The translations under genes were made by a program, and so were the position numbers. A stretch of 61,045 bases of DNA, counting the filler, from Dugesia japonica (lineage: Eukaryota), in the NCBI GenBank assembly GCA_001938525.1. It is 6 parts of 6 records of this genome, joined end to end, with 100 filler letters (N's around TTAATTAATTAA, not from the genome) between each part and the next. Parts side by side here need not be neighbours in the genome. Positions count along the whole stretch, not along the records: positions 43,245 to 51,784 come from MQRL01593053.1; positions 51,885 to 61,045 come from MQRL01573941.1; 4 more parts are not named here. The stretch is one strand, 5' to 3'. The first letter of the stretch is position 1; each line of letters begins with the position of its first letter. Shown one piece after another: positions 1-61,045 of the stretch. The notes under the pieces were generated by a model. The model saw only the letters and a program-made list of their open reading frames with translations. It was not told the origin of the DNA and ran no database searches.

Positions 1-462
1 GCAGCTTAATACATGTAACGACTTTTATATTTAATTTTTATTCTTAAAGTAGAGAAATAACTTAACATATTGTGTTTGTATATGAATTAAAAAATAAATA
101 TAATAATGATTATTTGCATGTAAATGAGACTTAATAATAATTTTCGTAACTGAAAAAAGCGGACTTATTAAATAGAAAAAAACTTTTAAAACAATAGTGT
201 ATATTTTTAGAAAATTCTTTATATTTTATTCAGATTCATTTCTTTAAATATAATCTGATTTTGAAAACATGACATCCAAAGGTTTTATTTCTAAGCAAAA
301 TTAATTTTATGATATTGAAGTATGATAAATCTATTTTTTAAATTGTTTAAAAACTTCAAAAATTATTTTTATAAAAACCATTGATGTCTAAATAAATAAA
401 CTTGTTTTTAACAAATAATTTTTTATTTCAAAAAATTATTTTACAAGCAAAGATCAAGGTTG

Positions 463-509
463 CAGTTCTTTTATTTTCAATATTATAGTGTAGCCTTCTT
501 CAGGAACTG
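463..509 (-). ncRNA. degenerate minimal type I hammerhead-like motif (Penelope pLTR type)
   Basis: Minus strand reads cagttc-CTGAAGA-aggctacactataatatt-GAAA-ataaaa-gaactg. Stem I (cagttc/gaactg) is perfect; stem II and the cleavage triplet are decayed. Confidence 0.35.
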
Positions 510-577
510 TTGTTCAGTAAATTCTTATTACAGACTTTGACATAAAGACAGATTTTAAATAAATTTTAGTAAAATCA

Positions 578-735
578 ATTTTCATTGTATTTTAATTGTA
601 TTATGAAATTAAATGAACATTTTCTCGATTAATTAAAACAATTTTAAAAATCGATTTATCATAATACTTTGCAGCCATTAACTGAGAAAATGTTCATTTA
701 ATTTTATATTACAATTAAAATCTAATGAAAATTTG
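578..735. repeat. ~50-bp imperfect inverted repeat pair
   Basis: aattttcattgtattttaattgtattatgaaattaaatgaacattttctc (578-627) is the reverse complement, with few mismatches, of gagaaaatgttcatttaattttatattacaattaaaatctaatgaaaatt (~685-735). Confidence 0.6.
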
Positions 736-2322
736 TTGTTAAAACTAGTTTATATATTAAATTACATTATACTGGTATATTAGAACAATGTGGATAAGTA
801 AATAATTGAATGTTAAACATCTTGGCAGTAATATATGTATTGAGTTATTTTCCATATAAAATTTAATATTTACATAAAGAAACTTACAAAAACCATCAAT
901 TTTATTTTTATTAAATGTGGAAATTGGAATAATAAAGTGTAAAATCATCAGGTTTTTCAATAAATATTGAACTTTCTTATAAAATTGTGGCTGGCCAATT
1001 GTAATAAATACGGTGTTCGGTGAAATGGCACAAACTAAAATAAAAATAAAACTCTTAGTAGTTTTAAGAAGATTTTATACTATATAATATTAAACTTTCA
1101 CTAAATTTACAATAGCAATTTAATTTCTTCATTGATATTCCATTATAAATTTGTTATATATATTTGATATTTACTAAAATTGTTAAGAAATTGTAATTAT
1201 TATTTTAGGAAAAATTATGATAATTATTTGAGTATATGTAAAGGAATCTCGTTTTGTCATTTTTTAAATAAATTTTTACAAAAAATAATAAATGATTTAA
1301 AAGAATTTTTGTTGGTTATGATTTTGTTTGAATATTGTTGTTTTTTATCAGCTAAAAACTGTCAATAAATTTGATCTCAAAAAAATTTTATTTTTAAAAA
1401 TAATAAGAAATTTAAAAACGTGAAAAACAGTCCATTAAATTAAATGAAATTATAAGTTATTTTATTTGGAGGTGGTTTTAAATTATAAGGACTGGGTTAT
1501 TATAAATTCAAAACAATTATCAAAAATATTTTAAATAATTTTATTATAAGCTTTTGTCTTAATCTCCAAATAATTTTCTTTAAAAAAAAAATCGAAATTA
1601 ATACAATTAATAAACATTAAAGCTTCTAAAATTTATTAAATAAATAAAATGAGAGTGTAATTTTATCTAGTAACATCAAACAAAGTTACTAAATTTCATA
1701 CAGCAAAATGTAATTTGATAGTATTTTATCCGAAATTTATGTCCCTCTATAGTAATTTTATAGTTAGCCATTATTAGTAAATGAGGTATTCATACAAAAT
1801 TTTGTAAAAGTATTAGAGCAAATAAAATTAATGAAAAATATATTTACTTGATTTAAACAAAATGAATATCGATTTTGATTCATTAACCGACTGGAAATTG
1901 ATAGACGCATAGGAATTATTTATAGTGTGTATGTGCACAATTTCTTCCGCATTCAAGTCATTAACATCATAAATANNNNNNNNNNNNNNNNNNNNNNNNN
2001 NNNNNNNNNNNNNNNNNNNNNNNNNNNNNNNNNNNNNNNNNNNNNNNNNNNNNNNNNNNNNNNNNNNNNNNNNNNNNNNNNNNNNNNNNNNNNNNNNNNN
2101 NNNNNNNNNNNNNNNNNNNNNNNNNNNNNNNNNNNNNNNNNNNNNNNNNNNNNNNNNNNNNNNNNNNNNNNNNNNNNNNNNNNNNNNNNNNAAATTGTTT
2201 GCATGGAAATTTAGTTTCTTACATAAAGTTTTTACATTTTGGAATGAAAATGCAAATGTTTTGTTTTAATGTAAAATTTTATTTTATAGTGAAAATAATC
2301 TACTTTTAAAAATGAGTAAGAA

Positions 2323-2324
<2 letters not shown>

Positions 2325-2388
<64 letters not shown>

Positions 2389-2446
2389 NNNNNNNNNNNN
2401 NNNNNNNNNNNNNNNNNNNNNNNNNNNNNNNNNNNNNNTTATTATT
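2325..2446. repeat. (ATT)n microsatellite spanning a gap
   Basis: Direct inspection; it also explains the poly-Ile ORF 2284-2481. Confidence 0.95.
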
Positions 2447-3569
2447 AACTTTATTTCATAAAAAATTTTCAAGCTTACCAATATTTAGCGAACCTATTTC
2501 ATAAAATTTACCAATGATAATAAAAGCAATTACTAATAATCTGGATGTCATGTTAAGTAATATTTTGAAAAATTTTGATCACTTTTATAATAAAAGTTGT
2601 GGAGTCATAACGGTATATCAATAATATCACTTTCAAAACAAGTAGTTTATTGAAGCATGACTCGATGGAAATCTTTGGATAATATCAATTTTCTAAATAT
2701 ATTCAAGAATTATTTACATTAGGACATTATTTTAATTATAATATTTATTATAAAAAATAATTCCATATTATTTTGCCGAAATTAATAAATTTAAAATAGA
2801 CGAATCACATAATTTTGAATTAATTTGTTAACGTGAACTGTGTATTATTATCTAAAAAATAAAAAATTACCATTATGGTGTAGATGCATTCGTTGATAAT
2901 TCAGAGGTGTTAGAATTTAGCGATAGTAATGCTGCCATTAAAATCTTAAGTATAAATTTTAATTATATTGCGAATATAATTGAAAAACTAGAATTGCCAG
3001 GAAATTTCCTTGAACTTCAATGTTTGTGCCTATTTGAAAACCAGATAATATGAGAAAACCAGAGGAAATTATGAAAACTTCTCCAAATCGAATTGTATAA
3101 AATATTTAGAGATTATATCAAAAAGCTTTATTTTTCAATATTTTCTAAAATTAAGTCTTTTTTAACAAAGAAATTATATACTACAAAGTAATGAGTTTTT
3201 TTATTAATCATTCGTTTATTTATTTATCTTGTTTTTAGTTAGTTATTTTGAATGTTGCAAATGTAATTTCTACAATATTCTCGTAATTATATTTTTGCTT
3301 TGATTATTGTATCTTTAATTTTTTAATTTAACTGTAAACTATGGTTGTGAATTTTAATATATACCATCATTGATCTTTATATATTTGATATAATAAATTG
3401 ACATAGGTATTTGATAATTGTTGAAAGTATTCTTGAATTTAAGATTGTGCGTATGATATGTAGAACTCGAACATGAATATATAATTGATTTCTCAAAAAC
3501 TAAATATATTTATTGTAGTGTATCATTTTTTGTTATTAATAAATATATTATGATCTATTCTATTGAAAA

Positions 3570-3590
3570 ATTTAACATGGCGACCACGTA
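3570..3590 (+). other. possible LTR end plus primer-binding site of a decayed Gypsy element
   Basis: ...tttaaCA-TGGCGACCACG, a CA/TGG junction typical of LTR-PBS. Downstream sequence is too decayed to confirm gag. Confidence 0.3.
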
Positions 3591-4199
3591 TATCCTGAAC
3601 CTTTGAATTTCTACAACCAAGAATTTTGAGATAATATGATATATTGTAGAATTTATTAACAAAGTAAACAGATTTTTGAAATTTATTGAATCATAATCAA
3701 TTTGACAACTCAAATTATTTGAAAAAATGGATTCAAGGATTGAAAGTTTTCAAACACGATGTAAAGAAGCTTCTTCACTATCTTTGTAAAAGTCAATTAA
3801 TGCTTTAAATATCATCACCTTCATTTCTTGCAAAGGTTTACAAAATTGGATAATAATATTTTGCGTCATCAATTAACGAAAGAAAGATTTGTTAAATTTC
3901 TTTTGAAATTTAATATATGATAGTTCTAATCTAATTTAAAGTATAAAGCATTGACGATGTTGAAAAACTCAAAGAAGTTAATGTTAATTTAATGGATTAA
4001 TTAGATAAATATAATTAGAATATAGATTACCAGAAATAAAGGAAAGGGTAAGGCATGTAACAGTAACACGTAAAATACAACATTTAAGTAATAAATTCAG
4101 TAAATCTAGATTTGATGAAAATTTAAATCAAAATAAAATTGAATAACAAAGGATCTCTATTAAAAGAAAACGTTTTATTGTAGTATATAGAATCTGATT

Positions 4200-5590
4200 C
4201 ATCTTTCTCTACATGTTAATTAACAGTTAGACTTGGCTCTTCAAAATCAGTCATCTATCGCATTTTAAAGCCCCTTAGCTTGTCACTGGTTGACCAACCT
4301 GACTAACACTACATTTACGTGGCTGATTCATCTGTAACCTTATTTTACCTGACCAACTTACTTCTATACAACTAATCTTATTTTAATCTTATTTTAACTC
4401 TCCCGCACAAATCGATTTTGTTTTATTTAATCCATTTATTTAATGTATTCATCNNTACAAACTTAATATATATTNAGTAATGATTTACTATTGTGATTGG
4501 CTTAACTTATTTTTAACTTGTATTTTACTATTTTTAACTGATGATGGATGATATCTCCCTTTTGAGTTTAAATTTACTTTTAATCAATAATGTTATTTTT
4601 AACTGCTGCTTTCAACTATTGTGTTGATATTGAACTCGACTTAATTTCAGTGCCACTAAAAGATTTGTATTATGATAATTTAGACTCAAAAAAGCAAAGT
4701 TTAATGTTTAGTCTTATTTCTCTTAGACATCCAAATCTCAATACCTACTGCTCAAAAATAGCTTTTCGTATGGTTTCCTTGGCATGCCTAGGCAGTGTAA
4801 TAAAAAACAAATATTTACTGAACTGTCTATTATTCTAAGTAAGTATTTTTCTCTTCCACTTGTTGGCCTACATACATCCTTGAATATAACTTCAAACAAA
4901 GTAGTAGGTTCTAATTTTTTTGTTTTCTCTTTAATTGTTGTCGTCAATACTTTGGTCTTATGACAAAGCTTCACAGCTAAAATCTATATTAGGTATTTGC
5001 CTCCACAAATTCTTTACAATGTATTCGTTTCTCATATATTCCTACCACTTTTCAACTCTTACATGACACATATTTCTTTTATTTTTTTCTTTTATTGTTT
5101 TTTATATTTTGTCCGAAATTTTAATTTTCTTGATTAAATCGTTTTTCAGAAATGTTTAATTAATACTCGTTTTTTTTCCTATTGTGTTCAGTATTCTTGT
5201 TTTAATCTGATGACGTAGGTCGTTTCTCCATGAAAGTTAGAACTTTATAATCTATCCTATGAGAAAATCTTATTTCGTATAAATAATGTTTAAAATATTT
5301 AAAGAAATAATAAACAGTCAATAACTGTTTTCGTGTTATGAAGAATTCTTTTTTATTACCTATAATTGAGTGTGATCCATAGATAACAACTTTTTCTCTT
5401 CCTTTATCTCTTTGTAACAATACTACTTTATTTATACCAAAACTGGCATCTGTATTTAATATAAGTTCTTCATTAATGTCTGGAAAATACAATATTGGAG
5501 CAGTCAAAAGAGCTTACTTCAGACCCTCAAAAGTATCATTTATTTTATTTGTCCATTCTAACTTCTTTTTGCTTGGTCGACTACACAACT
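4200..5590 (-). pseudogene. pol: Ty3/Gypsy pol fragment (RNase H and integrase), decayed
   Basis: ORF 5202-5507 TAPILYFPD..LILNTDAS..VLLQ..E.VV.YGS is RT-RNase H like. ORF 4738-4974 CHKTKV..LFEVIFKDVC..YLL.II is the integrase zinc-finger/core junction. The DNA matches the 57.4-58.1 kb copy. Confidence 0.8.
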
Positions 5591-5607
5591 GTTTTCTATG
5601 TAATAGG

Positions 5608-5966
5608 TAGATTGGTCAGCATGACCCCATCATTTTGATTGGTCAATTCCAAAAATTATCTTACCCCCCTCCTCCTACCCCCTCGCGAAAACAGATTAAA
5701 GATGGGTCTGCGATTGTATGAGTTATCGTGCATATATTGATTATCGATTACCGACTAATGATTATTGATCTGATTGATTTGTGATTATCGATTTTTGAAG
5801 TGAATATTGATTTCTAAAGTTTTTTTTGATGTGCAAGTTCGTTTTAGAGTGCTCAGAAGAGGGGGGAAGGTCGGGGAGGTCGGGGAAGTTGAGAAGGGGG
5901 GGAGGGCGGGATAAATGTGTTGGAATTGACCAATCAAAATAATGAGGTCATGCTGACTAATCCACC
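5608..5966. repeat. ~360-bp foldback element with ~45-bp (extendable) inverted arms and C-rich/G-rich inner arms
   Basis: agattggtcagcatgaccccatcattttgattggtcaattccaa versus the reverse complement of ttggaattgaccaatcaaaataatgaggtcatgctgactaatcc. Confidence 0.75.
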
Positions 5967-6824
5967 GCGGTTTTGTTTAATTTAAGTCTAATTTTTTGAA
6001 TTTCAAATTTTTGTTTTAATTATCAAATAAATTAAGCGGGAAATTCAAATTTTAAAAAATTTTGGGCGGGAAATTCAATTTTTTGGACTAACTTTTTTTT
6101 ACCTTTTTTAAAATTTTTTTTTATTTTTTATAAGGTTTCAATGATGTATTTCAATAGACTTTTTATGTCTGTATGTAATGAAATAGATAAATTTTTACAA
6201 TAATGTTTCTGTTGGTTACAGTGACGCGTTTTCAGATTTCAGTTAATAGGTTCTAATGTTGCGGTTTTTTGTTGGATTTTGATGATTTTTGCTTTGATTG
6301 AAAGAGGAACATGCTGGACAGGTGATGGTGAAAAGGTTTAGTAATTCATATGTGACGGTGCTTGTGTGTATAAAAATGTGTTTTATAAATGAAATTCGCG
6401 GCAGAATGTGTGACGGGTGATAATTTTCGTGTTTCGAAGATATATTTGAGTTTGCTATCAAAATCGGTCTATAGGTTGTCAAAGGTAACTATGAGCTAAA
6501 ATGTTTGTGTGTTGCATGAATGCAGCTTTTGTGTTACAAAAGGACTTTCAAGTATATTTAATGGATTTATAAGATTAAAAATTATTAAAAATTATTTGAC
6601 ATCTGATTTTGAGTGATTTTGTGTTGCTTATTTATTGGACCAGAGTTGCATCCTTCATGCATTAATTTTTTTTGCTCATTAAAATTATTTGCGTTAATTA
6701 AATAATATAAAAAACCAATTTTCAAAAAAACATTTATTAATAAAACATTACACCTAATTTTCATATTCTTCAGCTGCTGCAAGTATGGAATCCTTTAGAA
6801 TCTCATAAAATATAACTATTAAAA

Positions 6825-7110
6825 TATAACCAAAGAGGGGAGTCTATGAGATATTTATATGATAAAATATAACTTTCAAAAAAAGAATAACCAAAGAGTT
6901 GAGTCCGTATGTTTTATTACATCTTTTATTATTAAATATTTTATTATTGAATATAATTAAACTTAACTAAAGAACGGAGTCAATGGGTATTTACATAATA
7001 AAATAAATGAAATATATATTCAAAAAGACCAAAGAATGGAGTCCATAAATATTTTTTATTATAGAATAAAATTAAATTATCCAAAGAGCGGAGTCTATGT
7101 GATATTTTCG
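6825..7110 (+). repeat. five spaced copies of motif CCAAAGANNGGAGTC
   Basis: Copies at ~6830, 6891, 6967, 7029 and 7081. The adjacent 7100-7500 sequence is homologous to 26780-27020. Confidence 0.7.
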
Positions 7111-7469
7111 TGATAAAATATTCAAATTAAAACTTTTCTTTACAAGATGATAAGAAACATAGAACGTTTTTCATAAAAACATATTACTAGTGACACTTTT
7201 CTCTAAAGTTCTTATTACTAGTGACAATTGGATATAAAATAACCAATTAATCATGCAATTTTTAGTAGAAAATCTCATTAGTGTTGCAATTTTTAATAAA
7301 AAATATCATTAGTGATGCAATTTTTAATAGAAAAATATTAACTGAGAAGATTTCTGAGAACAATATGATAAAAGCATAGAACGTTTTTTCATAAAAATCA
7401 TAAATTCATGGAACCTTTCCATATATAACTAATAAGTCTATATAAAAANNNNNNNNNAAATATTTTTAT

Positions 7470-7590
7470 GATTGTATAGGATTAATGAGTATAGGGTTTA
7501 TGAGTATATTATTTGCATAGTTACCTTGTATTATATACAAAGTAACTCTGTTTTATAGGGTTTATGAGTATATTATTTACATAATAACGA
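7470..7590. repeat. short degenerate satellite (TATAGGGTTTATGAGT-like)
   Basis: Same unit as the longer array at 27000-27860. Confidence 0.6.
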
Positions 7591-8652
7591 TGTAATAAGA
7601 GGTCACCCTACAAAATGTATGTTCATAAAATTAATTATCGTACATTAATTTATTCAAATTATTGTATAACTTAGTTTATTTTATTTTAGAAACCAGTTTC
7701 AATAAAAAGATCCAAAGTTAGATTGCTTCTATCTAGAATTCATGAGAAAGATAGAAATAAACCGGAAGCCATGTTTGCAAGATAAAGCAGGTAAATTGAA
7801 GTCAGAGAGTCTATTTATATAGATTTTAAAGAAAAGAACAGGAACAATATGAAGACGACAGTTAAGATATGATTCAAGTGGAAATTACATGCTTTAAGTA
7901 GTCCATTGATTCGGTCGGAGTAATAGGGAAAGTCAAAAACATCGAAAAAAAGATCTAAATTTGTTTACTTGATGTTAATTTTATGTTATTTTTTATTGAA
8001 ATAAATATTTGTGTAATAAATCTTGTAAATTTTATTTAAAAACTGAGTAAAAATAAACTAAGTAAGTAAAACAAAGACTTAGTAATAATACATTTATTAA
8101 TAAAAACACAAATATTCATTAAAATGATTAAGTTCACCCAGATCGTTCTCCATGTCGACATAAAAGTTAAACTGCGCACCCGATACAATCAGGTTCGCAA
8201 AATTCAACATCCATGAACTGATTAACAATAGAGTCCATGAGCACCGGTTTTCTTTCTTCATCGAGCATCCCTCGTTTCTCCAATATGTCTGTAAGCATTC
8301 CTAAATTAAATTTATTAATAAAATTATAAAATTNNNNNNNNNNNNNNNNNNNNNNNNNNNNNNNNNNNNNNNNNNNNNNNNNNCCTCGTTTCTCCAATAT
8401 GTCTGTAAGCATTCCTAAATTAAATTTATTAATAAAATTATAAAATTAATAAATGACTAACCTCTTTTGCTAAATTGCCCTTCAATTATCTTCATTTTTT
8501 CCTGTATTTGATGAATTCATTTTTTAATTACAAGAAATAATAATGAAATGTATTATATATATGCATAATAAAAAACCACAAAGTAATATATTAATTATTT
8601 GAAAATTTGTTTACTTGAATTGTAAAGGTTTTGCATTCGTGTTGCGAATTTT

Positions 8653-8888
8653 CTAAATTTTATCAAGCAAATTGAATAGATCTGANNNNNNNNNNNNNNN
8701 NNNNNNNNNNNNNNNNNNNNNNNNNNNNNNNNNNNNNNNNNNNNNNNNNNNNNTTGAGACCACATTTACACATAAAGAGTCATATTTTACAAGTCTCAGA
8801 GCAGGAAATAACTCTGGTTCGAACCAAAAATTGACTCTTCTTTCTAATTTATACAAATTTATTGAAACTCTAATATTGACGACAAGTC
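8653..8888 (-). pseudogene. TATA-binding-protein (TBP)-like fragment in a Polinton context
   Basis: LVVNIRVSINLYKLERRVNFWFEPELFPALRLVKYDSLCVNVVS resembles the TBP repeat signature YEPELFPGL..IFxSGK. The expected SGK lies in the N gap. Confidence 0.6.
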
Positions 8889-8895
8889 AAAATTA

Positions 8896-9253
8896 AAAAA
8901 CTTATATTGGCATAAGGGTGCTGATGAGAAGCATGGACTGTCTAAATCTGAATTTTGTAATATTAAAAGGAAAATTATAAATGGTTTTAATTCTAATTGG
9001 AGCAAAAGATTAAGACCAGGCGATGTTATAGTTGTTGATGATCTGTATCAAGAGGCAAACAAAGAAAAGGATTTCAATAATTTATTCACAAAAATATTGA
9101 GACATCGTAATGTGACTTTGATATTTATTACTCAAAATCTATTTCATCAATAATGTAGTCATAGAACCCGTAATTTAAATGTACAATATTTGGTTCTATT
9201 CAAAAATCCTAGAGTTCAAAATGTTGTTAATTTTCTAGAAGGACAAGCATATC
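8896..9253 (+). pseudogene. Polinton/Maverick A32/FtsK-like packaging ATPase, C-terminal part
   Basis: Manual translation (absent from the ORF track): DVIVVDDLYQEANKEKDFNNLFTKILRHRNVTLIFITQNLFHQ*CSHRTRNLNVQYLVLFKNPR. This carries Walker B hhhhDD, the RHxxxxhhhhxQ motif and R..N...VLFKNPR; there is one stop at 9151. Confidence 0.88.
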
Positions 9254-9388
9254 NNNNNNNNNNNNNNNNNNNNNNNNNNNNNNNNNNNNNNNNNNNNTTA
9301 ATTAATTAANNNNNNNNNNNNNNNNNNNNNNNNNNNNNNNNNNNNNNNNNNNNCGGGAAGTCGTATCTTTAAAGTTACATGCGAAATA

Positions 9389-11516
9389 CCGTATTTTCAG
9401 GTATATAATACGCACTTCATAATAAATTAAAATTTTATTAAGGAAAAAAATATTGACATAATACGCAGATATAATTTATTTAAATTTGCGTAATTTATAA
9501 TTTAAAGTTACCTATTTTCTGGTATATAATAGGCGATTAATACTTAAATAGATATTTATTTTGATGTTTTAGATAAAAATCATAATGATTAAGGAAAACA
9601 GAAAATCTTATACAGCGAAACAAAAATGGAAATTTTAATATATGCAGAATCAAATGGAAATAGAAAAGCTAGTCGATATTATGAGGTAAACGAATCGAAC
9701 ATTAGATCCTGGAAGAAAATGCAAAATATTATAGAAAAACTTCCAAAAACAAAACGAGCTATTATAAATGGGAGCGTTAAGTTTCCGGAAATCGAAAGAT
9801 TATGTTTTAGAATTAAGTTAAAAAGGTATAAAAATTTCAACAATTGAATTATTAAGAAAGCAAAAATTATTGCTGAACAAGATGAAATTTATGATTTTGT
9901 TGGTCAGCCTTCGTGGGGTTTCAACTTTTTGAAAAGAAATAATTAATCAATTAGAACATCAACAAGCATTGGTCAAAAGTTACTAATTGATTTGGAGGCA
10001 AAAGTTGAAGCTTTTAGAAATTATGTAAAAAGTATTTGACATTGAAGATTTACATTTTGGTAATATGGATGAAATTTCAATTTCTTTTGATTTTCCGGCT
10101 TCTAAAACAGTAAATTCAAAAGGAGCAAAAGAAGTTACAATTACAACCATAGGCCATGAAAAAAGTAACTTTACAGTTATTTTGGGAGTCACAAAGGATG
10201 GTTCAAAATATTTAAACGAAAAACTTTACCAAAAGTTAATTTTCCAAATGGTATATATATATATATATATACAGTGTAACGATAAGGGATGGGTTAATCA
10301 AAATATTATGCAGTTTTGGTTGAATAATATTTGGAAAAAACGTAAAAATGCTTTNNNNNAATACTAAATCCTTACTCATGATGGACTCATGTCGTGCTCA
10401 TTTAACAGACGTAATTAAAAGGAAGTGAGTAAGTATTCATATTTAGCCATTAACCCTGGTGAACTTACAAAGAAGCTACAGCCTTTGGATTTGACAGTGA
10501 ATACAAAATTAGAGAACAATGGAATCAATGGATGATTAATGCAAATTTTGATTACACAAAAAGTGCATGGAGAATAAAAANNNNNNNNNNNNNNNNNNNN
10601 NNNNNNNNNNNNNNNNNNNNNNNNNNNNNNNNNNNNNNNNNNNNNNNNNNNNNNNNNNNNNNNNNNNNNNNNNNNNNNNNNNNNNNNNNNNNNNNNNNNN
10701 NNNNNNNNNNNNNNNNNNNNNNNNNNNNNNNNNNNNNNNNNNNNNNNNNNNNNNNNNNNNNNNNNNNNNNNNNNNNNNNNNNNNNNNNNNAATTTGATGG
10801 TTTTTAATTAATTTTATTTTTTAAACTGTTCTGTTCTTTTAGTTTTTTTAAATGTTAATATTCCATAATGAAAGTTATTTAACTAAACTAGGTAAATCCT
10901 TTAAAAATCCTTGTACTTTAAAGAAATTTTACAAAATTGNNNNNNNNNNNNNNNNNNNNNNNNNNNNNNNNNNNNNNNNNNNNNNNNNNAATTAGAGAAC
11001 AATGGAATCAATGGATGATTAATGCAAATTTTGATTACACAAAAAGTGCATGGAGAATAAAAAGAGCAAGTTATTCAGAAATTTCAAAGTGGATCCTTGA
11101 AAGCTGGAATAATGTGAAAACAGAATGTATAATCAATGGATTTAAAAAATCAATGGATGCAGATGTAGTAATGGATACTGAAACTACTAATCTTGACAAT
11201 GGATNTCTTAATGATAATTTACATCCAGAAGTACGTGTTGCCATTGAATCATTAGATATTAATGCTGATGAANAATTTGATGGTTTTTAATTAATTTTAT
11301 TTTTTAAACTGTTCTGTTCTTTTAGTTTTTTTAAATGTTAATATTCCATAATGAAAGTTATTTAACTAAACTAGGTAAATCCTTTAAAAATCCTTGTACT
11401 TTAAAGAAATTTTACAAAATTGTATAGTACGCACAAGTGTAAAATGCGCAGTTATAATTTTCTAAAAAAATATGTTTTGTACGTACAGTACGCGTATTTT
11501 ATACCTGAAAATACGG
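9389..11516 (+). mobile_element. pogo/Tigger-type DNA transposon
   Basis: 25-bp TIRs CCGTATTTTCAGGTATA(T/A)AATACGC; TA TSD at 9387-88 and 11517-18; transposase remnants inside. Confidence 0.92.
9585..11290 (+). pseudogene. pogo transposase (Brinker-like DBD, CENP-B HTH, DDE_1), frameshifted
   Basis: RKSYTAKQKMEIL..GNRKASR..NIRSWKK; GNMDEISISFD..TIGHEKSNFTVILGV; LLMMDSCRAH; LTKKLQPLDLTVN. Confidence 0.88.
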
Positions 11517-13459
11517 TACTTCGTTATAGACTACGTTGTGATTAAATTCTTCGTCGTCTTCAGCAACTGACATTACTCGTTTGATTGTAAAATTTTCACT
11601 TTAATATTGTAGCCTTTGCCAGCATGTCAAAAAGGTAACATATATAGCTGGCCTGACCGAATACCATGCCATCTTTGACTTTGGGATTTGATCATGCCAA
11701 TGTAGAACGCTGCAGTCACCGAGAATTGACGTTGTCGCAAGACATATGGCAAGGTAGTGCAAGAATAATTGCAGGAACTGTGACTAAATTACCGCAATTG
11801 CACTAAGAAATAATTCTTGCAGTGATTGTATTTCAAGAAAGATACTCAACCACCAATCGTGTGNAGTTGCATAAACTCTTCTTCAACATCATGATAATAG
11901 TTTCACTCTTAAGCAACAATATTAGTGGAGGCATGCAGGATAGAGTCGATTACGTTAGAAATTCGGTAGTTAAATTCATAGCTGCAACAGAAAGTGGTAT
12001 TTGATCGCGACCTGGCACGATTGACAAAAGTTTCGTATACAAGTAAGTGTCACGGAGCTGTCGTGGTATTTGATATGTAACTGCTTCTATACAACGAACC
12101 AACTCGCTTTTTTGACACACGTAAATGGCAGACAGCTTCAGGAGCTCTTACGTAAAGGCAGTTAAAAAATTAGTGATTTCGTCATACTTAAGCAGCTGCT
12201 TTCCGTCTGATGTAACTGTAATGTTTGCACAGTCGAAGCCTTTAATAATGTACTTGATGACTGACAAAGTCGTGCACATCTCAACGTTTATATGCTCGTT
12301 GTACTTCATCAAGATATAAGGGCTGTACGGTATGGCAGAATGGTTGTCCGTCGATACACCTAGGACTAAAGCTAGTTCACTTTGGTGACGTATGTACACT
12401 GGATAGCCGCAAACATTTGAGATCATCATTTTGTTGAAGTCTTTGAGGAATTTCTTTTAGCAAACACTATTTTCCATGCATAGGAAATGAAAATTATTGA
12501 CGCCGCATGGTCCGAAGGTCTCATTTTTAAAATTTTCTGCTTTCATAAATTTTTTTGATTTTTTTTTAAAATAAATTTCATTGAAAGTTTAAAAATTTTC
12601 ATTAAAACTAGTAAAATTATCTTCATTGAAGTTGGTCATTTTTGAAAACTTTTCTTGGTCAGTTTCTGAATTATTTTTATTAAATTGTTCACATTTTTTA
12701 AAATGGCTAATCATTAATAAATTTTCAATAAAATAAATATAAATATGTATTATTAGTTTTGATCTTTAAAACTTGAGTTCCAAATAGGCCGGGTTTTTTT
12801 CTCTTAATACAATAGAAAATAAATTATTTAAGAGATTGTTTCCACATTAGAAATTTTCCAAATAGGCGGGATTCCACATTAGAGTGTTTTACTATAGTGG
12901 GTTAATAAAGTATAAAAGGCTCAATTTTCATAAAACTTTTTTTAAAAAGAGAACAATTTTGATTCGTTAGTTTGTTTTTCTCTTTGTTTATTTTTATATT
13001 TATCGATATTTTATTTAGTATATGAACAATATGGAGAAAATGAAGAATCTAATAAATGTAACAAAAATGGTTAATTTAAATTTATTTGATAATATTAATT
13101 TATAATTTCAGATTTATGATAATTCTAATGAAAGAAAAAGCAACATGAAGATAAAAAATTCGATTATTGTAAATTTATTATTAGTTAATATTATTATTTC
13201 AGAAATGTGATGATATTAATGTTGTTTCTGATGTTGCTGCAAGATATACAAATGATTATGTTAAGCGTTAGTTTATATTTCGGTAATAATTTTTTGTAAC
13301 TACTTTTCATGATTTTTTTCCGAATATTACTTTATCATAAATTATTATATTAACATATACATTATACTAAAATTATATCTATGTATCATTACAGAACAAT
13401 GTTCATTATACAAATATTATTGCGGAATGAATTAATAGTAAAATAGTAAAATATATTAA

Positions 13460-16155
13460 ATATAGTAAAATATACTATAAATATAGATTCAGTTTGGCAG
13501 GAAATTGCAGATTTGCCAAAGATATATGTTAAAACCATATGTGTTGATAAATGAAGTTTATTCAGTTTAATCGGATTCAAGTAAAGTAATTATTATTTAT
13601 TCGAACGAATTAATTAAGAAAGACGCACCTGATCTGAATAAAGTCGAATTTGAAAAACAAATNATTGATTAAAGAGTTCAAGTGTCGTGTTTACCCCGAC
13701 ATAATTTATTTGAATAAACAAATAATAATGATAAAGAAGATTGTCATAATATTATGGAAAAATATTATGGCATTTTTTATGAGAAAAAGTAATATTTATG
13801 CCCGACATATAGATCTGTAGAAATAGATTGAAATGAAAACTTTTATAGAAAACATAAAAACCATATAGGACAGTTTAAAGTTAATAAAAAATTTAATAAA
13901 ATCTATTATAAAGTGATATAAAGATTTTACAATTGCAATTATTGCGAGAATAATTGTTGGACTTAACCATTGATCGTTTTATAGAATTCATTTAATATAA
14001 AATCTTTGATCAAAATTTAGGTTTTAATTATAAAACCTAATAATTAAAACCTTAATAATTAAAACCTAAATTTTGATCAAAGCTTTTATATTAAATGAAT
14101 GATATAAAGATGTCCAGTAACAAACCAAAGGAAAAATGATTCCATGGATTATGAAGAAATAAATAATGCAGCAACAGAACCTGAGATAAATGATTAAAAC
14201 AATTTTCAAGTAGTAGACAAAATGTATTAAGTCGATCTTAAAATGGAGAATTTAAAGATAAAGATGAAAATATGTTATCCCTTATTAATAATATAGTAAA
14301 TAAAATGGATATTACAAAACTTTATTGATGAAGAGTAAATAATGTTAAATAGTAATATAATGAATGAAATGGATGAAGTTGACGATATATTACAAATTTT
14401 TATGGATAAAGATGAAAAAATGCTTGTCTCTAAATGATGATGTAGTGATTGAAAGGAATCTATATTGATTTAATCAGATACTGAAAATCGATATATCAAG
14501 ATGGAATACAACAGAAATTGTGTTACCAAATTCTTTGATTCAATAATTATTTAAAACAGTAGAGGAATCAAAAATGTTTAAGTATGTTCTGAAAAGCGGA
14601 TTGAAAATTTTTGTTTTGATAGAAAATCTTTTTCGTAAAACTCTTAAATTAAAAGTTTGAATTTGATAAGAAATTAAATTATTAAAAATATGAATAAGAG
14701 ATTAAATTTTTAGAGAAAAATTAAGAAATAGTTTAAGGATTAGTTTAAATATTTCTTTTAGACTTTTTTAAAACGACTATTTATTGTAAAATGTCAAAAA
14801 TATTTTAGGTGAGAAATTTAATAAGAAAAAAAGTATTTTATTTAAAATTTTAATAAATTAAAAAACATTTCTAAATTAACATATAGTTCTAATTGTAATA
14901 GTTGAGAAAATAAAACATAAAAATTGAAATTCCAAAAGCTCCAAATAAGTTAAAACATATCAATTGTAAATTTAAATGTATATAATACTGTAAATTAAAT
15001 GATAAAAATACATAATCAATATGAATAATGAAACAAACAATTGATTCATGATAATAGGGGTGTATTGTTGAAAAAGAGTGTATCTAAAAGAAAAGCATAG
15101 TTTGATAATAAGTATAAATATATAATTTAAAAATAAAGTCTAAACACCAGAAATCATCATAAATAATACGAAATTATTTTTGTAGATGAGGTGATTTTTT
15201 TAATTTATAAAAACTTATTATAAAAACTTTGAATAATTAAATTTAGATGAAATAATTAATTTNNNNNNNNNNNNNNNNNNNNNNNNNNNNNNNNNNNNNN
15301 NNNNNNNNNNNNNNNNNNNNNNNNNNNNNNNNNNNNNNNNNNNNNNNNNNNNNNNNNNNNNNNNNNNNNNNNNNNNNNNNNNNNNNNNNNNNNNNNNNNN
15401 NNNNNNNNNNNNNNNNNNNNNNNNNNNNNNNNNNNNNNNNNNNNNNNNNNNNNNNNNNNNNNNNNNNNNNNNNNNNNNNNNNNNNNNNNNNNNNNNNNNN
15501 NNNNNNNNNNNNNNNNNNNNNNNNNNNNNNNNNNNNNNNNNNNNNNNNNNNNNNNNNNNNNNNNNNNNNNNNNNNNNNNNNNNNNNNNNNNNNNNNNNNN
15601 NNNNNNNNNNNNNNNNNNNNNNNNNNNNNNNNNNNNNNNNNNNNNNNNNNNNNNNNNNNNNNNNNNNNNNNNNNNNNNNNNNNNNNNNNNNNNNNNNNNN
15701 NNNNNNNNNNNNNNNNNNNNNNNNNNNNNNNNNNNNNNNNNNNNNNNNNNNNNNNNNNNNNNNNNNNNNNNNNNNNNNNNNNNNNNNNNNNNNNNNNNNN
15801 NTTTGTAAAAGTCAATATTGAGTATGCAAGTATTTTATTTTTGTTGTAATATTTTTTGTGTGAATTTTGAAAAGTTAATATGTACGTGTGCGTAAAATAT
15901 ACAATAAATATAGATTCATTTTGGCAGGAAATTGCAGATTTGCCGAAGATATATGTTAAAACCATATGTGTTGATAAATGAAGTTTATTCAGTTTAATNG
16001 GATTCAAGTAAAGTAATTATTATTTATTCGAACGAATTAATTAAGAAAGACGCACCTGATCTGAATAAAGTCGAATTTGAAAAACAAATAATTGATTAAA
16101 GAGTTCAAGTGTCGTGTTTACCCCGACATAATTTATTTGAATAAACAAATAATGA
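13460..16155 (+). repeat. ~270-bp near-identical direct repeat (13460-13730 and 15893-16155)
   Basis: Both copies give the same spurious ORF MNPIKLNKLHLSTHMVL. The second copy abuts a gap, so the duplication may be partly an assembly effect. Confidence 0.7.
13927..14102. mobile_element. Penelope-family terminal fragment with inverted junction
   Basis: tttacaattgcaattattgcgagaataattgttggac.. is shared with 24545, 54007 and 59215-59315(rc). 46-bp inverted arms lie at ~13987-14032 and ~14055-14100. Confidence 0.7.
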
Positions 16156-17346
16156 TGGTTAATTTTGTTTTGTGAATAAATTTTTAATGAAACCAAGTAG
16201 TGAATTCAATTCTTTGATGGTTACTTGAACCTCATCCAACAATGTTAACATCCAATTTTGCATTATTGTGGAAACTTTTAAAGATGAAGAAACAAAAACT
16301 TTCAGATTATCCAACCATTTTATCCATTTAAGCGATACCTTTATTAGAAGAAGGAATAGAACTAATAACGAGAAAATTGTTAAACAAAATTGGTTTGAGT
16401 TGGATATTAGAAATAAATTCAAAAATTACCAAAGTATCAGGCATTAGCAGACTTTCCAGTAAAAGCTATATTCCAACGTCTAGCAACCTTTATAATGTTG
16501 GGGTGAAACACCCGTTTCGTAAAGAAAATCAATTTTAGAAAAGATAGAATCGGCATACTTTCTTAACTTTTCATCACTAGAAAGGTTACAAATCGTTATT
16601 TTTATTTACAAATCGTTAACGAAATATAAAGAGGGCAATTCATTGTTTGGAGAAAAATCCATCAGTGCAATCAGAAGATATCATCCTCAACTAATTTGGA
16701 TTCCGCCAGCTTAACTAATTAGGAAAAGAAGAAAATTACAAATCCTCGTTGCAGTAACCCGAATCTCATTACAAAAGTAAAATTTTTAGTTTTATTTTAA
16801 AAATGTGTATTCATAAAATATTTATGCAATAATAAAATTATGAATTATTCTCAATTACCTTATGATCGAATTTTTATGATTTTAAACATAAATAAGAAAA
16901 GATAAATTTATACAATTAATATATTTTCATCTTTAGTAAAAAGAATTCACAGATTACCATGCCAAGTTATCATAAATCCACTACTCAGAAATGCTGTCTG
17001 TCAATGACTCTATCTTCTGCTGAGAAATAATTCCATCGATTAAACGCCTGCCATGAGTTTCCGATCAGTATGCATCAACTGGTAAAATTACAGAACAGCC
17101 ATCGCCGTTAATTTTGAAAACGAGATAATTGTTTGATGTTACAATTACACACATTCTTTGTAAATCCATATTGAGTATTTGAGTTTGAGTAATATTAGGC
17201 ACACGTGGCTTTATCTCTTAAAGTAGGTGTGTGAACCCATCACTCAACACATTTAGTATCGACCGATAGAAGAATTCGTCCCACACTGACTAGAAATTTT
17301 CTTTGAATAAAAATGTTGTGGAATAGATATAACTGATGTTCGTGTC

Positions 17347-17770
17347 TAATGTCCAAACAACACCAAATTTGTCGTAGCTAAAATGACTAACGGATAATGA
17401 TATTACATCAGTACTTGGTCCTTTATACTAGGCTGGGGTTCTCGTAGATCTAGCAAATTTACCAGCAAAAGAAATGTATGGTGATAGGAAATGGAACGCC
17501 GATGAGCGTGTGGCCTATTATGACTGGAATGGCTCCGATCGAACTCGGGCAGTCTACCACGTCGTCTCCACCACTCAATTAGATATGGAGAGCCACAGGC
17601 CGTCCAGGTGTGGCAAGAAGGTCCTTCTATCATTAATCTATCTACTGAACTCTTACCTCCTTTCCCTGAGCTGAGTGCTTTTGTCCTGCATAATTTGTGG
17701 AACATCCGTAACTAGGGTAAAGGCGGTAATTCCGAGAACTTTGATCCCACCCCCACCAATGAGACTTCAT
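17347..17770 (+). pseudogene. LTR-encoded ORF A, decayed copy
   Basis: AGVLVDLANL..DRKWNADERVAYYDWNGSDRTRAVYH..WQEGPSI..LWNIRN*GKGGNSENFDPTP aligns with the intact ORF at 49623-50027. Confidence 0.75.
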
Positions 17771-17937
17771 TATAAATAATTGTTTTTAATTGATGGTTAA
17801 TAAAATTATTCTCACTCTATCTTTACGTTACTGTTGATTTCTATAAACCATTGTAAGGAATAATAATCTTTTAACTATACAATTTGTTGTTTGAATTTTT
17901 AATTTTCCATTTTAAATTGACATCCTCATCTTTGTAG

Positions 17938-18341
17938 TGCATTCATCTCTAAACCGATCTTCAGCACCTACTAAAAAGGTAAGGGAATCAAGCGAAGACC
18001 AGGAAATGACCTGGGACTTATATCGCCTCGCGAAACGCCACTAGGAGGCAGATTTTGCAAACGCTGAAAGCAAAGTGAAACGCTATAAGGCTAAGTTCAT
18101 TGCCTTTCGGAAAGAAACAGAGGCCTCTCACGCTCAGGAGAGACCCTGGAAGGCCCAGTTAAAATCGTTTGCAGAAATCATTCGGTCCCTCCATGACCAT
18201 GAGAATAAACTGATTTCAGACATTTTAGCTCTAAAGAAGGCCATGTCGCTTGAGCCGTTGATAATTGATAAAAATACAAACATCGCGGCCATAATCTTGT
18301 CGGTTGTTTTCACTTGTAAATATAAGTTTCCTTGTTTGTAG
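17938..18341 (+). pseudogene. LTR-encoded ORF/exon B (coiled-coil-like), one in-frame stop
   Basis: After tttgtAG: HSSLNRSSAPTKKVRESSEDQEMTWDLYRLAKRH*EAD...EASHAQER; homologous to 49039-49397. Confidence 0.8.
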
Positions 18342-18442
18342 ATTGATTTGTTTTTTTTTATTTACTTGATACTTATTTTTATTATTCAATTAAATTTAAT
18401 GCACTCAGTCTATCGTTAACCTAATAGTTACTATCTGTTTAG

Positions 18443-18799
18443 GGCCACGGATTCGGTTACCTACCAGCTTGCACCGGTATCATCGTCGTATCCTAAAATT
18501 GCTTCTTAAACGCCATATTAAACGGCAAACTGAAATAGCCTTGTTGCGACACCTGTTGCAAACGTTTAATCAAGAAGCTCGACCATATATTGAAAAAGCA
18601 GGGTGAGGTGGTTGAAAAGACTCAGCAGATACTACAGCATAAGATTGACTTCCTGCAACGTTATAAACCGGACTTATCTAGACACCTAGGGAATGAGTCG
18701 TGGATCCGTTGGAACGACAACGACGATGAAGCCGTCTTCGGTTTTTCAGATGAGGAGCCAACCAATTGGTTAGACCCGAGCGCTCTCGATTATATGTAA
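18443..18799 (+). pseudogene. LTR-encoded ORF/exon C, frameshifted
   Basis: After ctgtttAG: ..LLLKRHIKRQ..LQHKIDFLQRY..WNDNDDEAVFGF..WLDPSALDYM; homologous to the 42.3-42.9 kb and 48.5-48.9 kb copies. Confidence 0.8.
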
Positions 18800-19539
18800 A
18801 TAATTCATAATAAATGTTAAAATTAGTGAATTCTCAATTTCTTTAATAATTACAAAGAAGGGAAAATAATGAACCCAAACCATAGGTATACGAGTGAGTA
18901 CTACAAGCTAACGATGGTAGTCAACTGCTCTATACCGAAGATATAATAAGGGACATTAGATAAATTCTTGAATGGGTCTGATTTTTCCCCAGCCATAATT
19001 TTTCTAACACCAACTCAGGTTGGACCCCAACAATAAGAAAAAAGTAATAATCAATGCTAAGAACAAGGACAATTTATGTATTCTTGTCATTCTCAAAGAA
19101 ATTGAAATTGATAAAAATCATATGAATAATGTAAAAAATTATCCAGAATACATGTCAAAGTTAAATTTTGATAAAAGTGGCATTACAATAAAATTGGCGA
19201 ATACATTATAATTTGTGAAAACAAATCCTTTAGTGTCATTTTTTGAAATCATAATTCAATGATGAAAATGATACTGTTATGAAACATTCAAATCTAGACA
19301 TAATTCTAAAGTAGTTGGTGCTAGGAAAATTTATCTGTTACTATTAAAAAATACCAACAAATTTGGTTACACCACAGTAATAAATTTAAACTAATAAATC
19401 GAGATGTGAAAAAAGATAGTGGGCGAATTCGATCAACGTGGTGTTCTAATTATCTTAATGGATTCCGAGATAATATCGCTTATAATACACATGGACCAAT
19501 GTGATAAAATTCAGACGGGCATCACATAATAAACTATGC

Positions 19540-19690
19540 CAGGGTTCGGCAACCTATGGCACGCGTGCCAAAAGTGAGTCGCAAAGCAAATCTTTTAAAA
19601 GTTAATTAAAATTTATAATTTTTGCAAAACATTGTAATATTTGTAGAAAATATGATTTTTTTAATATTGAAATCGATATTAATTGTGTGN
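19540..19690 (+). mobile_element. hAT-superfamily transposon left end
   Basis: CAGGGTTCGGCAACCTATGGCACGCGTGCC is a typical hAT (Charlie/Buster-like) terminus; truncated by a gap. Confidence 0.6.
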
Positions 19691-19847
19691 NNNNNNNNNN
19701 NNNNNNNNNNNNNNNNNNNNNNNNNNNNNNNNNTTAATTAATTAANNNNNNNNNNNNNNNNNNNNNNNNNNNNNNNNNNNNNNNNNNNNATATAGATAAA
19801 TTTAGTGGAATATATTAATGGTATTATTGACGAGAATTTACATTAAG

Positions 19848-20154
19848 TGTCTAATCTGAAACCATCCAATTAAAGAAGAAGTGACTCGCACTTCACTAGA
19901 AGCTACAGGACAAAATCTCAGGGTTGTAACAGAGAAATATGTGGTTGCACAAAAGGAATACAAAAATGAATGAGCGTGATTTAGCCTTATCACANACCTG
20001 TCTTGCTATGGTATACATCATTAAGGAACACACTGACCAAGAAAGCGTGTTAATATCCACCGCCAGAACGTTGAGTCAATCAACTAAATCCAAGAAGGAT
20101 AAAAAAAGGAAGATGATTACGATATTGTCGATCTGGACGAATGATATATATTGA
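19848..20154 (+). pseudogene. small coiled-coil-like ORF/exon D, copy 1
   Basis: KISGL*QRNMWLHKRNTKMNERDLALS.TC..IIKEHT..TARTLSQ aligns with 45530-45832 on the minus strand; begins after AG|TG. Confidence 0.5.
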
Positions 20155-21109
20155 AAAAAATAAAATTTTCATAAAGAATTGTTGCTTATTGATAATCACA
20201 AACATAGATTGATAACGACAAATACTGCCAGGAAATTAAGAGCCAAATAAAATCGAAATTAAAAATTCAAGACGGAATACAGCATAGCTCCACTGAACTC
20301 GGAAATGNAGGATCGTGATATATTGTTAAGTGACTTTATTGGGATTTTTCAATAACCGAAAAGTTTACTTTGAAAAAATTAGAGTGCTTAAAGCGGGCTT
20401 GTGCTTGCATATTCTTGCATGGAATAATGAAATAAGACTTCGTTTTTATTTTGTTGGTTATCGAAACTGAAGTAATGATTAAAAGAGACTGGTGCTAAAG
20501 GTGAAGTTCTGAGACCANNNNNNNNNNNNNNNNNNNNNNNNNNNNNNNNNNNNNNNNNNNNNNNNNNNNNNNNNNNNNNNNNNNNNNNNNNNNNNNNNNN
20601 NNNNNNNNNNNNNNNNNNNNNNNNNNNNNTATGGGTTCCGGGAGAAGTATGGTTGCAAAGCTGAAAATGAAATGAATTGACATATTTCTGTGGGTACTAG
20701 GTATCATCCCCCAGACATAGATTTAAATCGGAAAGACAAAACATGAGTCAGAAGAGAAGTAACCAGATTAACATCAAAAGCCTAGTAACCCAACAAAATA
20801 AAATTTAAAAGTCTTAAGTGAAAAATAATTATCATTAATAAGAATTAAATATATGAGAATAAAACTAATAAATTGAAAGTATTTATTTAATTTTAAATAA
20901 ATTTCAAATTATTAATTTTTTAAAAAGAAATTTATTTGTAAGTATTAAAATTTTTTTAAAATAAATGAGATCAAAATTTTAGATTAAAATTCAAATATAA
21001 AAATAAAATTAACAAATTGAATTTAATGAAATTACCTTTTAATAAATTTTAAAATAATGAGATAAAATTTTTAAAATTAAGTTTTAATATAAAAAGTAAA
21101 ATTAATAAT

Positions 21110-22770
21110 AACTTTGAAACGCAACTTAAATAAATATTTTTATATAACATGTTTCGACAGAATTAATATCATCTACGGATACAATAATTTAATTCTTTTT
21201 TAAAATTCTTTATTGAAACAATATTTATTCTTTTTTTAAATTTTTTTAAAAAATGTTTATATATAAAAAATTTGCTTAATTATGCAATCTCTCCAATAAA
21301 TCAAATTAATTAAAAACATTAGAAAGATCAGTTTAAACATTAATTTTTGAATCAATTGATCTAATAATCAATTCTTCACACATAAGTCCACTCTCTCAAA
21401 TAATCTTTAAAGTTTTTGCACAAAATTTTAAAATTATTTTACTGATAACTGATTTACAATTAATATTATTATGTTCAACAATATTACTTCCACTACAAAC
21501 TGGACGATGTTCTTGAATAGAGAAAATAGTTATTGTAAACCAATTGTGGAGAAATTGAATCGTTACACAATTGATAAGATCGTTAATAAAAATAATAATG
21601 AAATGAAAGATGTGAACAATAATGATATTAATAATTAAATTGCGAAAATATTATTAAAGACCCAAATAAGATAGATAAGTTTAGTTACGTATTAACTATT
21701 CCGTATTCAGAAGGATTAAAACAATTTAAGAGGGAATCGTTATTAAAATATAGAAATGATTCTTTGAATTTTAAAATAGTTTCGCAATCCTATAAAATCA
21801 TATATGTGCTTAGTAATAAGTCTAAAAAACCAATTCAATTATGTTCTGATCTTGCTTGTAAATATGAATGTAATGTGTGTTATGCCACATACATTGGAGA
21901 CACTTCTCGTCATCACTGTACCAGAATTCAAGAATATCGTCGAGATGATAGTGAAAGTAATATTGCTGAACAAAATATTAATTGTAAATCAGTTTTCAGT
22001 ATAAATAATTGTTAGATGAGTTTCATGTTCTCATCGGATCATTAATGTCAAATCTAAATTCCATAGAAAATTTTTTCACAAAACAAAACTATATCCATCA
22101 TTATTTGTTTATTCAAACAAATTAAAACTCCGTGCTCTAATTTTAGATTAAACTTACATTTTAAAATAATTCGAAAATTTTAAAAAAACAATTATTTGTT
22201 ATCAAAGTCTCATTTCAAATTCTCCTAAAATTTTAAATCAAACAATCATTCGTTATTAAAACATTATTTAAAATAACTTCCGAGATTTTAAAACAAAATT
22301 TTCATTTCAAAAAAGTTTACAATAAATTGTGTATAAACATATTTAAATTATTCTTTAACTATTCATAATTTTTAAACACAAAAAAATTAATTTAATTTAC
22401 TTTAATTTCTTAATTAATTTGCGACTTTCTATTTTATAAAAAATTATTTAAAAAAAATAATTTCCACCTAAAGCACTAAACTTTCAATTCGCTTTTCAAA
22501 GCATAATCACAATAATTATAAAATTTTGTGCAAAAACTTTAAAGATTATTGGAGAGAGTTATGTGTGAAGCATTGATGATTAGATCAATTGATCNAAAAA
22601 TTAACGTTAAAACTGGTCTTTCTAAATCTTTANTGAATGTTTTCAATTAATTTGATTTATTGGAGAGATTTTATAATTAATTACATATGAACTTTTTATA
22701 TAGAAGATATTCTGTCAAAACATGTTTTACAAAAATATATATTTAAATGGCGTTTCATAGTTTTTATTAA
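21110..22770. mobile_element. Penelope-like element: GIY-YIG remnant between inverted pLTR segments
   Basis: 21110-21440 and 22510-22770 are inverted copies. ORF 21764-22015 CKYECNVCYATYIGDTSRHHCTRIQEY is the Penelope GIY-YIG endonuclease motif. Confidence 0.85.
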
Positions 22771-23179
22771 AAAGTTGCCATTTTTCTTCGATTATTTAAA
22801 ATTAATAATATTAAAGTAATAAAATTAATTTTAAATAAAGTTAAAAAAATGTTTAACAACTAATTAAATTAGTAATAGAATAAATTTAAAGATATTTAAA
22901 AATAAATGAGATAAAGCTCGTTCGTGCAGAACAATTAACTATATATTCTAAAATTATTATCTAAAATTAACCTAGATTCTAAAATTTAGATAGCAGTTAA
23001 TTATTTTTAATTATTTTTAATCTAATTTCCAATAATTTAAAATTTTTTTATTGTTACAAAATGTATTTTCATGCCTCAAAAGTTTTTTTAAAAAAGCTTA
23101 AGATCTGCTTGGAAGTGGTCCACAATTGGCTTTGCGGACACCCATGGTGTAAGTAGTAACCTAAATAACATGAAATATA

Positions 23180-24523
23180 CTATTTGCCAGTCATATTAAA
23201 CATTTCGTAAACCAAATTAAACATTTTATCAACTATAACAGTATGGTTTTTTCTAATCCAACACACAAACTTTCAGTTAAGTTTGTCGAGTTTTAATAAG
23301 ATATGTGTAGATTTTAAAAATCACTGTTTGAATGTTTATGATCAAATTTTCCCGCGCTTTTTAAATGAGTTTATTTGGTCCTTATGGAATGATCAGATCA
23401 ATGAAACAGTAACAACGACACTAAAAATTATTAAAGAATATCTAATGGAAACCGATATAGGTTGATCAGGTTGGTTAAGAAAGAAGGTAAAACTATTGCA
23501 AAGGCTGCTGAAATATTGCAAATTAATCATAGCTTGGCTCGAGTTATAACCAGTAAATTAAAAGAAATTGATATGATTAATTTGCACAAAACTGATGGGA
23601 GCAGAAGAACAGTGCGAAATGACAGTGTTAAATTGCAGATCAAAGCAGCAGTATCTGCTAATCCAGAAATTACTCTCAAAGAAATTCAATTATATTTTAG
23701 ACACGTTTTTGGAGAGAACTACAATATTTCACATTCAACAATAAATTGGTGTCCTGCGGATCTTCAAATTACAATGAAGCAATCACACCGTGAGCTTGAT
23801 CGTCTAAACTCAGAAGATGAAACCCAGCAAAGGCGGGAATATGCTCTCTAGTTTAACACATATTTTCAAAATGACTTTTCAAATGCTATCTTTGAAGATA
23901 AGTCTTCATTCAATCGTCATTTAAAAAAAATCAAAATTGCGATCAAAAGTTGAAACGTGTGCTATTGTAACTATACCAATTGTAAGGGAAAGTCCGTTAC
24001 TTTACTTGTAAGCTTATAAATTAACAGTTTTGTCTATTGTAAAACAATTTCTAATTCAACAGTAAATGCTTCAGTTTTTCTCAGTACCTTTAACAAATTA
24101 TGTGTATATCTAAGAGATGAACTTCATATGAAAAATTCTTGTTTAATATTGGATAACGCACGCATTCATAGGAGAGATTATCTTGGAAAAATTTTATCCC
24201 AATTTAATTTTCAATTTAAATTTCTGTTGCCTTACTCATACATGCTCAATTATATTGAAAATGCGTTTTCAAAAATAAAGATGGGTATAAAATCAAAGCT
24301 AAGATTAGGAGCAATTGGCATACTTTCGGAGTTGATGTCGGAAGAGGCTAGGAATGTTACTTCAATCGATAGTGTTGGTTATTTAAGATATATTCTTTGC
24401 AACATAACTAAATGCACAGATGGTCTTTCTTAGGTCATCAATAAATAGTGCATTTTTATTTAAGTTAAGTTCATTAAGTCAATATATAATTTTTTTGTAA
24501 TTTTTAATATGACTGGCAAAAAA
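23180..24523 (+). mobile_element. IS630/Tc1-like DNA transposon with disrupted transposase
   Basis: TIR core TTTGCCAGTCATATTAAA at both ends, TA-flanked. HTH ORF at 23462-23851; catalytic LILDNARIH..LPYSYMLNYIENAFSKIK at 24128-24433. Confidence 0.88.
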
Positions 24524-24544
24524 TATAAAATTTACTATATATAA

Positions 24545-25960
24545 TTTACAATTGCAATTATTGCGAGAATAATTGTTGGACATAAGCATTGATCGTTTTT
24601 CAGAATTTATTTAAAATAAAGCCTTGATCAAAATTTTTTCTTTTTCAAAATCACATTAAATCCTTAAGCGAATGTAAAAAAAGAGAATTAATACCTTTTG
24701 GTTTAAGAATTCAAAATAAACTTGAGAACACCTTTAATTGTCGCCAATCCGAAGATTTGTCTAAACGGAAAAGTTTTCAGTGGATGACTTTTCATCGGAA
24801 GAAACTTTATAGTGAAATCAATTTTCAGCTAAAAGATAAACCTCTATCTTTTCCTCTTAATAAATTTGATCAAGAAATGTTTAACAAAAGGAAATAAGCT
24901 CTCCCAATAAACCAAAGAAAATTAGTATTCTACTTAATGATAAATTCAAAATTGAAGACAAAATCAAAATAAATTCAAATCAAAGCTTTTGTACAACTGT
25001 TCTTACTTTCAAAAATCTTACTGAAAATACATTCACCGACAATCAAATAAATTTACTTAACAAAGATTCGATCTACATTCCAGCCAATTCAAATATTTAT
25101 GACTCGTCAAATATTGCAATGATTAAAGCTTCCATTTATAACTTAAAATGCCAAAATACAGCAAACGAAACATCTAATGATTCCTTAATTTTTTCATCAA
25201 AATAGAAGTATACACAAACATTCAAACGCACGATACCAACTTATAATTCTTCTATTATGGAAAAACATTGAGGACCTTCAATTTAAACTCTAATAAACAT
25301 AAAAGAACAGCAAGAATAACAATAAAAAGAGCAACGAAAATCAAATTATGAAAGAAATTAAAATTTTAAAATCAATTATCATTACATGAACAGATAAACA
25401 AAAAATTGATAGCTCTATCTGAACAAGCATTCAATGAATTTCTTTATGAACATTTAAATAATTATGAAATAATAGCTCATAAAAGACTACCAACTACAGA
25501 AGAAATTAAATTAAACAAACAATTAAATCAAATAGCAGAAAAATATGAAGACCCAATAAAATCTTTATTTTCAACAATTAAATGTCATGAACCAGTTCCA
25601 TCCTCGATGTACAGTGTTCCTAAAGATCACAAAGAAATAATAAAAAGAAGACCTATTGTAAACGGTAAAATTATATGCAATAAGAAAAATGTCACTTAAA
25701 AAATAATATGCATCATTTTTCAAGAAACATATATAGATGAAACATGCAGAACCATCCGAACAAAAATTAAGGAACACTTGAAACAAAAAGAAAGTAAAGC
25801 CTTCAAACACTTTCAACAAAACATAAAATTTCACCAGGACAACACCACATGGAAAACACTAGGAACAGGCTAAATTTTCATACTACATAGAAATTAACAT
25901 GAAAGATTACTAGTTAAAGAAGGCAATCTTAAAATAAATGTAATTTATAATAATTAAATA
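24545..25960 (+). mobile_element. Penelope-like retroelement, internally deleted (RT and GIY-YIG remnants)
   Basis: PSSMYSVPKDHK..RRPIVN matches the Penelope RT motif PxhYxhPKxHK..RPIV. YIDETCRTIRTKIKEHLKQKESKAFKH (~25730-25810) is GIY-YIG. The terminal sequence is shared with other copies. Confidence 0.85.
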
Positions 25961-26989
25961 ATTAAATTTAAATNNNNNNNNNNNNNNNNNNNNNNNNNNN
26001 NNNNNNNNNNNNNNNNNNNNNNNNNNNNNNNNNNNNNNNNNNNNNNNNNNNNNNNNNNNNNNNNNNNNNTGCTTACGATTGTGCCAGCATTTTTTCATGG
26101 TATTTTTTACTAAGATTTTTGGGATCAAAATTTTTTTTGATCCCGTGAGTGTTTGCATGGAATTTTTAATTTCTTTTGTGTGTTTCGGTTGCTAAAGGGG
26201 TTAATTTAAAGTAGGGAAAGTTGTTGTGGTGTGTGTGTGAGTGTGTGAAAGAATTGAAATGGACTCGAAGGAGTTCTGGAGATCTTGGAAATAACTTCTT
26301 TTGGAATTTTATGATATGGGTGTGCTAAAAATAAAATATTGACTATATTTTGCATAATGAATCTCTATATTTTGCATGTTATTTGGGAGTCTTTATATTA
26401 TACATTGGATCAGGTAGTCTTGATAATTTTTGTAAAAGATTGAGGCATTCTAAAATTTCAAGGCACGTTATTTTCAGTGTAAGTGTGTTGCATTCGTGTT
26501 GCATCTAAGTTGCATCTAAGTTGCATCTCTATTGCTTTCATTAATAAAAACATTAAGTTAGTCTTTATATTTTGTAGTATATGGGACAGTCTTAATATTT
26601 TTGCAATAGATTGGTTAGTATTGATTTTTTTGAACTCTATATATTTATGTATGATATTGAGCAGTCTTGATATTTTTGATATTATTGCAAGATATTGTAC
26701 AGTCTCTATATTTTGCAAAGATAATAGACAGTCTTTATATGTTCCAGCCGTTCTAAAATTTAAATAAAACTAACTAACTTGATAAAATATTCAAAGAGAG
26801 AAGTATTTGTGATTTTTATATGATAAAATCTTCAAATTAAAACTTTTCTTACAAAATGATAAAACAGAACTTTTTCTATGAACAAATCATATTAGCAAGG
26901 TAATTTCCTATAAAAATCATATTAGAAAGGACCTTTTCTTTTAAAAATCATAAATTCATGGAATCTTCCCATATATAACTTATAAGAAA

Positions 26990-27860
26990 ATATTTTTATG
27001 ATTGTATAATGTTAATGAGTGTATTATTTATATAGCTAACTTGTATTGTTTACAAAGGGTTAATGAGTATATAGGGATTATGGGTGTATAGAGTTTTTGA
27101 TTGTGAAACATTTACATATATATATTGAAATAAGTGTATAAATACCTTATATATCTATATAAAAGACTTTTAAGTAAATATCTTTTATAAATCTATAGGG
27201 TTTTTTAGTGTAAAGAGTTTATAAGTGTATAGAGTTTATGAGTGTATTATTTTCATAGGGTTAATGAATCTATATGGTTTATGAGTGTATAGGGTTTACG
27301 ATCGTATATGGTTAATGAGTGTATAAGGTATATGAGTGTATAGGGGTTTAAAAGTGTGGAACATTTTCTTATATATATATATATATATAACTTAAAATTA
27401 TTGTATAAATACCTTAGAAGCTTATATAAAAAATTAAAAGTAAATATTTTTATGTCTGTATAGGGTTTATGAGTGTATTATTTGCATAGGTGTCTTGTAT
27501 TATTTACATAGCAACCTTGTATTATACTTTTTATTAGTGTATCTTTTACATAGTAACCCTTTATTATATTGTTAATGACTATATAAAGTTTATGAGTATA
27601 TAGGGTTTATGAGTGTATTATTCACATAGTTATCTTGTATTAAATGTTTTCTGAGTATATTATTTACATAGCAACCGAGTAATATAGGGTTTATGAATGT
27701 ATCAGTTACCTTGTATTATTTCCCTAGCAACCGTGTTTTATAGGAATTATGAGTGTATTATTTACATAGTAACCATGTATAATAGGGTTTATTAGTATAT
27801 TATTTACATATTAACCTTGTAATATAGGGTTTATTTACATGATAACCATGTAATATGAGA
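26990..27860. repeat. degenerate minisatellite (TATAGGGTTTATGAGTG and TATTATTTACATAGTAACC units)
   Basis: Direct inspection; the flank is homologous to 7100-7600. Confidence 0.8.
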
Positions 27861-28030
27861 TAGTAATGTAAATTCATGCTCTATTCATGTTCATGACATG
27901 TTCAAAATTTAATAAATAATATGAAATAATTATAACAAATTTAATAAATAGAGTACTTTTGTTTTTTTAATATTATTTATAAAATAAACAAGATTTTTGT
28001 TTGTCAATAAAACATTATTTTTTTATTCTA

Positions 28031-29286
28031 TTAGGTTGATGGAATATAAATGCAGGTTTTTAATTATTTGTATTTTGCTCAAGTTTAGATCAATAAATTA
28101 ATAAGTTTAAATCAATAAGTTATTTATCATTTGTAATCTTATCTTATGCTCTTTCTAAATATTTATTTAAAATTTATAGTAATTTTGTTTTCTGTCTATA
28201 ATTTGGTTTTTATTCATATTTGTTGAAACGCGATTTCTACAATATTTTCTTCTATGAGTTGAAGCTAGGACGTAATGCCGCTCAAACCACTCAAAACATC
28301 CACGAAGATTTTGGGCGAGTCAAGTATCAAGAAATGTACGGTGCAACGTTGGTATCAGAAGTTTCGTTCTAACAATACCAGCCTCGATGATGAGCCTCAT
28401 GCCAGACATCCATCAGCCATTGATGATGAGAAATTGAAGCAGTTAATCAAAGCTGATTGTCGGAAAACTACATAAAAAGTTGCTGAAGAGGTCTGTACGT
28501 TTACCAATCAACCGTGGTTTGTCATTTAAAGGAAATTGAAAAAACAAAAAAGCTCGATAAGTGGATGACACACGCATTGACCAAACAGCACAAAATCGTC
28601 GTTTTGAAGTTGCATCTTCGCTCGTTTTGCTCAACAAAACCATCCTTTTCTGGAACAATTTATAACGTGCGAAAAAAAGTGGATTCTCTACGACAACTGG
28701 CGACGTTTGGCGCAGTGGTTGAACCGCGATCAACAACCACAACACTTTCCAAAGTCAGAATTTCACCAAAAAAGGGCTATGGGGATTGTTTGGTGGTCTG
28801 CAGCCAGTTTTATTCATCACAGCTTCCTGAATCCGAGCAAAATGATTACAGCCAAAAAATAATGTCAACAAATTGACGAACAGCACCAGAAACTTTAACA
28901 TATGTGTCCAGGATTGAACAATTTTTCTCCATGACAACGCTCTGCCGCACGTCACAGAAGTTGCACGAATTAGACTACGAGACTCTGCCTCATCCTCCAT
29001 ATTTTTCGGACATCTCGCCCCCTGATGTTCACTTTTTCAAGCATCTGGACAACTTTCTCCAAGAAAAAGGTTTCAAAAACCAAGACGATGCTAAAAACGT
29101 CTTTGCCAACGTCATCACCATCAGAACTTTAGATTTCTATACCGGTATAAATAAACTTGTTTCACGTTGGCAAAAATGCGTTGATTCTAGTGGTTTTTAT
29201 TTCGATTAATAAACTTGTTTATAAGCTGAGGTGTACTAATTTAAAGTTGAGATTTAAAAACCTGCATTTGTATTTCATCAACCCAA
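28031..29286 (+). mobile_element. mariner (DD34D) transposon, ~1.26 kb, frameshifted
   Basis: TIRs TTAGGTTGATGGAATATAAATGCAGGTTTTT / AAAAACCTGCATTTGTATTTCATCAACCCAA with TA TSD. Motifs TVQRWYQKFR..LDDEPHARHP, KKLDKW, HPPYFSDISPPDVHFF and RWQKCVDSSGFYFD. Confidence 0.95.
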
Positions 29287-29789
29287 TAGAAATACATTCA
29301 AATAAATATTTCATTTTTAAAGTTTCTTTTTTTTAAATAATTCACAAGTGTGGAAATTTTCGTTATTTTACAACCTTATTGCATACCTATTGCATTTATT
29401 AAAATTACCAGGCACGTGTTGCTGTGTTGCATGTCTATCTATCCCTATTGCATACATATTGCATTCATTTATAAAAAAATTATTACTGTACTACTTAAAA
29501 ACTTTAATAATTTACTATATATAAAAAACAAAATAAATAAAAGAAAACTATTATCAAGTAAAACCTTTATTGTTAATATATTTTTACATAGGTTTTCAAA
29601 TTTTTCAGCCATTCTCAAAATATTTTCTCTTAAAATTTCATAATGGGTCTTGTTTACATTTACCGTGAAATTAAATTGCAGTTCCTGCACGAAGTCGTTC
29701 ATAATTAAATCCATGTCAATCCCTGTTGTTCGCAAGGTAAGAGTAAAATATTACTCTCTGATCATTAGCATACATCTATTTAGAAATCC

Positions 29790-30722
29790 ACGAAAAAAGC
29801 TATAGTTAACTCATTACGCTAATGGAAAGTATGTTTTACACTAGAAACTGCTACTAACGTACATAATATTAGGAGTTGAAGTTAAAGTTGTTCATAGAGC
29901 GGTAGAATTTAATCAAGCTCATATATTCGAACATTACATTGCAATAAACACTTTGTAAGAGCAGAATGTAATACTGATCTTGAGAAAAATTACAATAAAC
30001 AACAGTTTGTATGGGAAATCGATCGAAAGTTTAAAGAAAAGGATAGATTTATGATTATTTATTACTAATAAAAAGCTAGTAACATGCTTATAAACCCAGC
30101 TTCCGGAAATCATTCAAGATTATTGAAAACCTGATAGCAACTTGAATGAATAAAGAGTAATTATGATTAGTTTTTCCAAGATACATTGGTCCATCTGTAC
30201 TTGACTTGAGCAAATTACGAATCTACTAGCTACCGTATATCAAGTTCGAGAAATACAGAATAGAAAAAAAATGTAGTATTACTATTGTAGCTGGAGATAC
30301 TGACAGCTTTTATTTTTCTAGAGTTGGTGGATATAAGTCTGGGAAAACTGACTGGATTGATGAAGAAAGACGAAGAATTAGATACTTTTAACTATAGTAA
30401 TACATTCAATTCAATCATTGGTAAGTGTCAAGATGAAACTAAGAGAAAGAAGTATTCAGAATGAATATTCTTACGTCCAAAATGTTACAGGTTGCTTTCT
30501 GAGAAAAAAACAATGAAAACAAAAGACGTTACATTGAAAAATAGCATCATCAGCCATCAAACATATGTTGATTGCTATAATAATGATGAAAAGATCTCAG
30601 CTGAACAATTTCGAATTGTTTCTAAGAATCATCAACTGTTTAGCTTAAAATCTCAAAAAATAGCATTAAGTAACAGCGATGATAAAAGATATTGGTCAGG
30701 AAAAAAGAATAAATATATATAA
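29790..30722 (+). pseudogene. Polinton protein-primed DNA polymerase B, C-terminal part
   Basis: Fragments VHRAVEFNQ, EKNYNK..SLYGKSIE, YIGPSVLDLSK, AGDTDSF, GKCQDE, LRPKCY and KIALSNSDDKRY. Confidence 0.9.
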
Positions 30723-30989
30723 ACATTAACACTATATATAAACACTATTGCATCAAATAATACATTTTTCATTAAAAAAGAGTATCATTTCAAAGAAATA
30801 ATTTGATTATCATTTCGTAATTTCTGCATTTTTTTTTCTTCAACTTATTCATAATTTAGTACATTTTTTATATTACACAAGATTCTTCCATAATGTTTAT
30901 TTATTAAAATTCAAATAATAATTACAAAAACTGATAATATTTAAACAAAGTTTATATAACAGCTTATAACTGATATATAAACACACTCT

Positions 30990-31970
30990 CTTCTAATTCT
31001 AAGTTTCAATCTTCTTCAGCCATTCTAATCTTATGGATTTGAGTTTCCCTGCAAAGTTTATAAGCACTTGGTGTGGGCTTATGAATTTAATTATTTTACA
31101 TGAACCTTCATATCTTAAATAGTTTTTATTCAGATTGTGTGGATCCACCTTTACCAATACTTCTTTCCCTTCATTAAATTGTTTATATGTACGTCTGCCG
31201 AATTCATATTTGCTTAACTTTTTAGCCGCTTCATGCAAGTTTTCATCTGCTACTTCCTTCATTTCTTTATGATCTGAACTTTCTTGTTTTAGTAACCTAT
31301 GTAAAACTATCCTTCTTCCAAAGATAATTTCGAAAGGAGATAATCCAGATGATTTCTGTTGAGTCGCATTCATAGCAAATTTTATTCTTGGTAGTAATTT
31401 GTCCCAGCTTGCTTCCGAGCATCCATATTTTATCGTTGTTANNNNNNNNNNNNNNNNNNNNNNNNNNNNNNNNNNNNNNNNNNNNNNNNNNNNNNNNNNN
31501 NNTGGCGATGCGAACTCTTGTTTTATCTCAAATTTATCTGCAAGTGATTGCATTAATTTTCCTTCAAATATCTTTCTTCTATCAGTTAAAAATGACTTTG
31601 GTTTCCCAAAACAATATATACATTGCTCTTTTATTGCATCAACCACTGACGTTTTATCCTGTTTATTCAATTCTACAAAAGAAACTAACTAACTAAATCT
31701 GTCAACAAGGACGAAAACATATTCTTTCTTAGTTTGTGCTTCAGGAAAATGAGCAATATCCATGATAACTCGGTTCTTGGGACCAGACACTCTTTTGTTC
31801 TGCCAGTTTATGTCTTTATCATATTGCATATCATACATTTTTCTAATTTATGTTCTACAATATGTTTCATATTTGGCCAAATATAACTTACATTAAAATA
31901 TTCTGTCAGTTTTTGTCCTCCTACGTGACATAATTCCTCGTGAATGAAATCAATAAGTTCGGGTATCGAT
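30990..31970 (-). pseudogene. pol: Ty3/Gypsy integrase with following polypurine tract
   Basis: IHEELCHVG..YIWPNM..CMIC is the HHCC finger; FGKPKSFLTD..FAMNATQQKSSGLSPFEIIFGR is the core and downstream region. The purine run agaagagag follows the stop. Confidence 0.9.
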
Positions 31971-32428
31971 AGTAGATAGATATGAGCCAGGGCCCCTCGA
32001 GGGGGGGACCCCCACCCCCCGATTTTTTGCCCGCCTACTTTTTGGACTACGCCCCTTTTTGGACTCCGCACCCTTTTTATCTTTTGGACTCCGCCCCTTT
32101 TTATCTTTTTCTCCGCCCACTTTTTTGGACCCCCCTTTTTATCCTTTTCTCCACCCACTTTTTTGGCCACGCCCACTTTTTTATCTTTTTCTCCGCCCAC
32201 TTTTTTGGCCACGCCACTTTTTATCTTTTCTCCGCCCACTTTTTTTGGCCACGCCCACTTTTTTATCTTTTTCTCCGCCCACCTTTTTGGACACGCCCAC
32301 TTTTTTGGCCACGCCCACTTTTTTATCTTTTTCTCCGCCCACTTTTATTGGCCACGCCCACTTTTTTGGCCACGCCCACTTTTTGATGACTCATATTTTT
32401 TTCAAAAAATTTTCTATGTCAGAACAAA
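31971..32428 (+). mobile_element. probable Polinton terminal segment (AGTAGATA start, GC-box tandem repeats) inserted into the Gypsy integrase
   Basis: The integrase frame breaks abruptly at AGTAGATAGAT, followed by a hairpin cccctcgagggg and tandem ttttttggccacgcccac / tatcttttctccgcccac units. The family assignment is inferred from the AG terminus. Confidence 0.5.
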
Positions 32429-32528
32429 NNNNNNNNNNNNNNNNNNNNNNNNNNNNNNNNNNNNNNNNNNNNTTAATTAATTAANNNNNNNNNNNNNNNN
32501 NNNNNNNNNNNNNNNNNNNNNNNNNNNN

Positions 32529-33345
32529 TGCTGGTCGTATGATTTCGGACCTGATCTTATCGTTTCCTTGAAATTATCTATCCTATCCTTTAGATTACCC
32601 TCCTTTGGGGCTTGATCGATAGGTGCTATAGCTCGTTGTCCTTGGTATTCATTGAACATTGCTTCTTTTAGGTGAGGTAACTAACAGTCCTGGTGATCTA
32701 CTTTGTGTGTCAATGTTGATGTACCTGTATTACATGATCCATCTGCTGCTTTGCAGTATGACCTTCCTTTCATTGTTAGATCCTGGGCATCAAAAAATGC
32801 TTCATATTCTTTGAGTTCTACTGTATAAGTTTCGATTGCCACTGCATACGTCCATACCTTTCCTCGTATAGTGTATGTACCATATTCACAGTTACCTTTG
32901 TGTGAGGATATGCTTCCTGCTGCTTATATCGGTTGATCAATTACATGCTCTTTCTTGGCAATAACTTGAGTCCCATGTTTGATGGTAATTTTACCTGTCG
33001 TAAATCCTTCGTCCCATTGTTGTCCTGTTAGATGTACAGTCTGTCTCACTGTTCCTGGATCAATTATCGAAGTATAACTGTGATAACCACAATGAAATAT
33101 AAACGTCTTTACTGTTACTGTACATTCGCGTACTTGGACCTTATAATAATCGGACTCCTGGTACAAGTGGTAAATAGAATTATTATGGAGTGAGATTTTC
33201 TCCGGGTTTGCGTCTGGACATTCTTCTGTATCCACTAATGAGAATACTTCCTTCCCAACTTGCAATTCATCGCAATTGTATGCTAATAGGGCTTCACTTC
33301 TGCCCATCATTAAGAATAACAAGAGTATTGTAGTGGTTAACGCTT
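32529..33345 (-). pseudogene. env: envelope glycoprotein, chuvirus-G-like, N-terminal part with signal peptide; two in-frame stops; truncated by gap
   Basis: ALTTTILLLFLMMGRSEA|LLAYNC..FSLVDTEEC..LYQ..VQVRECTV..FHCGYHSYTS; past the stop it continues in frame as AAGSI..GNCEYGTY..W..AVAIE..YCKAADGSC. The cysteine and motif spacing match chuviral glycoproteins. Confidence 0.8.
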
Positions 33346-33449
33346 GCCATGAATTTCGGCGAGGCCCACGTGTCCAGCCATTCTCAATCTCATTTAACTG
33401 ATCCCGAACAATCCTAGTTGCATTTTCATGAGATGGCTGAGGCTTAGGG

Positions 33450-33850
33450 CATATGGCCTCAATAAACTTTTTCCATCCCCCATGCTGCTTTATCAACGGC
33501 ATTATCTTGTTCTGCATGAGCTCCACTATTGGTAGTTTACTGAGAATGAAGTTTTTTGACGGTTTGCTTCTAGCGATTGATAGGTGTTTTTGATTAATTA
33601 GATGCGCTATAGATACTACTATCCTTCCCTTTGTAGTCTGATCTTGTAATAACTCATCTATTACTCCTTCTAAATAGTCTCTTGTGCCATGACTAGTACC
33701 TTTAGTGGCGGGAAATTTCTTAATGGCTGCTTCTATTTCTTTTACCAGTGGTTTGAGACTATCAGATAGTTGAAATTTCCCAATCCATATCTTTAATTCT
33801 GGATAAAGCATTAGCAATAGTTGCGGTATTACTACTTCAGTTGGCATGTC
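33450..33850 (-). CDS. Bcl-2-like domain within the polyprotein ORF 32924-34801
   Basis: BH1-like YLEGVIDELLQDQTTKGRIVV, BH2-like NKIMPLIKQHGGWKKFIE, and an upstream amphipathic BH3-position helix LSDSLKPLVKEIE, in the correct order and spacing. Confidence 0.72.
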
Positions 33851-34569
33851 ATCATATATCTTTTTGATATCTTTTTGCGATATCGTTGCTAATCGCTTAG
33901 TTTGGTGAGTTATTGATGTTGTTAATCGTTTTTGTTTCAATGCTTCCTCCTCCCCCGGATTTCCTGGGTGTTTCGTTCTTGGTCTGCTTCTATTGCGAGG
34001 TTCAATAATAGTTTCTGCATCTACTCGGGTGCGCACTGGTTTTGGTGGCGCTTCTTCCTCTTCTGTTTCAATTGGATTTTCCATTTCTAGGGGGTGGTTT
34101 GTATCCATTAAATCATCCATTACCGAGGATGGCAATTCCTTTGCTATCCTACTTAATATTGGTGATAATGGTTGTTCCTCTAATACATCTTCCTCGTCTA
34201 GGTCTACCTTGCTAGGATCATATTTCTTGCTTCTAGTTGGCTCTTTGACTTTCATTTCCTCACTTTTTCTAGTTGGAGGTGAGTATCTTGTGATCTGCAA
34301 TTCATTCTCATCTTCTGTTAACTCGTCTGCTGATGGAGATCCGAATATTTCACGTTCCCAATCTTTGTTTGTTTTAGGAGTTTCCTTTGTTTCTCGAGAC
34401 GCTTCTGTACTTCCGGATTGATCTGTTGTAGGTCTTAATATTTGACTAGCCGCTAATTGTGTACGGAGTTTATATGCTTTTAACATACCTGAGGTCTCTC
34501 CCATTATTGATCTTGTTTTGTCTGCTGCCTTATAAGGGTCTGCGTCTTTTCGAGTGAGAGTACATCCTA

Positions 34570-35045
34570 ATTCTGGAAAAATCCACAACGTATTAGGTTT
34601 AACTAAATCTATTTTCATTAGTCCAATCGGGGTGGTATCTTCCACTATTCCATCTTCATCCAAGAGTTTGTGTGGTGGCTTAAATGGTAACTTGTCTCGT
34701 AGGTGCTTTACCATATTGTATACTGGTATCTTTATCGTGATTTTATCTCCCTCTGGATCAATTGTTCGGAATTTGACTTTTAATGGAGTGGTCTGTCCCA
34801 TCTCTGCTTTCTGGCAACCTCATTTGGTCTAGTTCTATTACTTGGTTATAATAGAGTACTATGTCGTCTTCCTGCAATAATGTTTGCATTCCGGTTTCCC
34901 CCTCGTCAAGGCTACGCTGTTGATTCATAAATTTTATAATCCTTTTCCGCAACTTAGCCCATGGTTCATTCATTTGGACCTGCCAACGAATTTCACTTTC
35001 ATCTGAAAATTTGATTATTACGGCCACGGCTTCATTAGTTATCAT
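34570..35045 (-). pseudogene. two tandem SUMO/ubiquitin-like domains (frameshift near 34820)
   Basis: VIIKFSDESEIRWQVQMNEPWAKLRKR..IVLYYNQ.IELDQ..CQKAEM is SUMO/Rad60-like. EGDKITIKIPVYNMVKHLRDKL..LLDEDGIVEDTTPI is Ub-like. Confidence 0.55.
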
Positions 35046-35055
35046 TCAAACTGCT

Positions 35056-38000
35056 TTAATTAATATTGCATCCATTACATCTCCTGGCATTCAGGACTAG
35101 TTGTATGGCTTTGTCATGTCTTAATAGTTCCAAGTTTTCTTCCAAGGTTAAGAGTATTTTCATTATTACTCTCGCCACACTTCCCCATGTTTTACTGTCT
35201 TCCCATAAGTCAATATTTATCTCCATTGTTCTATCGTCGACTTCTTCAAACAATTTCCCACTGTTAATTTCTTGTTCGTATAACCCCTCCAGTTGTTGTA
35301 GTACTTCTTTCATGGATTTTATCGGGCCTGGGGTGTAGTCTTCTGGTTTCTGTATTTGGAGAAATGTATTTTCACCTGGTCTTAATCCTATGTCCAGCAG
35401 ATGTTGTTTTCCTTCAAACTTTATGGGGAATCTCAGATGATCGCTTGTGATTATATAGCTTTTCTGCTGGTCGGCTATATCCAGGGTTTCTATAATTTTC
35501 TGCAATTCCCCAGCTGACGTACTGTTAAAATGTGGTATATGCATGACAGCCAATTCCGGTTTCTTCCTGGGTTTTTTGTTTGGTGTCAGATTTTCTATCG
35601 TGACCTGTAAATCCTCTCTCTTGGCACTTGTCTTCACTGCACCAATATACGGCTTGATCACTGACTCCCATTTGGCACGCTCTTCCTTTGTTATTTCAGT
35701 ATACTTTGCCAGATCCATTAGTAAATTTAATGCCCTCCAAAATGCTGCTCGAGGTATCCTTTCCTGGAAATAACAGAAATCAGAAATTATCTTCGATATC
35801 CGCTCTGTCTGAGGGTAACTGAAGGGGCCAACAAATTCTTGTTTAAATGGTAACAGTCGTGGTTGGACGATGTCCTCCGAGATTTCTTTCTCCTCCTCTT
35901 CTTCATCTGATATTGGGTCTGTGGCTTCATGGTTAATATCCCGAACCATGTTTATTTGGGCTTTGTTTTCTCCATATGTGTTTATGAGTCGCTCATTCTC
36001 TACTGGTAAAATTTCCTGAATATATAGGCTCATCATATTGAATATGAGTTGATCGGTATCCGGCATTTTTGGTATCGGAATGTCTATGGTCATTTTACGC
36101 GGTATTGGTTTGATTTCCGTGATCTCCCCTGGTTTGATATCATGTAGAAAGATTTGGTCCTCTTTCTCGGCTAGTATGATCATTGTTGCTCCTGCCTGCA
36201 TTTTATAGGACTTGAGCGATTTTGGCCATAACCATTTCTTGATCGATTTTATGATATGGTGGATAGTTAATCCTTCCAGAGTTATCATATCTACCTTTTT
36301 TATGCTTCCCTCTTTATTGAGGAGGCTGACTCTGATAGAATAGTTAGATATGGTGGATGTATTTTGTACTTCCTCTTCGTATAAAGTTTTCTCTTTCCAC
36401 CATTGTGCTCGAGCCCACAAGCTGAGCTGTCCATAGGTTGCCAAATCCCGTAGGTTATTCATCATTTTCCAATATACTTTGATATTTACTACCGGCCGAG
36501 TTTCTCGTGTTACTCTTAGTAGATCGTTGATAGCATGAAACGTGGCGGATTCTTCCGTTATTGGTTTCGTGTAGTTCATCCGAATATCACGTATTGTCGG
36601 TGTCCCTTCCGGAAATTCAACTGATTTTGTAGTAATTATTGGCAAGTTATCAATATTCTGTATTTTCCGATTTTCTTTTACTTGTTCCTTTATACCTGAC
36701 AATACCTCGGATACGTATAATTACGTTATTTCATCCATTCGTTCCTCAAGATCTGGTGATGGGTTGGTCCGTGGCTTCTCTTCTACATCTAACTCACATA
36801 TTTCTCCGGGCATGGCATTGGAATATGTGTTTGTCCTCGTCGTCGGTCTCAACTAATTTGCCATTTATGAACAGAGGTACCATGTTTAGCCCTTATTCTC
36901 GCCTCTTATCAGTAATGGCATCCATTAAATCCATCATGGTTATTCTTTGTGGTTTTAATCGGCTATATTTAGTCAGTTCCTGTTCATTTTTACCTAAATT
37001 CAAATATAATTTATAGTCCTGAATTTTGGAAGTTGCCAATATTTCTTCGGCATACTTTTTTCTAGTCATGAGCCATTGATTCTCAATTTCCTCCGGTATT
37101 TCCAGTCCATCATATATGTCGTAAATTCTATTCATTATCATCCAAAATGTCTCTCGGGGTAACTTCTTCTTCTCAATCTGTACTCGGTTAAACATTTCCT
37201 CCACCTTACGCATCGCTACTACCTTTCTTGCTGGCATTTGCCGCATCCTTATCATGTTGCATTTACCTTCTCTTCTCTCTAATCGTTGTTTGAGAAAATC
37301 TTTACGCGTCATCAATAACTGTTTCCTCTCCTCCTTTGTCAGCTTGTCTTTCCTCCCTAGTACTGTGGAAAGTATCTTTATTTTAATAGGTTCCACTTCC
37401 TGTTTATATAGATATTCCATTTCTCCCATGATTTCTAATGCCGATCTTCCGGTTTTCGTTATCCATATGTCATAGTTGATACCAGGGTGTTTGTCTAATA
37501 TTAAAATTTCAATTTCCTCTCCTGGTTTTACCCCAAAATCGTATAGATGTCTTTTTCTGGCATTAAAATCTACTATAGCACTTGGAGTACATACCTATTT
37601 ATCGGTTATACATGTATAGCCTGCTTGATTAAGCGCCGCTTCTAGATCTTTTACCATTAATTCGGTGAGTGTCAGTTTCATATTTCCTTCTGGGTTATAC
37701 AACCATAATTGGTAGTCTGATAATCCCATGTTGGATATTACCCAATCATAATGCACTGGTAACCATTCTGTCCAATCGCTTTCATAATCGGTGATCAGTT
37801 GTATAACTTCCAATAACTCAACCAATCGATTGGTAAACTTTAGGTATACATCTTTCTTTATCGTATCATGGAGTTTCTGGGCGGCTACCAGTATCTCATC
37901 AATTCGGACTAAGGATAGTCGTGATGCTTCATTTTGTTCCAATTCCGCATAGTCCATTAGTCTAACTTTCTCAAATCTTTTCCGTAGGTAGTTTTGAGCC

Positions 38001-38620
38001 TGGAGGGGAACTATTTCCTTTAAGAATGTTTCTTCGAGATTATGATATAACTCGTCCGTTTCTATTTCTTGAATTACTATTTGTGGTCGGAATACCAAAT
38101 ACCAATTTATCAATTTAATTATTGTAGTTTCATGAGGTCGTTCCCCGTAATAAATTAGATTCCTGTCATCTGAAAGAATATTGATTCCTATATTACCTCT
38201 TTGCAATCTGTGCCTATTCCACTTTCCATTCCATTGTTGCTGAACGTTAAACGGTGGTAATTCGAGAAACGGGTTTATAGTCATACCCTTGATACCATTT
38301 ACTTCCCTACATTTTATCTCGTTAATAGCCTCTTTCAAATGTCGTACCGTCATTCCTTTTAGTGGTAGCTTTAGTCGTTTTGGAATGACCTCCGGGTTGT
38401 TATGCCATACATATTGAATTTCGAATTCGTAATCTTCTAGCCTAGTTTCTTTATAAAGCTCGGCGATATAATCCGATATTGTTTTCTGCCAGTTAACTTT
38501 TACTTTTGCGTGTACCTGTGGGTGCTGGTATAATTGAAGTAACTGATTCATCACTCACCTTCTTCCGGTGGTTGTCGTTGATGTTTATATCGTTTTATAG
38601 ATGATTTCATTTGCTCACTC
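35056..38620 (-). pseudogene. tandem array of five diverged ~230-aa helical plus ubiquitin-like repeats (one polyprotein broken by a few stops/frameshifts)
   Basis: Recurring motifs: F/YWxxMNxL..W helix; TVRHLKEAI / MVKDLEAAL / TMMDLMDAI / TIHHIIKSI / SAGELQKII; NLIYYGERPHE / HLYDFGVKPGE / HIFQC.MPGE / QIFLHDIKPGE / HLLDIGLRPGE; then LYxQEI. ORFs 37595-38554 and 36893-37429 are in the same frame across a single TAG. Confidence 0.7.
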
Positions 38621-38829
38621 GAATTCTGGTGACGTAATCAGTAATCGTTTTCGAGTATCTTCCATTTCGGTAACCTCCGTTGTTTCATCATGTTGGTTAT
38701 AAATTTGTCTATGTGTTCNNNNNNNNNNNNNNNNNNNNNNNNNNNNNNNNNNNNNNNNNNNNNNNNNNNNNNNNNNNNNNNNNNNNNNNNNNNNNNNNNN
38801 NNNNNNNNNNNNNNNNNNNNNNNNNNNGT

Positions 38830-40240
38830 TGCACTTTGTGGTACACATTGTCAAAAGTACTTTGATGCACTAAATTGACTTGTCCCTTGTTTTGATTTAC
38901 TAGTTGTCTTAATCTCTCATTTTCCTGCATTAGATTATCCAGATTTGTATTCGGATTCCGATTATAATTTGTTTGGTTACGTTCTGACATTCTTTTGCCA
39001 TATGCCCTCTTCTGTTACACTTGTAACAGACCGTTGGATTTTTCAAAAAACACGTTTCTATGTTGTGGTTGGTTCTCTTGCAATAAGTAAAAAATCGGTT
39101 GTTGTTATTATTATTGCCTCTACTTCTACAATCTCGCGCAATATGCCCCTTTCTTTCACAGGAATTGCATTGCATATCTCGATTATTTTGCCAGTTATTC
39201 CGAGGTGCATTAAATCCTCCACCATTTCCTCTGGGATAGTTAGGTCTATCATTCCGGTTATTCCGTTCCTGCCCTGGGGTCAGGGTTTTCATCATTGATT
39301 GCGTATTGGGTATGAAATCTGATATCCGTGTAGTTTCCTCTGTCTGTCCTTCTACTTTGAATATTCGTTCTGACGGTCTATCTGCTACAATTCGCAATGT
39401 TGCCAGAGCGTCTTGTAGAGTCACTGGCTTACTCAATTTTACCATTAGTTTGGTGTTCTCGTCACATAATCCGTTCAAAAAGATGGCGAGTACTTGACTG
39501 TCTTCCAGCTTGTCTCCTAAGGCTAATTTCCCACGCCTTTTGAGTTCCATCATATACGCTTGTGGAGTTTCTCCTCTTTGTTGTTTTCGATTGGTAAATT
39601 GTTTGAAATCCTGGCCAGTCAATTTTAAATTTTGGAAATTATCGGTTAGTATTTTCACAACCTCTTCCCATTTGTCGGGAATGGCTTCCATGCCCTTAGT
39701 GTGATCCCAGAACACCGTTTTGGCTACTCCGGTCAAGTAAGCTGGCAATCGCTTCCTTTTTGCTTCCTCGTCCCATCCACAGGTTTTGGCATACATTTCG
39801 TAATTTTGGATAAGTTCATCCAACTTTTCTGGTATTCCGCTAAAATATTCGCCATCGAATTTTATTTTCCACTCCGGTTGATGGTTTTCGGTTTTGGTTG
39901 TCATGTTGTTGTCCTTTGCTGTGTTGGTTTCTATTTTCGGGTTTTCAGTTATAGCTGGGGTGGTTTTGTTTNNNNNNNNNNNNNNNNNNNNNNNNNNNNN
40001 NNNGGTGCTTCCTTGGTTACTACCTATTATCTCTGTCTCTTCTGAGGTATAACTTAGTTCGCTTAGTCGGTTTTTATCCGTAGGTGGATTATTATGGGTT
40101 CGCTTCTGGATTATTTGATTTTCTTTGTCACTTGGGCTACTATTTGAACTGATGGCTTCTAATGTTTTGGTTTTGGATAGCGAAGTTGATTTGTCGAATT
40201 CTGATTTCTTGAACGAACAAATATTCTCTTCCTGGTCCAA
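38830..40240 (-). CDS. gag: retrotransposon Gag (capsid and zinc knuckles), frameshift near the 3' end
   Basis: FSG..LDELIQNYE..GWDEEAK..LPAYLTGVA..W; RKQQRGETPQAY; CNSCERKGHIARDC and CYKCNRRGHMAKEC, plus a degenerate middle knuckle. It continues in frame 38709-38990, and decayed coding sequence extends upstream to ~40450. Confidence 0.93.
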
Positions 40241-41007
40241 ATAAAATGACGATTTCTTGAATTTCCTTGATTACCTTTGTCGGTTAAGTTGGGCTTCTTT
40301 TAGAGTTGAGCTTGGGGTAGATATTCCGGATGTAATAGACCTTGCAAGTGGTTTTCTATTTTCCGAGTCGGAATCTATTTTGTCAGAGTTCAGCTTGTTG
40401 AGTGCTTACTGTATTTCGGTTTTGGTTTTGTAATACTTGTAGTTTAACTTTCTAGAATAAAATTTACTTTTAATTGTCTTTATTTAGGAGACAATCACTC
40501 CTCTTCTTGATTTTAAACTTTCTTTAATATCATGCTGCTCTACGCTTGTCATCATAGCCCCATAATCATCTTCCTTAAATTTTTTCCTTTTTTTCCTTAA
40601 TTAAGTCTTCCTTCAATCTTCCTGTAATGCTTCCTTTATTTCTTCCTAATTAACGCCAGGTTATCTCTTCCTAAATGTGGGAGTACCCATTTTTCTGTAG
40701 TATCGGCGAACTCTTCTGGCTTTCTTTCTTTTCTTCCTTTTAATATGCCGGGGTAACAGTGCACACTTTTCCTAAATTTATGGGGGAGTACCGAGATTTT
40801 TCTGAGGGATCGGCGGCCCCGTTTGGAGTACCCTTTTCGTGCAGGCGAACGCTTNNNNNNNNNNNNNNNNNNNNNNNNNNNNNNNNNNNNNNNNNNNNNN
40901 NNNNGGGATCGGCGGCCCCGTTTGGAGTACCCTTTTCGTGCAGGCGAACGCTTCCGGCTTCTCTTCCTTTAATGCTTCTTCTAATCAAGCTTCCTTTAGT
41001 GTGCTTA

Positions 41008-41285
41008 ACTACGTGGCCTTCCTTTAACATACTGGTTAATGTACTTAGGACTACACGTATCTTCCTTCCTTGCGTAGACTTCCTTTAAATTCTTCCGAGG
41101 TTTTCCCTCCCATACGCAGGCTTCCTTAATTATGCTTCCTTATTTTCCTACGTGGTCTCCCGTTAATATACTGGTTAATGTACTTAGGGCTTCGCGAAGT
41201 CGTCCTTTAATTTGCTTCCTTCCTACGTGGTATCCCGTTCACATACTGGTTAATGTACTTAGGGCTTCGCGTAGCCTTCTTTTAA
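41008..41285. repeat. three ~65-bp tandem-like repeats in the element leader
   Basis: ctacgtgg..atactggttaatgtacttagg at ~41010, 41150 and 41223; on the minus strand these read (E/V)(A/V)LSTLTS.L..(D/G/Y)HV. Confidence 0.7.
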
Positions 41286-41931
41286 TATATGCGCATCACA
41301 TATCTGGTAATACCCAATTACTTCTTCAGTTATAGTCATTAGACAACTGTTGCGGTTGCTTTCTACAAAGGTGATCAATCTTCTGATTGCAACTTACCAG
41401 TTGGGGATCGCTATTTTCCATAACTGTGTCTGTAATAAATATGACTGGATATTCTTCCTATAATCTTCCTGAAGTTTTTTTCAAGATTAGCTTCCTTAAA
41501 TTTCTTCCTGATTAACATCCTTAAATTTATCTTCCTTTATTTTCCTTTAATTTATTTTCCTTTAATTTATCTTCCTTTACTGTGCTCCTGGTTACGTTTC
41601 CATGGTGACTTCCGTGGATATCTCGACATGATCTCTGAAAATATAAAATTACAAGTTTTATTGATTTTACTTCCTGATTTTACCTGTTTTGTTATTATTC
41701 TTATTCCTTTTTATTTACTAACTCCTTATAATCGTCTTAATTTCATATCATCCTTAACTTCCTATTTTCATAATCTGCTATTTTCATAAGTGATTACATA
41801 ATTTTATAATTTCGATATTTTATTTATTTTCATCATTTATTTAATCATTTTACTAATAATATTACACATAATAATAATCTTTATGCTCTTATTTCCCTAT
41901 TCTTACGGGGTTTTATTTCCTGAAAATTTTA

Positions 41932-41954
41932 TTCAAATCCCGGCTGAGCCCCCA
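41932..41954 (-). promoter_or_regulatory. primer-binding site, tRNA-Pro
   Basis: Minus strand TGGGGGCTCAGCCGGGATTTGAA is complementary to a tRNA-Pro 3' end (..TTCAAATCCCGGNNGAGCCCCCA) and lies 7 nt from the LTR end. Confidence 0.88.
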
Positions 41955-41961
41955 AAATTCT

Positions 41962-43368
41962 TGTTGGGGTCCCACCTGAGTTGGATGAAGAAAAGTGTGG
42001 CTGGAGAAAAACAGCCCTCAGGGGAACCCTTTCAAGAATTTGACCTAACGCCCCTAGGTTAAGTATTCAGCATATGGCGGTTGACCTCTCTCTTAATGGG
42101 AGGTGCGCGCCCATAGGCCTTTGAATTTGGGTTCACNNNNNNNNNNNNNNNNNNNNNNNNNNNNNNNNNNNNNNNNNNNNNNNNNNCCTTTGAATTTGGG
42201 TTCACTCTTTTCCCTGTTCCCACGGCTTCATCAAAGATTAGAACGAATTGAACAATAAAACTTTATTTTAAATGAAAATTAGATAAGATCCAAAGCGCCT
42301 GGATCTAACCACTGGGCTATATCGGTCGTCAAAATGTTGAACGCCGCCGAATCATCATTGTCGTCCTATTGGACCCCTGTAGGGTTTCCTAGTTGGCGGG
42401 AAAGGTCGGATATATATTGTTTGAGGAAATCGATTTTCCTCTGCAATAGCATTTTATTTTCATTTTCTAACGCTTTTGTCTACACCGCCAAGTCCTTCTG
42501 CTTTTTCACAATCTGATCACGTTTTTTGATCAGACGATCTTGCTGGTCTGAATGCTTAATCAATGCTCTATCCGCTTTCTGCTTTAAGTGGCGCTCTAAG
42601 AGTAGACGGCGCATTATGCNNNNNNNNNNNNNNNNNNNNNNNNNNNNNNNNNNNNNNNNNNNNNNNNNNTAGTTGGCGGGATAGGTCAAATATATATTGT
42701 CCTCTGCAACAGCATTTTATTTTCATTTTCTAACGTCTTTGTCAGCACCGCCAAGTCATTCTGCTTTTTCACAATCTGATCAAGTTTTTTGATCAGACAA
42801 TCTCGCAGGTCTAAATGCTTAATCAATGCTCTATCTGCTTTCTGCTTTACGTGGCGCTCTAAGAGTAGACAGCGCATTATGCGATGGCACCTTCGCAGAC
42901 TGTTTGGAAAATTAATGCGTGTCACTAAAAGAAGATATATCATTAAATTATTTCTGTAAAACAGACAAAAGATAATCAAGTGAATAATTCAGAAGGAAGA
43001 ATGTAGGTATAAAAAACGTTTATTTGTAAATTTACAAGTATCAAGGACGCGAGGTCTGGCTACCCTTGTTGACCATTAATGGTTCGAGGGGCATAGCAGC
43101 TTTTAATCGATGGACGTCCTGTACCAATTGGTTTTCGCGGTCTTNNNNNNNNNNNNNNNNNNNNNNNNNNNNNNNNNNNNNNNNNNNNTTAATTAATTAA
43201 NNNNNNNNNNNNNNNNNNNNNNNNNNNNNNNNNNNNNNNNNNNNCCAGATTTAAATTCATCGCGGAGTTTTACCAGGTCAATTACCCTAGACTTAATTTT
43301 ATATAAAGTTCGACCCCCTAGATTTAAATCATACCAGAATTCAACCCACCTAAGGTAAAACCCCAACA
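41962..43368 (-). repeat. 5' LTR of the giant element (true length unknown; spans a scaffold linker)
   Basis: On the minus strand it starts TGTTGGGGT at 43368 and ends ACCCCAACA at 41962. It contains ORF C (42279-42924) and the tail of ORF B (43041-43144). Confidence 0.8.
42279..42924 (-). pseudogene. LTR-encoded ORF/exon C in the 5' LTR (partly duplicated across a gap)
   Basis: After cttttAG: TRINFPNSLRRCHRIMR.LLLERH.KQKADRALIKH..WLDPGALDLI*. Confidence 0.75.
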
Positions 43369-43384
43369 TTATTATTAATATTAA

Positions 43385-43428
<44 letters not shown>
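43369..43428. repeat. (ATT)n microsatellite directly flanking the LTR
   Basis: Direct inspection. Confidence 0.95.
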
Positions 43429-43429
<1 letters not shown>

Positions 43430-43802
43430 TGAATTCTCCCCGTAATATTAACATTGCAATCAATTTTTACGAAGGAATTAATAGCGGGTAATGAAACTTG
43501 TTAGTATTAGAATCACTATTTTTTATGATTATATTTACATTTCCTTAAACTATGCAAGAATATCACGAGAGTGGCATTCATATTGCACTATTCTCGTACT
43601 TGTATTGTACTCGTACTGTATATGTAATACACTATATTACACATTCATCTTGCATACTTCATTTAAATTTCATAAAATATTTATTGACTTCATATAATTC
43701 TTTCAATAATGTTTTACAAGTTTGTGTGAATTTTCAATTATATTTTAAAATTTCATTTAAATAAAGTAATAGCTTCCTTCAAAATAAATTGTTGTTTTAT
43801 AG

Positions 43803-43840
43803 ATATTCAAATTTTTGACAATTGTCTTCTTCAGGAATAT
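43803..43840 (-). ncRNA. minimal type I hammerhead-like motif, G of GAAA mutated
   Basis: atattc-CTGAAGA-a-gac-aatt-gtc-aAAA-attt-gaatat. Confidence 0.5.
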
Positions 43841-44289
43841 TAATGATGTAAATCTATGGTTAAATTATAAAATTATATTAAACTAATTAAGTCAAAAGGT
43901 CATTGCAATGAGTTTTGTTTTAGACTTGTCGAATTCAGTTATGATAACTTGTAAGACAATTTCAAATCTTTTATTTTCTTAGTACTTTTTATAAAACAAT
44001 TTATTCAGAATAATTAAATAATAATTAGCTTGAAGTTATTAACTAAAAGATACTTTCTATAAAATAATTACTTTACATCATTAAATTAAAAAGAAAATAC
44101 ATAAAATAATATTTTTACTTTAAATCATAATTGAACAAATACTTTTACATAAAAAGCGAGAAATAGAGATACAGCCACCATCCGATCATTTAATTCTCTA
44201 ATTTATTATTTCATTTCTTAAAAAATCATTAAATCAATATGCTCCTTCTTCATCATCCATCCAATTTGTTCTTTCGTCACAAATAGGTT

Positions 44290-44630
44290 TAATTATTATT
44301 AATTCGATAGATCCTTTCGCTATCAATAGAGTTAATTCAATCCTTGTTTATTAATTCACTGTACTCTGTTGTTACAATAAATTTAATTAGTTCAATCTTG
44401 TCTTTCATTGCTAATAAAATTAATTCAATCTTTTCACTCGTTGTCAATTAATACATTCTAATACATTAATCTAATACATTTAATTAATTCAGACTTTGCT
44501 CTCGTTGCCAATATAGTTAGTTAATTCAATTTTCGGTGCCAATAAATTTAATTGATTCATCCTCTTATTTCGTTTCTATTATATTTAATCATTAATAATT
44601 CGATCATTTCTCCTATTGCTAATAAATTTT
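44290..44630. repeat. degenerate ~40-bp minisatellite (aattaattcaatc...gttgccaata)
   Basis: Recurrent ttaattca / ttgcNaata motifs seen by eye. Confidence 0.5.
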
Positions 44631-45529
44631 TTAATATCTTGGATGAACGATCTCAGAGGTTGTGAAATATGACATAAATAATGGATTTCCATTCGACTTT
44701 TTAACAATAATTTTTAATAATGTTCATTCAATAATAATTGCTTAATAATGATAGATTTTTTAATAATTGATTGATTTGTGATTTTCCTATATGCTTTTAT
44801 ACCCTACTGTCTTCAATCACTTGCCAATTTTGACAAAAAATTCGGTGGGTGTCTTTCATATTTTTTCTAACAATTTTTTGCTACGCTTTTTTTAACAATG
44901 TTTTTAGATAACAATGCTGTTCAAGGCATCGTGTACAATTTCGTTAGTATCTTTTTTATTCTACTATTGCTATCATTCTTTGCTCATACCGAATACAATA
45001 TTTTGTGACGCTGATGCTAATAATGAGTGCAGCATTGTTACATCGGTGATCACCCGATAACAATATTACTGCTATTGTTGATATCGTATATTGCACTATA
45101 GTGTGCCGTCTCCAAAATTTTTTTTTGATTTTATTCATGTTATATGGTTGACTGCATTTTTGATGTTTTAGATTTATAAGCAGTCAAACGAAACATGGAT
45201 TTTCCAAAATAATAATATTTATGAGAAAATAATAAATATAATAATATTTCTGTCAAATAATAATAAGTCCAAATTAATGTAGAAACTATATATAAATACA
45301 CATATTACACGATCTCTGTATAAATATCGAAAATAATATTAAATTTTAAAATACAATTTATTGACTTTAAATTAACCGCTAAATTAATTTAAATTATTTT
45401 ATCTCGTCTTTACATTTCAATTTAGTTTATTTACTTTTTCGATACTTGCAAGTCAGAACAATAATCCATTCATACAGAAACTCGAAAAATTATTTTAGAC
45501 AAGCGAAGATTTATTGATAAAAAATATTG

Positions 45530-45832
45530 ATCAATTGTCTAAGTCTATAATTTCTTTATTATCTCCTCTACTTGTTCCCTTTTCTAGTTTGGACACCTGA
45601 CTCAATGTCCGTACGGTAGCCCTTAATTTCAGTATTAGACTTGATAATTTCCGCTATAGTGCAACACGCTTGTGTTAGGATCAGATCCATTTTTTTATTT
45701 TCGTGTTTCGCTCACGGAGTCTCGCATTTCGCTGTTGTAGTTCTGTAATCTTATGTTTCTTATTCACTGCACACCATTTCTTTCTGACATCTGCTAATGA
45801 GTTCTCAGCGATTGGTCTCTTTAGAATAGACA
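45530..45832 (-). pseudogene. small coiled-coil-like ORF/exon D, copy 2
   Basis: After aatttAG: SILKRPI..HKITELQQRNARLRERNTKIK.MDLILTQACCTIAEIIKSNTE.RATVRTLSQ; followed by AATAAA. Confidence 0.5.
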
Positions 45833-48515
45833 CTAAATTAAAGATTTAAATTTATTACTTTATTATAAATGATGATTATGATATGGATTTAAAGATCATT
45901 TTGATTGAAAGCTCATATATTATTAAAATTTAGATCGACAAAATATTTAATCATTTAATTAAAATCTAGGTACACGAATTAAGTGAAGCCGAAACCATAT
46001 TGACTGTTTAAAACCTTTTACACAGCTGTTTCTGTCAAGTCAGTACCAGTCTTTAATGGAATGTGAATTTACTGGAGAGCCGTCTCTATATTTCCCGATA
46101 ATCTTTCAATTTTCTTGATGAATTGTATTCTTTCGAATAAATCTAATTAGACTATTTTACTTGCGATCTCTTAGCCGTAATCTAGAAGATGAACCATTCG
46201 TTACAATCGTACCAGTGGCAGCTTTGCTTGTTTCATTAACATTGTTCCAAATTTATTTGTTACAGATAATTTACGTAATTTGTTAATCATAAAGAAAAGA
46301 ATTTACTAAGCCTTGCAACACTGAGATTGTACCGACCAGTTCGTCTTTATCTACTATGTTCTATTTAAATAAACATTGATTTATCACAATACTGAAATAA
46401 ATTAAGAGCAATTATATTAATTGACGAAATTGAATATGGTTTCATTAATCACGATGAAACATTAGATATTTTTAAATAAAGTCCTCAGAGAGAATTATGA
46501 TAAAGGCAATCGCATATTAACTATAATTTAATATCATCATTATAAATCCTGAATAAATCAAATATAAAAATTTAGAAATAATATAACATTCGATTAAAAA
46601 TACGATCATACCAACAATAATATAATTATAAATAAAATTTACTATTTTCAAGGAATTTTTTATACACATGTCAAAATCAGCATTAGAAAATTTATAGGAA
46701 ATGTCCACCACCACCTAAAATTACGTTGCATCATTTTATTAGTGTCAATTTTTATTCATTTCATCTTTATATTTATCCCGAGAATCGATATCATACCAGA
46801 TCTAACCATATTTCATTATGGTTCACCTCTCGGTAGTCAATATCAATATCAGTTTATAGAGTCTAATACTTTCTACATTTATTCATCGTATTTCGTGATT
46901 CTATTCGTCAGTATATTTAAAATTTAGGTTTAAACACTCTTTTATCACACCTATCAATTCATTCCCTCAATCTCCATTTATTCTCAGATTATCGTTATCT
47001 ATTCATAGTTCATGTTGTCGAAAAATGAATCAATTGGGCAATTATCAGCTTCATACTATCTTAACTGACATTTGCATCAAGTGAAAGTGGGGAATGATCT
47101 CGTTTTTAACTTTAAACTTACTCTGAGTTTGAACGGCTCTAGGCATTCCACGCCACACCCGAATCACGATTTATCCCGATCGTCCGATGATCAGTTCTCT
47201 CGGCAGCGTCGGTGACTCTTCCCAGGGAGTGCAGGCGCCTACCGATTTCATTTAGGGTCGTTTTACGGTAGGGCGATAGAAGCTCTAGATTGACAAAAAA
47301 TGTCATGCACACCCACGCTGGAACTCACTTACAATTCAACAAGGTAGATAAATTATAGCATTTTATTTAAGCATTAAACATCAACCATCGTTTATTAAAT
47401 GTCATTCATTTTGGATCTTGCTCTTAATTGAAGATGACGTTTGCTTTGATTTTCTTTTACACGCTTTCATTCGGGAAGAATATGATTGTATATGATTTAT
47501 TCGTTTGAGAATGCTATTTCATCAATACAATAAACTGCGGAATTCTGGTGGCGATCTAGCTTTGTTCATTGCTATCTACTATTTCCTTTAGATTTTTTCA
47601 TCTAGGGTTGTGGTCCTCATAACGAGCGTTGGACATCGCAATGTTCCTTCTGGATCCTCATACCCTGCATTGGTCGTCATAGTTAGTACTTGGAAATCCA
47701 CTCCCATCATTGTGTCGCAATCTCCACTCGCATCATTCCGTTGACTAACACTTACCATTTGAGCTATCATCTTTATCGTTCAGAGGACTTTATTTTTGTC
47801 ATAGGAGAGCAGTCATTCGCAGTATTCGGTAAGATTCACCTTTTTTGTTTTAGAACCATCCGGTTTCGAGTAATACTTTTATTCTTCGCAAGCAGCTTTA
47901 TTTTTATCAGTCGCGATCAGTTTTATCATTAACTTCTTTATTAGGAGCATATTTATCATTGGCATCTTTATTACATGCATCATTATCATTAGAAAATTCA
48001 TTTGGAATTGTCATTCTTGCATATCGTTCAGGAAAAAATCGTTCATTTAGTTTTCAATTCTTCATTTCGATCTTTAGTTATAATTCAGAGACCCTCAGTT
48101 GTCGAAGTGCGAGATCCATGAAGCAAAACTAAACGTAAATTTTAAAGAAAAATTAATCTTACCGAAATACAAGATGGCCGAAAAAATGGCTGAGTGGATT
48201 GGTTTTTTTTCTTGTAGAAATTAAAGCAACAAAAATAAACTGATAATTTTAATTGCCAGGGCTTATATTTGTNNNNNNNNNNNNNNNNNNNNNNNNNNNN
48301 NNNNNNNNNNNNNNNNNNNNNNNNNNNNNNNNNNNNNNNNNNNNNNNNNNNNNNNNNNNNNNNNNNNNNNNNNNNNNNNNNNNNNNNNNNNNNNNNNNNN
48401 NNNNNNNNNNNNNNNNNNNNTAAACCTTTAATTTCGGGTTCTATATTTTCCCTATTATTATCCAAGAAAATAAACTACAACTCTGATTAAAAATTTTTAT
48501 TAAAAGTAAACATAT

Positions 48516-48898
48516 TTAAAGCAGATCCAAGGCTCCTGGATCAAGCCACTGGTCAGGGGACGTTATTTCAAAATTGAATGCAGCGATGTCCTCATCGTTG
48601 TCCCACTGCATGGTGTTGGGGTTGCCAATCTGCCTCGATAAGTCCGCAATATATTGTTTTAGGAATTCTATTTTTCGCTGTAGTAATTGTTTATTCTCTG
48701 CTTCCAATGCCTTTGTCTGGATGGCAAGGTCATTTTGCTTTTATACTATAGCGTCCAATCTTTTAATTAGCTTATCTCGTTGGTCTAAATGTCGTAAGAG
48801 GGCCTGGTTGGTTTTTCGTTTCAGGTGCCTCTCTATCAGCAGACGGCGCAGTAGGTGGTGGCATCTACGAAGATTGTTTGAGAAATGGATACGAGTCA
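48516..48898 (-). pseudogene. LTR-encoded ORF/exon C, one in-frame stop
   Basis: After ttgttttAG: TRIHFSNNLRRCHHLLRRLLIERHLKRK..(TAA at 48741)..LLQRKIEFLKQYIADLSRQIGNP..WLDPGALDLL. Confidence 0.8.
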
Positions 48899-49038
48899 CT
48901 AAAACAAATTATCATTAATTTTAGTAAAATTTCCTCAATGGAAAAGAACATAAATCTGATGAAAATAACAAAAAACAAGAAATCCACGAGACAGTTCAAA
49001 CGAGAAAATTTATTAACACAAAAGAGGTGGCCTCCAAA

Positions 49039-49397
49039 TTAATTCTTAGGGGTTTGGGTGCTTTTCTCAACCATTAAAGGTTCTAGTGGCATGGACGCCT
49101 TCAGCTTCAGAACATCACCTACCAGTTTATTTTCTCGGTCTTGGTAGGACCGGATCATCTCAACCAAGGACTCTACCTGCCCCTTCCACACTCTCTCTTG
49201 TGCATGGGAGGCCTCGACTTCCTTTCGGAAAGCCACACATTTTTTTCGGTATCGGCTTACTTTACTATTGGCGTTGGCTGTATCCGCATCCCACTTACGC
49301 TTGGCGAGACGATACAGGTCCCACGTCATCTCGCGGTCCTCGCTGTCATCACGCATTTTTTTCGTCGGAGCCGAACTTCGATTTAACGATGAGTGCA
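49039..49397 (-). CDS. LTR-encoded ORF/exon B, intact, coiled-coil-like
   Basis: A 119-aa open frame that starts at an AG|TG junction rather than an ATG; homologous to 17938-18341; AATAAA downstream. Confidence 0.8.
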
Positions 49398-49622
49398 CTA
49401 GTAGTTACATATCAATACGAGCAAGAATCAGAAATTTATGCATCCAGATCAAAATATATATGTATAACTTTTCTTTTAAGTTAGTTTAGTGAAATATCTA
49501 AATTTGGGTCTGCTTTATAAAAGAAGAGCTGTAAATATTAGTTGAAGATTCGCATTACAATAATAACAACAAGCATATATTCTAATTTGAAAAATTATAG
49601 TATACATGGGTAATTTAATAAG

Positions 49623-50027
49623 TCAAGGAGTGGGGTCTGTGTTTTCTAAAGCGCCACCACTGGCCTGATTTCGCAGTTCCCATAGAGTATTACCAAGATC
49701 TAATGAAAATCTAGTACCTCGAGGAAGGTGGGCAATCGACACAGGTAACAAAGACGGCCCATTTTGCCATTGATTAAATGTCTGATTTGTTACTGGATCA
49801 AAAAGGGGGGTTCGGTGCATAACTTCTTGGGTGCGATCGGGACCGACCCATTCAAAGAAAGCTTGGCGCTCTGCAGCCGCCCATTCTCTTTCGTTATCCC
49901 CATCTTCCTGGGTTAAGTTGGAATAATCCGCCAGGATACCCGCATTTCGGTCATGTGGGTTTTTGTATCGTTTAAAAATGGTACGCCCTGTGCGACGATC
50001 CCATAGTAGCTCCCATTTATGTTCCAT
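49623..50027 (-). CDS. LTR-encoded ORF A, intact, 134 aa, unknown function
   Basis: ATG-initiated ORF preceded by an acceptor-like taatgtAG; conserved at protein level with 17347-17770. Confidence 0.78.
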   Translation of the reverse strand: MEHKWELLWDRRTGRTIFKRYKNPHDRNAGILADYSNLTQEDGDNEREWAAAERQAFFEWVGPDRTQEVMHRTPLFDPVTNQTFNQWQNGPSLLPVSIAHLPRGTRFSLDLGNTLWELRNQASGGALENTDPTP

Positions 50028-52084
50028 ATTTGTTTGTTTATTTCCTACATTAATAGTTAATAAAATTTCTTTTATTTAATTAGGTTGAAGTACATTTAGG
50101 TAATTAAATAGTGATATTTTAGAAAACGTAAATTATGATAAAACACGGGTTTTCATTTATAAACGAAGCATAGCATCACTATTAGTCTAACCAATCTCTA
50201 CTAAAAGAAATTCATCATAAATTCAGATACAGTGGTTATTCTTCAGCGATCTCCACAATAGATTCTAGGGGGAACATCTCAACGAAACACTGAAGGTCTG
50301 TCTCGTCGGGATGTTCCACCCGGCCTTTGGTTNNNNNNNNNNNNNNNNNNNNNNNNNNNNNNNNNNNNNNNNNNNNNNNNNNCGGATTGGCGTTGTTTTC
50401 TTATTTTTCGTAAAGTATCACGCAATACTGCTGGCATTATCTAAGGAAACAAAAAAATATAACAATAACATCGTTAAAACCATCTTGCTATTCGTTTACC
50501 CGATAATTTAATGTTATTGTACTATAAATACGAGGTTGAGACGCTTCCTTACACTCAAAGATAAATTGTTAAATAAAATCCTATTTTAGAATCCCTTTTG
50601 GTGTAGCACCACCTGGTTCTTTAAAATATCATGATTGAACTAATGGACGCCTCTATTACTCAGATACTGAATCATTAACGAGTTATGGACCACATAGGGT
50701 TGAGATTAATCATAACAGTATTTGAATAACTATGCTGGTAAATAGAGAATTAATTCAATGATCGGTGGAATTCCTCTACAGACTTATTTATTTCAGTCCT
50801 TGTCAGTTACAAAATCTACTTTTACTGATGACAAAAATCCAAGGGTGACTTCAATGACATAAATCTTACTGCGGTTCATAATACATAAAACTACGGCTAG
50901 CCCTTTCTAAACAAAAATAAAACAAAGGTGGTCCTACTGACCAAGGTTTTTATTTTCTAAATTACTTTATTTCATAAAAAATTTTAGTGCAGGAATCCTA
51001 GTTTTTGTCAACACAAGATAATAATTGATTCAAATCAATGTGGGTTTAAATTGATATTATTTGATAATACCGAGGCCAGTAAAACTACTCCACACTCTTA
51101 TTAATATTACTGTCCGTAATTATCGCAAAGGTAACCACAATAGAGACAATAACACTCCTCATAATCATACCGCTAAGGCCGGTATTAGCTGATAAGTCTA
51201 ACACCGACAACAACGATACTCATGATGATGAGATCAATTACCCGACTATGGTTATACTTGGACCAACTAACAGCTCGATATAAGTACTGACAACAGGATA
51301 TTAAGATAAATTGGAATTTCTTATTATAATAATAATATAGCAATAAAATATTATGGAAGGAAAATCAGGCCTTGGTTAAAAAATTTGTTTTTTATATTTC
51401 TGCTCAAACCGGATGCTTGGCAATTTAGTTACTCTTCTCTTCTCGTTTGCAGATACACACTGACGAGTTAGGTGGATTGCACAACTGTAGCCATGCATAC
51501 TCCGCTGGTGGTATGCAAACCATCGATTGATAAATTCGATAACAGATTTATGTAAATCCTTATGTGGACTATACAATAATATAGACATGCAGCAGAACAT
51601 GAAATAGTTTCATATTAGACAAGGAAAGTCTAATGCAATTCTCAATCTGGTGTAAACACGGGAATTCACAGAAAAATATAGTGAATTGATGATCGGCTGC
51701 CTATGGAAAATAATTGAATGATCGAACCCAATCCTTTCACAAGCCAAGCGCATCCACTATTACCGATCTTATCATTTCTCAGCANNNNNNNNNNNNNNNN
51801 NNNNNNNNNNNNNNNNNNNNNNNNNNNNTTAATTAATTAANNNNNNNNNNNNNNNNNNNNNNNNNNNNNNNNNNNNNNNNNNNNAAAAAATGAAATCATT
51901 TAAAAATAAAATATTTTCTTAAATACTTAAGAAATATAAATGATGTAATAATATATAATAACATCACCTTTTTTATCAAGAAAAATGAATTATAAATAAA
52001 TATTTTTGTAATCAGAAGTTTATTCTTTAAATGAATTTAAAATTTACAATGTAAGTTACTTATACACAAGGTTTGAAGTATCGA

Positions 52085-52143
<59 letters not shown>

Positions 52144-52220
52144 TATTATTANNNNNNNNNNNNNNNNNNNNNNNNNNNNNNNNNNNNNNNNNNNNNNNNN
52201 NTATTAGTATTACTATTATT
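52085..52220. repeat. (ATT)n microsatellite spanning a gap
   Basis: Direct inspection. Confidence 0.95.
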
Positions 52221-54006
52221 GGTATTTAACATTTTTAAATTGTATATAAGAAAGTTTTAATTTGATCATTTCAAAATGTATAACTAAATTAATATAGATT
52301 CATTGTAATATTAAAAGTAAATACTTGTTTTAATAGATTAAATCAATCAAAATATCGATTTCATAAAGTATTTAAAATGAATAGTTCATTTGAAATATAG
52401 AATAATCAAAGTAAAGTATGAAAAATGAAAAAAATTTTCGTTCTCAACGTTTCGACAATAACTGTCATAAGTTTAATACTTATTATAGAAAATAAATAAA
52501 AATATAGAAATATAGAAAGAAATTAATTTTCAGACAGAATATTTCAAATTATTTACTAACAAATTGTTCTTGCTAAAATTAGTGATTTTATAAATTTTAA
52601 ACATTAATTATTATATATTTGAAACATCAATCTTATATTTTATTTCATAATATTTCAGCATTAATGAAAAATATTACAATATTTTCGAAATCAATATATA
52701 AAAATGTTAAGTTTCATTTCAAATATTACAAAGGCCGAATTAATGTAACTTTTTTGTATGATGGATTACTGAAATAATTTCATTAATATTTATTTAGATA
52801 CAAAATAAAATTTAAAAACAATTTTTTTTCTAAGTTTTTACATCAGTTAATTACTTCTATTAAATTAATCTTTATTATAATTATTAAAACTAGACGCAGC
52901 TGGTTTTGAAAATATCAAATTTAGAATAAAGGGTCCTGTCTATTTTTGAGAGTAGTAAAATTAATTCCTATTTTATTACTTTAATTTTTTCTATTTAAAA
53001 AATTTTAATGAATAAGAAATAAGTTGCAACTACGTTATTTTTTATTTCAATCTTTGTAAGTTTAAAAAATACTTTTAGAACGANTTTTATATTTACTTTA
53101 AAAAAAATTTTAACAAATTTATTAATTTATTTATAATGTTCAAAATGAAGAAAAATCTATAAAAATATAATATAAATTATTGAATTCCAATTTTATTATA
53201 CAATAAATAATAGTAATAGAAGTATTTGAAATCGGATTAAATCATACACATTGAAATATAGATAATTGGCACCCTCACTTATTTCAGCAACGAAACTAGC
53301 AATGGAGAACAAAATAAAACAAGAATTACAGCGCCATTACAGAAGATTTAAATTCCATGGTAATATGTAAGAAACAAATCCATAAGTTGTTTTATAAACT
53401 TTAATTCTTAGTTATCTGTTAGCTATTATAGTAAATCAAAAACCTGAATGATAACACAAATTCTTACTTATTGTATTATAGATTTAAAAACTAAAATGAA
53501 TAATTGAAACAGAAGAATATGACTATTAATTAATTTTGAATTTATAAATCTACATAAATAACTTAATCAAATCAACTAACTAACACTTATCACTGATTTT
53601 ATAAAACTAGTTCATTTTAATAAAATTTATTATAAAAAACAATAATAAAAGTAAAACTACAATAGATTCCAGCGAATTTTTAATCTAGTTTTATTTAACT
53701 TAATTATGACTATTAGTCATACTAAGGTTATTGAAAAAAACTTCCAATATAGAACTTATTCATTAAAACAAATTGATTCTTTCAATATCTTCAAAACTAT
53801 CTAAATTTTTAACTTTCCAATTGATCTTTTGCAATTTAATATAAATTCATAATGATTTAAACAAGTTATTATTTTATTTAAGAAACCTTTCAATAAAATA
53901 TTTTATTTTCAAATTAATAAATACCGAAATAATTTAAAATATGAAATTCAGTAAAATTTATAGAAAAATTTAGATTTAAAAAAGAAGTTTCAATATTTAA
54001 TAATTA

Positions 54007-54625
54007 TTTACAAATACAATTACTGCGAGAATGATTGTTGGGCTTAATCATTGATCGCATTTTTAACGTTTCAATAAATTAAAAAGCTTCGATCAAAATG
54101 TAGTTCTTTTAGTTCTTGTTAGCAATCCTAGTTTTCAACAATAGTCTTCTTCAGAGATTTACCTTTTGATTTATTCAAGTTATTAGAAAAATAGAAACGA
54201 TTTTATAATTAATTTTAATTATTATAAATTATACGGATTTTAAGTTTATCTTTTTTATTTAGTATTTCTTTATGTTTCTTCCTGTGGAGTGTGAAAATGT
54301 AACATGTTTTTAGTGCTTTCCAAGCTGTATAATACTTTTCTGGAAAAATTTGATGTATGTATTGAAATTTTTAGATGACTTNNNTTTTTTTTTGCTTGAG
54401 GTGTTCCCTAATTCTTATTTGAATAGTTTTACATGTTTTATTTATGTGTTTTACATATGGTGCATGTTATTTTATAAGTGATATTTTTTTCTTATTCCAT
54501 ATATTTCTATAAATATAAAAAGTAAATCCCAGAAGATCACTATCGTCGAAAATTCAGATTTCTAACAAGAACTAAAAAAATCATTATTTTGATCTAAGCT
54601 TTTTAATTTATTGAAACTTCAATAA
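54007..54625. mobile_element. Penelope-like fragment: GIY-YIG remnant (minus) between ~100-bp inverted pLTR arms
   Basis: Arms at ~54068-54167 and ~54517-54618. Minus-strand TCKTIQIRIREHLKQK is homologous to 25730-25810. Confidence 0.8.
54124..54159 (-). ncRNA. minimal type I hammerhead-like motif with intact core
   Basis: aatct-CTGAAGA-a-gac-tatt-gtt-GAAA-acta-ggatt. A mutated mirror copy lies at 54524-54561 on the plus strand. Confidence 0.55.
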
Positions 54626-55224
54626 ATATCATTTGTTAGGGGTTGGGCTTACATATTCTACATTTAAAATATTTTCATCTCCAGACAACATTTATTATTT
54701 AAAAATATTATTTAAAAACCATTAGTTTTACAAATAAATAAGTGTAATAAAATTTTACAAAACAAAATTAAAAATATTACCCAATAACTTTTTAAATCGC
54801 TACAATTTACAAACAACAATAATTTTACAAAATATTATTTACTAAATAATTAATAATTAAAAAATAACAACGCTTACTTATTGCCTTTTATCAAGTACAA
54901 TTATACTTTTCAAATAATGAACACAAAATTTACAGTAGATTTTAAAAATCTGCCAGACATAATATTGAAACAAACGATTTTAGGTTAAAATATTCTTAGC
55001 GCGAAATTCTCTGTCAAATATACCCTTCGATTTTTTTCCAACTAAAAAACTTGAAAAATATTACCGCTTAAACAAATGAAAAAATTTTGTCAACTAAAAA
55101 TTCGGAAACACTTAAAAATTACATAAAATTAATTTAAGGGTTATATTTCTGATGACGTCGTTACATAATTGATTGAACTATCAAATTTCAGATAATCTCA
55201 GATAATTTGATTACACAACCTGAT

Positions 55225-55265
55225 AACACACGAGGGATGTTCCCGTGCGCGAGGATGTATCTACT
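55225..55265. other. GC-rich hairpin followed by TATCTACT (probable element terminus)
   Basis: Hairpin cacgagggatgttcccgtg; the minus strand starts AGTAGATA, as at 31971. Confidence 0.4.
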
Positions 55266-56107
55266 TAATTACATACTTTTAAAAATAAAGAGTACTTGAA
55301 ACTTTCAAAAATTACACATTTCCTCACATCAATATTTAATTAATTTCAATATTTACCTTTAAAAATAAAATAAAATTCAAATTAAAAATTCAATGCTAAA
55401 TATCTCAAAATGACTATTCTGAAATTGAAAGTAATTTGGAGGAAAATGAATTGGATATGAAATCTGATAGTACAGTTGAAAATGATAAGAATAGGCTCGT
55501 AATTATTTAAAAAATTCTTAATTGCTTCATTTGAAATAATTCAACATATTTACTATAAATTAGTAATATTACTGATCAAATAATAAAGAAATTCAATGAA
55601 TTTGAAAGTTTGATTTATGATTTAAAAAAAAGATTGAATCAACCCAATATTAAAGGAAATTTTTAGTCAAAATTATTTTAATTAAAAAGTGTATTAATAA
55701 TTTATTTAGTTTTAAACTTTTATTTTAAAACTTTTTATTCGTTAAAAATGCCATATTCGTTATTAGACCATAATTTTATGGCCACGTTGTTCGATTTATA
55801 ACCAAGAATCAATTTATAATATTTGATACAACATTTTGTACAATATGATTTATGTTTTTGATATTATTTTTTCATTATTTATTTGAATAAACAAATTTTA
55901 TTAATATTTTTCCGATTATAATATTTTCTAATTATAATAGTATAGTTTTCTCGTTATAATATTTTTTAAAATTGATTTTTAATTTAATTTAGTATTTTTA
56001 ATTTTGAAATAATACTATTTAAATTCTTTTTTTTAAAATATATATTAAAAATCTATTTCATTAAAATAAAGAAATAGCTTCGATCAAATTAAATTGTTGT
56101 TTAATAG

Positions 56108-56145
56108 ATATTCAAATTTTCGTCTATTGTCTTCTTCATGAATAT
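56108..56145 (-). ncRNA. minimal type I hammerhead-like motif, C of CUGA mutated
   Basis: atattc-aTGAAGA-a-gacaatagac-GAAA-attt-gaatat; paralog of 43803-43840. Confidence 0.45.
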
Positions 56146-57299
56146 GATGACTCTTTGAAAAACTTAATCGATATTAGAACATTGTTACAAAATCTTTTAT
56201 ATTTTTTTTAAATTTTATTGGTTTATTTAAAATATAAATTTTATTTAAAATTGTTTCTCAAAATTTTAAAATTAAATTGAAAATTTTTAAATGTTGAATT
56301 ATTAGTTGTATTTTATTATTTTTTTTAGATTTAAAATTTTTTAACAAATTTTTTCAATGATAATTATCATAAATTAATTTTATTTTATTCAATTCAAAAT
56401 AAATTAAATTAAAAATTCAAATATAAAATTAAAAAAAGTTTTAAACACGCTTTAAAGAAAATTCGAAACTAAATTTTAATTTTTAGATAAGATTTGTTTC
56501 ATCTTTGTCCTTATGTTTTTAAGTAGAAAAAACAATAGTTTATTTTTAAAATAAAGAAAATAAGATTAAAAAATCAATTAAAATTTATCACATTGAATAG
56601 AAATATATTTTTAGGAATGTAAATTGAAATATAATCCTGTCCCGTGGTATTAGAATTAGAAAAAATATTTTATTTAATGGAAGCTATGGATTGGTTAACT
56701 TAATGGAATAGATGACATCATTAGAATTTATTTATATTTCTATTGTATTATCATACATTCAATGTGCTATTTGCATTTGTAAGAAAACATGAAATTTGCA
56801 AGTTTAAATTTTTATTACTACAAATAAAACTTGTAATTACTTTTATTTTTAATAATATGAAAATTCGGATAACATTTATTTATATTGCTAGATTATTAGA
56901 GTTAGTTATTAGATCTGTGCATAGATTTGTCCTGTTTTTATACAAATATTTTATTTAATTGTAATATTAAATATTTACCAAAAAATAAACGTTTGCACAT
57001 GTAAAGTTTTAATGTTATTTGAATGAACCCATCAAAATATATGCTCCGTGTATGACGAGAATGCTGTTGAGGATTATATGTGTCGTAAGTGGTTCAAAGA
57101 TCTTGGCCAGAAATATTTTACACCACTTCCGCATAACAATTTGAAACCAACGAAGGCATATTGGCACTTATTGGGAGTTATTACAATAAAACAACTGAAA
57201 ATATTGTAGTAATACTTGGTATTAACCATATAACAGTGTCTAGACGTCCACGTAAACTTAAAAAGAAAATACTGAAAATAATTAAAAAGGAAAAAGAGG

Positions 57300-58095
57300 A
57301 GCAATTAAACATTTCTGATGACAAAATACATGAGAAAATAGAAGATATACATAAATGATTATATCATAAAGGAGTTGAAAAGGTGTACGAATATATGAGA
57401 ACCAAATACATTGCGATAAACATGTGAAGCCAAATACAGAAGATACTTCGAAGTTGTGAAATTTGTCAGAAGACCAAAGTAGTGACAACAGCAACTAAAG
57501 AGAAGACACGTAGATTACAGCCTACAGATTTGTTTGAAGTCATATTTACAGATATATGTGGGCCAATGCCGGAAACAAGTGGACGGAAAAATACATTCTT
57601 GTAATAATCGACCAGTATAGAAAAAACCTGGTTCTAGACAAGACGAAGAGACAATAGAAAAAGCTATTTTTGAAAAGTGGATATTGTAATTTGGATGCCC
57701 AAGAGAAATAAGACTAGATTGTGGAAAAGCTTTTGAATTCAGAGCTATGCGAGATTTTACACTAAAGCTAGATATTAAACTTTGCTTTTCGAGTCCCTAT
57801 CATCATAATGCAAACGGACAAATTCAGGACAATTCGAGATTTAATTAATGAAACCCTTCAGGAAAGAAAGACAACAGATTGGGCAGATCTTTTACCGGAA
57901 ATGGAATTTACAATGAACGCGACAAAACAGAAGACGACTGGAAAGAGCCCAGCTGAGATCGTATTTAGAAAGAAAATTATTAGAGAAAAATGGTATGAGT
58001 CAGACGTTTCAGATAGAACTAAAGAAAACTCTTCGGGCGTGATTACTAACAGAGAATTCAAAGTAGGCGATTTTGTACTATATATAAATAAATAA
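57300..58095 (+). pseudogene. pol: Ty3/Gypsy integrase fragment, decayed
   Basis: IH..LYHKG, CEICQKTK, LFEVIFTDICGP, FGCPREIRLDCG, SSPYHHNANG and MNATKQKTTGKSPAEIVF. Confidence 0.88.
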
Positions 58096-59214
58096 ATATA
58101 TAAATCTATAAATAAATAGATTTTAATTATTTTCATTAGTTAAAGCAATGTTATAAAGAGAATGTTCTATTAGAACTTTAAACATTAAAAGCATTTGATT
58201 CTTTCAATAGCTTCAGATCTTTCTCTGCACTTTTAACTTAATAATTATTTCTAATTATTATTTTACTTAAATTAATTATAAAAAAACAAGTTTCATTAAA
58301 TAATTTTATTCCAAAAGTAATAAATACTGAAAATAATTTGAAATTAATAAAATAAACAATAAAAATATCGATCTATTAATTTACAGAATATCAAAATTTT
58401 AATGTATAATATTTTTGCTTATAAATTTCGTTTATATTTACGGATATCGCAGAATATTACCAGTGATTAAATAGTATCATGAAAACTGCATGACATTTAG
58501 TGATATTATTTAATGTTTTTAAATAATAATTGTTCAATACCTCCCCAAAATAGTCTTTCTGCTGGCAGCAAATTTCATAGTGTAATATGTTGAAAAATTT
58601 TAATTAATAGATATTTTAATATAAATTCACAAAAAGTACTGTTAAATGTTTGTAGCCTTTGAATAAGCATATATAAAATTAATTGGGTACATAGGAAAAC
58701 GTATTAAGTAAAACTAGTGCACTAAAATGAACTACGAAGTGTTGCCGAAACAACCCAAATTNTAAGGACAAAAAAAATGATATGCCACCAAAACAATTTC
58801 AGATCATACATTAACAAAGAAGAAACTGAAGGGATTTTTATTTGACGGTGTGCAGCACTCACAATAGTTGCTGGGTATTATCACTATGAACTTACACTTG
58901 TCCTGACGTTTCAAAACATTTTAAGAAGGTCAATGATTTTTTTAAATAGCCATTTAAACGTTTGTAGACAACATGTTTGAGGATATAATAAATCTTCAAA
59001 AATGTTAACGACAAATAATAAGTCAATATTGGCCAAGCATTTACTATTAGCATTTTGTTATTGTATTTAACCCGCACGTGTTAAATATGAGTATAAATTT
59101 TAATCAACTTGCTTATGCTAAGTAACAAGAAACCACACAAATCCTTCTACAATCCTACACATTTAAATATGTGTTGACTCAATCAAGAAGACTTGTGGAA
59201 AACTTTTTACAAAT

Positions 59215-59315
59215 ACATTTTATTTTGATCGAAGCTTTTTCTTTATTTTAATCAAATCTCAAATGCGATCAATGGTTAAGTCTAACAATTATTCTCACAA
59301 TAATTGTAATTATAT
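59215..59315 (-). mobile_element. Penelope-family terminal fragment
   Basis: Reverse complement of the tacaattattg(c/t)gagaataattgtt..cattgatcg..gatcaaaat sequence seen at 13927, 24545 and 54007. Confidence 0.6.
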
Positions 59316-60312
59316 AACACATTTAAATACCTTAATAATTTTATTTCGATAGATTGAGTATATCGGATATCAATTGGAAATTTTAAATCTATTGCTTATT
59401 TAACTTTATATGATAATAATGACAACATTTAAAGACTTTTTAAAAATTTCCTATTTAATAATTAAAAAATTGACCTCAAAAGTTTTCTTTGAAAAAATTT
59501 CGAAAATCAAATNNNNNNNNNNNNNNNNNNNNNNNNNNNNNNNNNNNNNNNNNNNNNNNNNNNNNNNNNNNNNNNNNNNNNNNNNNNNNNNNNNNNNNNN
59601 NNNNNNNNNNNNNATCATTATCTACATGAAAAGCCATTTATTTTACACAAAAAGCTAAAGTACATCAATACCGCTAAGATTTTGAAATTACGAACAACCA
59701 AATATCAGACTTCTAATACATTATCAATAGATGCAAAGATTAAAATTTTCAATCGGATTTCGAATAAAGTAAATTAACTGTTGTGAATTAGATAATTAAT
59801 AGTAAAAAAAATTATACAAAGTGATAACAAAATTCATGTCATTAAAACTTATTAAAACAGTTAATTGAAAAAAAAATTAAAATAGTTAACAAATAAAAAA
59901 ATTATTTGCCTGAATTATTTATTTAAAAAAAAGAAAATTAGGTCCATTGTATTTGTATAATTATAAATTTTTAATGGAATCATCTGATCTTTTAAATTCA
60001 AAGATGAGTGTCTCAAACTCATCTAACAACCTAAATTTTCAGTTTTTAAATATTGATTAATCGTAAAAAGCTATGTTAATCCTAAATATTTTGTGGCTCT
60101 TACAAAATTTCTTGCCTACCCTGGAAATTTGTAATGATTAACTAATTTGATTACAAGCCCGATTTTTTTAAATGCAAACCTGAATTATTTGATAATCGCT
60201 CTAAGATTATTATAAGTATTACAAATTTACAATTACAGATGTTATTTTTGTATATTATTTCTTAATGCCTACCTATAAAATTTGTTTTATTGAAATATTA
60301 TTAAACAGACTA

Positions 60313-60547
60313 ATGGCAGACATTCAAATCACTAAAGAAATTAAAAGGCATGCTATAATTGTGACTTTACAATCTGATCAAAGCGATTTAGAAATCACAA
60401 GACTTTTTAAAATTCGCCAGATCTTTTGTTTGTAATATTGTAAAATGCTAAAAAATAAAAATGAAAATATATCTAAGAAAAGTAAAAATCATATATCTAT
60501 TTACCTATAAACATCATAAATGTTCTCATTACCTTACGCACCCTGTA
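60313..60547 (+). mobile_element. Tc1/mariner-superfamily remnant (N-terminal HTH and right end)
   Basis: MADIQITKEIKRHAIIVTLQSDQSDLEIT..RSFVCNIVK is HTH-like; the fragment ends ..gcaccctg-TA. No left TIR was found. Confidence 0.5.
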
Positions 60548-61045
60548 TTTTTAATTAAGTACTTATTAAATATATATATATATATAATTAAATTTAATCA
60601 GTATTAATTAATATGATGACATATTCTACACGTTTACTAATTTATGTATAAAATATACTTATATTACGATTAATAAGTCAATTCATCATCAACATTTTCT
60701 AATGAAATGTACCTTTTACATTTTCAAGGAAAAAATGTATTTAGCGGAAGCTATTAATTAACAAAGTACAAAGATAAATACGATAAAGTAAGTGTGAAAC
60801 TATAAACATTTATTGAAATATTCAATTATTTAAATTGCATGTTATTTCCTCAAACTTCTTATTTCCTTACAAAATTTCCCCTTATTATAACAAAATAATA
60901 ATTATTTTCTCCTCTTTAAAATGTTATTAATGTACGATGTGAATAAAGTTTCAACAAATTTAAAATTTTTTAGCATAGATTTTCCTAATTTTTATAATTC
61001 TCTTACGCTTTTTTGCGTAAAGAATTTTTATCTAACAAAAATGTA

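Follow-up and report, generated by a model that had tools for sequence, protein, structure and literature searches.

A decayed solo LTR of Dugesia japonica with the remnants of three coding regions that resemble alternative last exons

The stretch of Dugesia japonica DNA analysed here (61,045 nt including filler, assembly GCA_001938525.1; hereafter the window) contains a decayed solo LTR at positions 16496–19032, which bears three coding regions, A, B and C, all of them broken. The explanation towards which we lean, with modest confidence, is that it derives from a Burro-type element, whose U3 would hold A, B and C as selected alternative last exons; a leader donor would be joined to one of them at a time in the 3' LTR, and the products would be small regulatory proteins. 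The coordinates of all features are collected in Table 1.

Table 1. Features of the window; positions count along the whole stretch
Feature	Positions	Strand	Basis or remarks
Left target-site duplication ATAA	16492..16495	+	sequence; empty-site contig
Solo LTR	16496..19032	+	2537 bp; 9-bp inverted termini; sits in high-copy repeat
Candidate splice donor GTAAAAT	16777..16783	+	motif scan, GC profile
Exon A, broken	17378..17775	+	YAG before 17378, ATG at 17383, stops 17429 and 17713
Exon B, broken	17938..18341	+	premature stop 18042-18044; phase-1 YAG then TG
Exon C, broken	18443..18799	+	frameshift between 18555 and 18563; phase-1 YAG
AATAAA, likely polyadenylation signal	18809..18814	+	after C stop
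Non-coding 3' block common to lineages, likely R-U5 cis element	18865..19032	+	z 14.5 vs shuffles; alignment
Right target-site duplication ATAA	19033..19036	+	sequence
ORF, Bcl-2-like stretch then Monjiviricetes-type fusion glycoprotein	32924..34801	-	Pfam
gag	38930..39904	-	Retrotrans_gag E 0.004 (below cut-off); zf-CCHC E 1e-8
Leader with three GTAAG donor-like sites	40403..41906	-	sites at 41906, 41397, 40409; only 40409 has A before
Primer-binding-site-like motif	41932..41954	-	sequence; 7 nt after LTR end
Copy 3, 3' part of 5' LTR	41962..43144	-	B tail 43144-43038; C from 42924
Possible copy-3 LTR start	43245..43368	-	TGTTGGGGT after ATAA in TAA microsatellite
Copy 2 exon C	48516..48898	-	premature stop 48743; phase-1 YAG then TG
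Copy 2 exon B	49039..49397	-	open frame; phase-1 YAG then TG
Copy 2 exon A	49623..50044	-	open frame, 134 aa from ATG at 50027 (6th codon after phase-1 YAG)
Copy 2 stretch Z, 3' part of fourth coding stretch upstream of A	50236..50331	-	cut by N gap

The first-pass annotation had proposed a solo LTR with 9-bp terminal inverted repeats and an ATAA target-site duplication, and the ends, the duplication and an empty-site contig all agree with this. The unit starts with TGTTGGGGT (16496–16504) and ends with its reverse complement (19024–19032), i.e. it has TG...CA termini with short inverted repeats, and ATAA flanks it on both sides. The chance estimate is about 0.005 for 9-mer inverted ends within 5 kb and about 0.015 for a matching 4-mer. 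One contig of sequencing run X20 follows the window as far as 16495, and the 8 bases beyond this point are identical to window positions 19037–19044, so it represents the empty site; joins between the left and the right flank occur in two other contigs of the same run (16311->19078 and 16315->19079). The reading frame of the flank stays in register across one copy of ATAA, and a Pfam search with three peptides from the flanks returned nothing significant.

A, B and C had also been reported at 48.5–50.0 kb, and the tail of B together with C at 42.3–43.1 kb. Both recurrences were recovered with tblastn: A (E 2e-7), B (E 1e-45) and C (E 6e-16) follow one another in the same order at 50.0–48.5 kb (copy 2), and the tail of B (E 8e-4) and C (E 1e-15) are found at 43.1–42.3 kb (copy 3). 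To the three genes described initially we add the conserved stretch Z, which lies upstream of A in copy 2 and was not found in the solo LTR; the number of genes differs between copies on the 5' side of the LTR. In copy 3, C is present twice, around a 50-N gap, with stops at 42482 and 42368. The link between the possible start of the copy-3 LTR and the rest of that copy is unproven because of the 100-N linker between them. It is very improbable, in our estimation, that the unit at 16496–19032 is something other than a single LTR, namely an element with short LTRs and an internal deletion, or fragments of captured host genes drifting in a repeat. Such a view is compatible with the fact that no paired LTRs were seen in the window and that the ends of copy 2 are lost in gaps, but the solo unit has no internal direct repeat of its own ends. 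Moreover, its 3' end and the LTR end at 41962 are homologous, and the latter has B and C directly upstream and precedes the primer-site-like motif and then gag; selection, as described below, acted between lineages of the element, and no host homologue of A, B or C was found in libraries that contain few flatworm proteins.

In the solo copy A, B and C had been taken for ORFs, yet none is an open frame, each being interrupted by a stop or a frameshift. The conserved blocks of A (17432–17560 and 17596–17754) are in different frames, and C is 7 codons shorter than its counterpart in copy 2. B comprises a basic stretch followed by a zipper-like helix, while C has a basic N-terminal part, heptads and an acidic WLDPxALD tail. 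The proposed purifying selection was borne out by a dN/dS-type comparison, in which pN/pS between lineages was 0.2–0.5, not near 1: 0.23 (0.16–0.33) for B over 114 ungapped codons, 0.47 (0.36–0.60) for A and 0.25–0.39 for C, with synonymous sites saturated between lineages in all three. In exon-wide comparisons identity was 0.30–0.45 at third positions versus 0.67–0.83 at second positions, and the exons scored well above shuffled sequences (z 5.6–24); the shifted-frame controls gave pN/pS of 0.7–2.4 and many stops. Judging from these values, A, B and C were under purifying selection between distant lineages. The associated statement that the spacers cannot be aligned stands for three of the four inter-ORF or upstream spacers compared with the solo copy, which scored at the level of shuffled sequences (z -0.4, 0.0 and 1.0), but not for the B–C spacer between the solo copy and copy 2 (z 2.5; copy 3 against copy 2, z 1.2).

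A, B and C appear to be exons and not free ORFs, because all six testable starts sit behind YAG in phase 1 (only three of these observations are independent, and chance alone would give such agreement about once in 9 cases) and because no usable ATG precedes the conserved N-termini of B and C. The start of B had originally been placed at MTWDLY; conservation begins 23 codons earlier, directly behind an AG. At this AG the identity of B flips from 7/36 bases upstream to 26/36 downstream, and for C in copies 2 and 3 the corresponding values are 13/36 and 26/36, whereas A shows no rise in identity right after the AG (8/36). The 14 codons with which B opens precede all of its ATGs; they encode identical residues (14/14) and have a third-position identity of 43%. 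In four of the five copies of B and C the AG is directly followed by TG, and in four of five the region just upstream of the acceptor has an in-frame stop and no in-frame ATG, the exception being C of copy 3, where an in-frame ATG is present just upstream; in C of copy 2 the first in-frame ATG occurs only at codon 96. This pattern suggests that the start codons of B and C are likely made by splicing, as A|TG. A carries its own ATG 2–6 codons into the exon.

In the mechanism we propose, the full-length transcript would run into the 3' LTR, where the leader donor would be joined to the acceptor of A, B or C, one at a time, and the message would end at a polyadenylation signal downstream of whichever exon was used. 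For B and C the donor would provide the A of the A|TG start, while A would use its own ATG. AATAAA is found downstream of C in all three copies (9 nt after the stop in the solo copy, 14 nt in copy 2 and 11 nt in copy 3), of B in two of three and of A in one of two. No particular donor emerged as conserved; since A precedes 9 of the 17 GT[AG]A[GAT] sites in the leader, a donor ending in A is unremarkable.

Explanations that dispense with cis-splicing to a donor of the element, i.e. spliced-leader trans-splicing, internal ATGs or a single multi-exon A-B-C gene, seem to us quite improbable. Trans-splicing does occur in free-living flatworms (PMC12582326), but flatworm leaders end in AUG (PMC12582326, for parasitic species), and an AUG-ending leader joins in phase 0 and thus out of frame with all the phase-1 exons. 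Internal initiation could draw on the ATG of A and on the conserved internal ATG of B at MTWDLY; for the full proteins it is excluded by the conservation of B codons upstream of that ATG and by the lack of an early ATG in C. Against a multi-exon gene is the fact that A, B and C are each closed by a separate stop and that no GT[AG]AG donor is common to the exon ends.

The last ~170 bases of the LTR are the only non-coding block conserved between lineages. Rfam gave 0 matches, and the folds of this block are only mildly stable (z -2.5 and -2.2 against single-base shuffles) and not clearly shared. The 5' part of the solo LTR has no match to either of the other copies, the copy-3 LTR start used in this comparison lying across the linker gap. 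The location of the conserved block at the 3' end favours a U3 cassette that would be expressed from full-length elements, and it fits a solo LTR that could not transcribe this cassette from its own promoter.

Possible, if rather doubtful, is a long R region, with a promoter near the 5' end of the LTR and, inside the LTR, a short leader exon whose donor ends in A, so that each intact LTR, solo LTRs included, would make spliced A, B and C messages; this would give the view of the first-pass annotation a concrete form. The donor it needs could be the GTAAAAT at 16777, which has an A before it and a very AT-rich stretch behind it, and there is a TATA-like motif 63 bases inside the putative copy-3 LTR start. 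Oligo-dT RNA reads contain diverged relatives of B and Z, which also agrees with a long R. The donor-like site is, however, unremarkable, as there are 8 of them in the first 883 bases, and a stricter TATA scan of the first 880 bases of the solo LTR found no such motif. The 5' part of the LTR moreover lacks the similarity between lineages that the 3' block has, and the genomic RNA could be made only if the three acceptors and the accompanying poly(A) signals at the 5' end of the transcript were passed over.

In the raw RNA data (6–26% of each run read, depth over the cassette 0–6), three runs gave zero depth over A of the solo LTR and no splice joint at any of its acceptors, and one run gave no splice joint at any acceptor of copy 2; these reads showed no sign of the solo copy's own cassette and no transcription start site. 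A search of sequencing runs returned no RNA run among the matches listed. There is thus no support for the claim that an expressible cassette is dispersed with every solo LTR: all three genes are broken here, the RNA is without splice joints, B and C would need an upstream donor, and the only conserved non-coding block is at the 3' end. That intact solo LTRs express the cassette we regard as doubtful. Two other signals were considered and rejected. The high depth over exons and low depth over spacers in runs X5 and X6 was not accepted as expression, because these runs may be DNA and run X1 shows the same pattern, and the joint 17745->18442 in run X20 was not accepted as a splice, as it lacks GT-AG ends and includes 4 additional letters, and as the run is apparently DNA. 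If A, B and C are last exons spliced from a full-length transcript, solo LTRs, with no donor and no upstream promoter, would decay or become splice/poly(A) traps in host introns, for which a depletion in the sense direction of host introns is predicted.

The motif behind the LTR end at 41962 may correspond to a tRNA-Pro primer site, which it resembles; no tRNA genes were found in the window. The gag that follows has three knuckle-like motifs by eye, and downstream of it a chuvirus-type fusion glycoprotein was identified (PF24664, E 2e-19). The Bcl-2-like stretch (33760–33380) matches Pfam Bcl-2 below the cut-off (E 0.0066), and 52 of its 53 weak PDB matches are Bcl-xL/Bcl-2 chains (E 0.3–2). 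Five ORFs between gag and env gave no Pfam or PDB match to MATH, BIR, ankyrin or SUMO-like domains, and no pol was seen in the window, where the contig ends within env at 32529. From this layout the element is likely a Burro-type gag-env member of Ty3/gypsy. Burro/GYPSM1 is a giant planarian Ty3/gypsy element (internal region up to 25 kb, total over 30 kb), whose sizes imply LTRs of a few kb, as here, and which has a Gag with three knuckles, a BCL2-like motif and a mononegavirus-like fusion glycoprotein in that order, with env lying between gag and pol (PMC6431247). Its MATH, BIR, ankyrin and SUMO-like domains, the last found by HHpred only, are undetected here, and section 7 of PMC6431247 names no LTR ORFs. 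Env likewise comes after gag in the Platyhelminthes GAG-ENV-POL errantiviruses of the HSV/gB type, and the env rows of Smed_errantivirus_1 and _2 resemble the env found here by eye (PMC13524379). The table of that article gives no LTR or primer site for any of its six Schmidtea elements, and its main text, in which the word "accessory" is absent, appears to describe no LTR genes.

Within the libraries searched, A, B and C belong to no known family. At E 0.001, and among proteins of near length, no homologue was found in 1 candidate for B, 7 for A and 617 for the alignment of C; scans for related loci with B in metagenome and viral contigs gave nothing, and the B and C profiles did not match each other. 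Against 1.84 billion representatives the B profile had one match (E 2e-6); this protein of 1197 aa combines long coiled coils with bacterial-type Ig and cohesin domains, and we rejected it as a generic coiled-coil match. The ESM Atlas provided leads only: the top score was 0.79 for A, and B scored 0.92 against unnamed clusters of low recognition. At a pLDDT of 42.6 the model of A could not be used; that of B is one helix (residues 18–102, pLDDT 80.6) with 0 matches in the PDB, and the score of 0.00 for B with the C-terminal half of C carries no weight either way. Despite the basic stretch and heptads, B and C did not match bZIP in Pfam, where only weak generic coiled-coil matches were obtained. 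Composition and the one helix model suggest that B and C may act as coiled-coil regulators of element transcription or of host factors.

Accessory genes that overlap U3 are known from lentiviruses (nef) and foamy viruses (bel/tas). No sequence relationship of A, B and C to these or to MMTV sag was found. The sag gene overlaps U3 in an LTR of unusual length and is expressed through a spliced mRNA (PMC9147501). Here too the coding region is inside the LTR and was under selection, and splicing is predicted from the sequence. MMTV sag is one gene of a retrovirus, in contrast to at least three exons with their own acceptors, wholly in the LTR of a Ty3/gypsy element. In the Drosophila springer subclade of errantiviruses the start codon of env is assembled by splicing from a leader donor (bioRxiv 10.1101/2023.08.03.551782), as AU|G and with a single env acceptor, whereas here a putative A|TG would serve several acceptors of small non-env genes in the LTR. 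The MDG1 group has small selected accessory ORFs in Ty3/gypsy too, of which sORF1 gives a short alternatively polyadenylated message with demonstrated expression (PMC11952523); sORF1 and sORF2 are unspliced and located between LTR and gag, while the exons described here are in the LTR and their expression and alternative polyadenylation are predicted. The three-gene LTR cassette would thus be a variant of the MMTV sag kind, and Grohme 2018 or Repbase may already describe these LTRs.

Ty3/gypsy LTRs are usually treated as non-coding and masked in annotation. If our explanation is true, a very abundant planarian element family has spliced accessory genes, comparable to those of complex retroviruses, wholly inside its LTR, and these genes would explain both the length of the LTR and its variation between lineages. 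A broader idea, which we offer as an unlikely one, is that Burro-type LTRs keep an expandable array of last exons (A-B-C on the 3' side, with genes added 5'), with splice-made starts and zipper-type regulators, and that intact solo LTRs express the array alone, the many scattered LTRs forming a dispersed regulatory gene family that would affect host cells as well as the element. Loss of PIWI derepresses such elements tissue by tissue (PMC8532177), and the accessory genes, if true, would be testable targets in an animal with this PIWI-dependent derepression.

The solo LTR (16496-19032, plus strand) carries three coding exons, A, B and C, which tblastn recovered in the same order in a minus-strand relative at 50.0-48.5 kb (copy 2), together with C and the tail of B in a 5' LTR part at 43.1-42.3 kb (copy 3), as the first-pass annotation had claimed. 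Its claim of purifying selection was upheld by Nei-Gojobori counts over protein-guided codon pairs: pN/pS was 0.23 (0.16-0.33) for B (114 codons, ungapped) and 0.47 (0.36-0.60) over 96 codons of A, C giving 0.39, 0.25 and 0.25, against 0.7-2.4, with many stops, for shifted-frame controls on the same columns (one control for the short B tail was as low as 0.49); synonymous sites are saturated (pS 0.8-0.9), so that dS itself cannot be estimated, and the protein-guided alignment pushes the ratio downward at placed gaps, from which B is exempt. The spacers, said to be unalignable, score no better than shuffles in four of five comparisons; one reaches z 2.5, and the exons z 5.6-24. These comparisons mark A, B and C as genuine genes under selection.

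Conservation of B begins 23 codons upstream of MTWDLY, and over its first 14 codons, none of them ATG, the protein is identical and third positions agree at 43%. Around the AG, identity is 7/36 bases before vs 26/36 after in B and 13/36 vs 26/36 in C (copies 2 and 3); A shows no immediate rise (9/36 before, 8/36 after). All six readable starts are in phase 1, which amounts to three independent observations; solo A was omitted, as a frameshift follows shortly past its ATG. Just upstream of B and C, four of five copies have an in-frame stop without an in-frame ATG, one such ATG being present at the C of copy 3; in the C of copy 2 the earliest in-frame ATG is codon 96. A, B and C thus appear to be exons. 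The AG is followed by TG in four of the five B and C copies, and a donor ending in A would complete their ATG. This completion fits the start-site counts, and so does a short N-terminal peptide exon; the proposed start is comparable to the env start of springer-subclade elements, which is made by splicing. AATAAA lies 9-14 bases past the C stop in 3/3 copies, and follows B in 2/3 and A in 1/2, although single occurrences in AT-rich spacers may be due to chance.

The remote homology and structure checks proposed in the first-pass annotation identified no homologue of A, B or C in libraries poor in flatworm proteins, and gave no usable model for A. B is predicted as a single helix (residues 18-102, pLDDT 80.6); residues 41-60 form a basic stretch (net +6), and heptads lie within residues 75-102. 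The conserved WLDPxALD closes the acidic tail of C, which also has heptads and a basic N-part. No match to Pfam bZIP was obtained for either protein. From this anatomy of B and C, and by comparison with the accessory genes that complex retroviruses carry, we infer that the proteins may be coiled-coil regulators.

The cassette lies within one precise insertion. The unit starts with TGTTGGGGT, the reverse complement of which closes it, and ATAA flanks both sides (chance expectation of a matching 9-mer within 5 kb ~0.005; probability of a matching 4-mer ~0.015). Contigs of X20, a run that looks like DNA, provide an independent check: one departs from the window at 16495 and then carries the 8 letters directly after the right-hand ATAA, and two more join the left flank straight to the right. 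A decayed reading frame in the flanking repeat stays in register over one ATAA copy, and no internal repeat of the unit's own ends was found within 16496-19032. The proposed LTR with 9-bp inverted ends and ATAA duplication is thereby borne out. Pfam found nothing significant in the flank peptides. ATAA precedes both the solo LTR start and the putative copy 3 start, a possible target preference.

The final 170 bases of the solo LTR align to 42135-41962 (minus strand; z 14.5 vs 200 shuffles), the end of the copy 3 LTR. Past 41962 follow 7 bases, a primer-site-like motif that may correspond to tRNA-Pro, a 2-kb leader and gag (zf-CCHC, Pfam E 1e-8). Farther along come a stretch weakly resembling Bcl-2 (E 0.0066 in Pfam, under the cut-off; 52/53 weak PDB matches are Bcl-xL/Bcl-2) and then a fusion glycoprotein of Monjiviricetes type (E 2e-19), beyond which the contig ends. 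Planarian Burro/GYPSM1 elements are described with such an order (PMC6431247), as are flatworm GAG-ENV-POL errantiviruses (PMC13524379). Since no pol, MATH, BIR, ankyrin or SUMO-like domain was seen on this contig, we name the element of the solo LTR Burro-like and assign it to no named family. Its host is presumably a planarian.

The conserved non-coding block sits past the final AATAAA, at the LTR 3' end; over its first 880 bases the solo LTR resembles neither the putative copy 3 LTR start nor the sequence upstream of copy 2 (score 142 vs a shuffled mean of 135); and copy 2 holds at least one extra gene on its 5' side. Together these favour a long, variable U3 carrying the cassette, which in full-length elements would be read out of the 3' LTR, paralleling MMTV sag (PMC9147501). 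Of three GTAAG sites in the leader, the one at 40409 is preceded by A. A promoter and donor near the LTR 5' end, with 16777 as candidate donor, would be a less probable alternative. A flatworm spliced leader, with its terminal AUG (PMC12582326), would be out of frame with phase-1 exons. The extra coding stretch of copy 2, Z, has no match within the solo LTR, and its depth includes oligo-dT reads from diverged copies. Diverged relatives upstream of copy 2 reach the contig end, so the LTR of this lineage may exceed 3.4 kb.

Features of the window outside and around the cassette copies
Feature	Position	Strand	Observation
Z, fourth coding stretch upstream of A in copy 2	50236-50331	-	Depth raised in 4/4 runs mapped
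Region upstream of copy 2	50383-51784	-	Runs X1, X5 and X6 contain diverged relatives as far as the contig end; AT-rich and richer stretches alternate, resembling the cassette
Exon C of copy 3	42928-42282	-	Two versions ~92% alike flanking a 50-N gap
Leader repeat	40990-41290		67-nt repeat, three copies
Repeat split by solo LTR	16000-16495, 19033-19210		Decayed frame of high-copy repeat, presumably resembling a Polinton-type ORF
ATAA before LTR starts	16492-16495, 43369-43372		Latter within TAA microsatellite
C-rich tandem array	31982-32407		Contig next to that of the copy 3 element
ORF fragments	12148-12429, 23573-24433, 28931-29209, 30999-31553, 57808-58095		Presumably Helitron, Tc1/mariner and integrase remnants; two integrase-like ones without significant Pfam match
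100-base N linkers	9254-9353, 19690-19789, 32429-32528, 43145-43244, 51785-51884		Central six-frame-stop 12-mer in each; six pieces, adjacency unproven

The solo cassette itself is dead: frameshifts and stops (17429 and 17713) break A, a stop at 18042 breaks B, and C is frameshifted between 18555 and 18563. The only open frames among the cassette copies of the window are those of A and B in copy 2, C being broken in 3/3 copies. One X20 contig otherwise identical to the solo locus lacks 17746-18441 (696 bases, the end of A and all of B), has 4 other letters at the joint and resumes one base ahead of exon C; this is probably a deletion allele, and is consistent with ongoing neutral decay. The doubled exon C of copy 3 reflects either duplication in tandem or two copies overlapped in the assembly.

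The first-pass annotation regarded each solo LTR as dispersing potentially expressible genes, which the RNA reads do not support. Mapping covered 7/24 runs listed, with 6-26% of each raw RNA run read. Over 15900-19600, X21 gave 7 reads, X22 148 and X23 121, of which 0, 3 and 9 were at least 95% alike; most fell in the flanking repeats. A had zero depth and B no more than 3.9, and no splice joint was found within the solo LTR. On copy 2, 51 X22 reads concentrate on the B core and Z in both mate directions, 0/51 being at least 95% alike and none giving a splice joint. Oligo-dT RNA therefore contains, at low level, diverged relatives of B and Z; the solo copy and copy 2 show no sign of expression at this depth.

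The observation thus stands and its interpretation is supported only in part. Literature searches, outside Grohme 2018 and Repbase, which may be relevant, turned up no report that LTRs of Burro or other Ty3/gypsy elements contain genes, and the PMC13524379 supplement gives no LTR for any of its 6 Schmidtea elements. Separate pieces of the proposed arrangement have precedents: U3-encoded sag for an LTR-borne gene, and MDG1 elements for small accessory ORFs with alternative polyadenylation. Expression and function are putative and the flagged copy is broken. A selected multi-exon accessory cassette wholly within a Ty3/gypsy LTR is surprising for this element family, and can be put to a direct test with data types already in use.

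Follow-up and report, generated by a model that had tools for sequence, protein, structure and literature searches.

A decayed LTR retroelement carrying env, most likely a planarian Burro element, with a five-unit repeat array and coding blocks in its LTR

Within the window, that is, the whole stretch of 61,045 nucleotides analyzed here (six parts of the Dugesia japonica genome GCA_001938525.1 joined end to end with filler), positions 32529..43368 form an island of 39% GC, read on the minus strand, inside an AT-rich and gap-ridden eukaryotic scaffold. We interpret this island, with a probability of about 0.85, as the 5' half of a decayed LTR retroelement that carries env, occurs in high copy number, and most likely belongs to the Burro (GYPSM1) elements of planarians. 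It is flanked by a scaffold gap (32429-32528) on one side and by an (ATT)n run past 43368 on the other, and its features follow one another on the minus strand in the order LTR, tRNA-Pro primer site, gag, five repeats, Bcl-2-like domain, and env (table 1). The visible portion holds one LTR and spans 10.8 kb; because the scaffold gap truncates the element before pol and the 3' LTR, both lie outside our view, and the intact element would presumably have been giant. The headline design, in which an entry protein is combined with mimics of apoptosis and ubiquitin-pathway components in a single retroelement ORF, is already in print (text of PMC6431247), so that the element changes little in this regard. 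What is new relative to the published Burro text is the five-unit array and the LTR coding blocks, which make the element a variant that merits modest follow-up.

Table 1. Features of the element, in minus-strand order (positions counted from the first letter of the window)
Feature	Position	Strand	Basis and remarks
5' LTR as assembled	41962..43368	-	9-bp terminal inverted repeat, TG...CA; three internal N gaps
End of LTR coding block A (remainder inside gap)	43047..43144	-	pN/pS against 49-kb LTR copy
LTR coding block B, basic/coiled-coil-like	42279..42924	-	partly duplicated; pN/pS against 48.5-kb copy
tRNA-Pro primer-binding site, 23 nt	41932..41954	-	7 nt past LTR
Long non-coding leader, 1.4 kb, with short tandem repeats	40553..41931	-	no Pfam match (three frames translated with X at stops)
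gag, with capsid-like domain and CCHC knuckles (two clear, one degenerate)	38930..40552	-	Pfam; stops near start
Repeat unit 1	37985..38554	-	profile match; first helix missing or in broken stretch upstream
Repeat unit 2	37355..37939	-	profile match; one stop inside
Repeat unit 3	36700..37243	-	profile match 36908-37243; remainder by eye, pieces across stops and frame changes
Repeat unit 4	35971..36564	-	prediction (AlphaFold pLDDT 74) of three helices and a beta-grasp domain, closed by a long helix
Repeat unit 5	35245..35820	-	profile match
Probable SUMO/Ubl-like domain	34761..35045	-	Atlas leads Rad60-SLD and ubiquitin 0.86-0.87; frame changes at both bounds
Possible further Ubl-like domain	34541..34819	-	profile of relatives' Ubl-position stretches
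Bcl-2-like domain, BH1-like and BH2-like motifs	33440..33800	-	Pfam, family profile
Hydrophobic signal-peptide-like stretch	33284..33349	-	44 residues past BH2-like motif; relatives have the same stretch
Monjiviricetes-type fusion glycoprotein (env), first ~250 residues	32529..33283	-	PF24664; two stops inside; cut by scaffold gap

The 5' End and the Decay of the Coding Stretch

The LTR, the tRNA-Pro primer site, and gag, all three of which had been claimed by an earlier reading of the sequence alone (hereafter, the sequence-only reading), could be located on the minus strand, from the terminal repeats, an ARAGORN tRNA-Pro match, and Pfam, respectively. The LTR termini are TGTTGGGGT...ACCCCAACA (43368-41962), and the TG...CA ends and the tRNA primer site are hallmarks of Ty3/Gypsy LTR elements, as is a short target-site duplication, here seen, with 4 bp, around a related solo LTR only. 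Because three assembly gaps lie inside it, the assembled 1.4 kb is not the true length of the LTR; its 3' end is 72% identical to the end of the related solo LTR (2537 bp). As for the primer-binding site, the 20-mer before CCA equals the 3' end of the ARAGORN tRNA-Pro gene in 29 of the 30 loci scanned, out of 79 loci listed. Gag matches the Pfam families Retrotrans_gag (E 0.0085) and zf-CCHC (E 3e-8), resembles the gag of the relative P0007 (E 1e-12), and has a frame that extends back across three stops to a Met near 40552.

Between 40270 and 32529, ORFs take up 7226 of 7742 nt (about 93%, one 59-nt overlap being counted twice), the longest survivors having 631 and 554 codons. The long same-strand coding sequence that had been described is thus present, but its interruptions, put at a few stops or frameshifts, had been underestimated: from 40.55 to 32.53 kb we count about ten stops in frame, together with four or more changes of frame, scattered over gag, the repeats, and env. 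Of the stop codons, at least two are private decay, because nearly all other copies read otherwise there. The copy at 32529..43368 is dead.

A Bcl-2-like Domain Followed in Frame by an Envelope

The Bcl-2-like domain, proposed by the sequence-only reading, is borne out by three lines of evidence: a Pfam match of the domain alone (E 0.0074), a match of its family profile to Bcl-xL (E 6e-6), and a score of 40 bits against a profile built from relatives only, when the best of 1000 shuffles reached 7.6. This domain and env share one ORF (32927-34819). The env fragment matches PF24664 at E 2.5e-19, or 1.2e-31 with X at stops, contains the first third of this family, and has 8 Cys in 252 residues. 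A signal peptide and a Cys-rich glycoprotein had been seen as the end of the element; both are found, the former as a hydrophobic stretch, but they do not end it, since relatives continue to protease, RT, RNase H, and integrase. In the 5' half, which is the only part present, there is no Pfam match to MATH, BIR, RING, or ankyrin.

A Five-Unit Array with a Predicted Ubiquitin-like Fold

The array consists of five diverged repeats of ~200 aa, and each of six aligned repeat pieces scores 22-55 bits against the profile of the other five, when the best of 500 shuffles reaches 6.5-12 bits. Structural modeling predicts that the repeat unit associates a three-helix bundle with a beta-grasp (ubiquitin-like) fold, the latter being followed by no diglycine in the repeats. 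The repeat profile scores in none of the 89 relatives, and none of the seven long relatives has internal repeats before env; likewise, the unit has no match in protein searches, of which the libraries are mostly microbial, so that these blanks say little. In the literature surveyed, largely at listing level, neither a tandem Ubl array nor LTR-borne exons are reported in Burro-type elements, although the Burro figures and supplements may still show them, and the array is absent from the available portions of PMC13238120, PMC12440569, PMC8532177, PMC11410931, and PMC7642597.

Two single domains lie between the array and the Bcl-2-like domain. The probable SUMO/Ubl-like one has no Pfam match, and its model shows a strand-strand-helix arrangement of low confidence (mean pLDDT 56); its putative attribution to the Ubi2/SUMO (PF11976) subtype comes from an Atlas lead of 0.87, which neither Pfam nor this model strengthens. 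The possible further Ubl-like stretch reaches, against the profile of the relatives' Ubl-position stretches, a score attained by 2 of 1000 shuffles (best of six tests), and resembles the relative P0001 (E 5e-4). The Ubl array with an additional SUMO/Ubl domain suggested by the sequence-only reading holds for five repeats with a predicted beta-grasp; for the two single domains, the SUMO/Ubl label stems from weak leads.

Coding Blocks within the LTR

Two further LTRs of sister families are present in the window, namely a whole solo LTR (16496-19032) flanked by a 4-bp target duplication and a relic at 48.4-50.3 kb, and three blocks are kept as protein among the LTRs of the window. Against the 49-kb LTR copy, 30 codons of block A give a pN of 0.17 for a pS of 0.97; against the 48.5-kb copy, 107 codons of block B give 0.22 for 0.90. 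Across all seven pairwise stretches, four of which were chosen by translated search, synonymous difference is 0.73-0.97 and non-synonymous difference 0.17-0.42, with an identity of 0.32-0.45 at third codon positions and 0.51-0.87 at positions one and two; the antisense mirror frame carries the same selection signal, only weaker. These data support the LTR blocks as coding sequence under purifying selection. Since a pyrimidine-rich AG precedes the start of block A in two of two copies and that of block B in three of three, with position and codon phase unchanged from copy to copy, the two blocks may be spliced alternative last exons; the RNA runs showed no spliced read. The accessory exons that had been assigned to the LTR are thus upheld as coding blocks, with pN below pS in sister LTR copies, but only putatively as spliced exons.

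In complex retroviruses, accessory genes overlap the LTR. The likeness here lies in small coding blocks situated in U3-like sequence behind splice-acceptor-like sites, splicing being conjectural in the present case, and does not extend to sequence, as the blocks show no Pfam likeness to the accessory genes of complex retroviruses. Block B is partly doubled, its halves being 85% identical and flanking a 50-N gap, which reflects either a real duplication or an assembly merge. Contig depth over the LTR body is far below that of the internal part, either because LTR bodies vary among copies or because the LTR part was merged from another subfamily.

Relatives and Abundance

A full HMMER scan returned 89 related proteins, 19 of which were scanned with Pfam. 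P0007 is a single protein with gag and a Bcl-2-like stretch (both direct matches), CCHC, a weak ubiquitin match (E 0.03), and env; the sequence-only reading would be refuted if other copies lacked the domain order, and in this unbroken relative gag to env succeed one another as they do here. Bcl-2 also precedes env in P0002, P0005, and P0026. Downstream, env is followed by proteases in P0003 and P0008, and P0011, P0012, P0017, and P0039 each continue from env to protease, RT, RNase H, and integrase within a single protein; no dUTPase match is listed among the Pfam-scanned relatives. The profile of the Bcl-2 stretch scores in 8 of the 89 relatives, 7 of which were used in building it. In a phylogeny of 59 env N-termini (30 of the 89 relatives being left out for short coverage), the env of the element falls with all long polyproteins in a clade of 26 rows (support 100/99), apart from the remaining 33 rows, which are mostly free-standing glycoproteins; the nearest env is 41% identical.

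Three DNA runs of the host species each yielded 22,102-29,195 contigs on the stretch, and a second organism 4,708, these being contig counts rather than copy numbers. The contigs cover all 30 bins, and most are <95% identical.

Probable Attribution to Burro and Competing Explanations

Burro elements are described, in the text of Arkhipova and Yushenova (2019; PMC6431247), as having Gag with CCHC knuckles, a Ubi2/SUMO-like motif, a BCL2-like motif, and an env that lies in frame between gag and pol and matches fusion glycoproteins of arthropod and fish mononegaviruses, within ORFs of 4,873-5,140 aa accompanied by accessory ORFs. The same text interprets them as proviruses acting on apoptosis and ubiquitination, states that their cargo differs between species, and reports decaying Burro fragments in D. 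japonica, its third planarian species. The element analyzed here matches this published order for the Dugesiidae point by point (gag, Ubl, BCL2, in-frame env): its Gag, at the N-terminus, combines retrotrans_gag and 2-3 CCHC knuckles, and it has a predicted Ubl-type (beta-grasp) domain between Gag and BCL2, a BCL2-like motif with a mononegavirus-like env directly after it and in frame, and a high copy number, as judged from contig counts. Burro-type elements are further characterized by PR, dUTPase, RT, RNase H, and IN in frame after env, by MATH/TRAF, RING, BIR, or ankyrin cargo, and by two LTRs in more than 30 kb overall. Each Burro feature that could be tested in the element was either found or gave no clear outcome, RT lying outside the visible part. 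Of the complex endogenous-retrovirus-like lineage put forward by the sequence-only reading, the anatomy and the provirus-like reading with apoptosis and ubiquitin cargo in one ORF are retained, but the concept is not new, as order and interpretation both figure in PMC6431247. The differences from Burro are that one Ubi2/SUMO-like motif is named in its text against five tandem helix-bundle and beta-grasp units here, that its MATH/BIR/ankyrin cargo has no Pfam match in the part present here, and that its section text mentions accessory ORFs but no LTR-internal coding blocks such as those found here.

These differences could be taken to indicate an independent gag-cargo-env-pol lineage, which would share with Burro no more than membership in a wider clade and would have its own cargo, and the blank searches with the repeat unit (relatives and protein libraries alike), the nearest env at only 41% identity, and the lack of a MATH match would agree with this. 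We nevertheless consider it improbable: gag, Ubl, Bcl-2, and mononegavirus-type env succeed one another as in Burro, Burro cargo is known to vary between species according to the text of PMC6431247, and blanks in mostly microbial libraries carry little information. Even less probable is a chimeric assembly of pieces from different repeats. The scaffold was indeed built from short reads, with gaps at 38719-38827, 39972-40003, and 40855-40904 in addition to the three in the LTR; none of the contigs runs along the entire stretch, summed depth is far lower in the LTR body (42.4-43.1 kb) than in the internal part, and there are two places, near 41970 and 42007, where many contigs depart from the LTR. 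However, there is no gap from 38718 to 32529, which contains all the repeats, Bcl-2, and env, P0007 has its parts from gag to env arranged likewise, and the solo LTR repeats the succession of end, block B, and block A. Suspicion of a chimera is confined to the LTR body and to the junction of gag with the repeats.

It is hardly credible, finally, that the locus has been domesticated and still makes Bcl-2-like or Ubl proteins in the service of its host. The survival of ORFs of 631 and 554 codons and the benefit to the host reported for Burro1 cargo (as cited in PMC13465017) would point in this direction, but gag, the repeats, and env are interrupted by about a dozen breaks, the pieces have no evident start codon or promoter, and related copies number in the thousands.

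Putative Mechanism and Implications

The mechanism, every functional step of which we infer, would begin with an LTR driving full-length RNA, of which reverse transcription would be primed by tRNA-Pro. In active ancestors, this RNA would encode one very long polyprotein running from capsid to cargo, envelope, and replication enzymes, with an estimated length of about 4,000-5,300 aa (relatives' env-to-end lengths plus 2,400 codons before env), within the published Burro range. Situated past Bcl-2, the hydrophobic stretch could act as an internal signal threading env into the ER, with Gag and cargo left in the cytosol, and perhaps also anchor the Bcl-2 domain at the membrane; the membrane anchor of env would then return the chain to the cytosol for pol, and signal peptidase together with the element's protease would free the parts. 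The most likely role of the Bcl-2-like domain would be to bind BH3-type partners and to prevent the death of the host cell. Because no diglycine follows their predicted beta-grasp, the repeats would not be conjugated as modifiers and may instead bind partners in a multivalent way, as a scaffold or decoy, and the LTR blocks, as alternative last exons, could give small accessory proteins.

A bolder version of this scenario, which we hold only tentatively and would not favor, is that of a Burro lineage whose cargo has expanded to a tandem array of five helix-bundle and ubiquitin-fold modules, acting as a non-conjugatable poly-Ubl decoy without counterpart in the libraries searched, and which also makes small accessory proteins from alternatively spliced LTR exons. 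Such a lineage would be an invertebrate counterpart of a complex retrovirus, and the gag-Ubl-Bcl2-env-pol design may reach well beyond planarians. More modestly, the unannotated half of Burro polyproteins may consist of a repeated helix-bundle and beta-grasp module, open to modeling and partner tests. If the LTR-borne exons under selection were genuine, they would provide planarian workers with specific candidate accessory proteins, in an element class tied to stem-cell survival.

Comparison with Other Elements

Anakin is also an LTR element with a glycoprotein of the same broad chuvirus family; it is a BEL-Pao element according to the available text of PMC7642597, whereas env here lies in frame after gag and its cargo and belongs to the clade of in-polyprotein envelopes. 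An attribution to the Anakin type, in which a Pao element has env apart from gag, was rejected, as env here follows Bcl-2 in frame and falls in a separate env clade. With regard to cargo, anti-apoptotic activity on a planarian Burro element, which the sequence-only reading had mentioned, has indeed been reported, as the RING-BIR region of Burro1 (B-IAP) is anti-apoptotic (Lee et al. 2026, Dev Cell, as cited in PMC13465017). Burro1 and the present element, presumed to be giant as well, are alike as planarian LTR elements whose cargo is, or in the present case would be, anti-apoptotic; this cargo is made of RING plus BIR in the cited case and, in what is visible here, of a Bcl-2-like domain.

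Related LTRs and other repeats in the window

The complete solo LTR belonging to a diverged sister family is bounded by a 4-bp target duplication (ATAA) and carries all three of the coding blocks that are conserved as protein among the LTR copies (0, A, and B), each of them broken today. In the third LTR relic, for which no termini were found, block 0 is a 134-codon ORF with an ATG, and DNA identity to the 5' LTR of the env-bearing element is 65-70%. ATAA directly precedes both LTRs with a visible 5' flank (43369 onwards; 16492-16495), these being two cases only and in AT-rich DNA. The env-bearing element itself is housed in an (ATT)n microsatellite (43369 onwards). Judged by eye, the decayed ORFs resemble Tc1/mariner-type and pogo-type transposases and Penelope-type elements.

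LTR copies and other repeats (positions along the whole stretch)
Feature	Position	Strand	Remarks
Third LTR relic	about 48420-50330	-	blocks 0, A, B
Complete solo LTR, diverged sister family	16496-19032	+	2537 bp, TG...CA ends
Ordinary gypsy-type integrase and RNase H gene fragments	30999-31790; 4690-5580; 57300-58020	-; -; +	
Tandem repeat	31980-32390		unit about 42 bp; G-rich/C-rich strands; just past scaffold gap
Decayed ORFs	23435-24433; 28487-29209; 10029-11290; 21635-22015; 24885-25820	all +	

Polyproteins of the relatives

Among the relatives from the HMMER scan, P0011 is a 2627-aa polyprotein with the order env-PR-RT-RH-IN (fusion glycoprotein, protease, RT, RNase H, integrase). Its NCBI entry is a hypothetical protein from a Flavobacteriaceae metagenome bin, which likely holds eukaryotic DNA. 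Several relatives (P0003, P0008, P0017, and P0021) have at least two retropepsin-like domains downstream of env.

Follow-up and report, generated by a model that had tools for sequence, protein, structure and literature searches.

Does a planarian LTR retroelement carry a domain derived from Bcl-2 directly before its envelope protein, and if so, what might the element use it for? The window, i.e. the whole stretch of DNA analysed here (61,045 nucleotides, filler included, from Dugesia japonica, assembly GCA_001938525.1), holds such a candidate on its minus strand. On balance, we favour the reading that it belongs to a decayed gag-env-type LTR element, whose likely Bcl-2-derived domain would be tethered to the ER by the signal peptide of Env and would modulate the host, probably by counteracting cell death. 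Published systems are compared on the basis of those portions of the cited papers that were consulted.

The element and its family

The retroelement context of the domain, proposed in an earlier note on this DNA, was confirmed: gag with zinc knuckles lies upstream and a fusion glycoprotein of the family PF24664 follows in frame downstream. Read along the minus strand, the element consists of a PBS-like site, gag, repeats of helices with a ubiquitin-like (Ubl) module, a linker, the Bcl-2-like domain, a signal peptide and the fusion glycoprotein. The putative PBS of about 23 nt (41932-41954), presumably tRNA-Pro-like, starts with TGG, and the putative 5' LTR ends at about 41962. A leader of 1.6 kb separates this site from gag (38930-40270), which was identified by matches to Retrotrans_gag (E 0.0085) and zf-CCHC (E 3.1e-8) and in which, by eye, two CCHC zinc knuckles are intact and a third is degenerate. 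The leader also holds short direct repeats before gag (40630-41300), namely a 49-nt family, D20, and a 67-nt family, D12.

The next 3.5 kb (35056-38554) contain about five diverged repeats, each composed of a helical hairpin and a ubiquitin-like module, split over three broken frames (37595-38554, 36893-37594 and 35056-36720). In a BLAST comparison of six proteins the repeats matched each other with pairwise E values of 4e-6 to 0.02. The best matches of a repeat profile were the SNRNP25-type proteins 1v2y and 8r7n_B, which we take to have a ubiquitin-like fold, at E values of only 0.018 and 0.029, and no ubiquitin-like family of Pfam matched the repeats. The helical hairpin of each repeat has a conserved Trp, and the frame 34758-35045 together with the start of the frame that follows appears beta-grasp-like by eye.

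That following frame (32924-34819) encodes 631 aa from stop to stop, with the first Met at 34801. It carries an acidic low-complexity linker rich in Pro, Ser and Thr, assigned from its sequence (33887-34450), and then the Bcl-2-like helical domain (33434-33886, aa 312-462), in which the stretch matching Pfam PF00452 spans 33473-33736. As the earlier note had described, two BH-like peptides lie 35 aa apart in this frame: the BH1-like motif YLEGVIDELLQDQTTKGRIVV (33614-33676, aa 382-402) and the BH2-like motif KIMPLIKQHGGWKKFIE (33458-33508, aa 438-454). A hydrophobic segment then follows at aa 494-505, within the predicted internal signal peptide of env (33290-33361). The N-terminal part of env (32684-33289) is a fusion glycoprotein of the Monjiviricetes/HSV-gB type. 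It matches PF24664, the Monjiviricetes fusion glycoprotein, in frame over aa 494-622 from profile position 5 (E 2.5e-19), and the match continues in the next 80 codons past an in-frame stop at 32924-32926 (E 1.7e-7); the frame is lost after 32681.

An assembly gap (32429-32528) truncates the element. No pol was found between gag and env, as would be expected of a Burro-type element (see below), and since the copy ends at the gap, the protease, dUTPase, reverse transcriptase, RNase H as well as integrase (PR-dUTPase-RT-RH-IN) are not visible.

The element belongs to a large multicopy family. In four runs, 12,102, 15,435, 11,641 and 2,762 contigs matched it, covering 30 of 30 bins each time, although such contig depth does not equal copy number. 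Pieces of family contigs about 82% alike to the window copy span the Bcl-2-like domain, and other copies are without part or all of it, as seen from junction contigs, one per run in three runs, that join across 33634-33895 and 32632-34369. Among the 40 best-supported differences between the window copy and family contigs (1,611 more exist), 16 fall into the 631-aa frame and are split over the codon positions as 6/6/4, as for neutral decay of the window copy; none lies in BH1 or BH2. Broken as it is, the window copy probably does not yield a Bcl-2-like protein of this kind. Expression of this copy was not seen in the RNA runs X10 and X15: the family was matched by 18 reads of X10 and by 5 of X15, none of them 95% or more alike to the window copy. 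The X10 reads represent a distant subfamily, in which 15 of 21 differences within the 631-aa frame, and 6 of 10 inside the domain, fall on third positions. This bias between subfamilies may be a small sign of purifying selection.

Resemblance of the domain to Bcl-2

The single sequence resembles Bcl-2 only faintly. The whole ORF matched PF00452 with 13.1 bits (E 0.15) and the domain alone with 16.9 bits (E 0.0096), so that the HMM search named by the earlier note did return Bcl-2, although far below the gathering cut-off of 31.4 bits. Taken alone, this match is not beyond chance, since neighbouring ORFs drew unrelated Pfam families at E values of 0.0014 to 0.035. The domain is not a member of PF00452, either by score or by its NWGR position. 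In a phmmer search of the PDB, 45 of the 46 sequences matched by the domain belonged to the Bcl-2 family, but with E values of 0.5 or worse, and the top match was an unrelated protein.

The picture changes once a second lineage is included. When the domain was searched with phmmer against 1.84 billion representatives, one protein was found at E <0.001, namely P0001, a protein of 248 aa that is 27% identical to residues 29-164 of the query (E 9.4e-6). The matched residues exclude the signal peptide, and P0001 was found without any Bcl-2 input. The alignment of the two domains alone scores 143, a value reached by none of 2000 shuffles (best shuffle 65). P0001 shows the same order as the window element, in which the Bcl-2-like domain is followed by a hydrophobic segment or signal peptide and a fusion glycoprotein. 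On its own it also matches PF00452 (16.5 bits, E 0.012, likewise below the cut-off), so that each of the two sequences picks the same family out of 24,736 Pfam families. All 54 matches of P0001 in the PDB were Bcl-xL constructs (E 0.056-1.2).

A profile built from both sequences matched Bcl-2 proteins of the PDB with E values between 3.5e-4 and 3.7e-3, led by the Bcl-2 homolog 5ua4 of ASFV (E 3.5e-4), which we take to be A179L, and Bcl-xL (E 5.8e-4). Among the best 60 of 101 matches, 59 belonged to the Bcl-2 family, highly redundant and mostly Bcl-xL constructs, and the sole other one had an E value of 0.13. With P0001 included, the resemblance is thus beyond chance. The best profile matches, Bcl-xL and viral Bcl-2 proteins (ASFV A179L, 5ua4/6tzc; gammaherpesvirus v-Bcl-2), have BH1/BH2-like segments in register with those of the element. 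In contrast to these proteins, the domain is only about 17-21% identical to them, has an eroded NWGR and gives no BH3 or BH4 match.

Bcl-2 proteins fold as eight helices bundled around a central hydrophobic one, and the earlier note had made its proposal depend on prediction of a helical bundle. AF2, run on the two sequences, predicted eight helices with a mean pLDDT of 59.6 (about 70-75 within the BH1 and BH2 blocks) and a pTM of 0.58. In a Foldseek search of the PDB with this model, all of the best 44 matches were Bcl-2 family members, with a best E value of only 0.028 and TM scores of at most 0.44; this result is not independent because Foldseek scores sequence as well. In a viral library, a herpesvirus v-bcl2 ranked first (E 0.35), and 7 of 50 matches were named Bcl-2 homologs or BALF1. 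A geometry-only structure search with the weak model did not resolve the fold, and features and structure from the ESM Atlas gave no Bcl-2 cluster. The helical model and the Bcl-2 matches are thus suggestive of a Bcl-2 fold, which the low pLDDT and TM values leave unconfirmed.

Could an amphipathic helical domain have matched Bcl-2 by chance? The sub-threshold scores of the single sequence, comparable to the chance matches of the neighbouring ORFs, would fit such an explanation, as would the weak AF2 model and the missing cluster in the ESM Atlas. We nevertheless regard it as very improbable, given that two sequences only 27% alike select the same Pfam family and that the profile reaches E 3.5e-4 for Bcl-2 as against 0.13 for the next family. 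The match is moreover colinear over BH1, BH2 and the tail (see below), and a BCL2-like motif has been noted independently in print (PMC6431247). We therefore hold the domain to be, with high probability, homologous to Bcl-2; the description of it as Bcl-2-like stands, and derivation from Bcl-2 is its most likely origin.

Possible function of the domain and the signal peptide of Env

The consensus NWGR of BH1 is absent from both sequences, being TKGR in the window and NRDK(VMV) in P0001, which has thus lost the Gly and the Arg. In BH2 (consensus W-x5-GGW-x2-F), the window copy, with IMPLIKQHGGWKKF, has GGW-x2-F without the first Trp, as the earlier note had reported along with TKGR. The counterpart in P0001, LEPWMKSHQGWKGL, has both Trp residues, and GGW is replaced by QGW. 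The two lineages thus keep complementary parts of BH1 and BH2. The earlier note had made its proposal depend on conservation of GRIV and GGW in other family members; in P0001 the former gives way to NRDKVMV and the latter to QGW, which counts in part against it.

Because NWGR is eroded differently in each lineage, binding of BH3 is uncertain. BH3 helices form their hallmark salt bridge with the Arg of NWGR, and in CNP058, Bcl-b and Boo, which carry substitutions at NWGR, BH3 is bound less well or not at all (PMC5691656, in the portion consulted). Judged from these residues, the window lineage may be able to capture BH3 in the canonical manner, which is doubtful in the case of P0001. Vaccinia virus provides precedents for both outcomes: F1L binds Bak without obvious BH motifs (PMC2836074), and A52, B14 and A49 keep the fold for other jobs, poxvirus Bcl-2-fold proteins being known that inhibit NF-kB and not apoptosis (PMC2494871, PMC4358236).

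Along the lines of A52, B14 and A49, the domain could have kept the Bcl-2 fold and given up BH3 binding, acting as an adaptor against innate signalling, autophagy or ER calcium and stress responses. The groove motif varies between the lineages (TKGR and NRDK) while scaffold residues are held, the poxvirus NF-kB inhibitors show that such a change of role occurs, and a location at the ER next to Ubl repeats would suit interference with signalling or ubiquitin. We rate this alternative as rather unlikely, since F1L binds Bak even without obvious BH motifs, the window copy retains the Gly-Arg pair with the Arg of the BH3 salt bridge (PMC5691656), and Burro elements also carry BIR domains (PMC6431247). 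The target of the domain is the least certain part of the reading that we favour: binding of pro-death Bcl-2 family members falls slightly short of an even chance in our estimate, a role as a non-BH3 adaptor is somewhat less probable than that, and a vestigial or assembly-only role is unlikely.

The membrane attachment of the domain may depend on Env. The internal signal peptide has a basic n-region and an h-region of about 12 residues, which is short, as is typical of signal peptides, and unlike a stable anchor. Cleavage is predicted after RSEA in the window and after RSEG in P0001, at sites that we place by the -3/-1 rule. Downstream of the cut, the window reads LLAYNC and P0001 ILAYDC, so that RSE[AG]-x-LAY-x-C is common to both lineages. 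The distance from the start of the h-region to the predicted cut is similar (17 residues in the window, 18 in P0001), the BH2 Trp and the h-region are 45 aa apart in the window vs 30 aa in P0001, and the best 19-residue Kyte-Doolittle means are 1.48 and 2.01, respectively.

The earlier note had suggested that this signal peptide, about 35 aa downstream, could double as the C-terminal anchor of Bcl-2, and its position agrees with that idea. In a phmmer alignment with full-length Bcl-xL (4qnq_A, E 0.061), aa 77-181 of P0001 align with aa 130-234 with two single-residue gaps; BH1, BH2 and tail are colinear, and the h-region falls on the hydrophobic tail of Bcl-xL. From this alignment, the signal peptide of env sits at the tail-anchor position of Bcl-2, where Bcl-xL likewise has its hydrophobic C-terminal segment. 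The support for a dual use is positional. In the literature searched, which did not extend to Grohme et al. 2018, we found no env signal peptide at this position. A difference from Bcl-xL and viral Bcl-2 is that the domain would be made within a polyprotein and would obtain its anchor from a cleaved ER signal peptide. The topology of signal peptides leaves an upstream domain in the cytosol and tethered to the ER. A signal peptide therefore implies insertion into the ER rather than the mitochondrial targeting that is usual for Bcl-2 tails.

On the reading that we favour, intact elements would make all parts as a single polyprotein in which pol comes after env, as has been described for Burro (PMC6431247). 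The internal signal would insert with its N-terminus in the cytosol and its C-terminus in the lumen, and signal peptidase would cut after RSEA, leaving a short C-terminal anchor in the same orientation as the tail anchor of Bcl-2. After cleavage the domain would remain attached to the membrane of the ER, and not go to mitochondria by default, until the protease of the element or signal peptide peptidase perhaps frees it, as for HCV core (PMC5712332). At the ER it would likely act like a viral Bcl-2 as a host-modulating, probably anti-death, protein. Should death suppression prove true, a retrotransposon would be using a strategy of large DNA viruses, in a host that relies on cell death to turn over its tissues, and one hydrophobic segment would serve two proteins. 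More tentatively, and with less likelihood than the reading as a whole, a host Bcl-2 gene may have been captured entire, its tail anchor becoming Env's signal peptide; a single cut by signal peptidase would then yield both Env and a membrane-bound Bcl-2 mimic that helps cells expressing the transposon to survive. An LTR retroelement would in that case have a functional Bcl-2 of viral type, made by a route that we did not find in the literature searched.

The capsids of Flaviviridae offer another view of the same arrangement. In HCV core and flavivirus capsid proteins, a cytosolic domain is held at the membrane by the internal signal sequence belonging to the envelope protein that follows until, for HCV core, signal peptide peptidase releases it (PMC5712332); the likeness is one of analogy only, with no homology. 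The domain could thus be a vestigial or structural spacer, and an uncleaved signal peptide would tie the Gag precursor to the membrane of Env. Gag does lie upstream in the same polyprotein of Burro (PMC6431247), and the BH motifs are eroded. A mere spacer is improbable, however, as the position of the domain is kept in lineages that are only 27% identical, changes inside it are biased towards third positions (6/10) and it occurs in several Burro families (PMC6431247). The two roles are not exclusive, and a spacer could coexist with a Bcl-2-like function.

Relation to Burro elements and the rest of the window

According to the earlier note, a Bcl-2-like protein was not to be expected in a retroelement. 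This was not supported, since a BCL2-like motif immediately before a mononegavirus-like env is published for Burro (PMC6431247). The Burro/GYPSM1 elements of planarians are giant LTR retrotransposons of the Gypsy-like type (Jurka 2007; Grohme et al. 2018, via Arkhipova and Yushenova 2019, PMC6431247), 25-30 kb long. Their one giant ORF starts with retrotrans_gag together with two or three CCHC knuckles; a Ubi2/SUMO-like motif comes next, then a BCL2-like motif, an env that matches mononegavirus fusion glycoproteins, and finally pol (PR, dUTPase, RT, RH, IN). The BCL2-like motif is present in several Burro families, BIR domains also occur, and interference with host apoptosis and ubiquitination has been suggested (PMC6431247). 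The domain is therefore very probably real but not new.

The window element shares with Burro an N-terminal Retrotrans_gag with CCHC knuckles, putative ubiquitin-like modules and a BCL2-like motif that is followed at once, and in frame, by a mononegavirus-like env, all in one orientation. It also shares the high copy number, and decayed copies with stops and frameshifts have been described for Burro, too (PMC6431247). It differs in having about five repeats of helices with Ubl modules, as opposed to the one Ubi2/SUMO-like motif named in the portion of PMC6431247 consulted, and no MATH, BIR or ankyrin match was obtained in the part of the element present in the window. The element is thus likely of the planarian Burro/GAG-ENV-POL errantivirus kind, likened to Burro1-4 by its published layout and not by sequence; the AT-rich background of the window also fits a planarian host.

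A GAG-ENV-POL order with a gB-type env has also been described in Platyhelminthes (Chary and Hayashi, PMC13524379), and a gB-type env after gag is likewise found here. Among the six Smed elements of that study, Smed_errantivirus_5 and _6 are nearest to the env stretch of the window by eye, without obvious gaps, and a run of 13 identical residues is common to the window and Smed_errantivirus_5. No PBS is listed for these six elements in the portion consulted, in contrast to the PBS-like site of the window element, and the terms 'BCL', 'Burro' and 'ubiquitin' have no occurrence in the main text as available (PMC13524379). The BCL2-like domain of Burro was flagged as worth testing in 2019 (PMC6431247). 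To this, our analysis makes a modest addition: quantitative support that the motif truly derives from Bcl-2 and has been retained by two distant lineages, a BH3-binding motif eroded differently in each lineage, and a signal peptide of env in register with the Bcl-2 tail anchor.

Further repeats and transposon remnants surround the element. A repeat family, D5, is present at 42433-42619, 42696-42882 and 48670-48856 (in the regions 42400-43000 and 48500-50100). Small minus-strand ORFs without a Pfam match lie near it (42686-42988, 49039-49404 and 49623-50075) and could represent small genes located within a long LTR. Beyond the assembly gap, a Gypsy-type integrase fragment lies on the minus strand at 30999-31990 (Integrase_H2C2 E 2e-8, rve E 2e-4), adjoined by a GC-rich satellite (32000-32420); it probably belongs to another element. 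Scaffold gaps are padded with the spacer TTAATTAATTAA. Other transposon fragments, at 5205-5513, 9593-10352, 24020-24430 and 28487-29209, comprise an LTR element's RNase H, a pogo-like and a Tc1-like DDE, and a mariner transposase.

Follow-up and report, generated by a model that had tools for sequence, protein, structure and literature searches.

A five-unit array of helical and predicted ubiquitin-fold repeats in a likely Burro-type retroelement of Dugesia japonica

Planarian Burro/GYPSM1 elements are giant gypsy-like retroelements whose 4,873-aa ORF1 encodes, in order, a Gag with two to three knuckles, MATH, a Ubi2/SUMO-like motif, BCL2, and a mononegavirus-like Env; protease, dUTPase, RT, RNase H, and integrase follow Env, and with their LTRs the elements total about 30 kb (PMC6431247). 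According to the accessible sections of the same review, the earlier-named motifs cover only half of ORF1, HHpred gave a midasin-like match in a D. tigrina element, MATH, BIR, and ankyrin cargo differs among Burro elements (Burro1 has MATH and BIR), and the elements have been proposed to be integrated proviruses (PMC6431247). BURRO1 is derepressed on smedwi-2 RNAi, as stated in the available text of another study (PMC8532177), and Burro1 is said, second-hand and with reference to Lee et al. 2026, to keep planarian stem cells from undergoing apoptosis via a RING-BIR region (PMC13465017, in excerpt). Burro is merely named in the available portions of two more papers (PMC11410931, PMC13238120). 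Six Schmidtea elements of 14.5-18 kb, Smed_errantivirus_1-6, have a GAG-ENV-POL order and are of HSV/gB type; Smed_1 and Smed_2 span about 14.8 kb and have 45 and 215 copies, according to the part of that report available (PMC13524379).

The window analyzed here is the whole stretch of 61,045 nucleotides, filler included, in which parts of Dugesia japonica records (GCA_001938525.1) are joined end to end. Its minus strand carries Gag, five repeats, a weak Bcl-2-like match, a hydrophobic stretch, and Env, in that order. Besides the repeats, the following features were placed:

38933..40270, minus strand: Gag, with a capsid-like region followed by two intact CCHC knuckles on either side of a degenerate one (seen by eye); N gap at 39972-40003
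38719..38827, no strand: assembly gap of 109 N, separating gag from unit 1
35059..35235, minus strand: possible lone beta-grasp-like stretch, by eye only, ending at a frameshift; z <=1.5 against the units, no Pfam match
34821..35045, minus strand: possible lone SUMO-like stretch, by eye only; z <=1.8 against the units, no match to PF11976 or to a PDB UBL
34550..34795, minus strand: possible lone ubiquitin-like stretch, by eye only; z <=1.3 against the units, no Pfam match
33473..33736, minus strand: Bcl-2-like domain, weak match (PF00452, E 0.0091, 17 bits against a cut-off of 31.4)
33281..33331, minus strand: hydrophobic stretch, the highest 17-residue hydropathy of five ORFs (1.62 at residue 497 of ORF E)
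32529..33340, minus strand: N-terminal part of Env, a Monjiviricetes-type fusion glycoprotein (PF24664, E 2.5e-19 and 1.7e-7)
32429..32528, no strand: 44 N, a 12-nt linker, and 44 N, one of five such linkers in the window, with the same pattern at 43145-43244

Gag CCHC knuckles and a mononegavirus-like Env are common to this element and Burro/GYPSM1; here, predicted ubiquitin-fold cargo and a weak BCL2-like match lie between them on the one strand, in the published order. About 2,300 codons separate the start of the gag region at 40270 from the Env signal, a length compatible with the Burro ORF1 of ~4,900-5,100 aa, and the ORFs of the repeat array account for 1,165 of them. Gag matched zf-CCHC in Pfam (E 1.5e-8, two stretches) and Retrotrans_gag under its cut-off (E 0.0047). 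When the Bcl-2-like region was compared with the PDB at E up to 10, 45 of the 46 rows were Bcl-xL or Bcl-2, the best at E 0.49. Env follows the Bcl-2-like stretch downstream in the same ORF, and the hydrophobic stretch probably serves as the internal signal sequence of Env, a role suggested by its hydropathy. No homolog of the Bcl-2-like/Env region was found by homolog search.

An acidic linker lies between the lone ubiquitin-like stretches and the Bcl-2-like domain. The stretch at 34821..35045 may be the Ubi2/SUMO-like motif of the published elements; PF11976 itself had no match by hmmscan in the element ORFs. For the start of ORF E (34550..34795), p63/p73 appeared as a weak PDB match at E 0.08 or worse, as did other unrelated proteins, and was rejected. 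Unlike in the published Burro ORF1, MATH was not found in the window element: MATH, BIR, and ankyrin gave no Pfam match in the ORFs or in the three minus-strand frames of 38828-40854, 40905-42136, and 42187-42619, gaps excluded.

The linker at 32429..32528 appears to be a join between unrelated scaffolds. The array-bearing scaffold ends inside env at 32529, so the pol and LTRs of the element are out of view. An integrase at 30999-32014 sits past this linker and is not assigned to the array-bearing element. The Smed_errantivirus elements place Env directly after the Gag region, as here, and their Env rows resemble the window Env by eye; the main text, in the portion available, mentions no ubiquitin, SUMO, Burro, or accessory domains, unlike the cargo in the window (PMC13524379). 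From its architecture, the array-bearing element is likely a planarian Burro-type retroelement, and this identity, taken alone, we hold with high confidence.

Between Gag and the lone stretches, we detected five diverged protein repeats on the minus strand, in ORF A (37595-38554), ORF B (36893-37594), and ORF C (35056-36720). The units were cut by coordinates, with X placed at in-frame stops:

37967..38554, minus strand: repeat unit 1, with helices 2-3, a beta-grasp-like part with a ~26-residue insertion, and helix 4; leave-one-out E 3e-11
37304..37966, minus strand: repeat unit 2, with a stop at 37595-37597 within the beta-grasp-like part; leave-one-out E 2.7e-14
36661..37237, minus strand: repeat unit 3, interrupted at 36893-36895 and 36721-36723 by stops and near 36810-36840 by a frameshift; leave-one-out E 5.6e-17 for the first part
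35950..36558, minus strand: repeat unit 4, with an intact reading frame; leave-one-out E 7e-22
35236..35820, minus strand: repeat unit 5, with an intact reading frame; leave-one-out E 7.8e-13; modeled with AlphaFold2

An invariant Asn in helix 2, encoded at 38548, 37831, 37132, 36459, and 35727, gives unit spacings of 717, 699, 673, and 732 nt, which bears out the ~700-bp period noticed in a sequence-only reading of this DNA. That reading had also held the repeat to be visible in protein and not in DNA. At the protein level all ten unit pairs aligned with z 5.5-10.5, at scores reached by <=1/1000 shuffles and with 14-24% identity between pairs, while none of the ten pairs rose above z 1.3 at the DNA level. 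In 20 of 20 control pairs, which set units against the gag, linker, Bcl-2-like, or env parts of this element, z did not exceed 1.6. Leave-one-out profiles, built from four units and run against all six reading frames of the window, recovered the fifth in every case (5/5, E 3e-11 to 7e-22). Elsewhere in these frames nothing scored better than E 0.3, and the window accordingly contains exactly five such units. The open frame of unit 1 lacks helix 1, and an in-frame stop lies directly upstream at 38555-38557. The second half of unit 3 is in another frame, where it matched unit 5 (z 5.2) and unit 4 (z 4.0) and did not match units 1 and 2 (z -1.1 and 0.6, with an env control at z 2.1). The retention of five units after their DNA similarity had vanished implies, as far as sequence can tell, long selection on the array protein.

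The copy in the window is unable to make the polyprotein. Stops occur at 38555, 37595, 36893, 36721, 35046, 32924, and 32681, those in Env spanning 32924-32926 and 32681-32683, and frameshifts lie near 36810-36840, 35060-35100, and 34790-34820; Env is additionally cut by the scaffold end at 32529. The 14, 249, and 14 reads of three RNA runs (X11, X12, and X15) all fitted only in part and showed no clear expression, and RNA depth was present in one of the ten bins wholly within the array (35194-38523), in one run. DNA run X2 placed 20,773 contigs, with depth (which is not copy number) in 30 of 30 bins. Its contigs filled all identity classes, which points to many diverged copies.

A copy broken at several places, with no expression seen in three RNA runs, is what would be expected if the array were a piece of a host gene, captured, amplified, and then carried without function. 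We regard this as very improbable, since the protein similarity has outlasted the DNA similarity, the breaks are few, the rest of the element including env is broken as well, and a search for a host homolog found none.

An AlphaFold2 model of unit 5, made with an alignment of five rows in which the other four units were included, reached pLDDT 77.4 and pTM 0.75. It contains helices at residues 3-17, 24-38, and 45-65, a beta-grasp at about 66-160, and a further helix at 170-186. Within the beta-grasp, strands at 72-77 and 90-93 are followed by a helix at 103-112, a strand at 123-126, a short helix at 141-144, and a strand at 151-157, a strand-strand-helix-strand-(short helix)-strand topology that superposes on ubiquitin-fold domains, with strand 4 unassigned by DSSP. 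The pTM and local confidence suggest that helix 4 may pack back on helices 1-3. By homology, units 1-4 are predicted to take the same beta-grasp fold. A single-sequence model of ORF C gave no usable fold (pLDDT 35.5).

The sequence-only reading had proposed a beta-grasp part in each unit and looked to a single-unit AlphaFold model and Foldseek to reveal it. The model did yield a beta-grasp for unit 5, and VIA-align matched it with Z up to 8.3; Foldseek gave 0 matches at E 0.001 or better against the PDB and a viral library, the rows listed below that threshold being mostly ubiquitin-fold proteins. By VIA-align, residues about 65-161 of unit 5 matched ubiquitin-fold domains with Z 7.6-8.3, at 2.1-2.9 A over 74-83 residues. 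The top match was the UBX domain of UBXD7 (Z 8.2-8.3, 2.3-2.4 A over 78-79 residues), and the other top matches were FAF1 UBX, Ddi1/Ddi2 UBL, ISG15, talin F0, and NBR1 PB1. A search independent of Foldseek (48,161 chains) gave a best Z of 8.2, and all 50 matches listed covered the same domain, one of them from residue 32; no structural match listed lay on the helical part of the model. Because Z values of 7-8 are common with VIA-align and the families are tied, with talin/kindlin F0 and NBR1 PB1 within 1 Z unit of the UBL matches, these results support a beta-grasp fold to which no subfamily can be assigned.

Sequence searches returned no ubiquitin-family match better than E 0.62 (the best being the RAD23B UBL). 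A profile of the helical part matched PRC1 at E 0.0083 over 38 residues, which we record as a lead, and weak PDB sequence matches to tektin and HIP12 were rejected. No homologs of ORF C, longer or of near length, were found in collections that may lack flatworm repeats, and the ESM Atlas gave one lead at 0.78, was otherwise blank, and yielded nothing usable. Among 1.84 billion representative proteins, the repeat profile had a single match (E 9.6e-5), an acidic helical-repeat protein of bacterial look without beta-grasp signal, which was rejected as compositional. With no convincing relative in that collection, the repeat unit is a candidate new domain architecture.

Several of the motifs picked out by the sequence-only reading recurred in the aligned units. 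An Asn (Asn32) and a Trp (Trp51) are invariant in all five rows, an aromatic-Trp pair precedes the invariant Asn in three of the four rows that cover the position, P-G-E occurs in three of four rows (unit 1 has P-H-E), and Y-x-Q-E occurs in three of four. Helices 2-4 and the turn preceding the last strand are the most conserved parts, and both invariant residues and most of the conserved columns are helical. Among the units, most of strand 3 is variable, as is every other position of the last strand. We compared these positions with the surface of ubiquitin. Those expected, by ubiquitin numbering, to form its hydrophobic patch are not conserved across the units in the register that we assume. 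The variation in strand 3 and in the last strand makes a single shared ubiquitin-like binding patch unlikely, given that register, and plain ubiquitin mimicry appears weakened by the same differences.

This pattern is also what a structural spacer or self-associating rod might show, with the beta-grasp being a folding module and nothing more, like those of FERM F0/F1 or PB1. Such an array would separate Gag from the membrane-bound Env or aid particle assembly and would have no partner in the host ubiquitin system. The helical position of Asn32, Trp51, and most conserved columns, the variability of strand 3 and of alternate last-strand positions, and the structural tie of talin/kindlin F0 and NBR1 PB1 with UBLs are all consistent with a spacer. 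We nevertheless consider it unlikely, because the cargo that adjoins it in this class of element is host-regulatory (Bcl-2-like here, MATH and BIR in Burro1) and because about 1,100 residues would presumably be costly to carry for spacing.

A sequence scan found no di-glycine in ORFs A-D, in line with the earlier observation that the units have no C-terminal GG and are probably not conjugatable. The last strand runs through a linker into the conserved helix 4; together with the missing GG, this suggests that the beta-grasp domains are integral, neither conjugated nor used as cleavage signals. The sequence-only reading had offered processing signals analogous to the ubiquitin insertions of pestivirus polyproteins as one explanation. 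The polyprotein setting fits such a role, in which host deubiquitinases would cleave at the ubiquitin-like domains, and fragments of the BVDV polyprotein were among the weak Foldseek matches in the viral library (E 0.04-0.11). With no di-glycine to cut after and a chain that continues into a conserved fourth helix, and with Burro having a protease of its own (PMC6431247, in the sections available), this explanation is largely refuted and we judge it extremely improbable.

Retroviral late domains lie just after the nucleocapsid knuckles, as in HIV p6, and the array stands in the corresponding place, between the CCHC knuckles and Env. No PTAP/PSAP, PPxY, or YPxL motif was found in the scanned gag ORF or in ORFs A-D. 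The array might be a built-in ubiquitin mimic for budding that recruits ESCRT and releases enveloped particles. A precedent is the foamy virus Gag, for which a C-terminal ubiquitin fusion promoted Tsg101/ALIX-dependent budding, according to the part of that report available (PMC2958808). Against a budding role, the expected hydrophobic-patch positions are not shared by the units in the assumed register, and the late-motif scan covered only the open frames of gag and ORFs A-D; we rate the role as quite doubtful. A bolder form holds that Burro-type elements carry an undescribed domain in which a four-helix bundle encloses a ubiquitin fold; repeated five times directly behind the Gag nucleocapsid, it would be a genetically encoded surrogate for poly-ubiquitin, taking the place of late-domain motifs. 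This too strikes us as improbable, and if true, the surrogate would recruit ESCRT, p97, or proteasome factors, giving budding or protection of the stem-cell host without ubiquitin ligation.

We favor a different role, in which the array of a Burro-type element is a multivalent docking platform for host proteins, and give this joint claim of identity and role somewhat more credence than doubt. Intact copies would make Gag, the array, the Bcl-2-like domain, and Env as a single polyprotein, as has been published for Burro. Encoded upstream of the Env signal, the array would be cytosolic, where it may be freed by the element protease and signal peptidase or may remain on Gag. Its beta-grasp domains would be integral and never conjugated; the conserved helices would form a common scaffold, and the diverged beta-grasp surfaces may bind different host readers of the ubiquitin fold. 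Candidate partners are p97/Cdc48, proteasome receptors, ligases, and deubiquitinases. The role of adaptor or decoy for ubiquitin-system machinery that the sequence-only reading had put forward is plausible, if putative. We suggest that docking of this kind could steer the turnover of element proteins or the survival of the cell, beside the Bcl-2-like domain.

As a docking platform, the array would assign a predicted fold and role to ~1,100 residues of a Burro polyprotein that is about half unannotated in the review. Since Burro1 cargo reportedly protects stem cells, by the second-hand account available, more host-modulating domains bear on how useful a retroelement may be to its host. The element type is already known, and the five-unit array is apparently undescribed in the literature searched. 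No published description of a five-unit helix-plus-beta-grasp array was found, and Grohme 2018, Jurka 2007, Lee 2026, or their supplements may contain one. The Burro review, in its available sections, gives the Ubi2/SUMO-like motif without a copy number and mentions no helix-plus-beta-grasp repeat, whereas the element described here has five units and <=3 lone candidates (PMC6431247).

The array can be set beside several systems that use the ubiquitin fold. The pestivirus polyprotein, like this one, contains a ubiquitin fold. The BVDV ubiquitin insertions are near-identical to host sequences and are cleaved after di-glycine, whereas the array units are old, have no GG, and lead on from the last strand into a helix. 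Integral ubiquitin-fold domains, such as the UBX of UBXD7 and FAF1, the UBL of Ddi1/Ddi2, talin F0, and NBR1 PB1, superpose on the ~80-residue beta-grasp at 2.1-2.5 A with 9-15% identity, and di-glycine is likewise absent. The FPR loop of UBX domains is the p97 contact, and the FPR motif was absent from gag and ORFs A-E in a motif scan. In Ddi1/Ddi2-type proteins a helical domain and a neighboring retropepsin come after the UBL; the Ddi1/Ddi2 UBL is among the tied top matches, and no protease adjoins the array on its scaffold. In the array the beta-grasp is bounded by three helices before it and one after, an arrangement that was covered by none of the structural matches listed. A tandem array of five UBLs is also found in USP7.

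Small coiled-coil-like reading frames were detected as three diverged copies on three scaffolds, sharing 39–66% protein identity between copies, at the following positions:

window 42256–43142, small coiled-coil-like reading frame copy
window 48488–49140, small coiled-coil-like reading frame copy
window 18418–19036, small coiled-coil-like reading frame copy

Because one copy lies ~2 kb upstream of the gag of the broken retroelement, on the same scaffold and strand, we suggest that these reading frames may be part of the leader or LTR of this element type. A tandem duplication of 230 nt (85% identity) was observed within the small reading-frame region at 42390–42882, and the presumed leader of the element (40992–41286) carries three copies of a direct repeat of ~67–75 nt.

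Other mobile elements and repeats included a decayed mariner element at 28026–29291, with transposase fragments and terminal inverted repeats of 38 nt, and an AT-rich minisatellite cluster at 26872–27860 with periods of 17, 34, and 42 nt. On the neighbouring scaffold, a broken gypsy-type integrase (30999–32014; H2C2 E 3e-8, rve E 2e-5) is adjoined by a G+C-richer tandem array at 32024–32384.

Between the five-unit array and the Bcl-2-like domain of the retroelement, phmmer returned a weak match to the p63/p73 DNA-binding domain (34630–34804, E 0.08–0.15) that overlaps the candidate lone ubiquitin-like stretch. A long, acidic, proline-rich linker (33890–34550), which is likely disordered, separates this last ubiquitin-like candidate from the Bcl-2-like domain.

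Within the array units themselves, a profile built on the helical part gave a weak match to PRC1 (7vbg_A), in its N-terminal helices (E 0.0083 over 38 residues):

window 35605–35820, and equivalents in the other units, PRC1-matching helical part (weak profile match)

This resemblance to PRC1 is probably generic.

Follow-up and report, generated by a model that had tools for sequence, protein, structure and literature searches.

How might small open reading frames (ORFs) that lie inside a long terminal repeat (LTR), and that have no obvious start codon, come to be translated? LTRs are usually regarded as noncoding, and ORFs without an ATG escape gene finders. The question is raised by a row of such ORFs in a 61,045-nt stretch of Dugesia japonica DNA made of six joined parts (the window). 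A sequence-only reading had interpreted three of them, A, B, and C, as alternative terminal exons served by one upstream donor, as in complex retroviruses, with splicing building an A|TG start codon if the donor exon ended in A.

The element and its LTR copies

Three LTR copies lie in the window, all of them decayed, and they belong to a Burro-like, envelope-bearing gypsy element. Copy 1 (16496..19032, plus strand) is a complete solo LTR of 2,537 bp, flanked on both sides by the 4-bp target duplication ATAA and bounded by terminal inverted repeats with TG...CA ends (TGTTGGGG...CCCCAACA), as in Burro-like elements and errantiviruses. Troyka, as described in the available text of PMC12440569, has CG ends and does not fit this LTR. 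Copy 1 holds, all on the plus strand, a broken A (17432-17775), B (17938-about 18290, with a stop at codon 35), and C (18443-18799, with a frameshift). Copy 2 (41962..43368, minus strand) is the 5' LTR of an internal element copy. It is cut by a scaffold gap (43145-43244) and contains the end of B together with a broken C, which appears twice, around a 50-N gap; 7 nt behind it lies a primer-binding-site-like sequence (41937..41954, minus strand) that we take to resemble a tRNA-Pro site. Copy 3 (48270..50442, minus strand) carries ORFs D, A, B, and C, and is homologous to copies 1 and 2 as far as an N gap. Its 3' end probably lies at 48270, immediately past that gap; the distance from the C stop to this point is 246 nt, and the corresponding distance in copy 1 is 233 nt. 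No primer-binding site was found behind 48270. The 5' end of copy 3 was looked for and not found, and the copy may reach 51784 or beyond. The LTR anatomy of the copies bears out the earlier placement of A, B, and C inside LTRs, and the ORFs are therefore present in the solo LTR too.

The internal element copy, for which a Burro-like element would lead one to expect one giant frame, is broken into several ORFs. It includes a gag remnant with CCHC knuckles (38933..40270, minus strand; Pfam zf-CCHC, E 3.1e-8, in two stretches), in which a Retrotrans_gag match falls below the Pfam cut-off (E 0.0085), and a polyprotein piece (32927..34819, minus strand) in which a weak Bcl-2-like segment (33682-33380) precedes a fusion glycoprotein (PF24664, E 2.5e-19, 69.2 bits versus a cut-off of 27). 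The Bcl-2-like segment is itself below cut-off in Pfam (PF00452, E 0.052); in the PDB, 43 of 43 rows were Bcl-xL or Bcl-2, with a best E of only 0.64. This mononegavirus/gB-type env lies downstream of gag, with no pol family between the two in the ORFs scanned and with a 109-N gap intervening. Downstream of env the element is cut by a scaffold gap (32429-32528); the integrase piece on the far side (rve, E 2.1e-4, below cut-off) could be part of a different element. No reverse transcriptase of the Burro-like element was found within the window, and MATH, BIR, and ankyrin domains had no Pfam match in the five large pieces scanned.

A row of small genes under coding constraint

All four ORFs of copy 3 are on the minus strand. 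A (49623..50027) is open for 134 aa from its own ATG. B (49039..49397) is open for 118 codons after the junction codon and ends in KSTQT, a dynein-light-chain-type motif seen in this one copy. C (48516..48898) has 126 codons with one premature stop, at codon 52, and its sequence suggests a coiled coil followed by an acidic tail. To these our analysis adds ORF D (50236..50437), likely a fourth small gene of the row, which has an ATG of its own 4 nt after the acceptor-like AG of 50441, is interrupted by a 50-N gap, occurs in one copy in the window, and carries an EHxDETDxxC-x3-MxPL motif.

Codon comparisons between copies indicate that A, B, and C evolved under purifying selection. For B, 77 of 116 codons are identical (pS 0.84, pN 0.22); for C, copies 2 and 3 share 50 of 76 (pS 0.82, pN 0.22); and the pieces of A, compared between copies 3 and 1, give pS of 0.80 and 0.77 with pN of 0.34 and 0.42. 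Nine comparisons were run, of which two (the whole C of copy 1 and the second C piece of copy 2) were dropped because they ran across a frameshift or used the wrong frame. The conservation of each ORF extends to its own stop codon. In copy 1, homology to A begins 28 residues later, behind another TAG and in phase 0, and A retains a Met 6 codons in. Neither the N terminus of A nor a remnant of D was found in the 5' part of copy 1, where 178, 287, and 172 of 300 shuffles scored equally high. The relationship between B and C is undetectable by hhalign (probability 0.1), and by this measure the two are not paralogues.

Searches returned no known family for these proteins. There were no relatives of B among proteins of 66-212 aa, none of A among those of 73-235 aa, and no B loci in metagenome or viral contigs; in Pfam and the PDB, B and C had only sub-threshold coiled-coil families and A and D had nothing. 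The one match to the B profile among 1.84 billion representatives (E 8.3e-6), a 1,197-aa bacterial-type protein that was matched through its heptad repeats, was rejected as coiled-coil noise, and the best ESM Atlas score for A (0.79) is a lead only. By eye, B or C might be read as a bZIP protein, an idea abandoned because the Pfam scan returned no bZIP family. Structure prediction makes B one long helix (residues 12-101, pLDDT 83.7, pTM 0.41); the predicted fold of A (pLDDT 39.7) is unusable. By eye, no hydrophobic segment was seen in A, B, or C. Our guess is that the LTR-encoded proteins likely serve the element by regulating it or acting as adaptors.

Acceptor-like sites before the ORFs

The AGs at 17937, 18442, 42925, 48899, and 49398, after which B or C had been said to begin, all stand as claimed, and every one of them is part of a TAG. 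In copy 3, the sites of B (49398..49399) and C (48899..48900), both on the minus strand, read TAG|TG with a branch-like motif upstream, a motif found at 5/5 B/C sites. Phase 1 is common to all five, and four read AG|TG, the exception being the C of copy 1 (18442), which reads AG|GG. Homology does start right after the AG at all five visible B/C starts, although these counts are small and not independent, coming from two genes in three decayed copies. The upstream tracts are less pyrimidine-rich than had been stated: among the 15 nt before the AG, 10-11 are pyrimidines at three of the six A/B/C sites and 8 at C48899, B49398, and A50045, and 8/15 is the 56th percentile among all 5,256 AGs of the window.

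Conservation changes sharply at these positions. When the 60 nt before the AG are compared with the 60 nt after it, ungapped identity in the four available pairs is 12 versus 40, 14 versus 26, 21 versus 44, and 22 versus 32. The TAG itself is retained in all five, which by chance would have a probability of 3e-6 (given the spacer composition and taking one copy per gene as given). The sites of the other two ORFs, also on the minus strand, differ. The taatgtAG of A is present at 50045, in phase 1 and with the ATG at +18, as had been noted, but it is not conserved in copy 1; the AG of D at 50441 follows 13/15 pyrimidines. Four acceptor features, selected after the sites had been seen, coincide at 6/8 candidate sites versus 160/5,256 AGs of the window. 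A conserved 3' splice-site sequence thus precedes B and C in 5/5 cases, is not conserved for A, and can be seen in a single copy for D. The TAGs before B and C very probably serve as splice acceptors.

Start codons, donor, and the proposed mechanism

The claim that B and C lack an ATG holds in part: no in-frame ATG is common to the C copies, but both ORFs do contain ATGs. The copies of B share a Met at codon 23, and constraint precedes it, the initial 23 codons being identical at 19/23 positions (pS 0.93). In C there is no Met within 53 codons in copy 1, and the first is at codon 96 in copy 3 and codon 16 in copy 2; the C copy at 42925 has an upstream in-frame ATG that is absent from the other two. 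In-frame stops lie 2-21 codons upstream of the B/C starts, with an upstream ATG in only 1/5 copies. On unspliced RNA, B and C would thus have no start common to the copies, apart perhaps from an in-frame GTG, which is how the unspliced junction reads in 4/5 copies.

Several features bear on whether splicing completes the start codon. The G of TG/GG is retained 5/5 in a wobble position, whereas four-fold wobble sites are randomised (13/54 identical; chance 0.016). A and D have their own ATG just behind an acceptor-like AG, and that of D would not be in frame with a coding leader of phase 1, whose frame closes after 6 codons. The retained G and D's out-of-frame ATG speak for a splice-built A|TG; against it stand the donor, which was not found, and the one GG copy, since AG|GG cannot yield ATG (decay accounts for the GG with a probability of about 0.15).

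A conserved donor was sought with a home-made score across the copies, which yielded many candidates and none common to the copies. Candidates ending in A occur at 16777 and 18894 in copy 1, at several positions in the leader of copy 2, and at 50869 in copy 3, where an in-frame ATG lies three codons before. No donor-type GT is common to all three B-C spacers (116-149 nt, within a range of 116-225 nt for ORF spacers overall). A CTT|GTAAAT just after B in copies 1 and 2, absent from copy 3, is a possible private donor ending in T. We infer a single donor solely because the short spacers hold no shared one; quite probably it lies outside them and is common to the ORFs. The proposal of an upstream donor splicing into B and C is well supported by sequence, though the donor itself was not found. 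Given splicing, it is likely that the donor exon ends in A and carries no ATG.

We lean toward a mechanism in which a noncoding leader exon whose last base is A is joined by splicing to one of several acceptors ahead of the ORFs, which form a row of small genes (A, B, and C conserved, D likely) inside the LTR of a Burro-like gypsy element. The A|TG start of B and C would be created at the splice junction, and A and D would use their own ATGs. B and C would then be translated from spliced RNA only, so that unspliced genomic RNA would make neither, and acceptor choice would decide which accessory protein arises. The A|TG reading makes a sharp prediction, namely, that the base before the junction is A, and under it the B protein would begin with Met-His-Ser and the C protein with Met-Thr-Arg.

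The shared phase could instead reflect an upstream exon that is short and coding, carries an ATG of its own, and has a phase-1 donor; the ORFs would then share an N-terminal peptide, and the start would not be splice-built. Most splice donors end in G, all six A/B/C acceptors are in phase 1 (for A, 1 in 3 by chance), the C of copy 1 reads GG, and candidate donor 50869 has its ATG close by, all of which would fit. We nevertheless consider a coding leader unlikely: it does not account for the retained wobble-position G, it leaves B and C both beginning with TG without a detectable relationship, and it would put D out of frame, while A keeps its early Met. Precedent for a coding upstream exon with its own ATG comes from the env of the ZAM, Beagle, and idefix subclades, in the portion of 10.1101/2023.08.03.551782 available to us.

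The remaining explanations of the starts have far less to recommend them, and the spliced-leader, stop-restart, and fused-exon models all fail on frame. It is quite improbable that B and C initiate without splicing at an in-frame GTG overlapping the TAG, by near-cognate initiation or stop-restart. The TA-GTG in frame in 4/5 copies would be expected, and this model would fix T and G too, but it leaves the conserved TA (chance 0.003) and the 5/5 branch-like motif unexplained, an ATG-led upstream ORF ends at the TAG in 0/5 copies, and every ORF would require a promoter or an internal entry site to itself. Also very improbable is an operon whose messages are separated by spliced-leader trans-splicing and start at the terminal AUG of the leader. 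Flatworm spliced leaders do end in AUG, the spacers are within the 300-nt operon threshold (PMC12582326), and D and the copy-1 A site open in phase 0; however, an AUG leader joins phase 0, which closes in B after 4 codons (both copies) and in C after 0, 0, and 17, so the conserved N termini would stay untranslated. Consecutive exons of one gene would explain acceptors of the same phase, as in symmetric exons, but the conservation of each ORF reaches its own stop, a phase-1 GT is missing altogether from B of copy 1, and no phase-1 GT close to the end of A aligns between copies. Chance frames in a repeat are excluded by dN far below dS, and we regard this pair of explanations as extremely improbable.

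Poly(A) signals and last exons

In all three copies an AATAAA follows C 10-15 nt after the stop (48496..48501, minus strand, in copy 3) and is likely the element's main poly(A) signal. That AATAAA follows most ORF ends is numerically correct, with a signal within 45 nt of 6/9 ends versus 1,661/10,120 AT-rich background windows (p 0.001), but three of the six are the signal after C, and without C the count is 3/6 (p 0.06). Of the others, two follow B (by 17 nt in one copy and by 25 nt in copy 3) and one follows A by 36 nt, each with T-rich tracts behind.

The alternative last exons of the sequence-only reading are backed by the acceptor sequences of B and C and by the stop of each ORF, and the support for separate poly(A) sites downstream of A and B is weak; alternative last exons are, as a result, no better supported than nested mRNAs that differ in acceptor and share one poly(A) site after C, so that A, B, and D are not last exons. 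Nested mRNAs with a common poly(A) site are the situation in complex retroviruses, and internal poly(A) sites would truncate genomic RNA before the R region. The 3/3 signals after C point the same way; the signals after B and A do not, and a poly(A) site between two small ORFs is described as used in the MDG1 group (PMC11952523, in part). We give nested mRNAs close to an even chance, and the odds are about even between mRNAs that each end at a separate AATAAA and mRNAs that all end behind C. This question is on a separate axis from the start codon, and nesting is compatible with the A|TG start. The complete retrovirus-like cassette, in which one noncoding leader would be joined to at least four alternative last exons that each have a separate poly(A) site, with B and C locked behind a split A|TG, seems doubtful.

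If the proposed mechanism is true, a very abundant planarian-type element holds hidden accessory proteins that belong to no known family; acceptor choice would govern their expression, a split start codon would gate it, and the solo LTRs may themselves be coding. If the promoter and donor are also in the LTR, each solo LTR would be a self-contained multigene expression unit, scattered through the host genome.

Comparison with known systems

Each ingredient has precedent, and the combination was not found in print. The MMTV sag gene is expressed from spliced RNA. It is likewise a protein gene in U3, hence in both LTRs and in solo LTRs, but sag is a single gene of a vertebrate betaretrovirus and has an ATG of its own, whereas here there are three or four in a row, and no sequence relation is expected (PMC12548423, in part).

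The element itself shares with Burro/GYPSM1, the planarian giant gypsy (PMC6431247), and with Platyhelminthes GAG-ENV-POL errantiviruses of the HSV/gB type (PMC13524379) the order of a CCHC Gag, a long stretch of unknown nature, a Bcl-2-like segment that is weak here, and a fusion glycoprotein of the mononegavirus type, as far as the available portions of both sources go. By eye, the YQES, VREC, and TFxFxCG motifs of the Smed_errantivirus_1 and _2 env rows given in PMC13524379 match the window env. Unlike our findings here, LTR ORFs or splicing are not described in the available text of either source ("splic" has 0 occurrences in that of PMC13524379), and the table of the latter, as available, gives no LTR or PBS for the six S. 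mediterranea elements. Elements of this kind rise in animals whose PIWI pathway has been knocked down (PMC8532177).

The sORF1 and sORF2 of the MDG1 group (PMC11952523, in part) are likewise small accessory ORFs of a gypsy element under purifying selection, with a poly(A) site between them. Unlike A, B, and C, they lie between the LTR and gag and have canonical starts and no splicing, and sORF2 is a membrane protein, in contrast to the A, B, and C products as judged by eye. For the start codon, the parallel is the env of springer-subclade Drosophila errantiviruses (10.1101/2023.08.03.551782, in part), a Metaviridae ORF that has no start of its own and gains a complete AUG through splicing. In that case the split, AU|G, was mapped experimentally and concerns one internal gene; here, the predicted split is A|UG and would serve two unrelated accessory genes of the LTR.

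Genes in the LTRs

Judged by their codons, ORFs A, B and C, small open reading frames inside the LTRs, are genes. All copy comparisons concern three LTRs. Copy 1 (16496-19032, plus strand), a solo LTR, is complete at 2,537 bp; it has the ends TGTTGGGG...CCCCAACA and is flanked by ATAA on both sides. Copy 2 (43368-41962, minus strand) has the same ends and is cut by a scaffold gap; 7 nt after it comes a sequence resembling a primer-binding site, followed by gag. Copy 3, the feature under study, ends near 48270, as inferred from the distance at which it runs into an N gap, and its 5' end was not found. Each copy carries stops or frameshifts, and their DNA is only ~59 to 68% alike, so they represent different subfamilies. 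Between copies 1 and 3, ORF B has 77 of 116 codons identical (pS 0.84, pN 0.22); between copies 2 and 3, ORF C has 50 of 76 (pS 0.82, pN 0.22), and the start of C in copies 1 and 3 has 12 of 30. Two pieces of A gave pS 0.80 and 0.77 and pN 0.34 and 0.42. Two of the nine codon comparisons were dropped for frame errors. GC content is 44 to 50% in the ORFs versus 24 to 27% in the spacers. A fourth ORF, D, lies upstream of A in copy 3, carries an EHxDETDxxC-x3-MxPL motif and occurs once in the window.

Searches of protein and contig collections turned up no relative of A or B, and A, B, C and D matched no known family. Structure prediction gives B as a single 90-residue helix and A no confident fold; C looks like a coiled coil, and its acidic, aromatic tail is retained in all three copies. 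In copy 3, B ends in KSTQT, which fits the dynein-light-chain motif (K/R)XTQT as given in the available text of PMC3789673; the ending is KGSQT in copy 2 and a mismatch in copy 1, which makes the motif a lead from one copy in three. Our best guess is that the proteins would be accessory regulators or adaptors.

Several features of the copies deserve record. In copy 2, ORF C stands on both sides of a 50-N gap (42433-42882); the two versions agree at 92% over 187 nt and probably represent separate copies or haplotypes merged by the assembly. ATAA stands at 16492-16495, 19033-19036 and 43369-43372, and both LTRs with a visible outer 5' flank are inserted behind it, a weak hint, in AT-rich DNA, of target preference. 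In copy 2 the LTR end and the primer-binding-site-like sequence are 7 nt apart (41954-41961, minus strand), more than the usual 0 to 3 nt. Behind the presumed end of copy 3, GC-richer sequence right of 47 kb (47100-48270, minus strand) holds short ORFs without a Pfam match.

Probable acceptor sites and the start of translation

The sequence-only reading held that homology begins at a pyrimidine-rich AG, always in the same phase and mostly as AG|TG. Phase and position were borne out: each of the five B and C starts that can be seen sits behind TAG in phase 1, followed by TG in four and by GG in copy 1 of C. Identity over 60 nt rises from 12-22 upstream to 26-44 downstream of these AGs, and retention of TAG in all five by chance at spacer composition has a probability of 3e-6, one copy per gene taken as given. 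The pyrimidine content of three of the six acceptors is only average. All five B and C sites and A in copy 3 have YTRAY 12 to 27 nt upstream, lack a closer AG and count 8 or more pyrimidines in 15, as do 160 of 5,256 AGs across the window, by criteria chosen after the sites were known; D and the copy-1 A site lack the branch motif. The acceptor proposed upstream of A is seen in copy 3, also in phase 1, but it is not a conserved site: copy 1 shows homology only from 28 residues further on, after a TAG in phase 0.

B and C were said to lack an ATG. Both do contain some, but in C none is shared by the copies (copy 1 is without a Met for 53 codons; the first is codon 96 in copy 3 and codon 16 in copy 2), and the first shared Met of B is codon 23. 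Of B's first 23 codons, 19 are identical (pS 0.93), so the stretch before this Met is translated. Upstream of B and C the frame closes within 2 to 21 codons, with an ATG there in one copy only; the start must therefore be supplied from elsewhere.

A non-coding leader exon ending in A, spliced to the acceptors before B and C, would build A|TG. Given splicing, we regard such a start as quite likely, and the model as a whole as, on balance, probable. The flatworm spliced leader terminates in AUG, according to the available portion of PMC12582326, and might be trans-spliced ahead of B and C; this fails, as the join would be in phase 0, a frame that closes after 4 codons in B and after 0 to 17 in C. 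Stop-restart at the TAG on unspliced RNA fails too, for an ATG-led ORF ending there occurs in none of the five copies, and so does the view that the ORFs are fused exons, as B of copy 1 lacks any phase-1 GT and conservation continues to each stop. Initiation at a near-cognate GTG of the unspliced RNA is an unlikely alternative that would account for neither the conserved TA nor the branch motif.

A coding leader exon could instead supply G or C to the junction codon, whose last base would then be a free wobble position. That base is G in all five sites (chance 0.016) though four-fold sites are randomised (13 of 54 identical), B and C both begin with TG while being unrelated, and D's ATG, 4 nt behind its acceptor, is out of frame with phase 1. 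Both this ATG and that of A, 18 nt behind its acceptor, are as expected from a non-coding leader. In favour of the coding leader and against A|TG, the A acceptor shares phase 1 and C of copy 1 reads GG; copy 1 has changed at ~4% of sites since its death, giving a 0.15 chance of a change in the four junction letters.

Candidate donors and possible mRNA layout

A single upstream donor had been proposed. Consistent with it, the B-C spacers (116 to 149 nt) contain no donor-like GT common to all three copies, copies 1 and 2 sharing one that ends in T; yet no shared donor could be pinned down, none of the A-ending candidates being common to the copies. Candidates in copy 1 lie at 16777, after 300 nt without ATG and TCAGT at 16662, and at 18894, near the 3' end; others occur in the leader of copy 2. 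That long leader, from primer-binding site to gag (40270-41950, minus strand), has A-rich tandem repeats, for example at 41009-41286; within it, CTG|GTAAGT at 41397 looks like a strong donor.

AATAAA follows most ORF ends, as had been noted, lying within 45 nt of six of nine (background 16%, p 0.001). Three of these follow C and lie ~230 nt from the LTR end, a place expected for the element's own signal; of the remaining ends, three of six have it (p 0.06). Alternative last exons, as first suggested, and nested mRNAs sharing a single 3' end are thus equally plausible. If start site and donor lie at the LTR 5' end, solo LTRs would be expression units; if they lie behind the LTR, expression of the row would be limited to full-length elements and would involve a very long intron.

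The element and its surroundings

The window is AT-rich animal DNA with many gaps and transposon pieces. Its five 100-nt scaffold spacers (9254-9353, 19690-19789, 32429-32528, 43145-43244, 51785-51884) have the form N44, 12 letters, N44; the letters, read at 43k and 51k, are a six-frame stop linker, and flanking sequences therefore need not be adjacent. Solo copy 1 is inserted in a decayed plus-strand ORF (flanks 16229-16495 and 19033-19500), whose two sides resemble the N-terminal portion of a DNA polymerase B of Polinton/adintovirus type; Pfam gave it no supporting match. Other plus-strand fragments are presumably Polinton-like (polymerase B C terminus, 30230-30719; packaging-ATPase-like, 8866-9150), mariner-like (28200-29210), Tc1/IS630-like (23435-24430) and Penelope-like (21635-22012), and one on the minus strand Helitron-like (12151-12456), the last four decayed.

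A decayed minus-strand retroelement lies between 41.9 and 32.5 kb and ends at a scaffold gap. It encodes, in this order, a gag that carries CCHC knuckles (E 3.1e-8), a number of large ORF pieces without a known family, a stretch weakly resembling Bcl-2 (E 0.052) and a fusion glycoprotein of mononegavirus type (PF24664, E 2.5e-19). Between gag and env, ~1,100 polyprotein codons (35059-38554, minus strand) contain internal repeats and match no Pfam family; by eye alone, parts of them resemble ubiquitin.

Comparison with known systems

The order of gag, Bcl-2-like segment and fusion glycoprotein is that described, in the available text, for planarian Burro elements, whose env lies between gag and pol behind a BCL2-like motif (PMC6431247), and it also fits flatworm GAG-ENV-POL errantiviruses, as far as the accessible part of PMC13524379 describes them. 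This agreement makes a planarian-type host probable. Membership in this group is, by gene order, likely rather than proven because RT is absent from the window's part of the element.

The literature covered yielded no gypsy element whose LTR holds three or four genes in a row, with alternative acceptors and two split start codons; LTR transcripts may be mentioned in the 2018 paper naming Burro, in its supplements or in Repbase entries. The parts have precedents in the portions available of the following sources: MMTV sag, a gene in U3 (PMC12548423), for ORFs in an LTR; springer-subclade env, whose AUG is completed by splicing (10.1101/2023.08.03.551782), for the proposed split start of B and C; and MDG1 elements (PMC11952523), for a poly(A) site placed between small ORFs. 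As read from the sequence, the row of LTR genes with its putative acceptors is real, and it would be a variant of known mechanisms.
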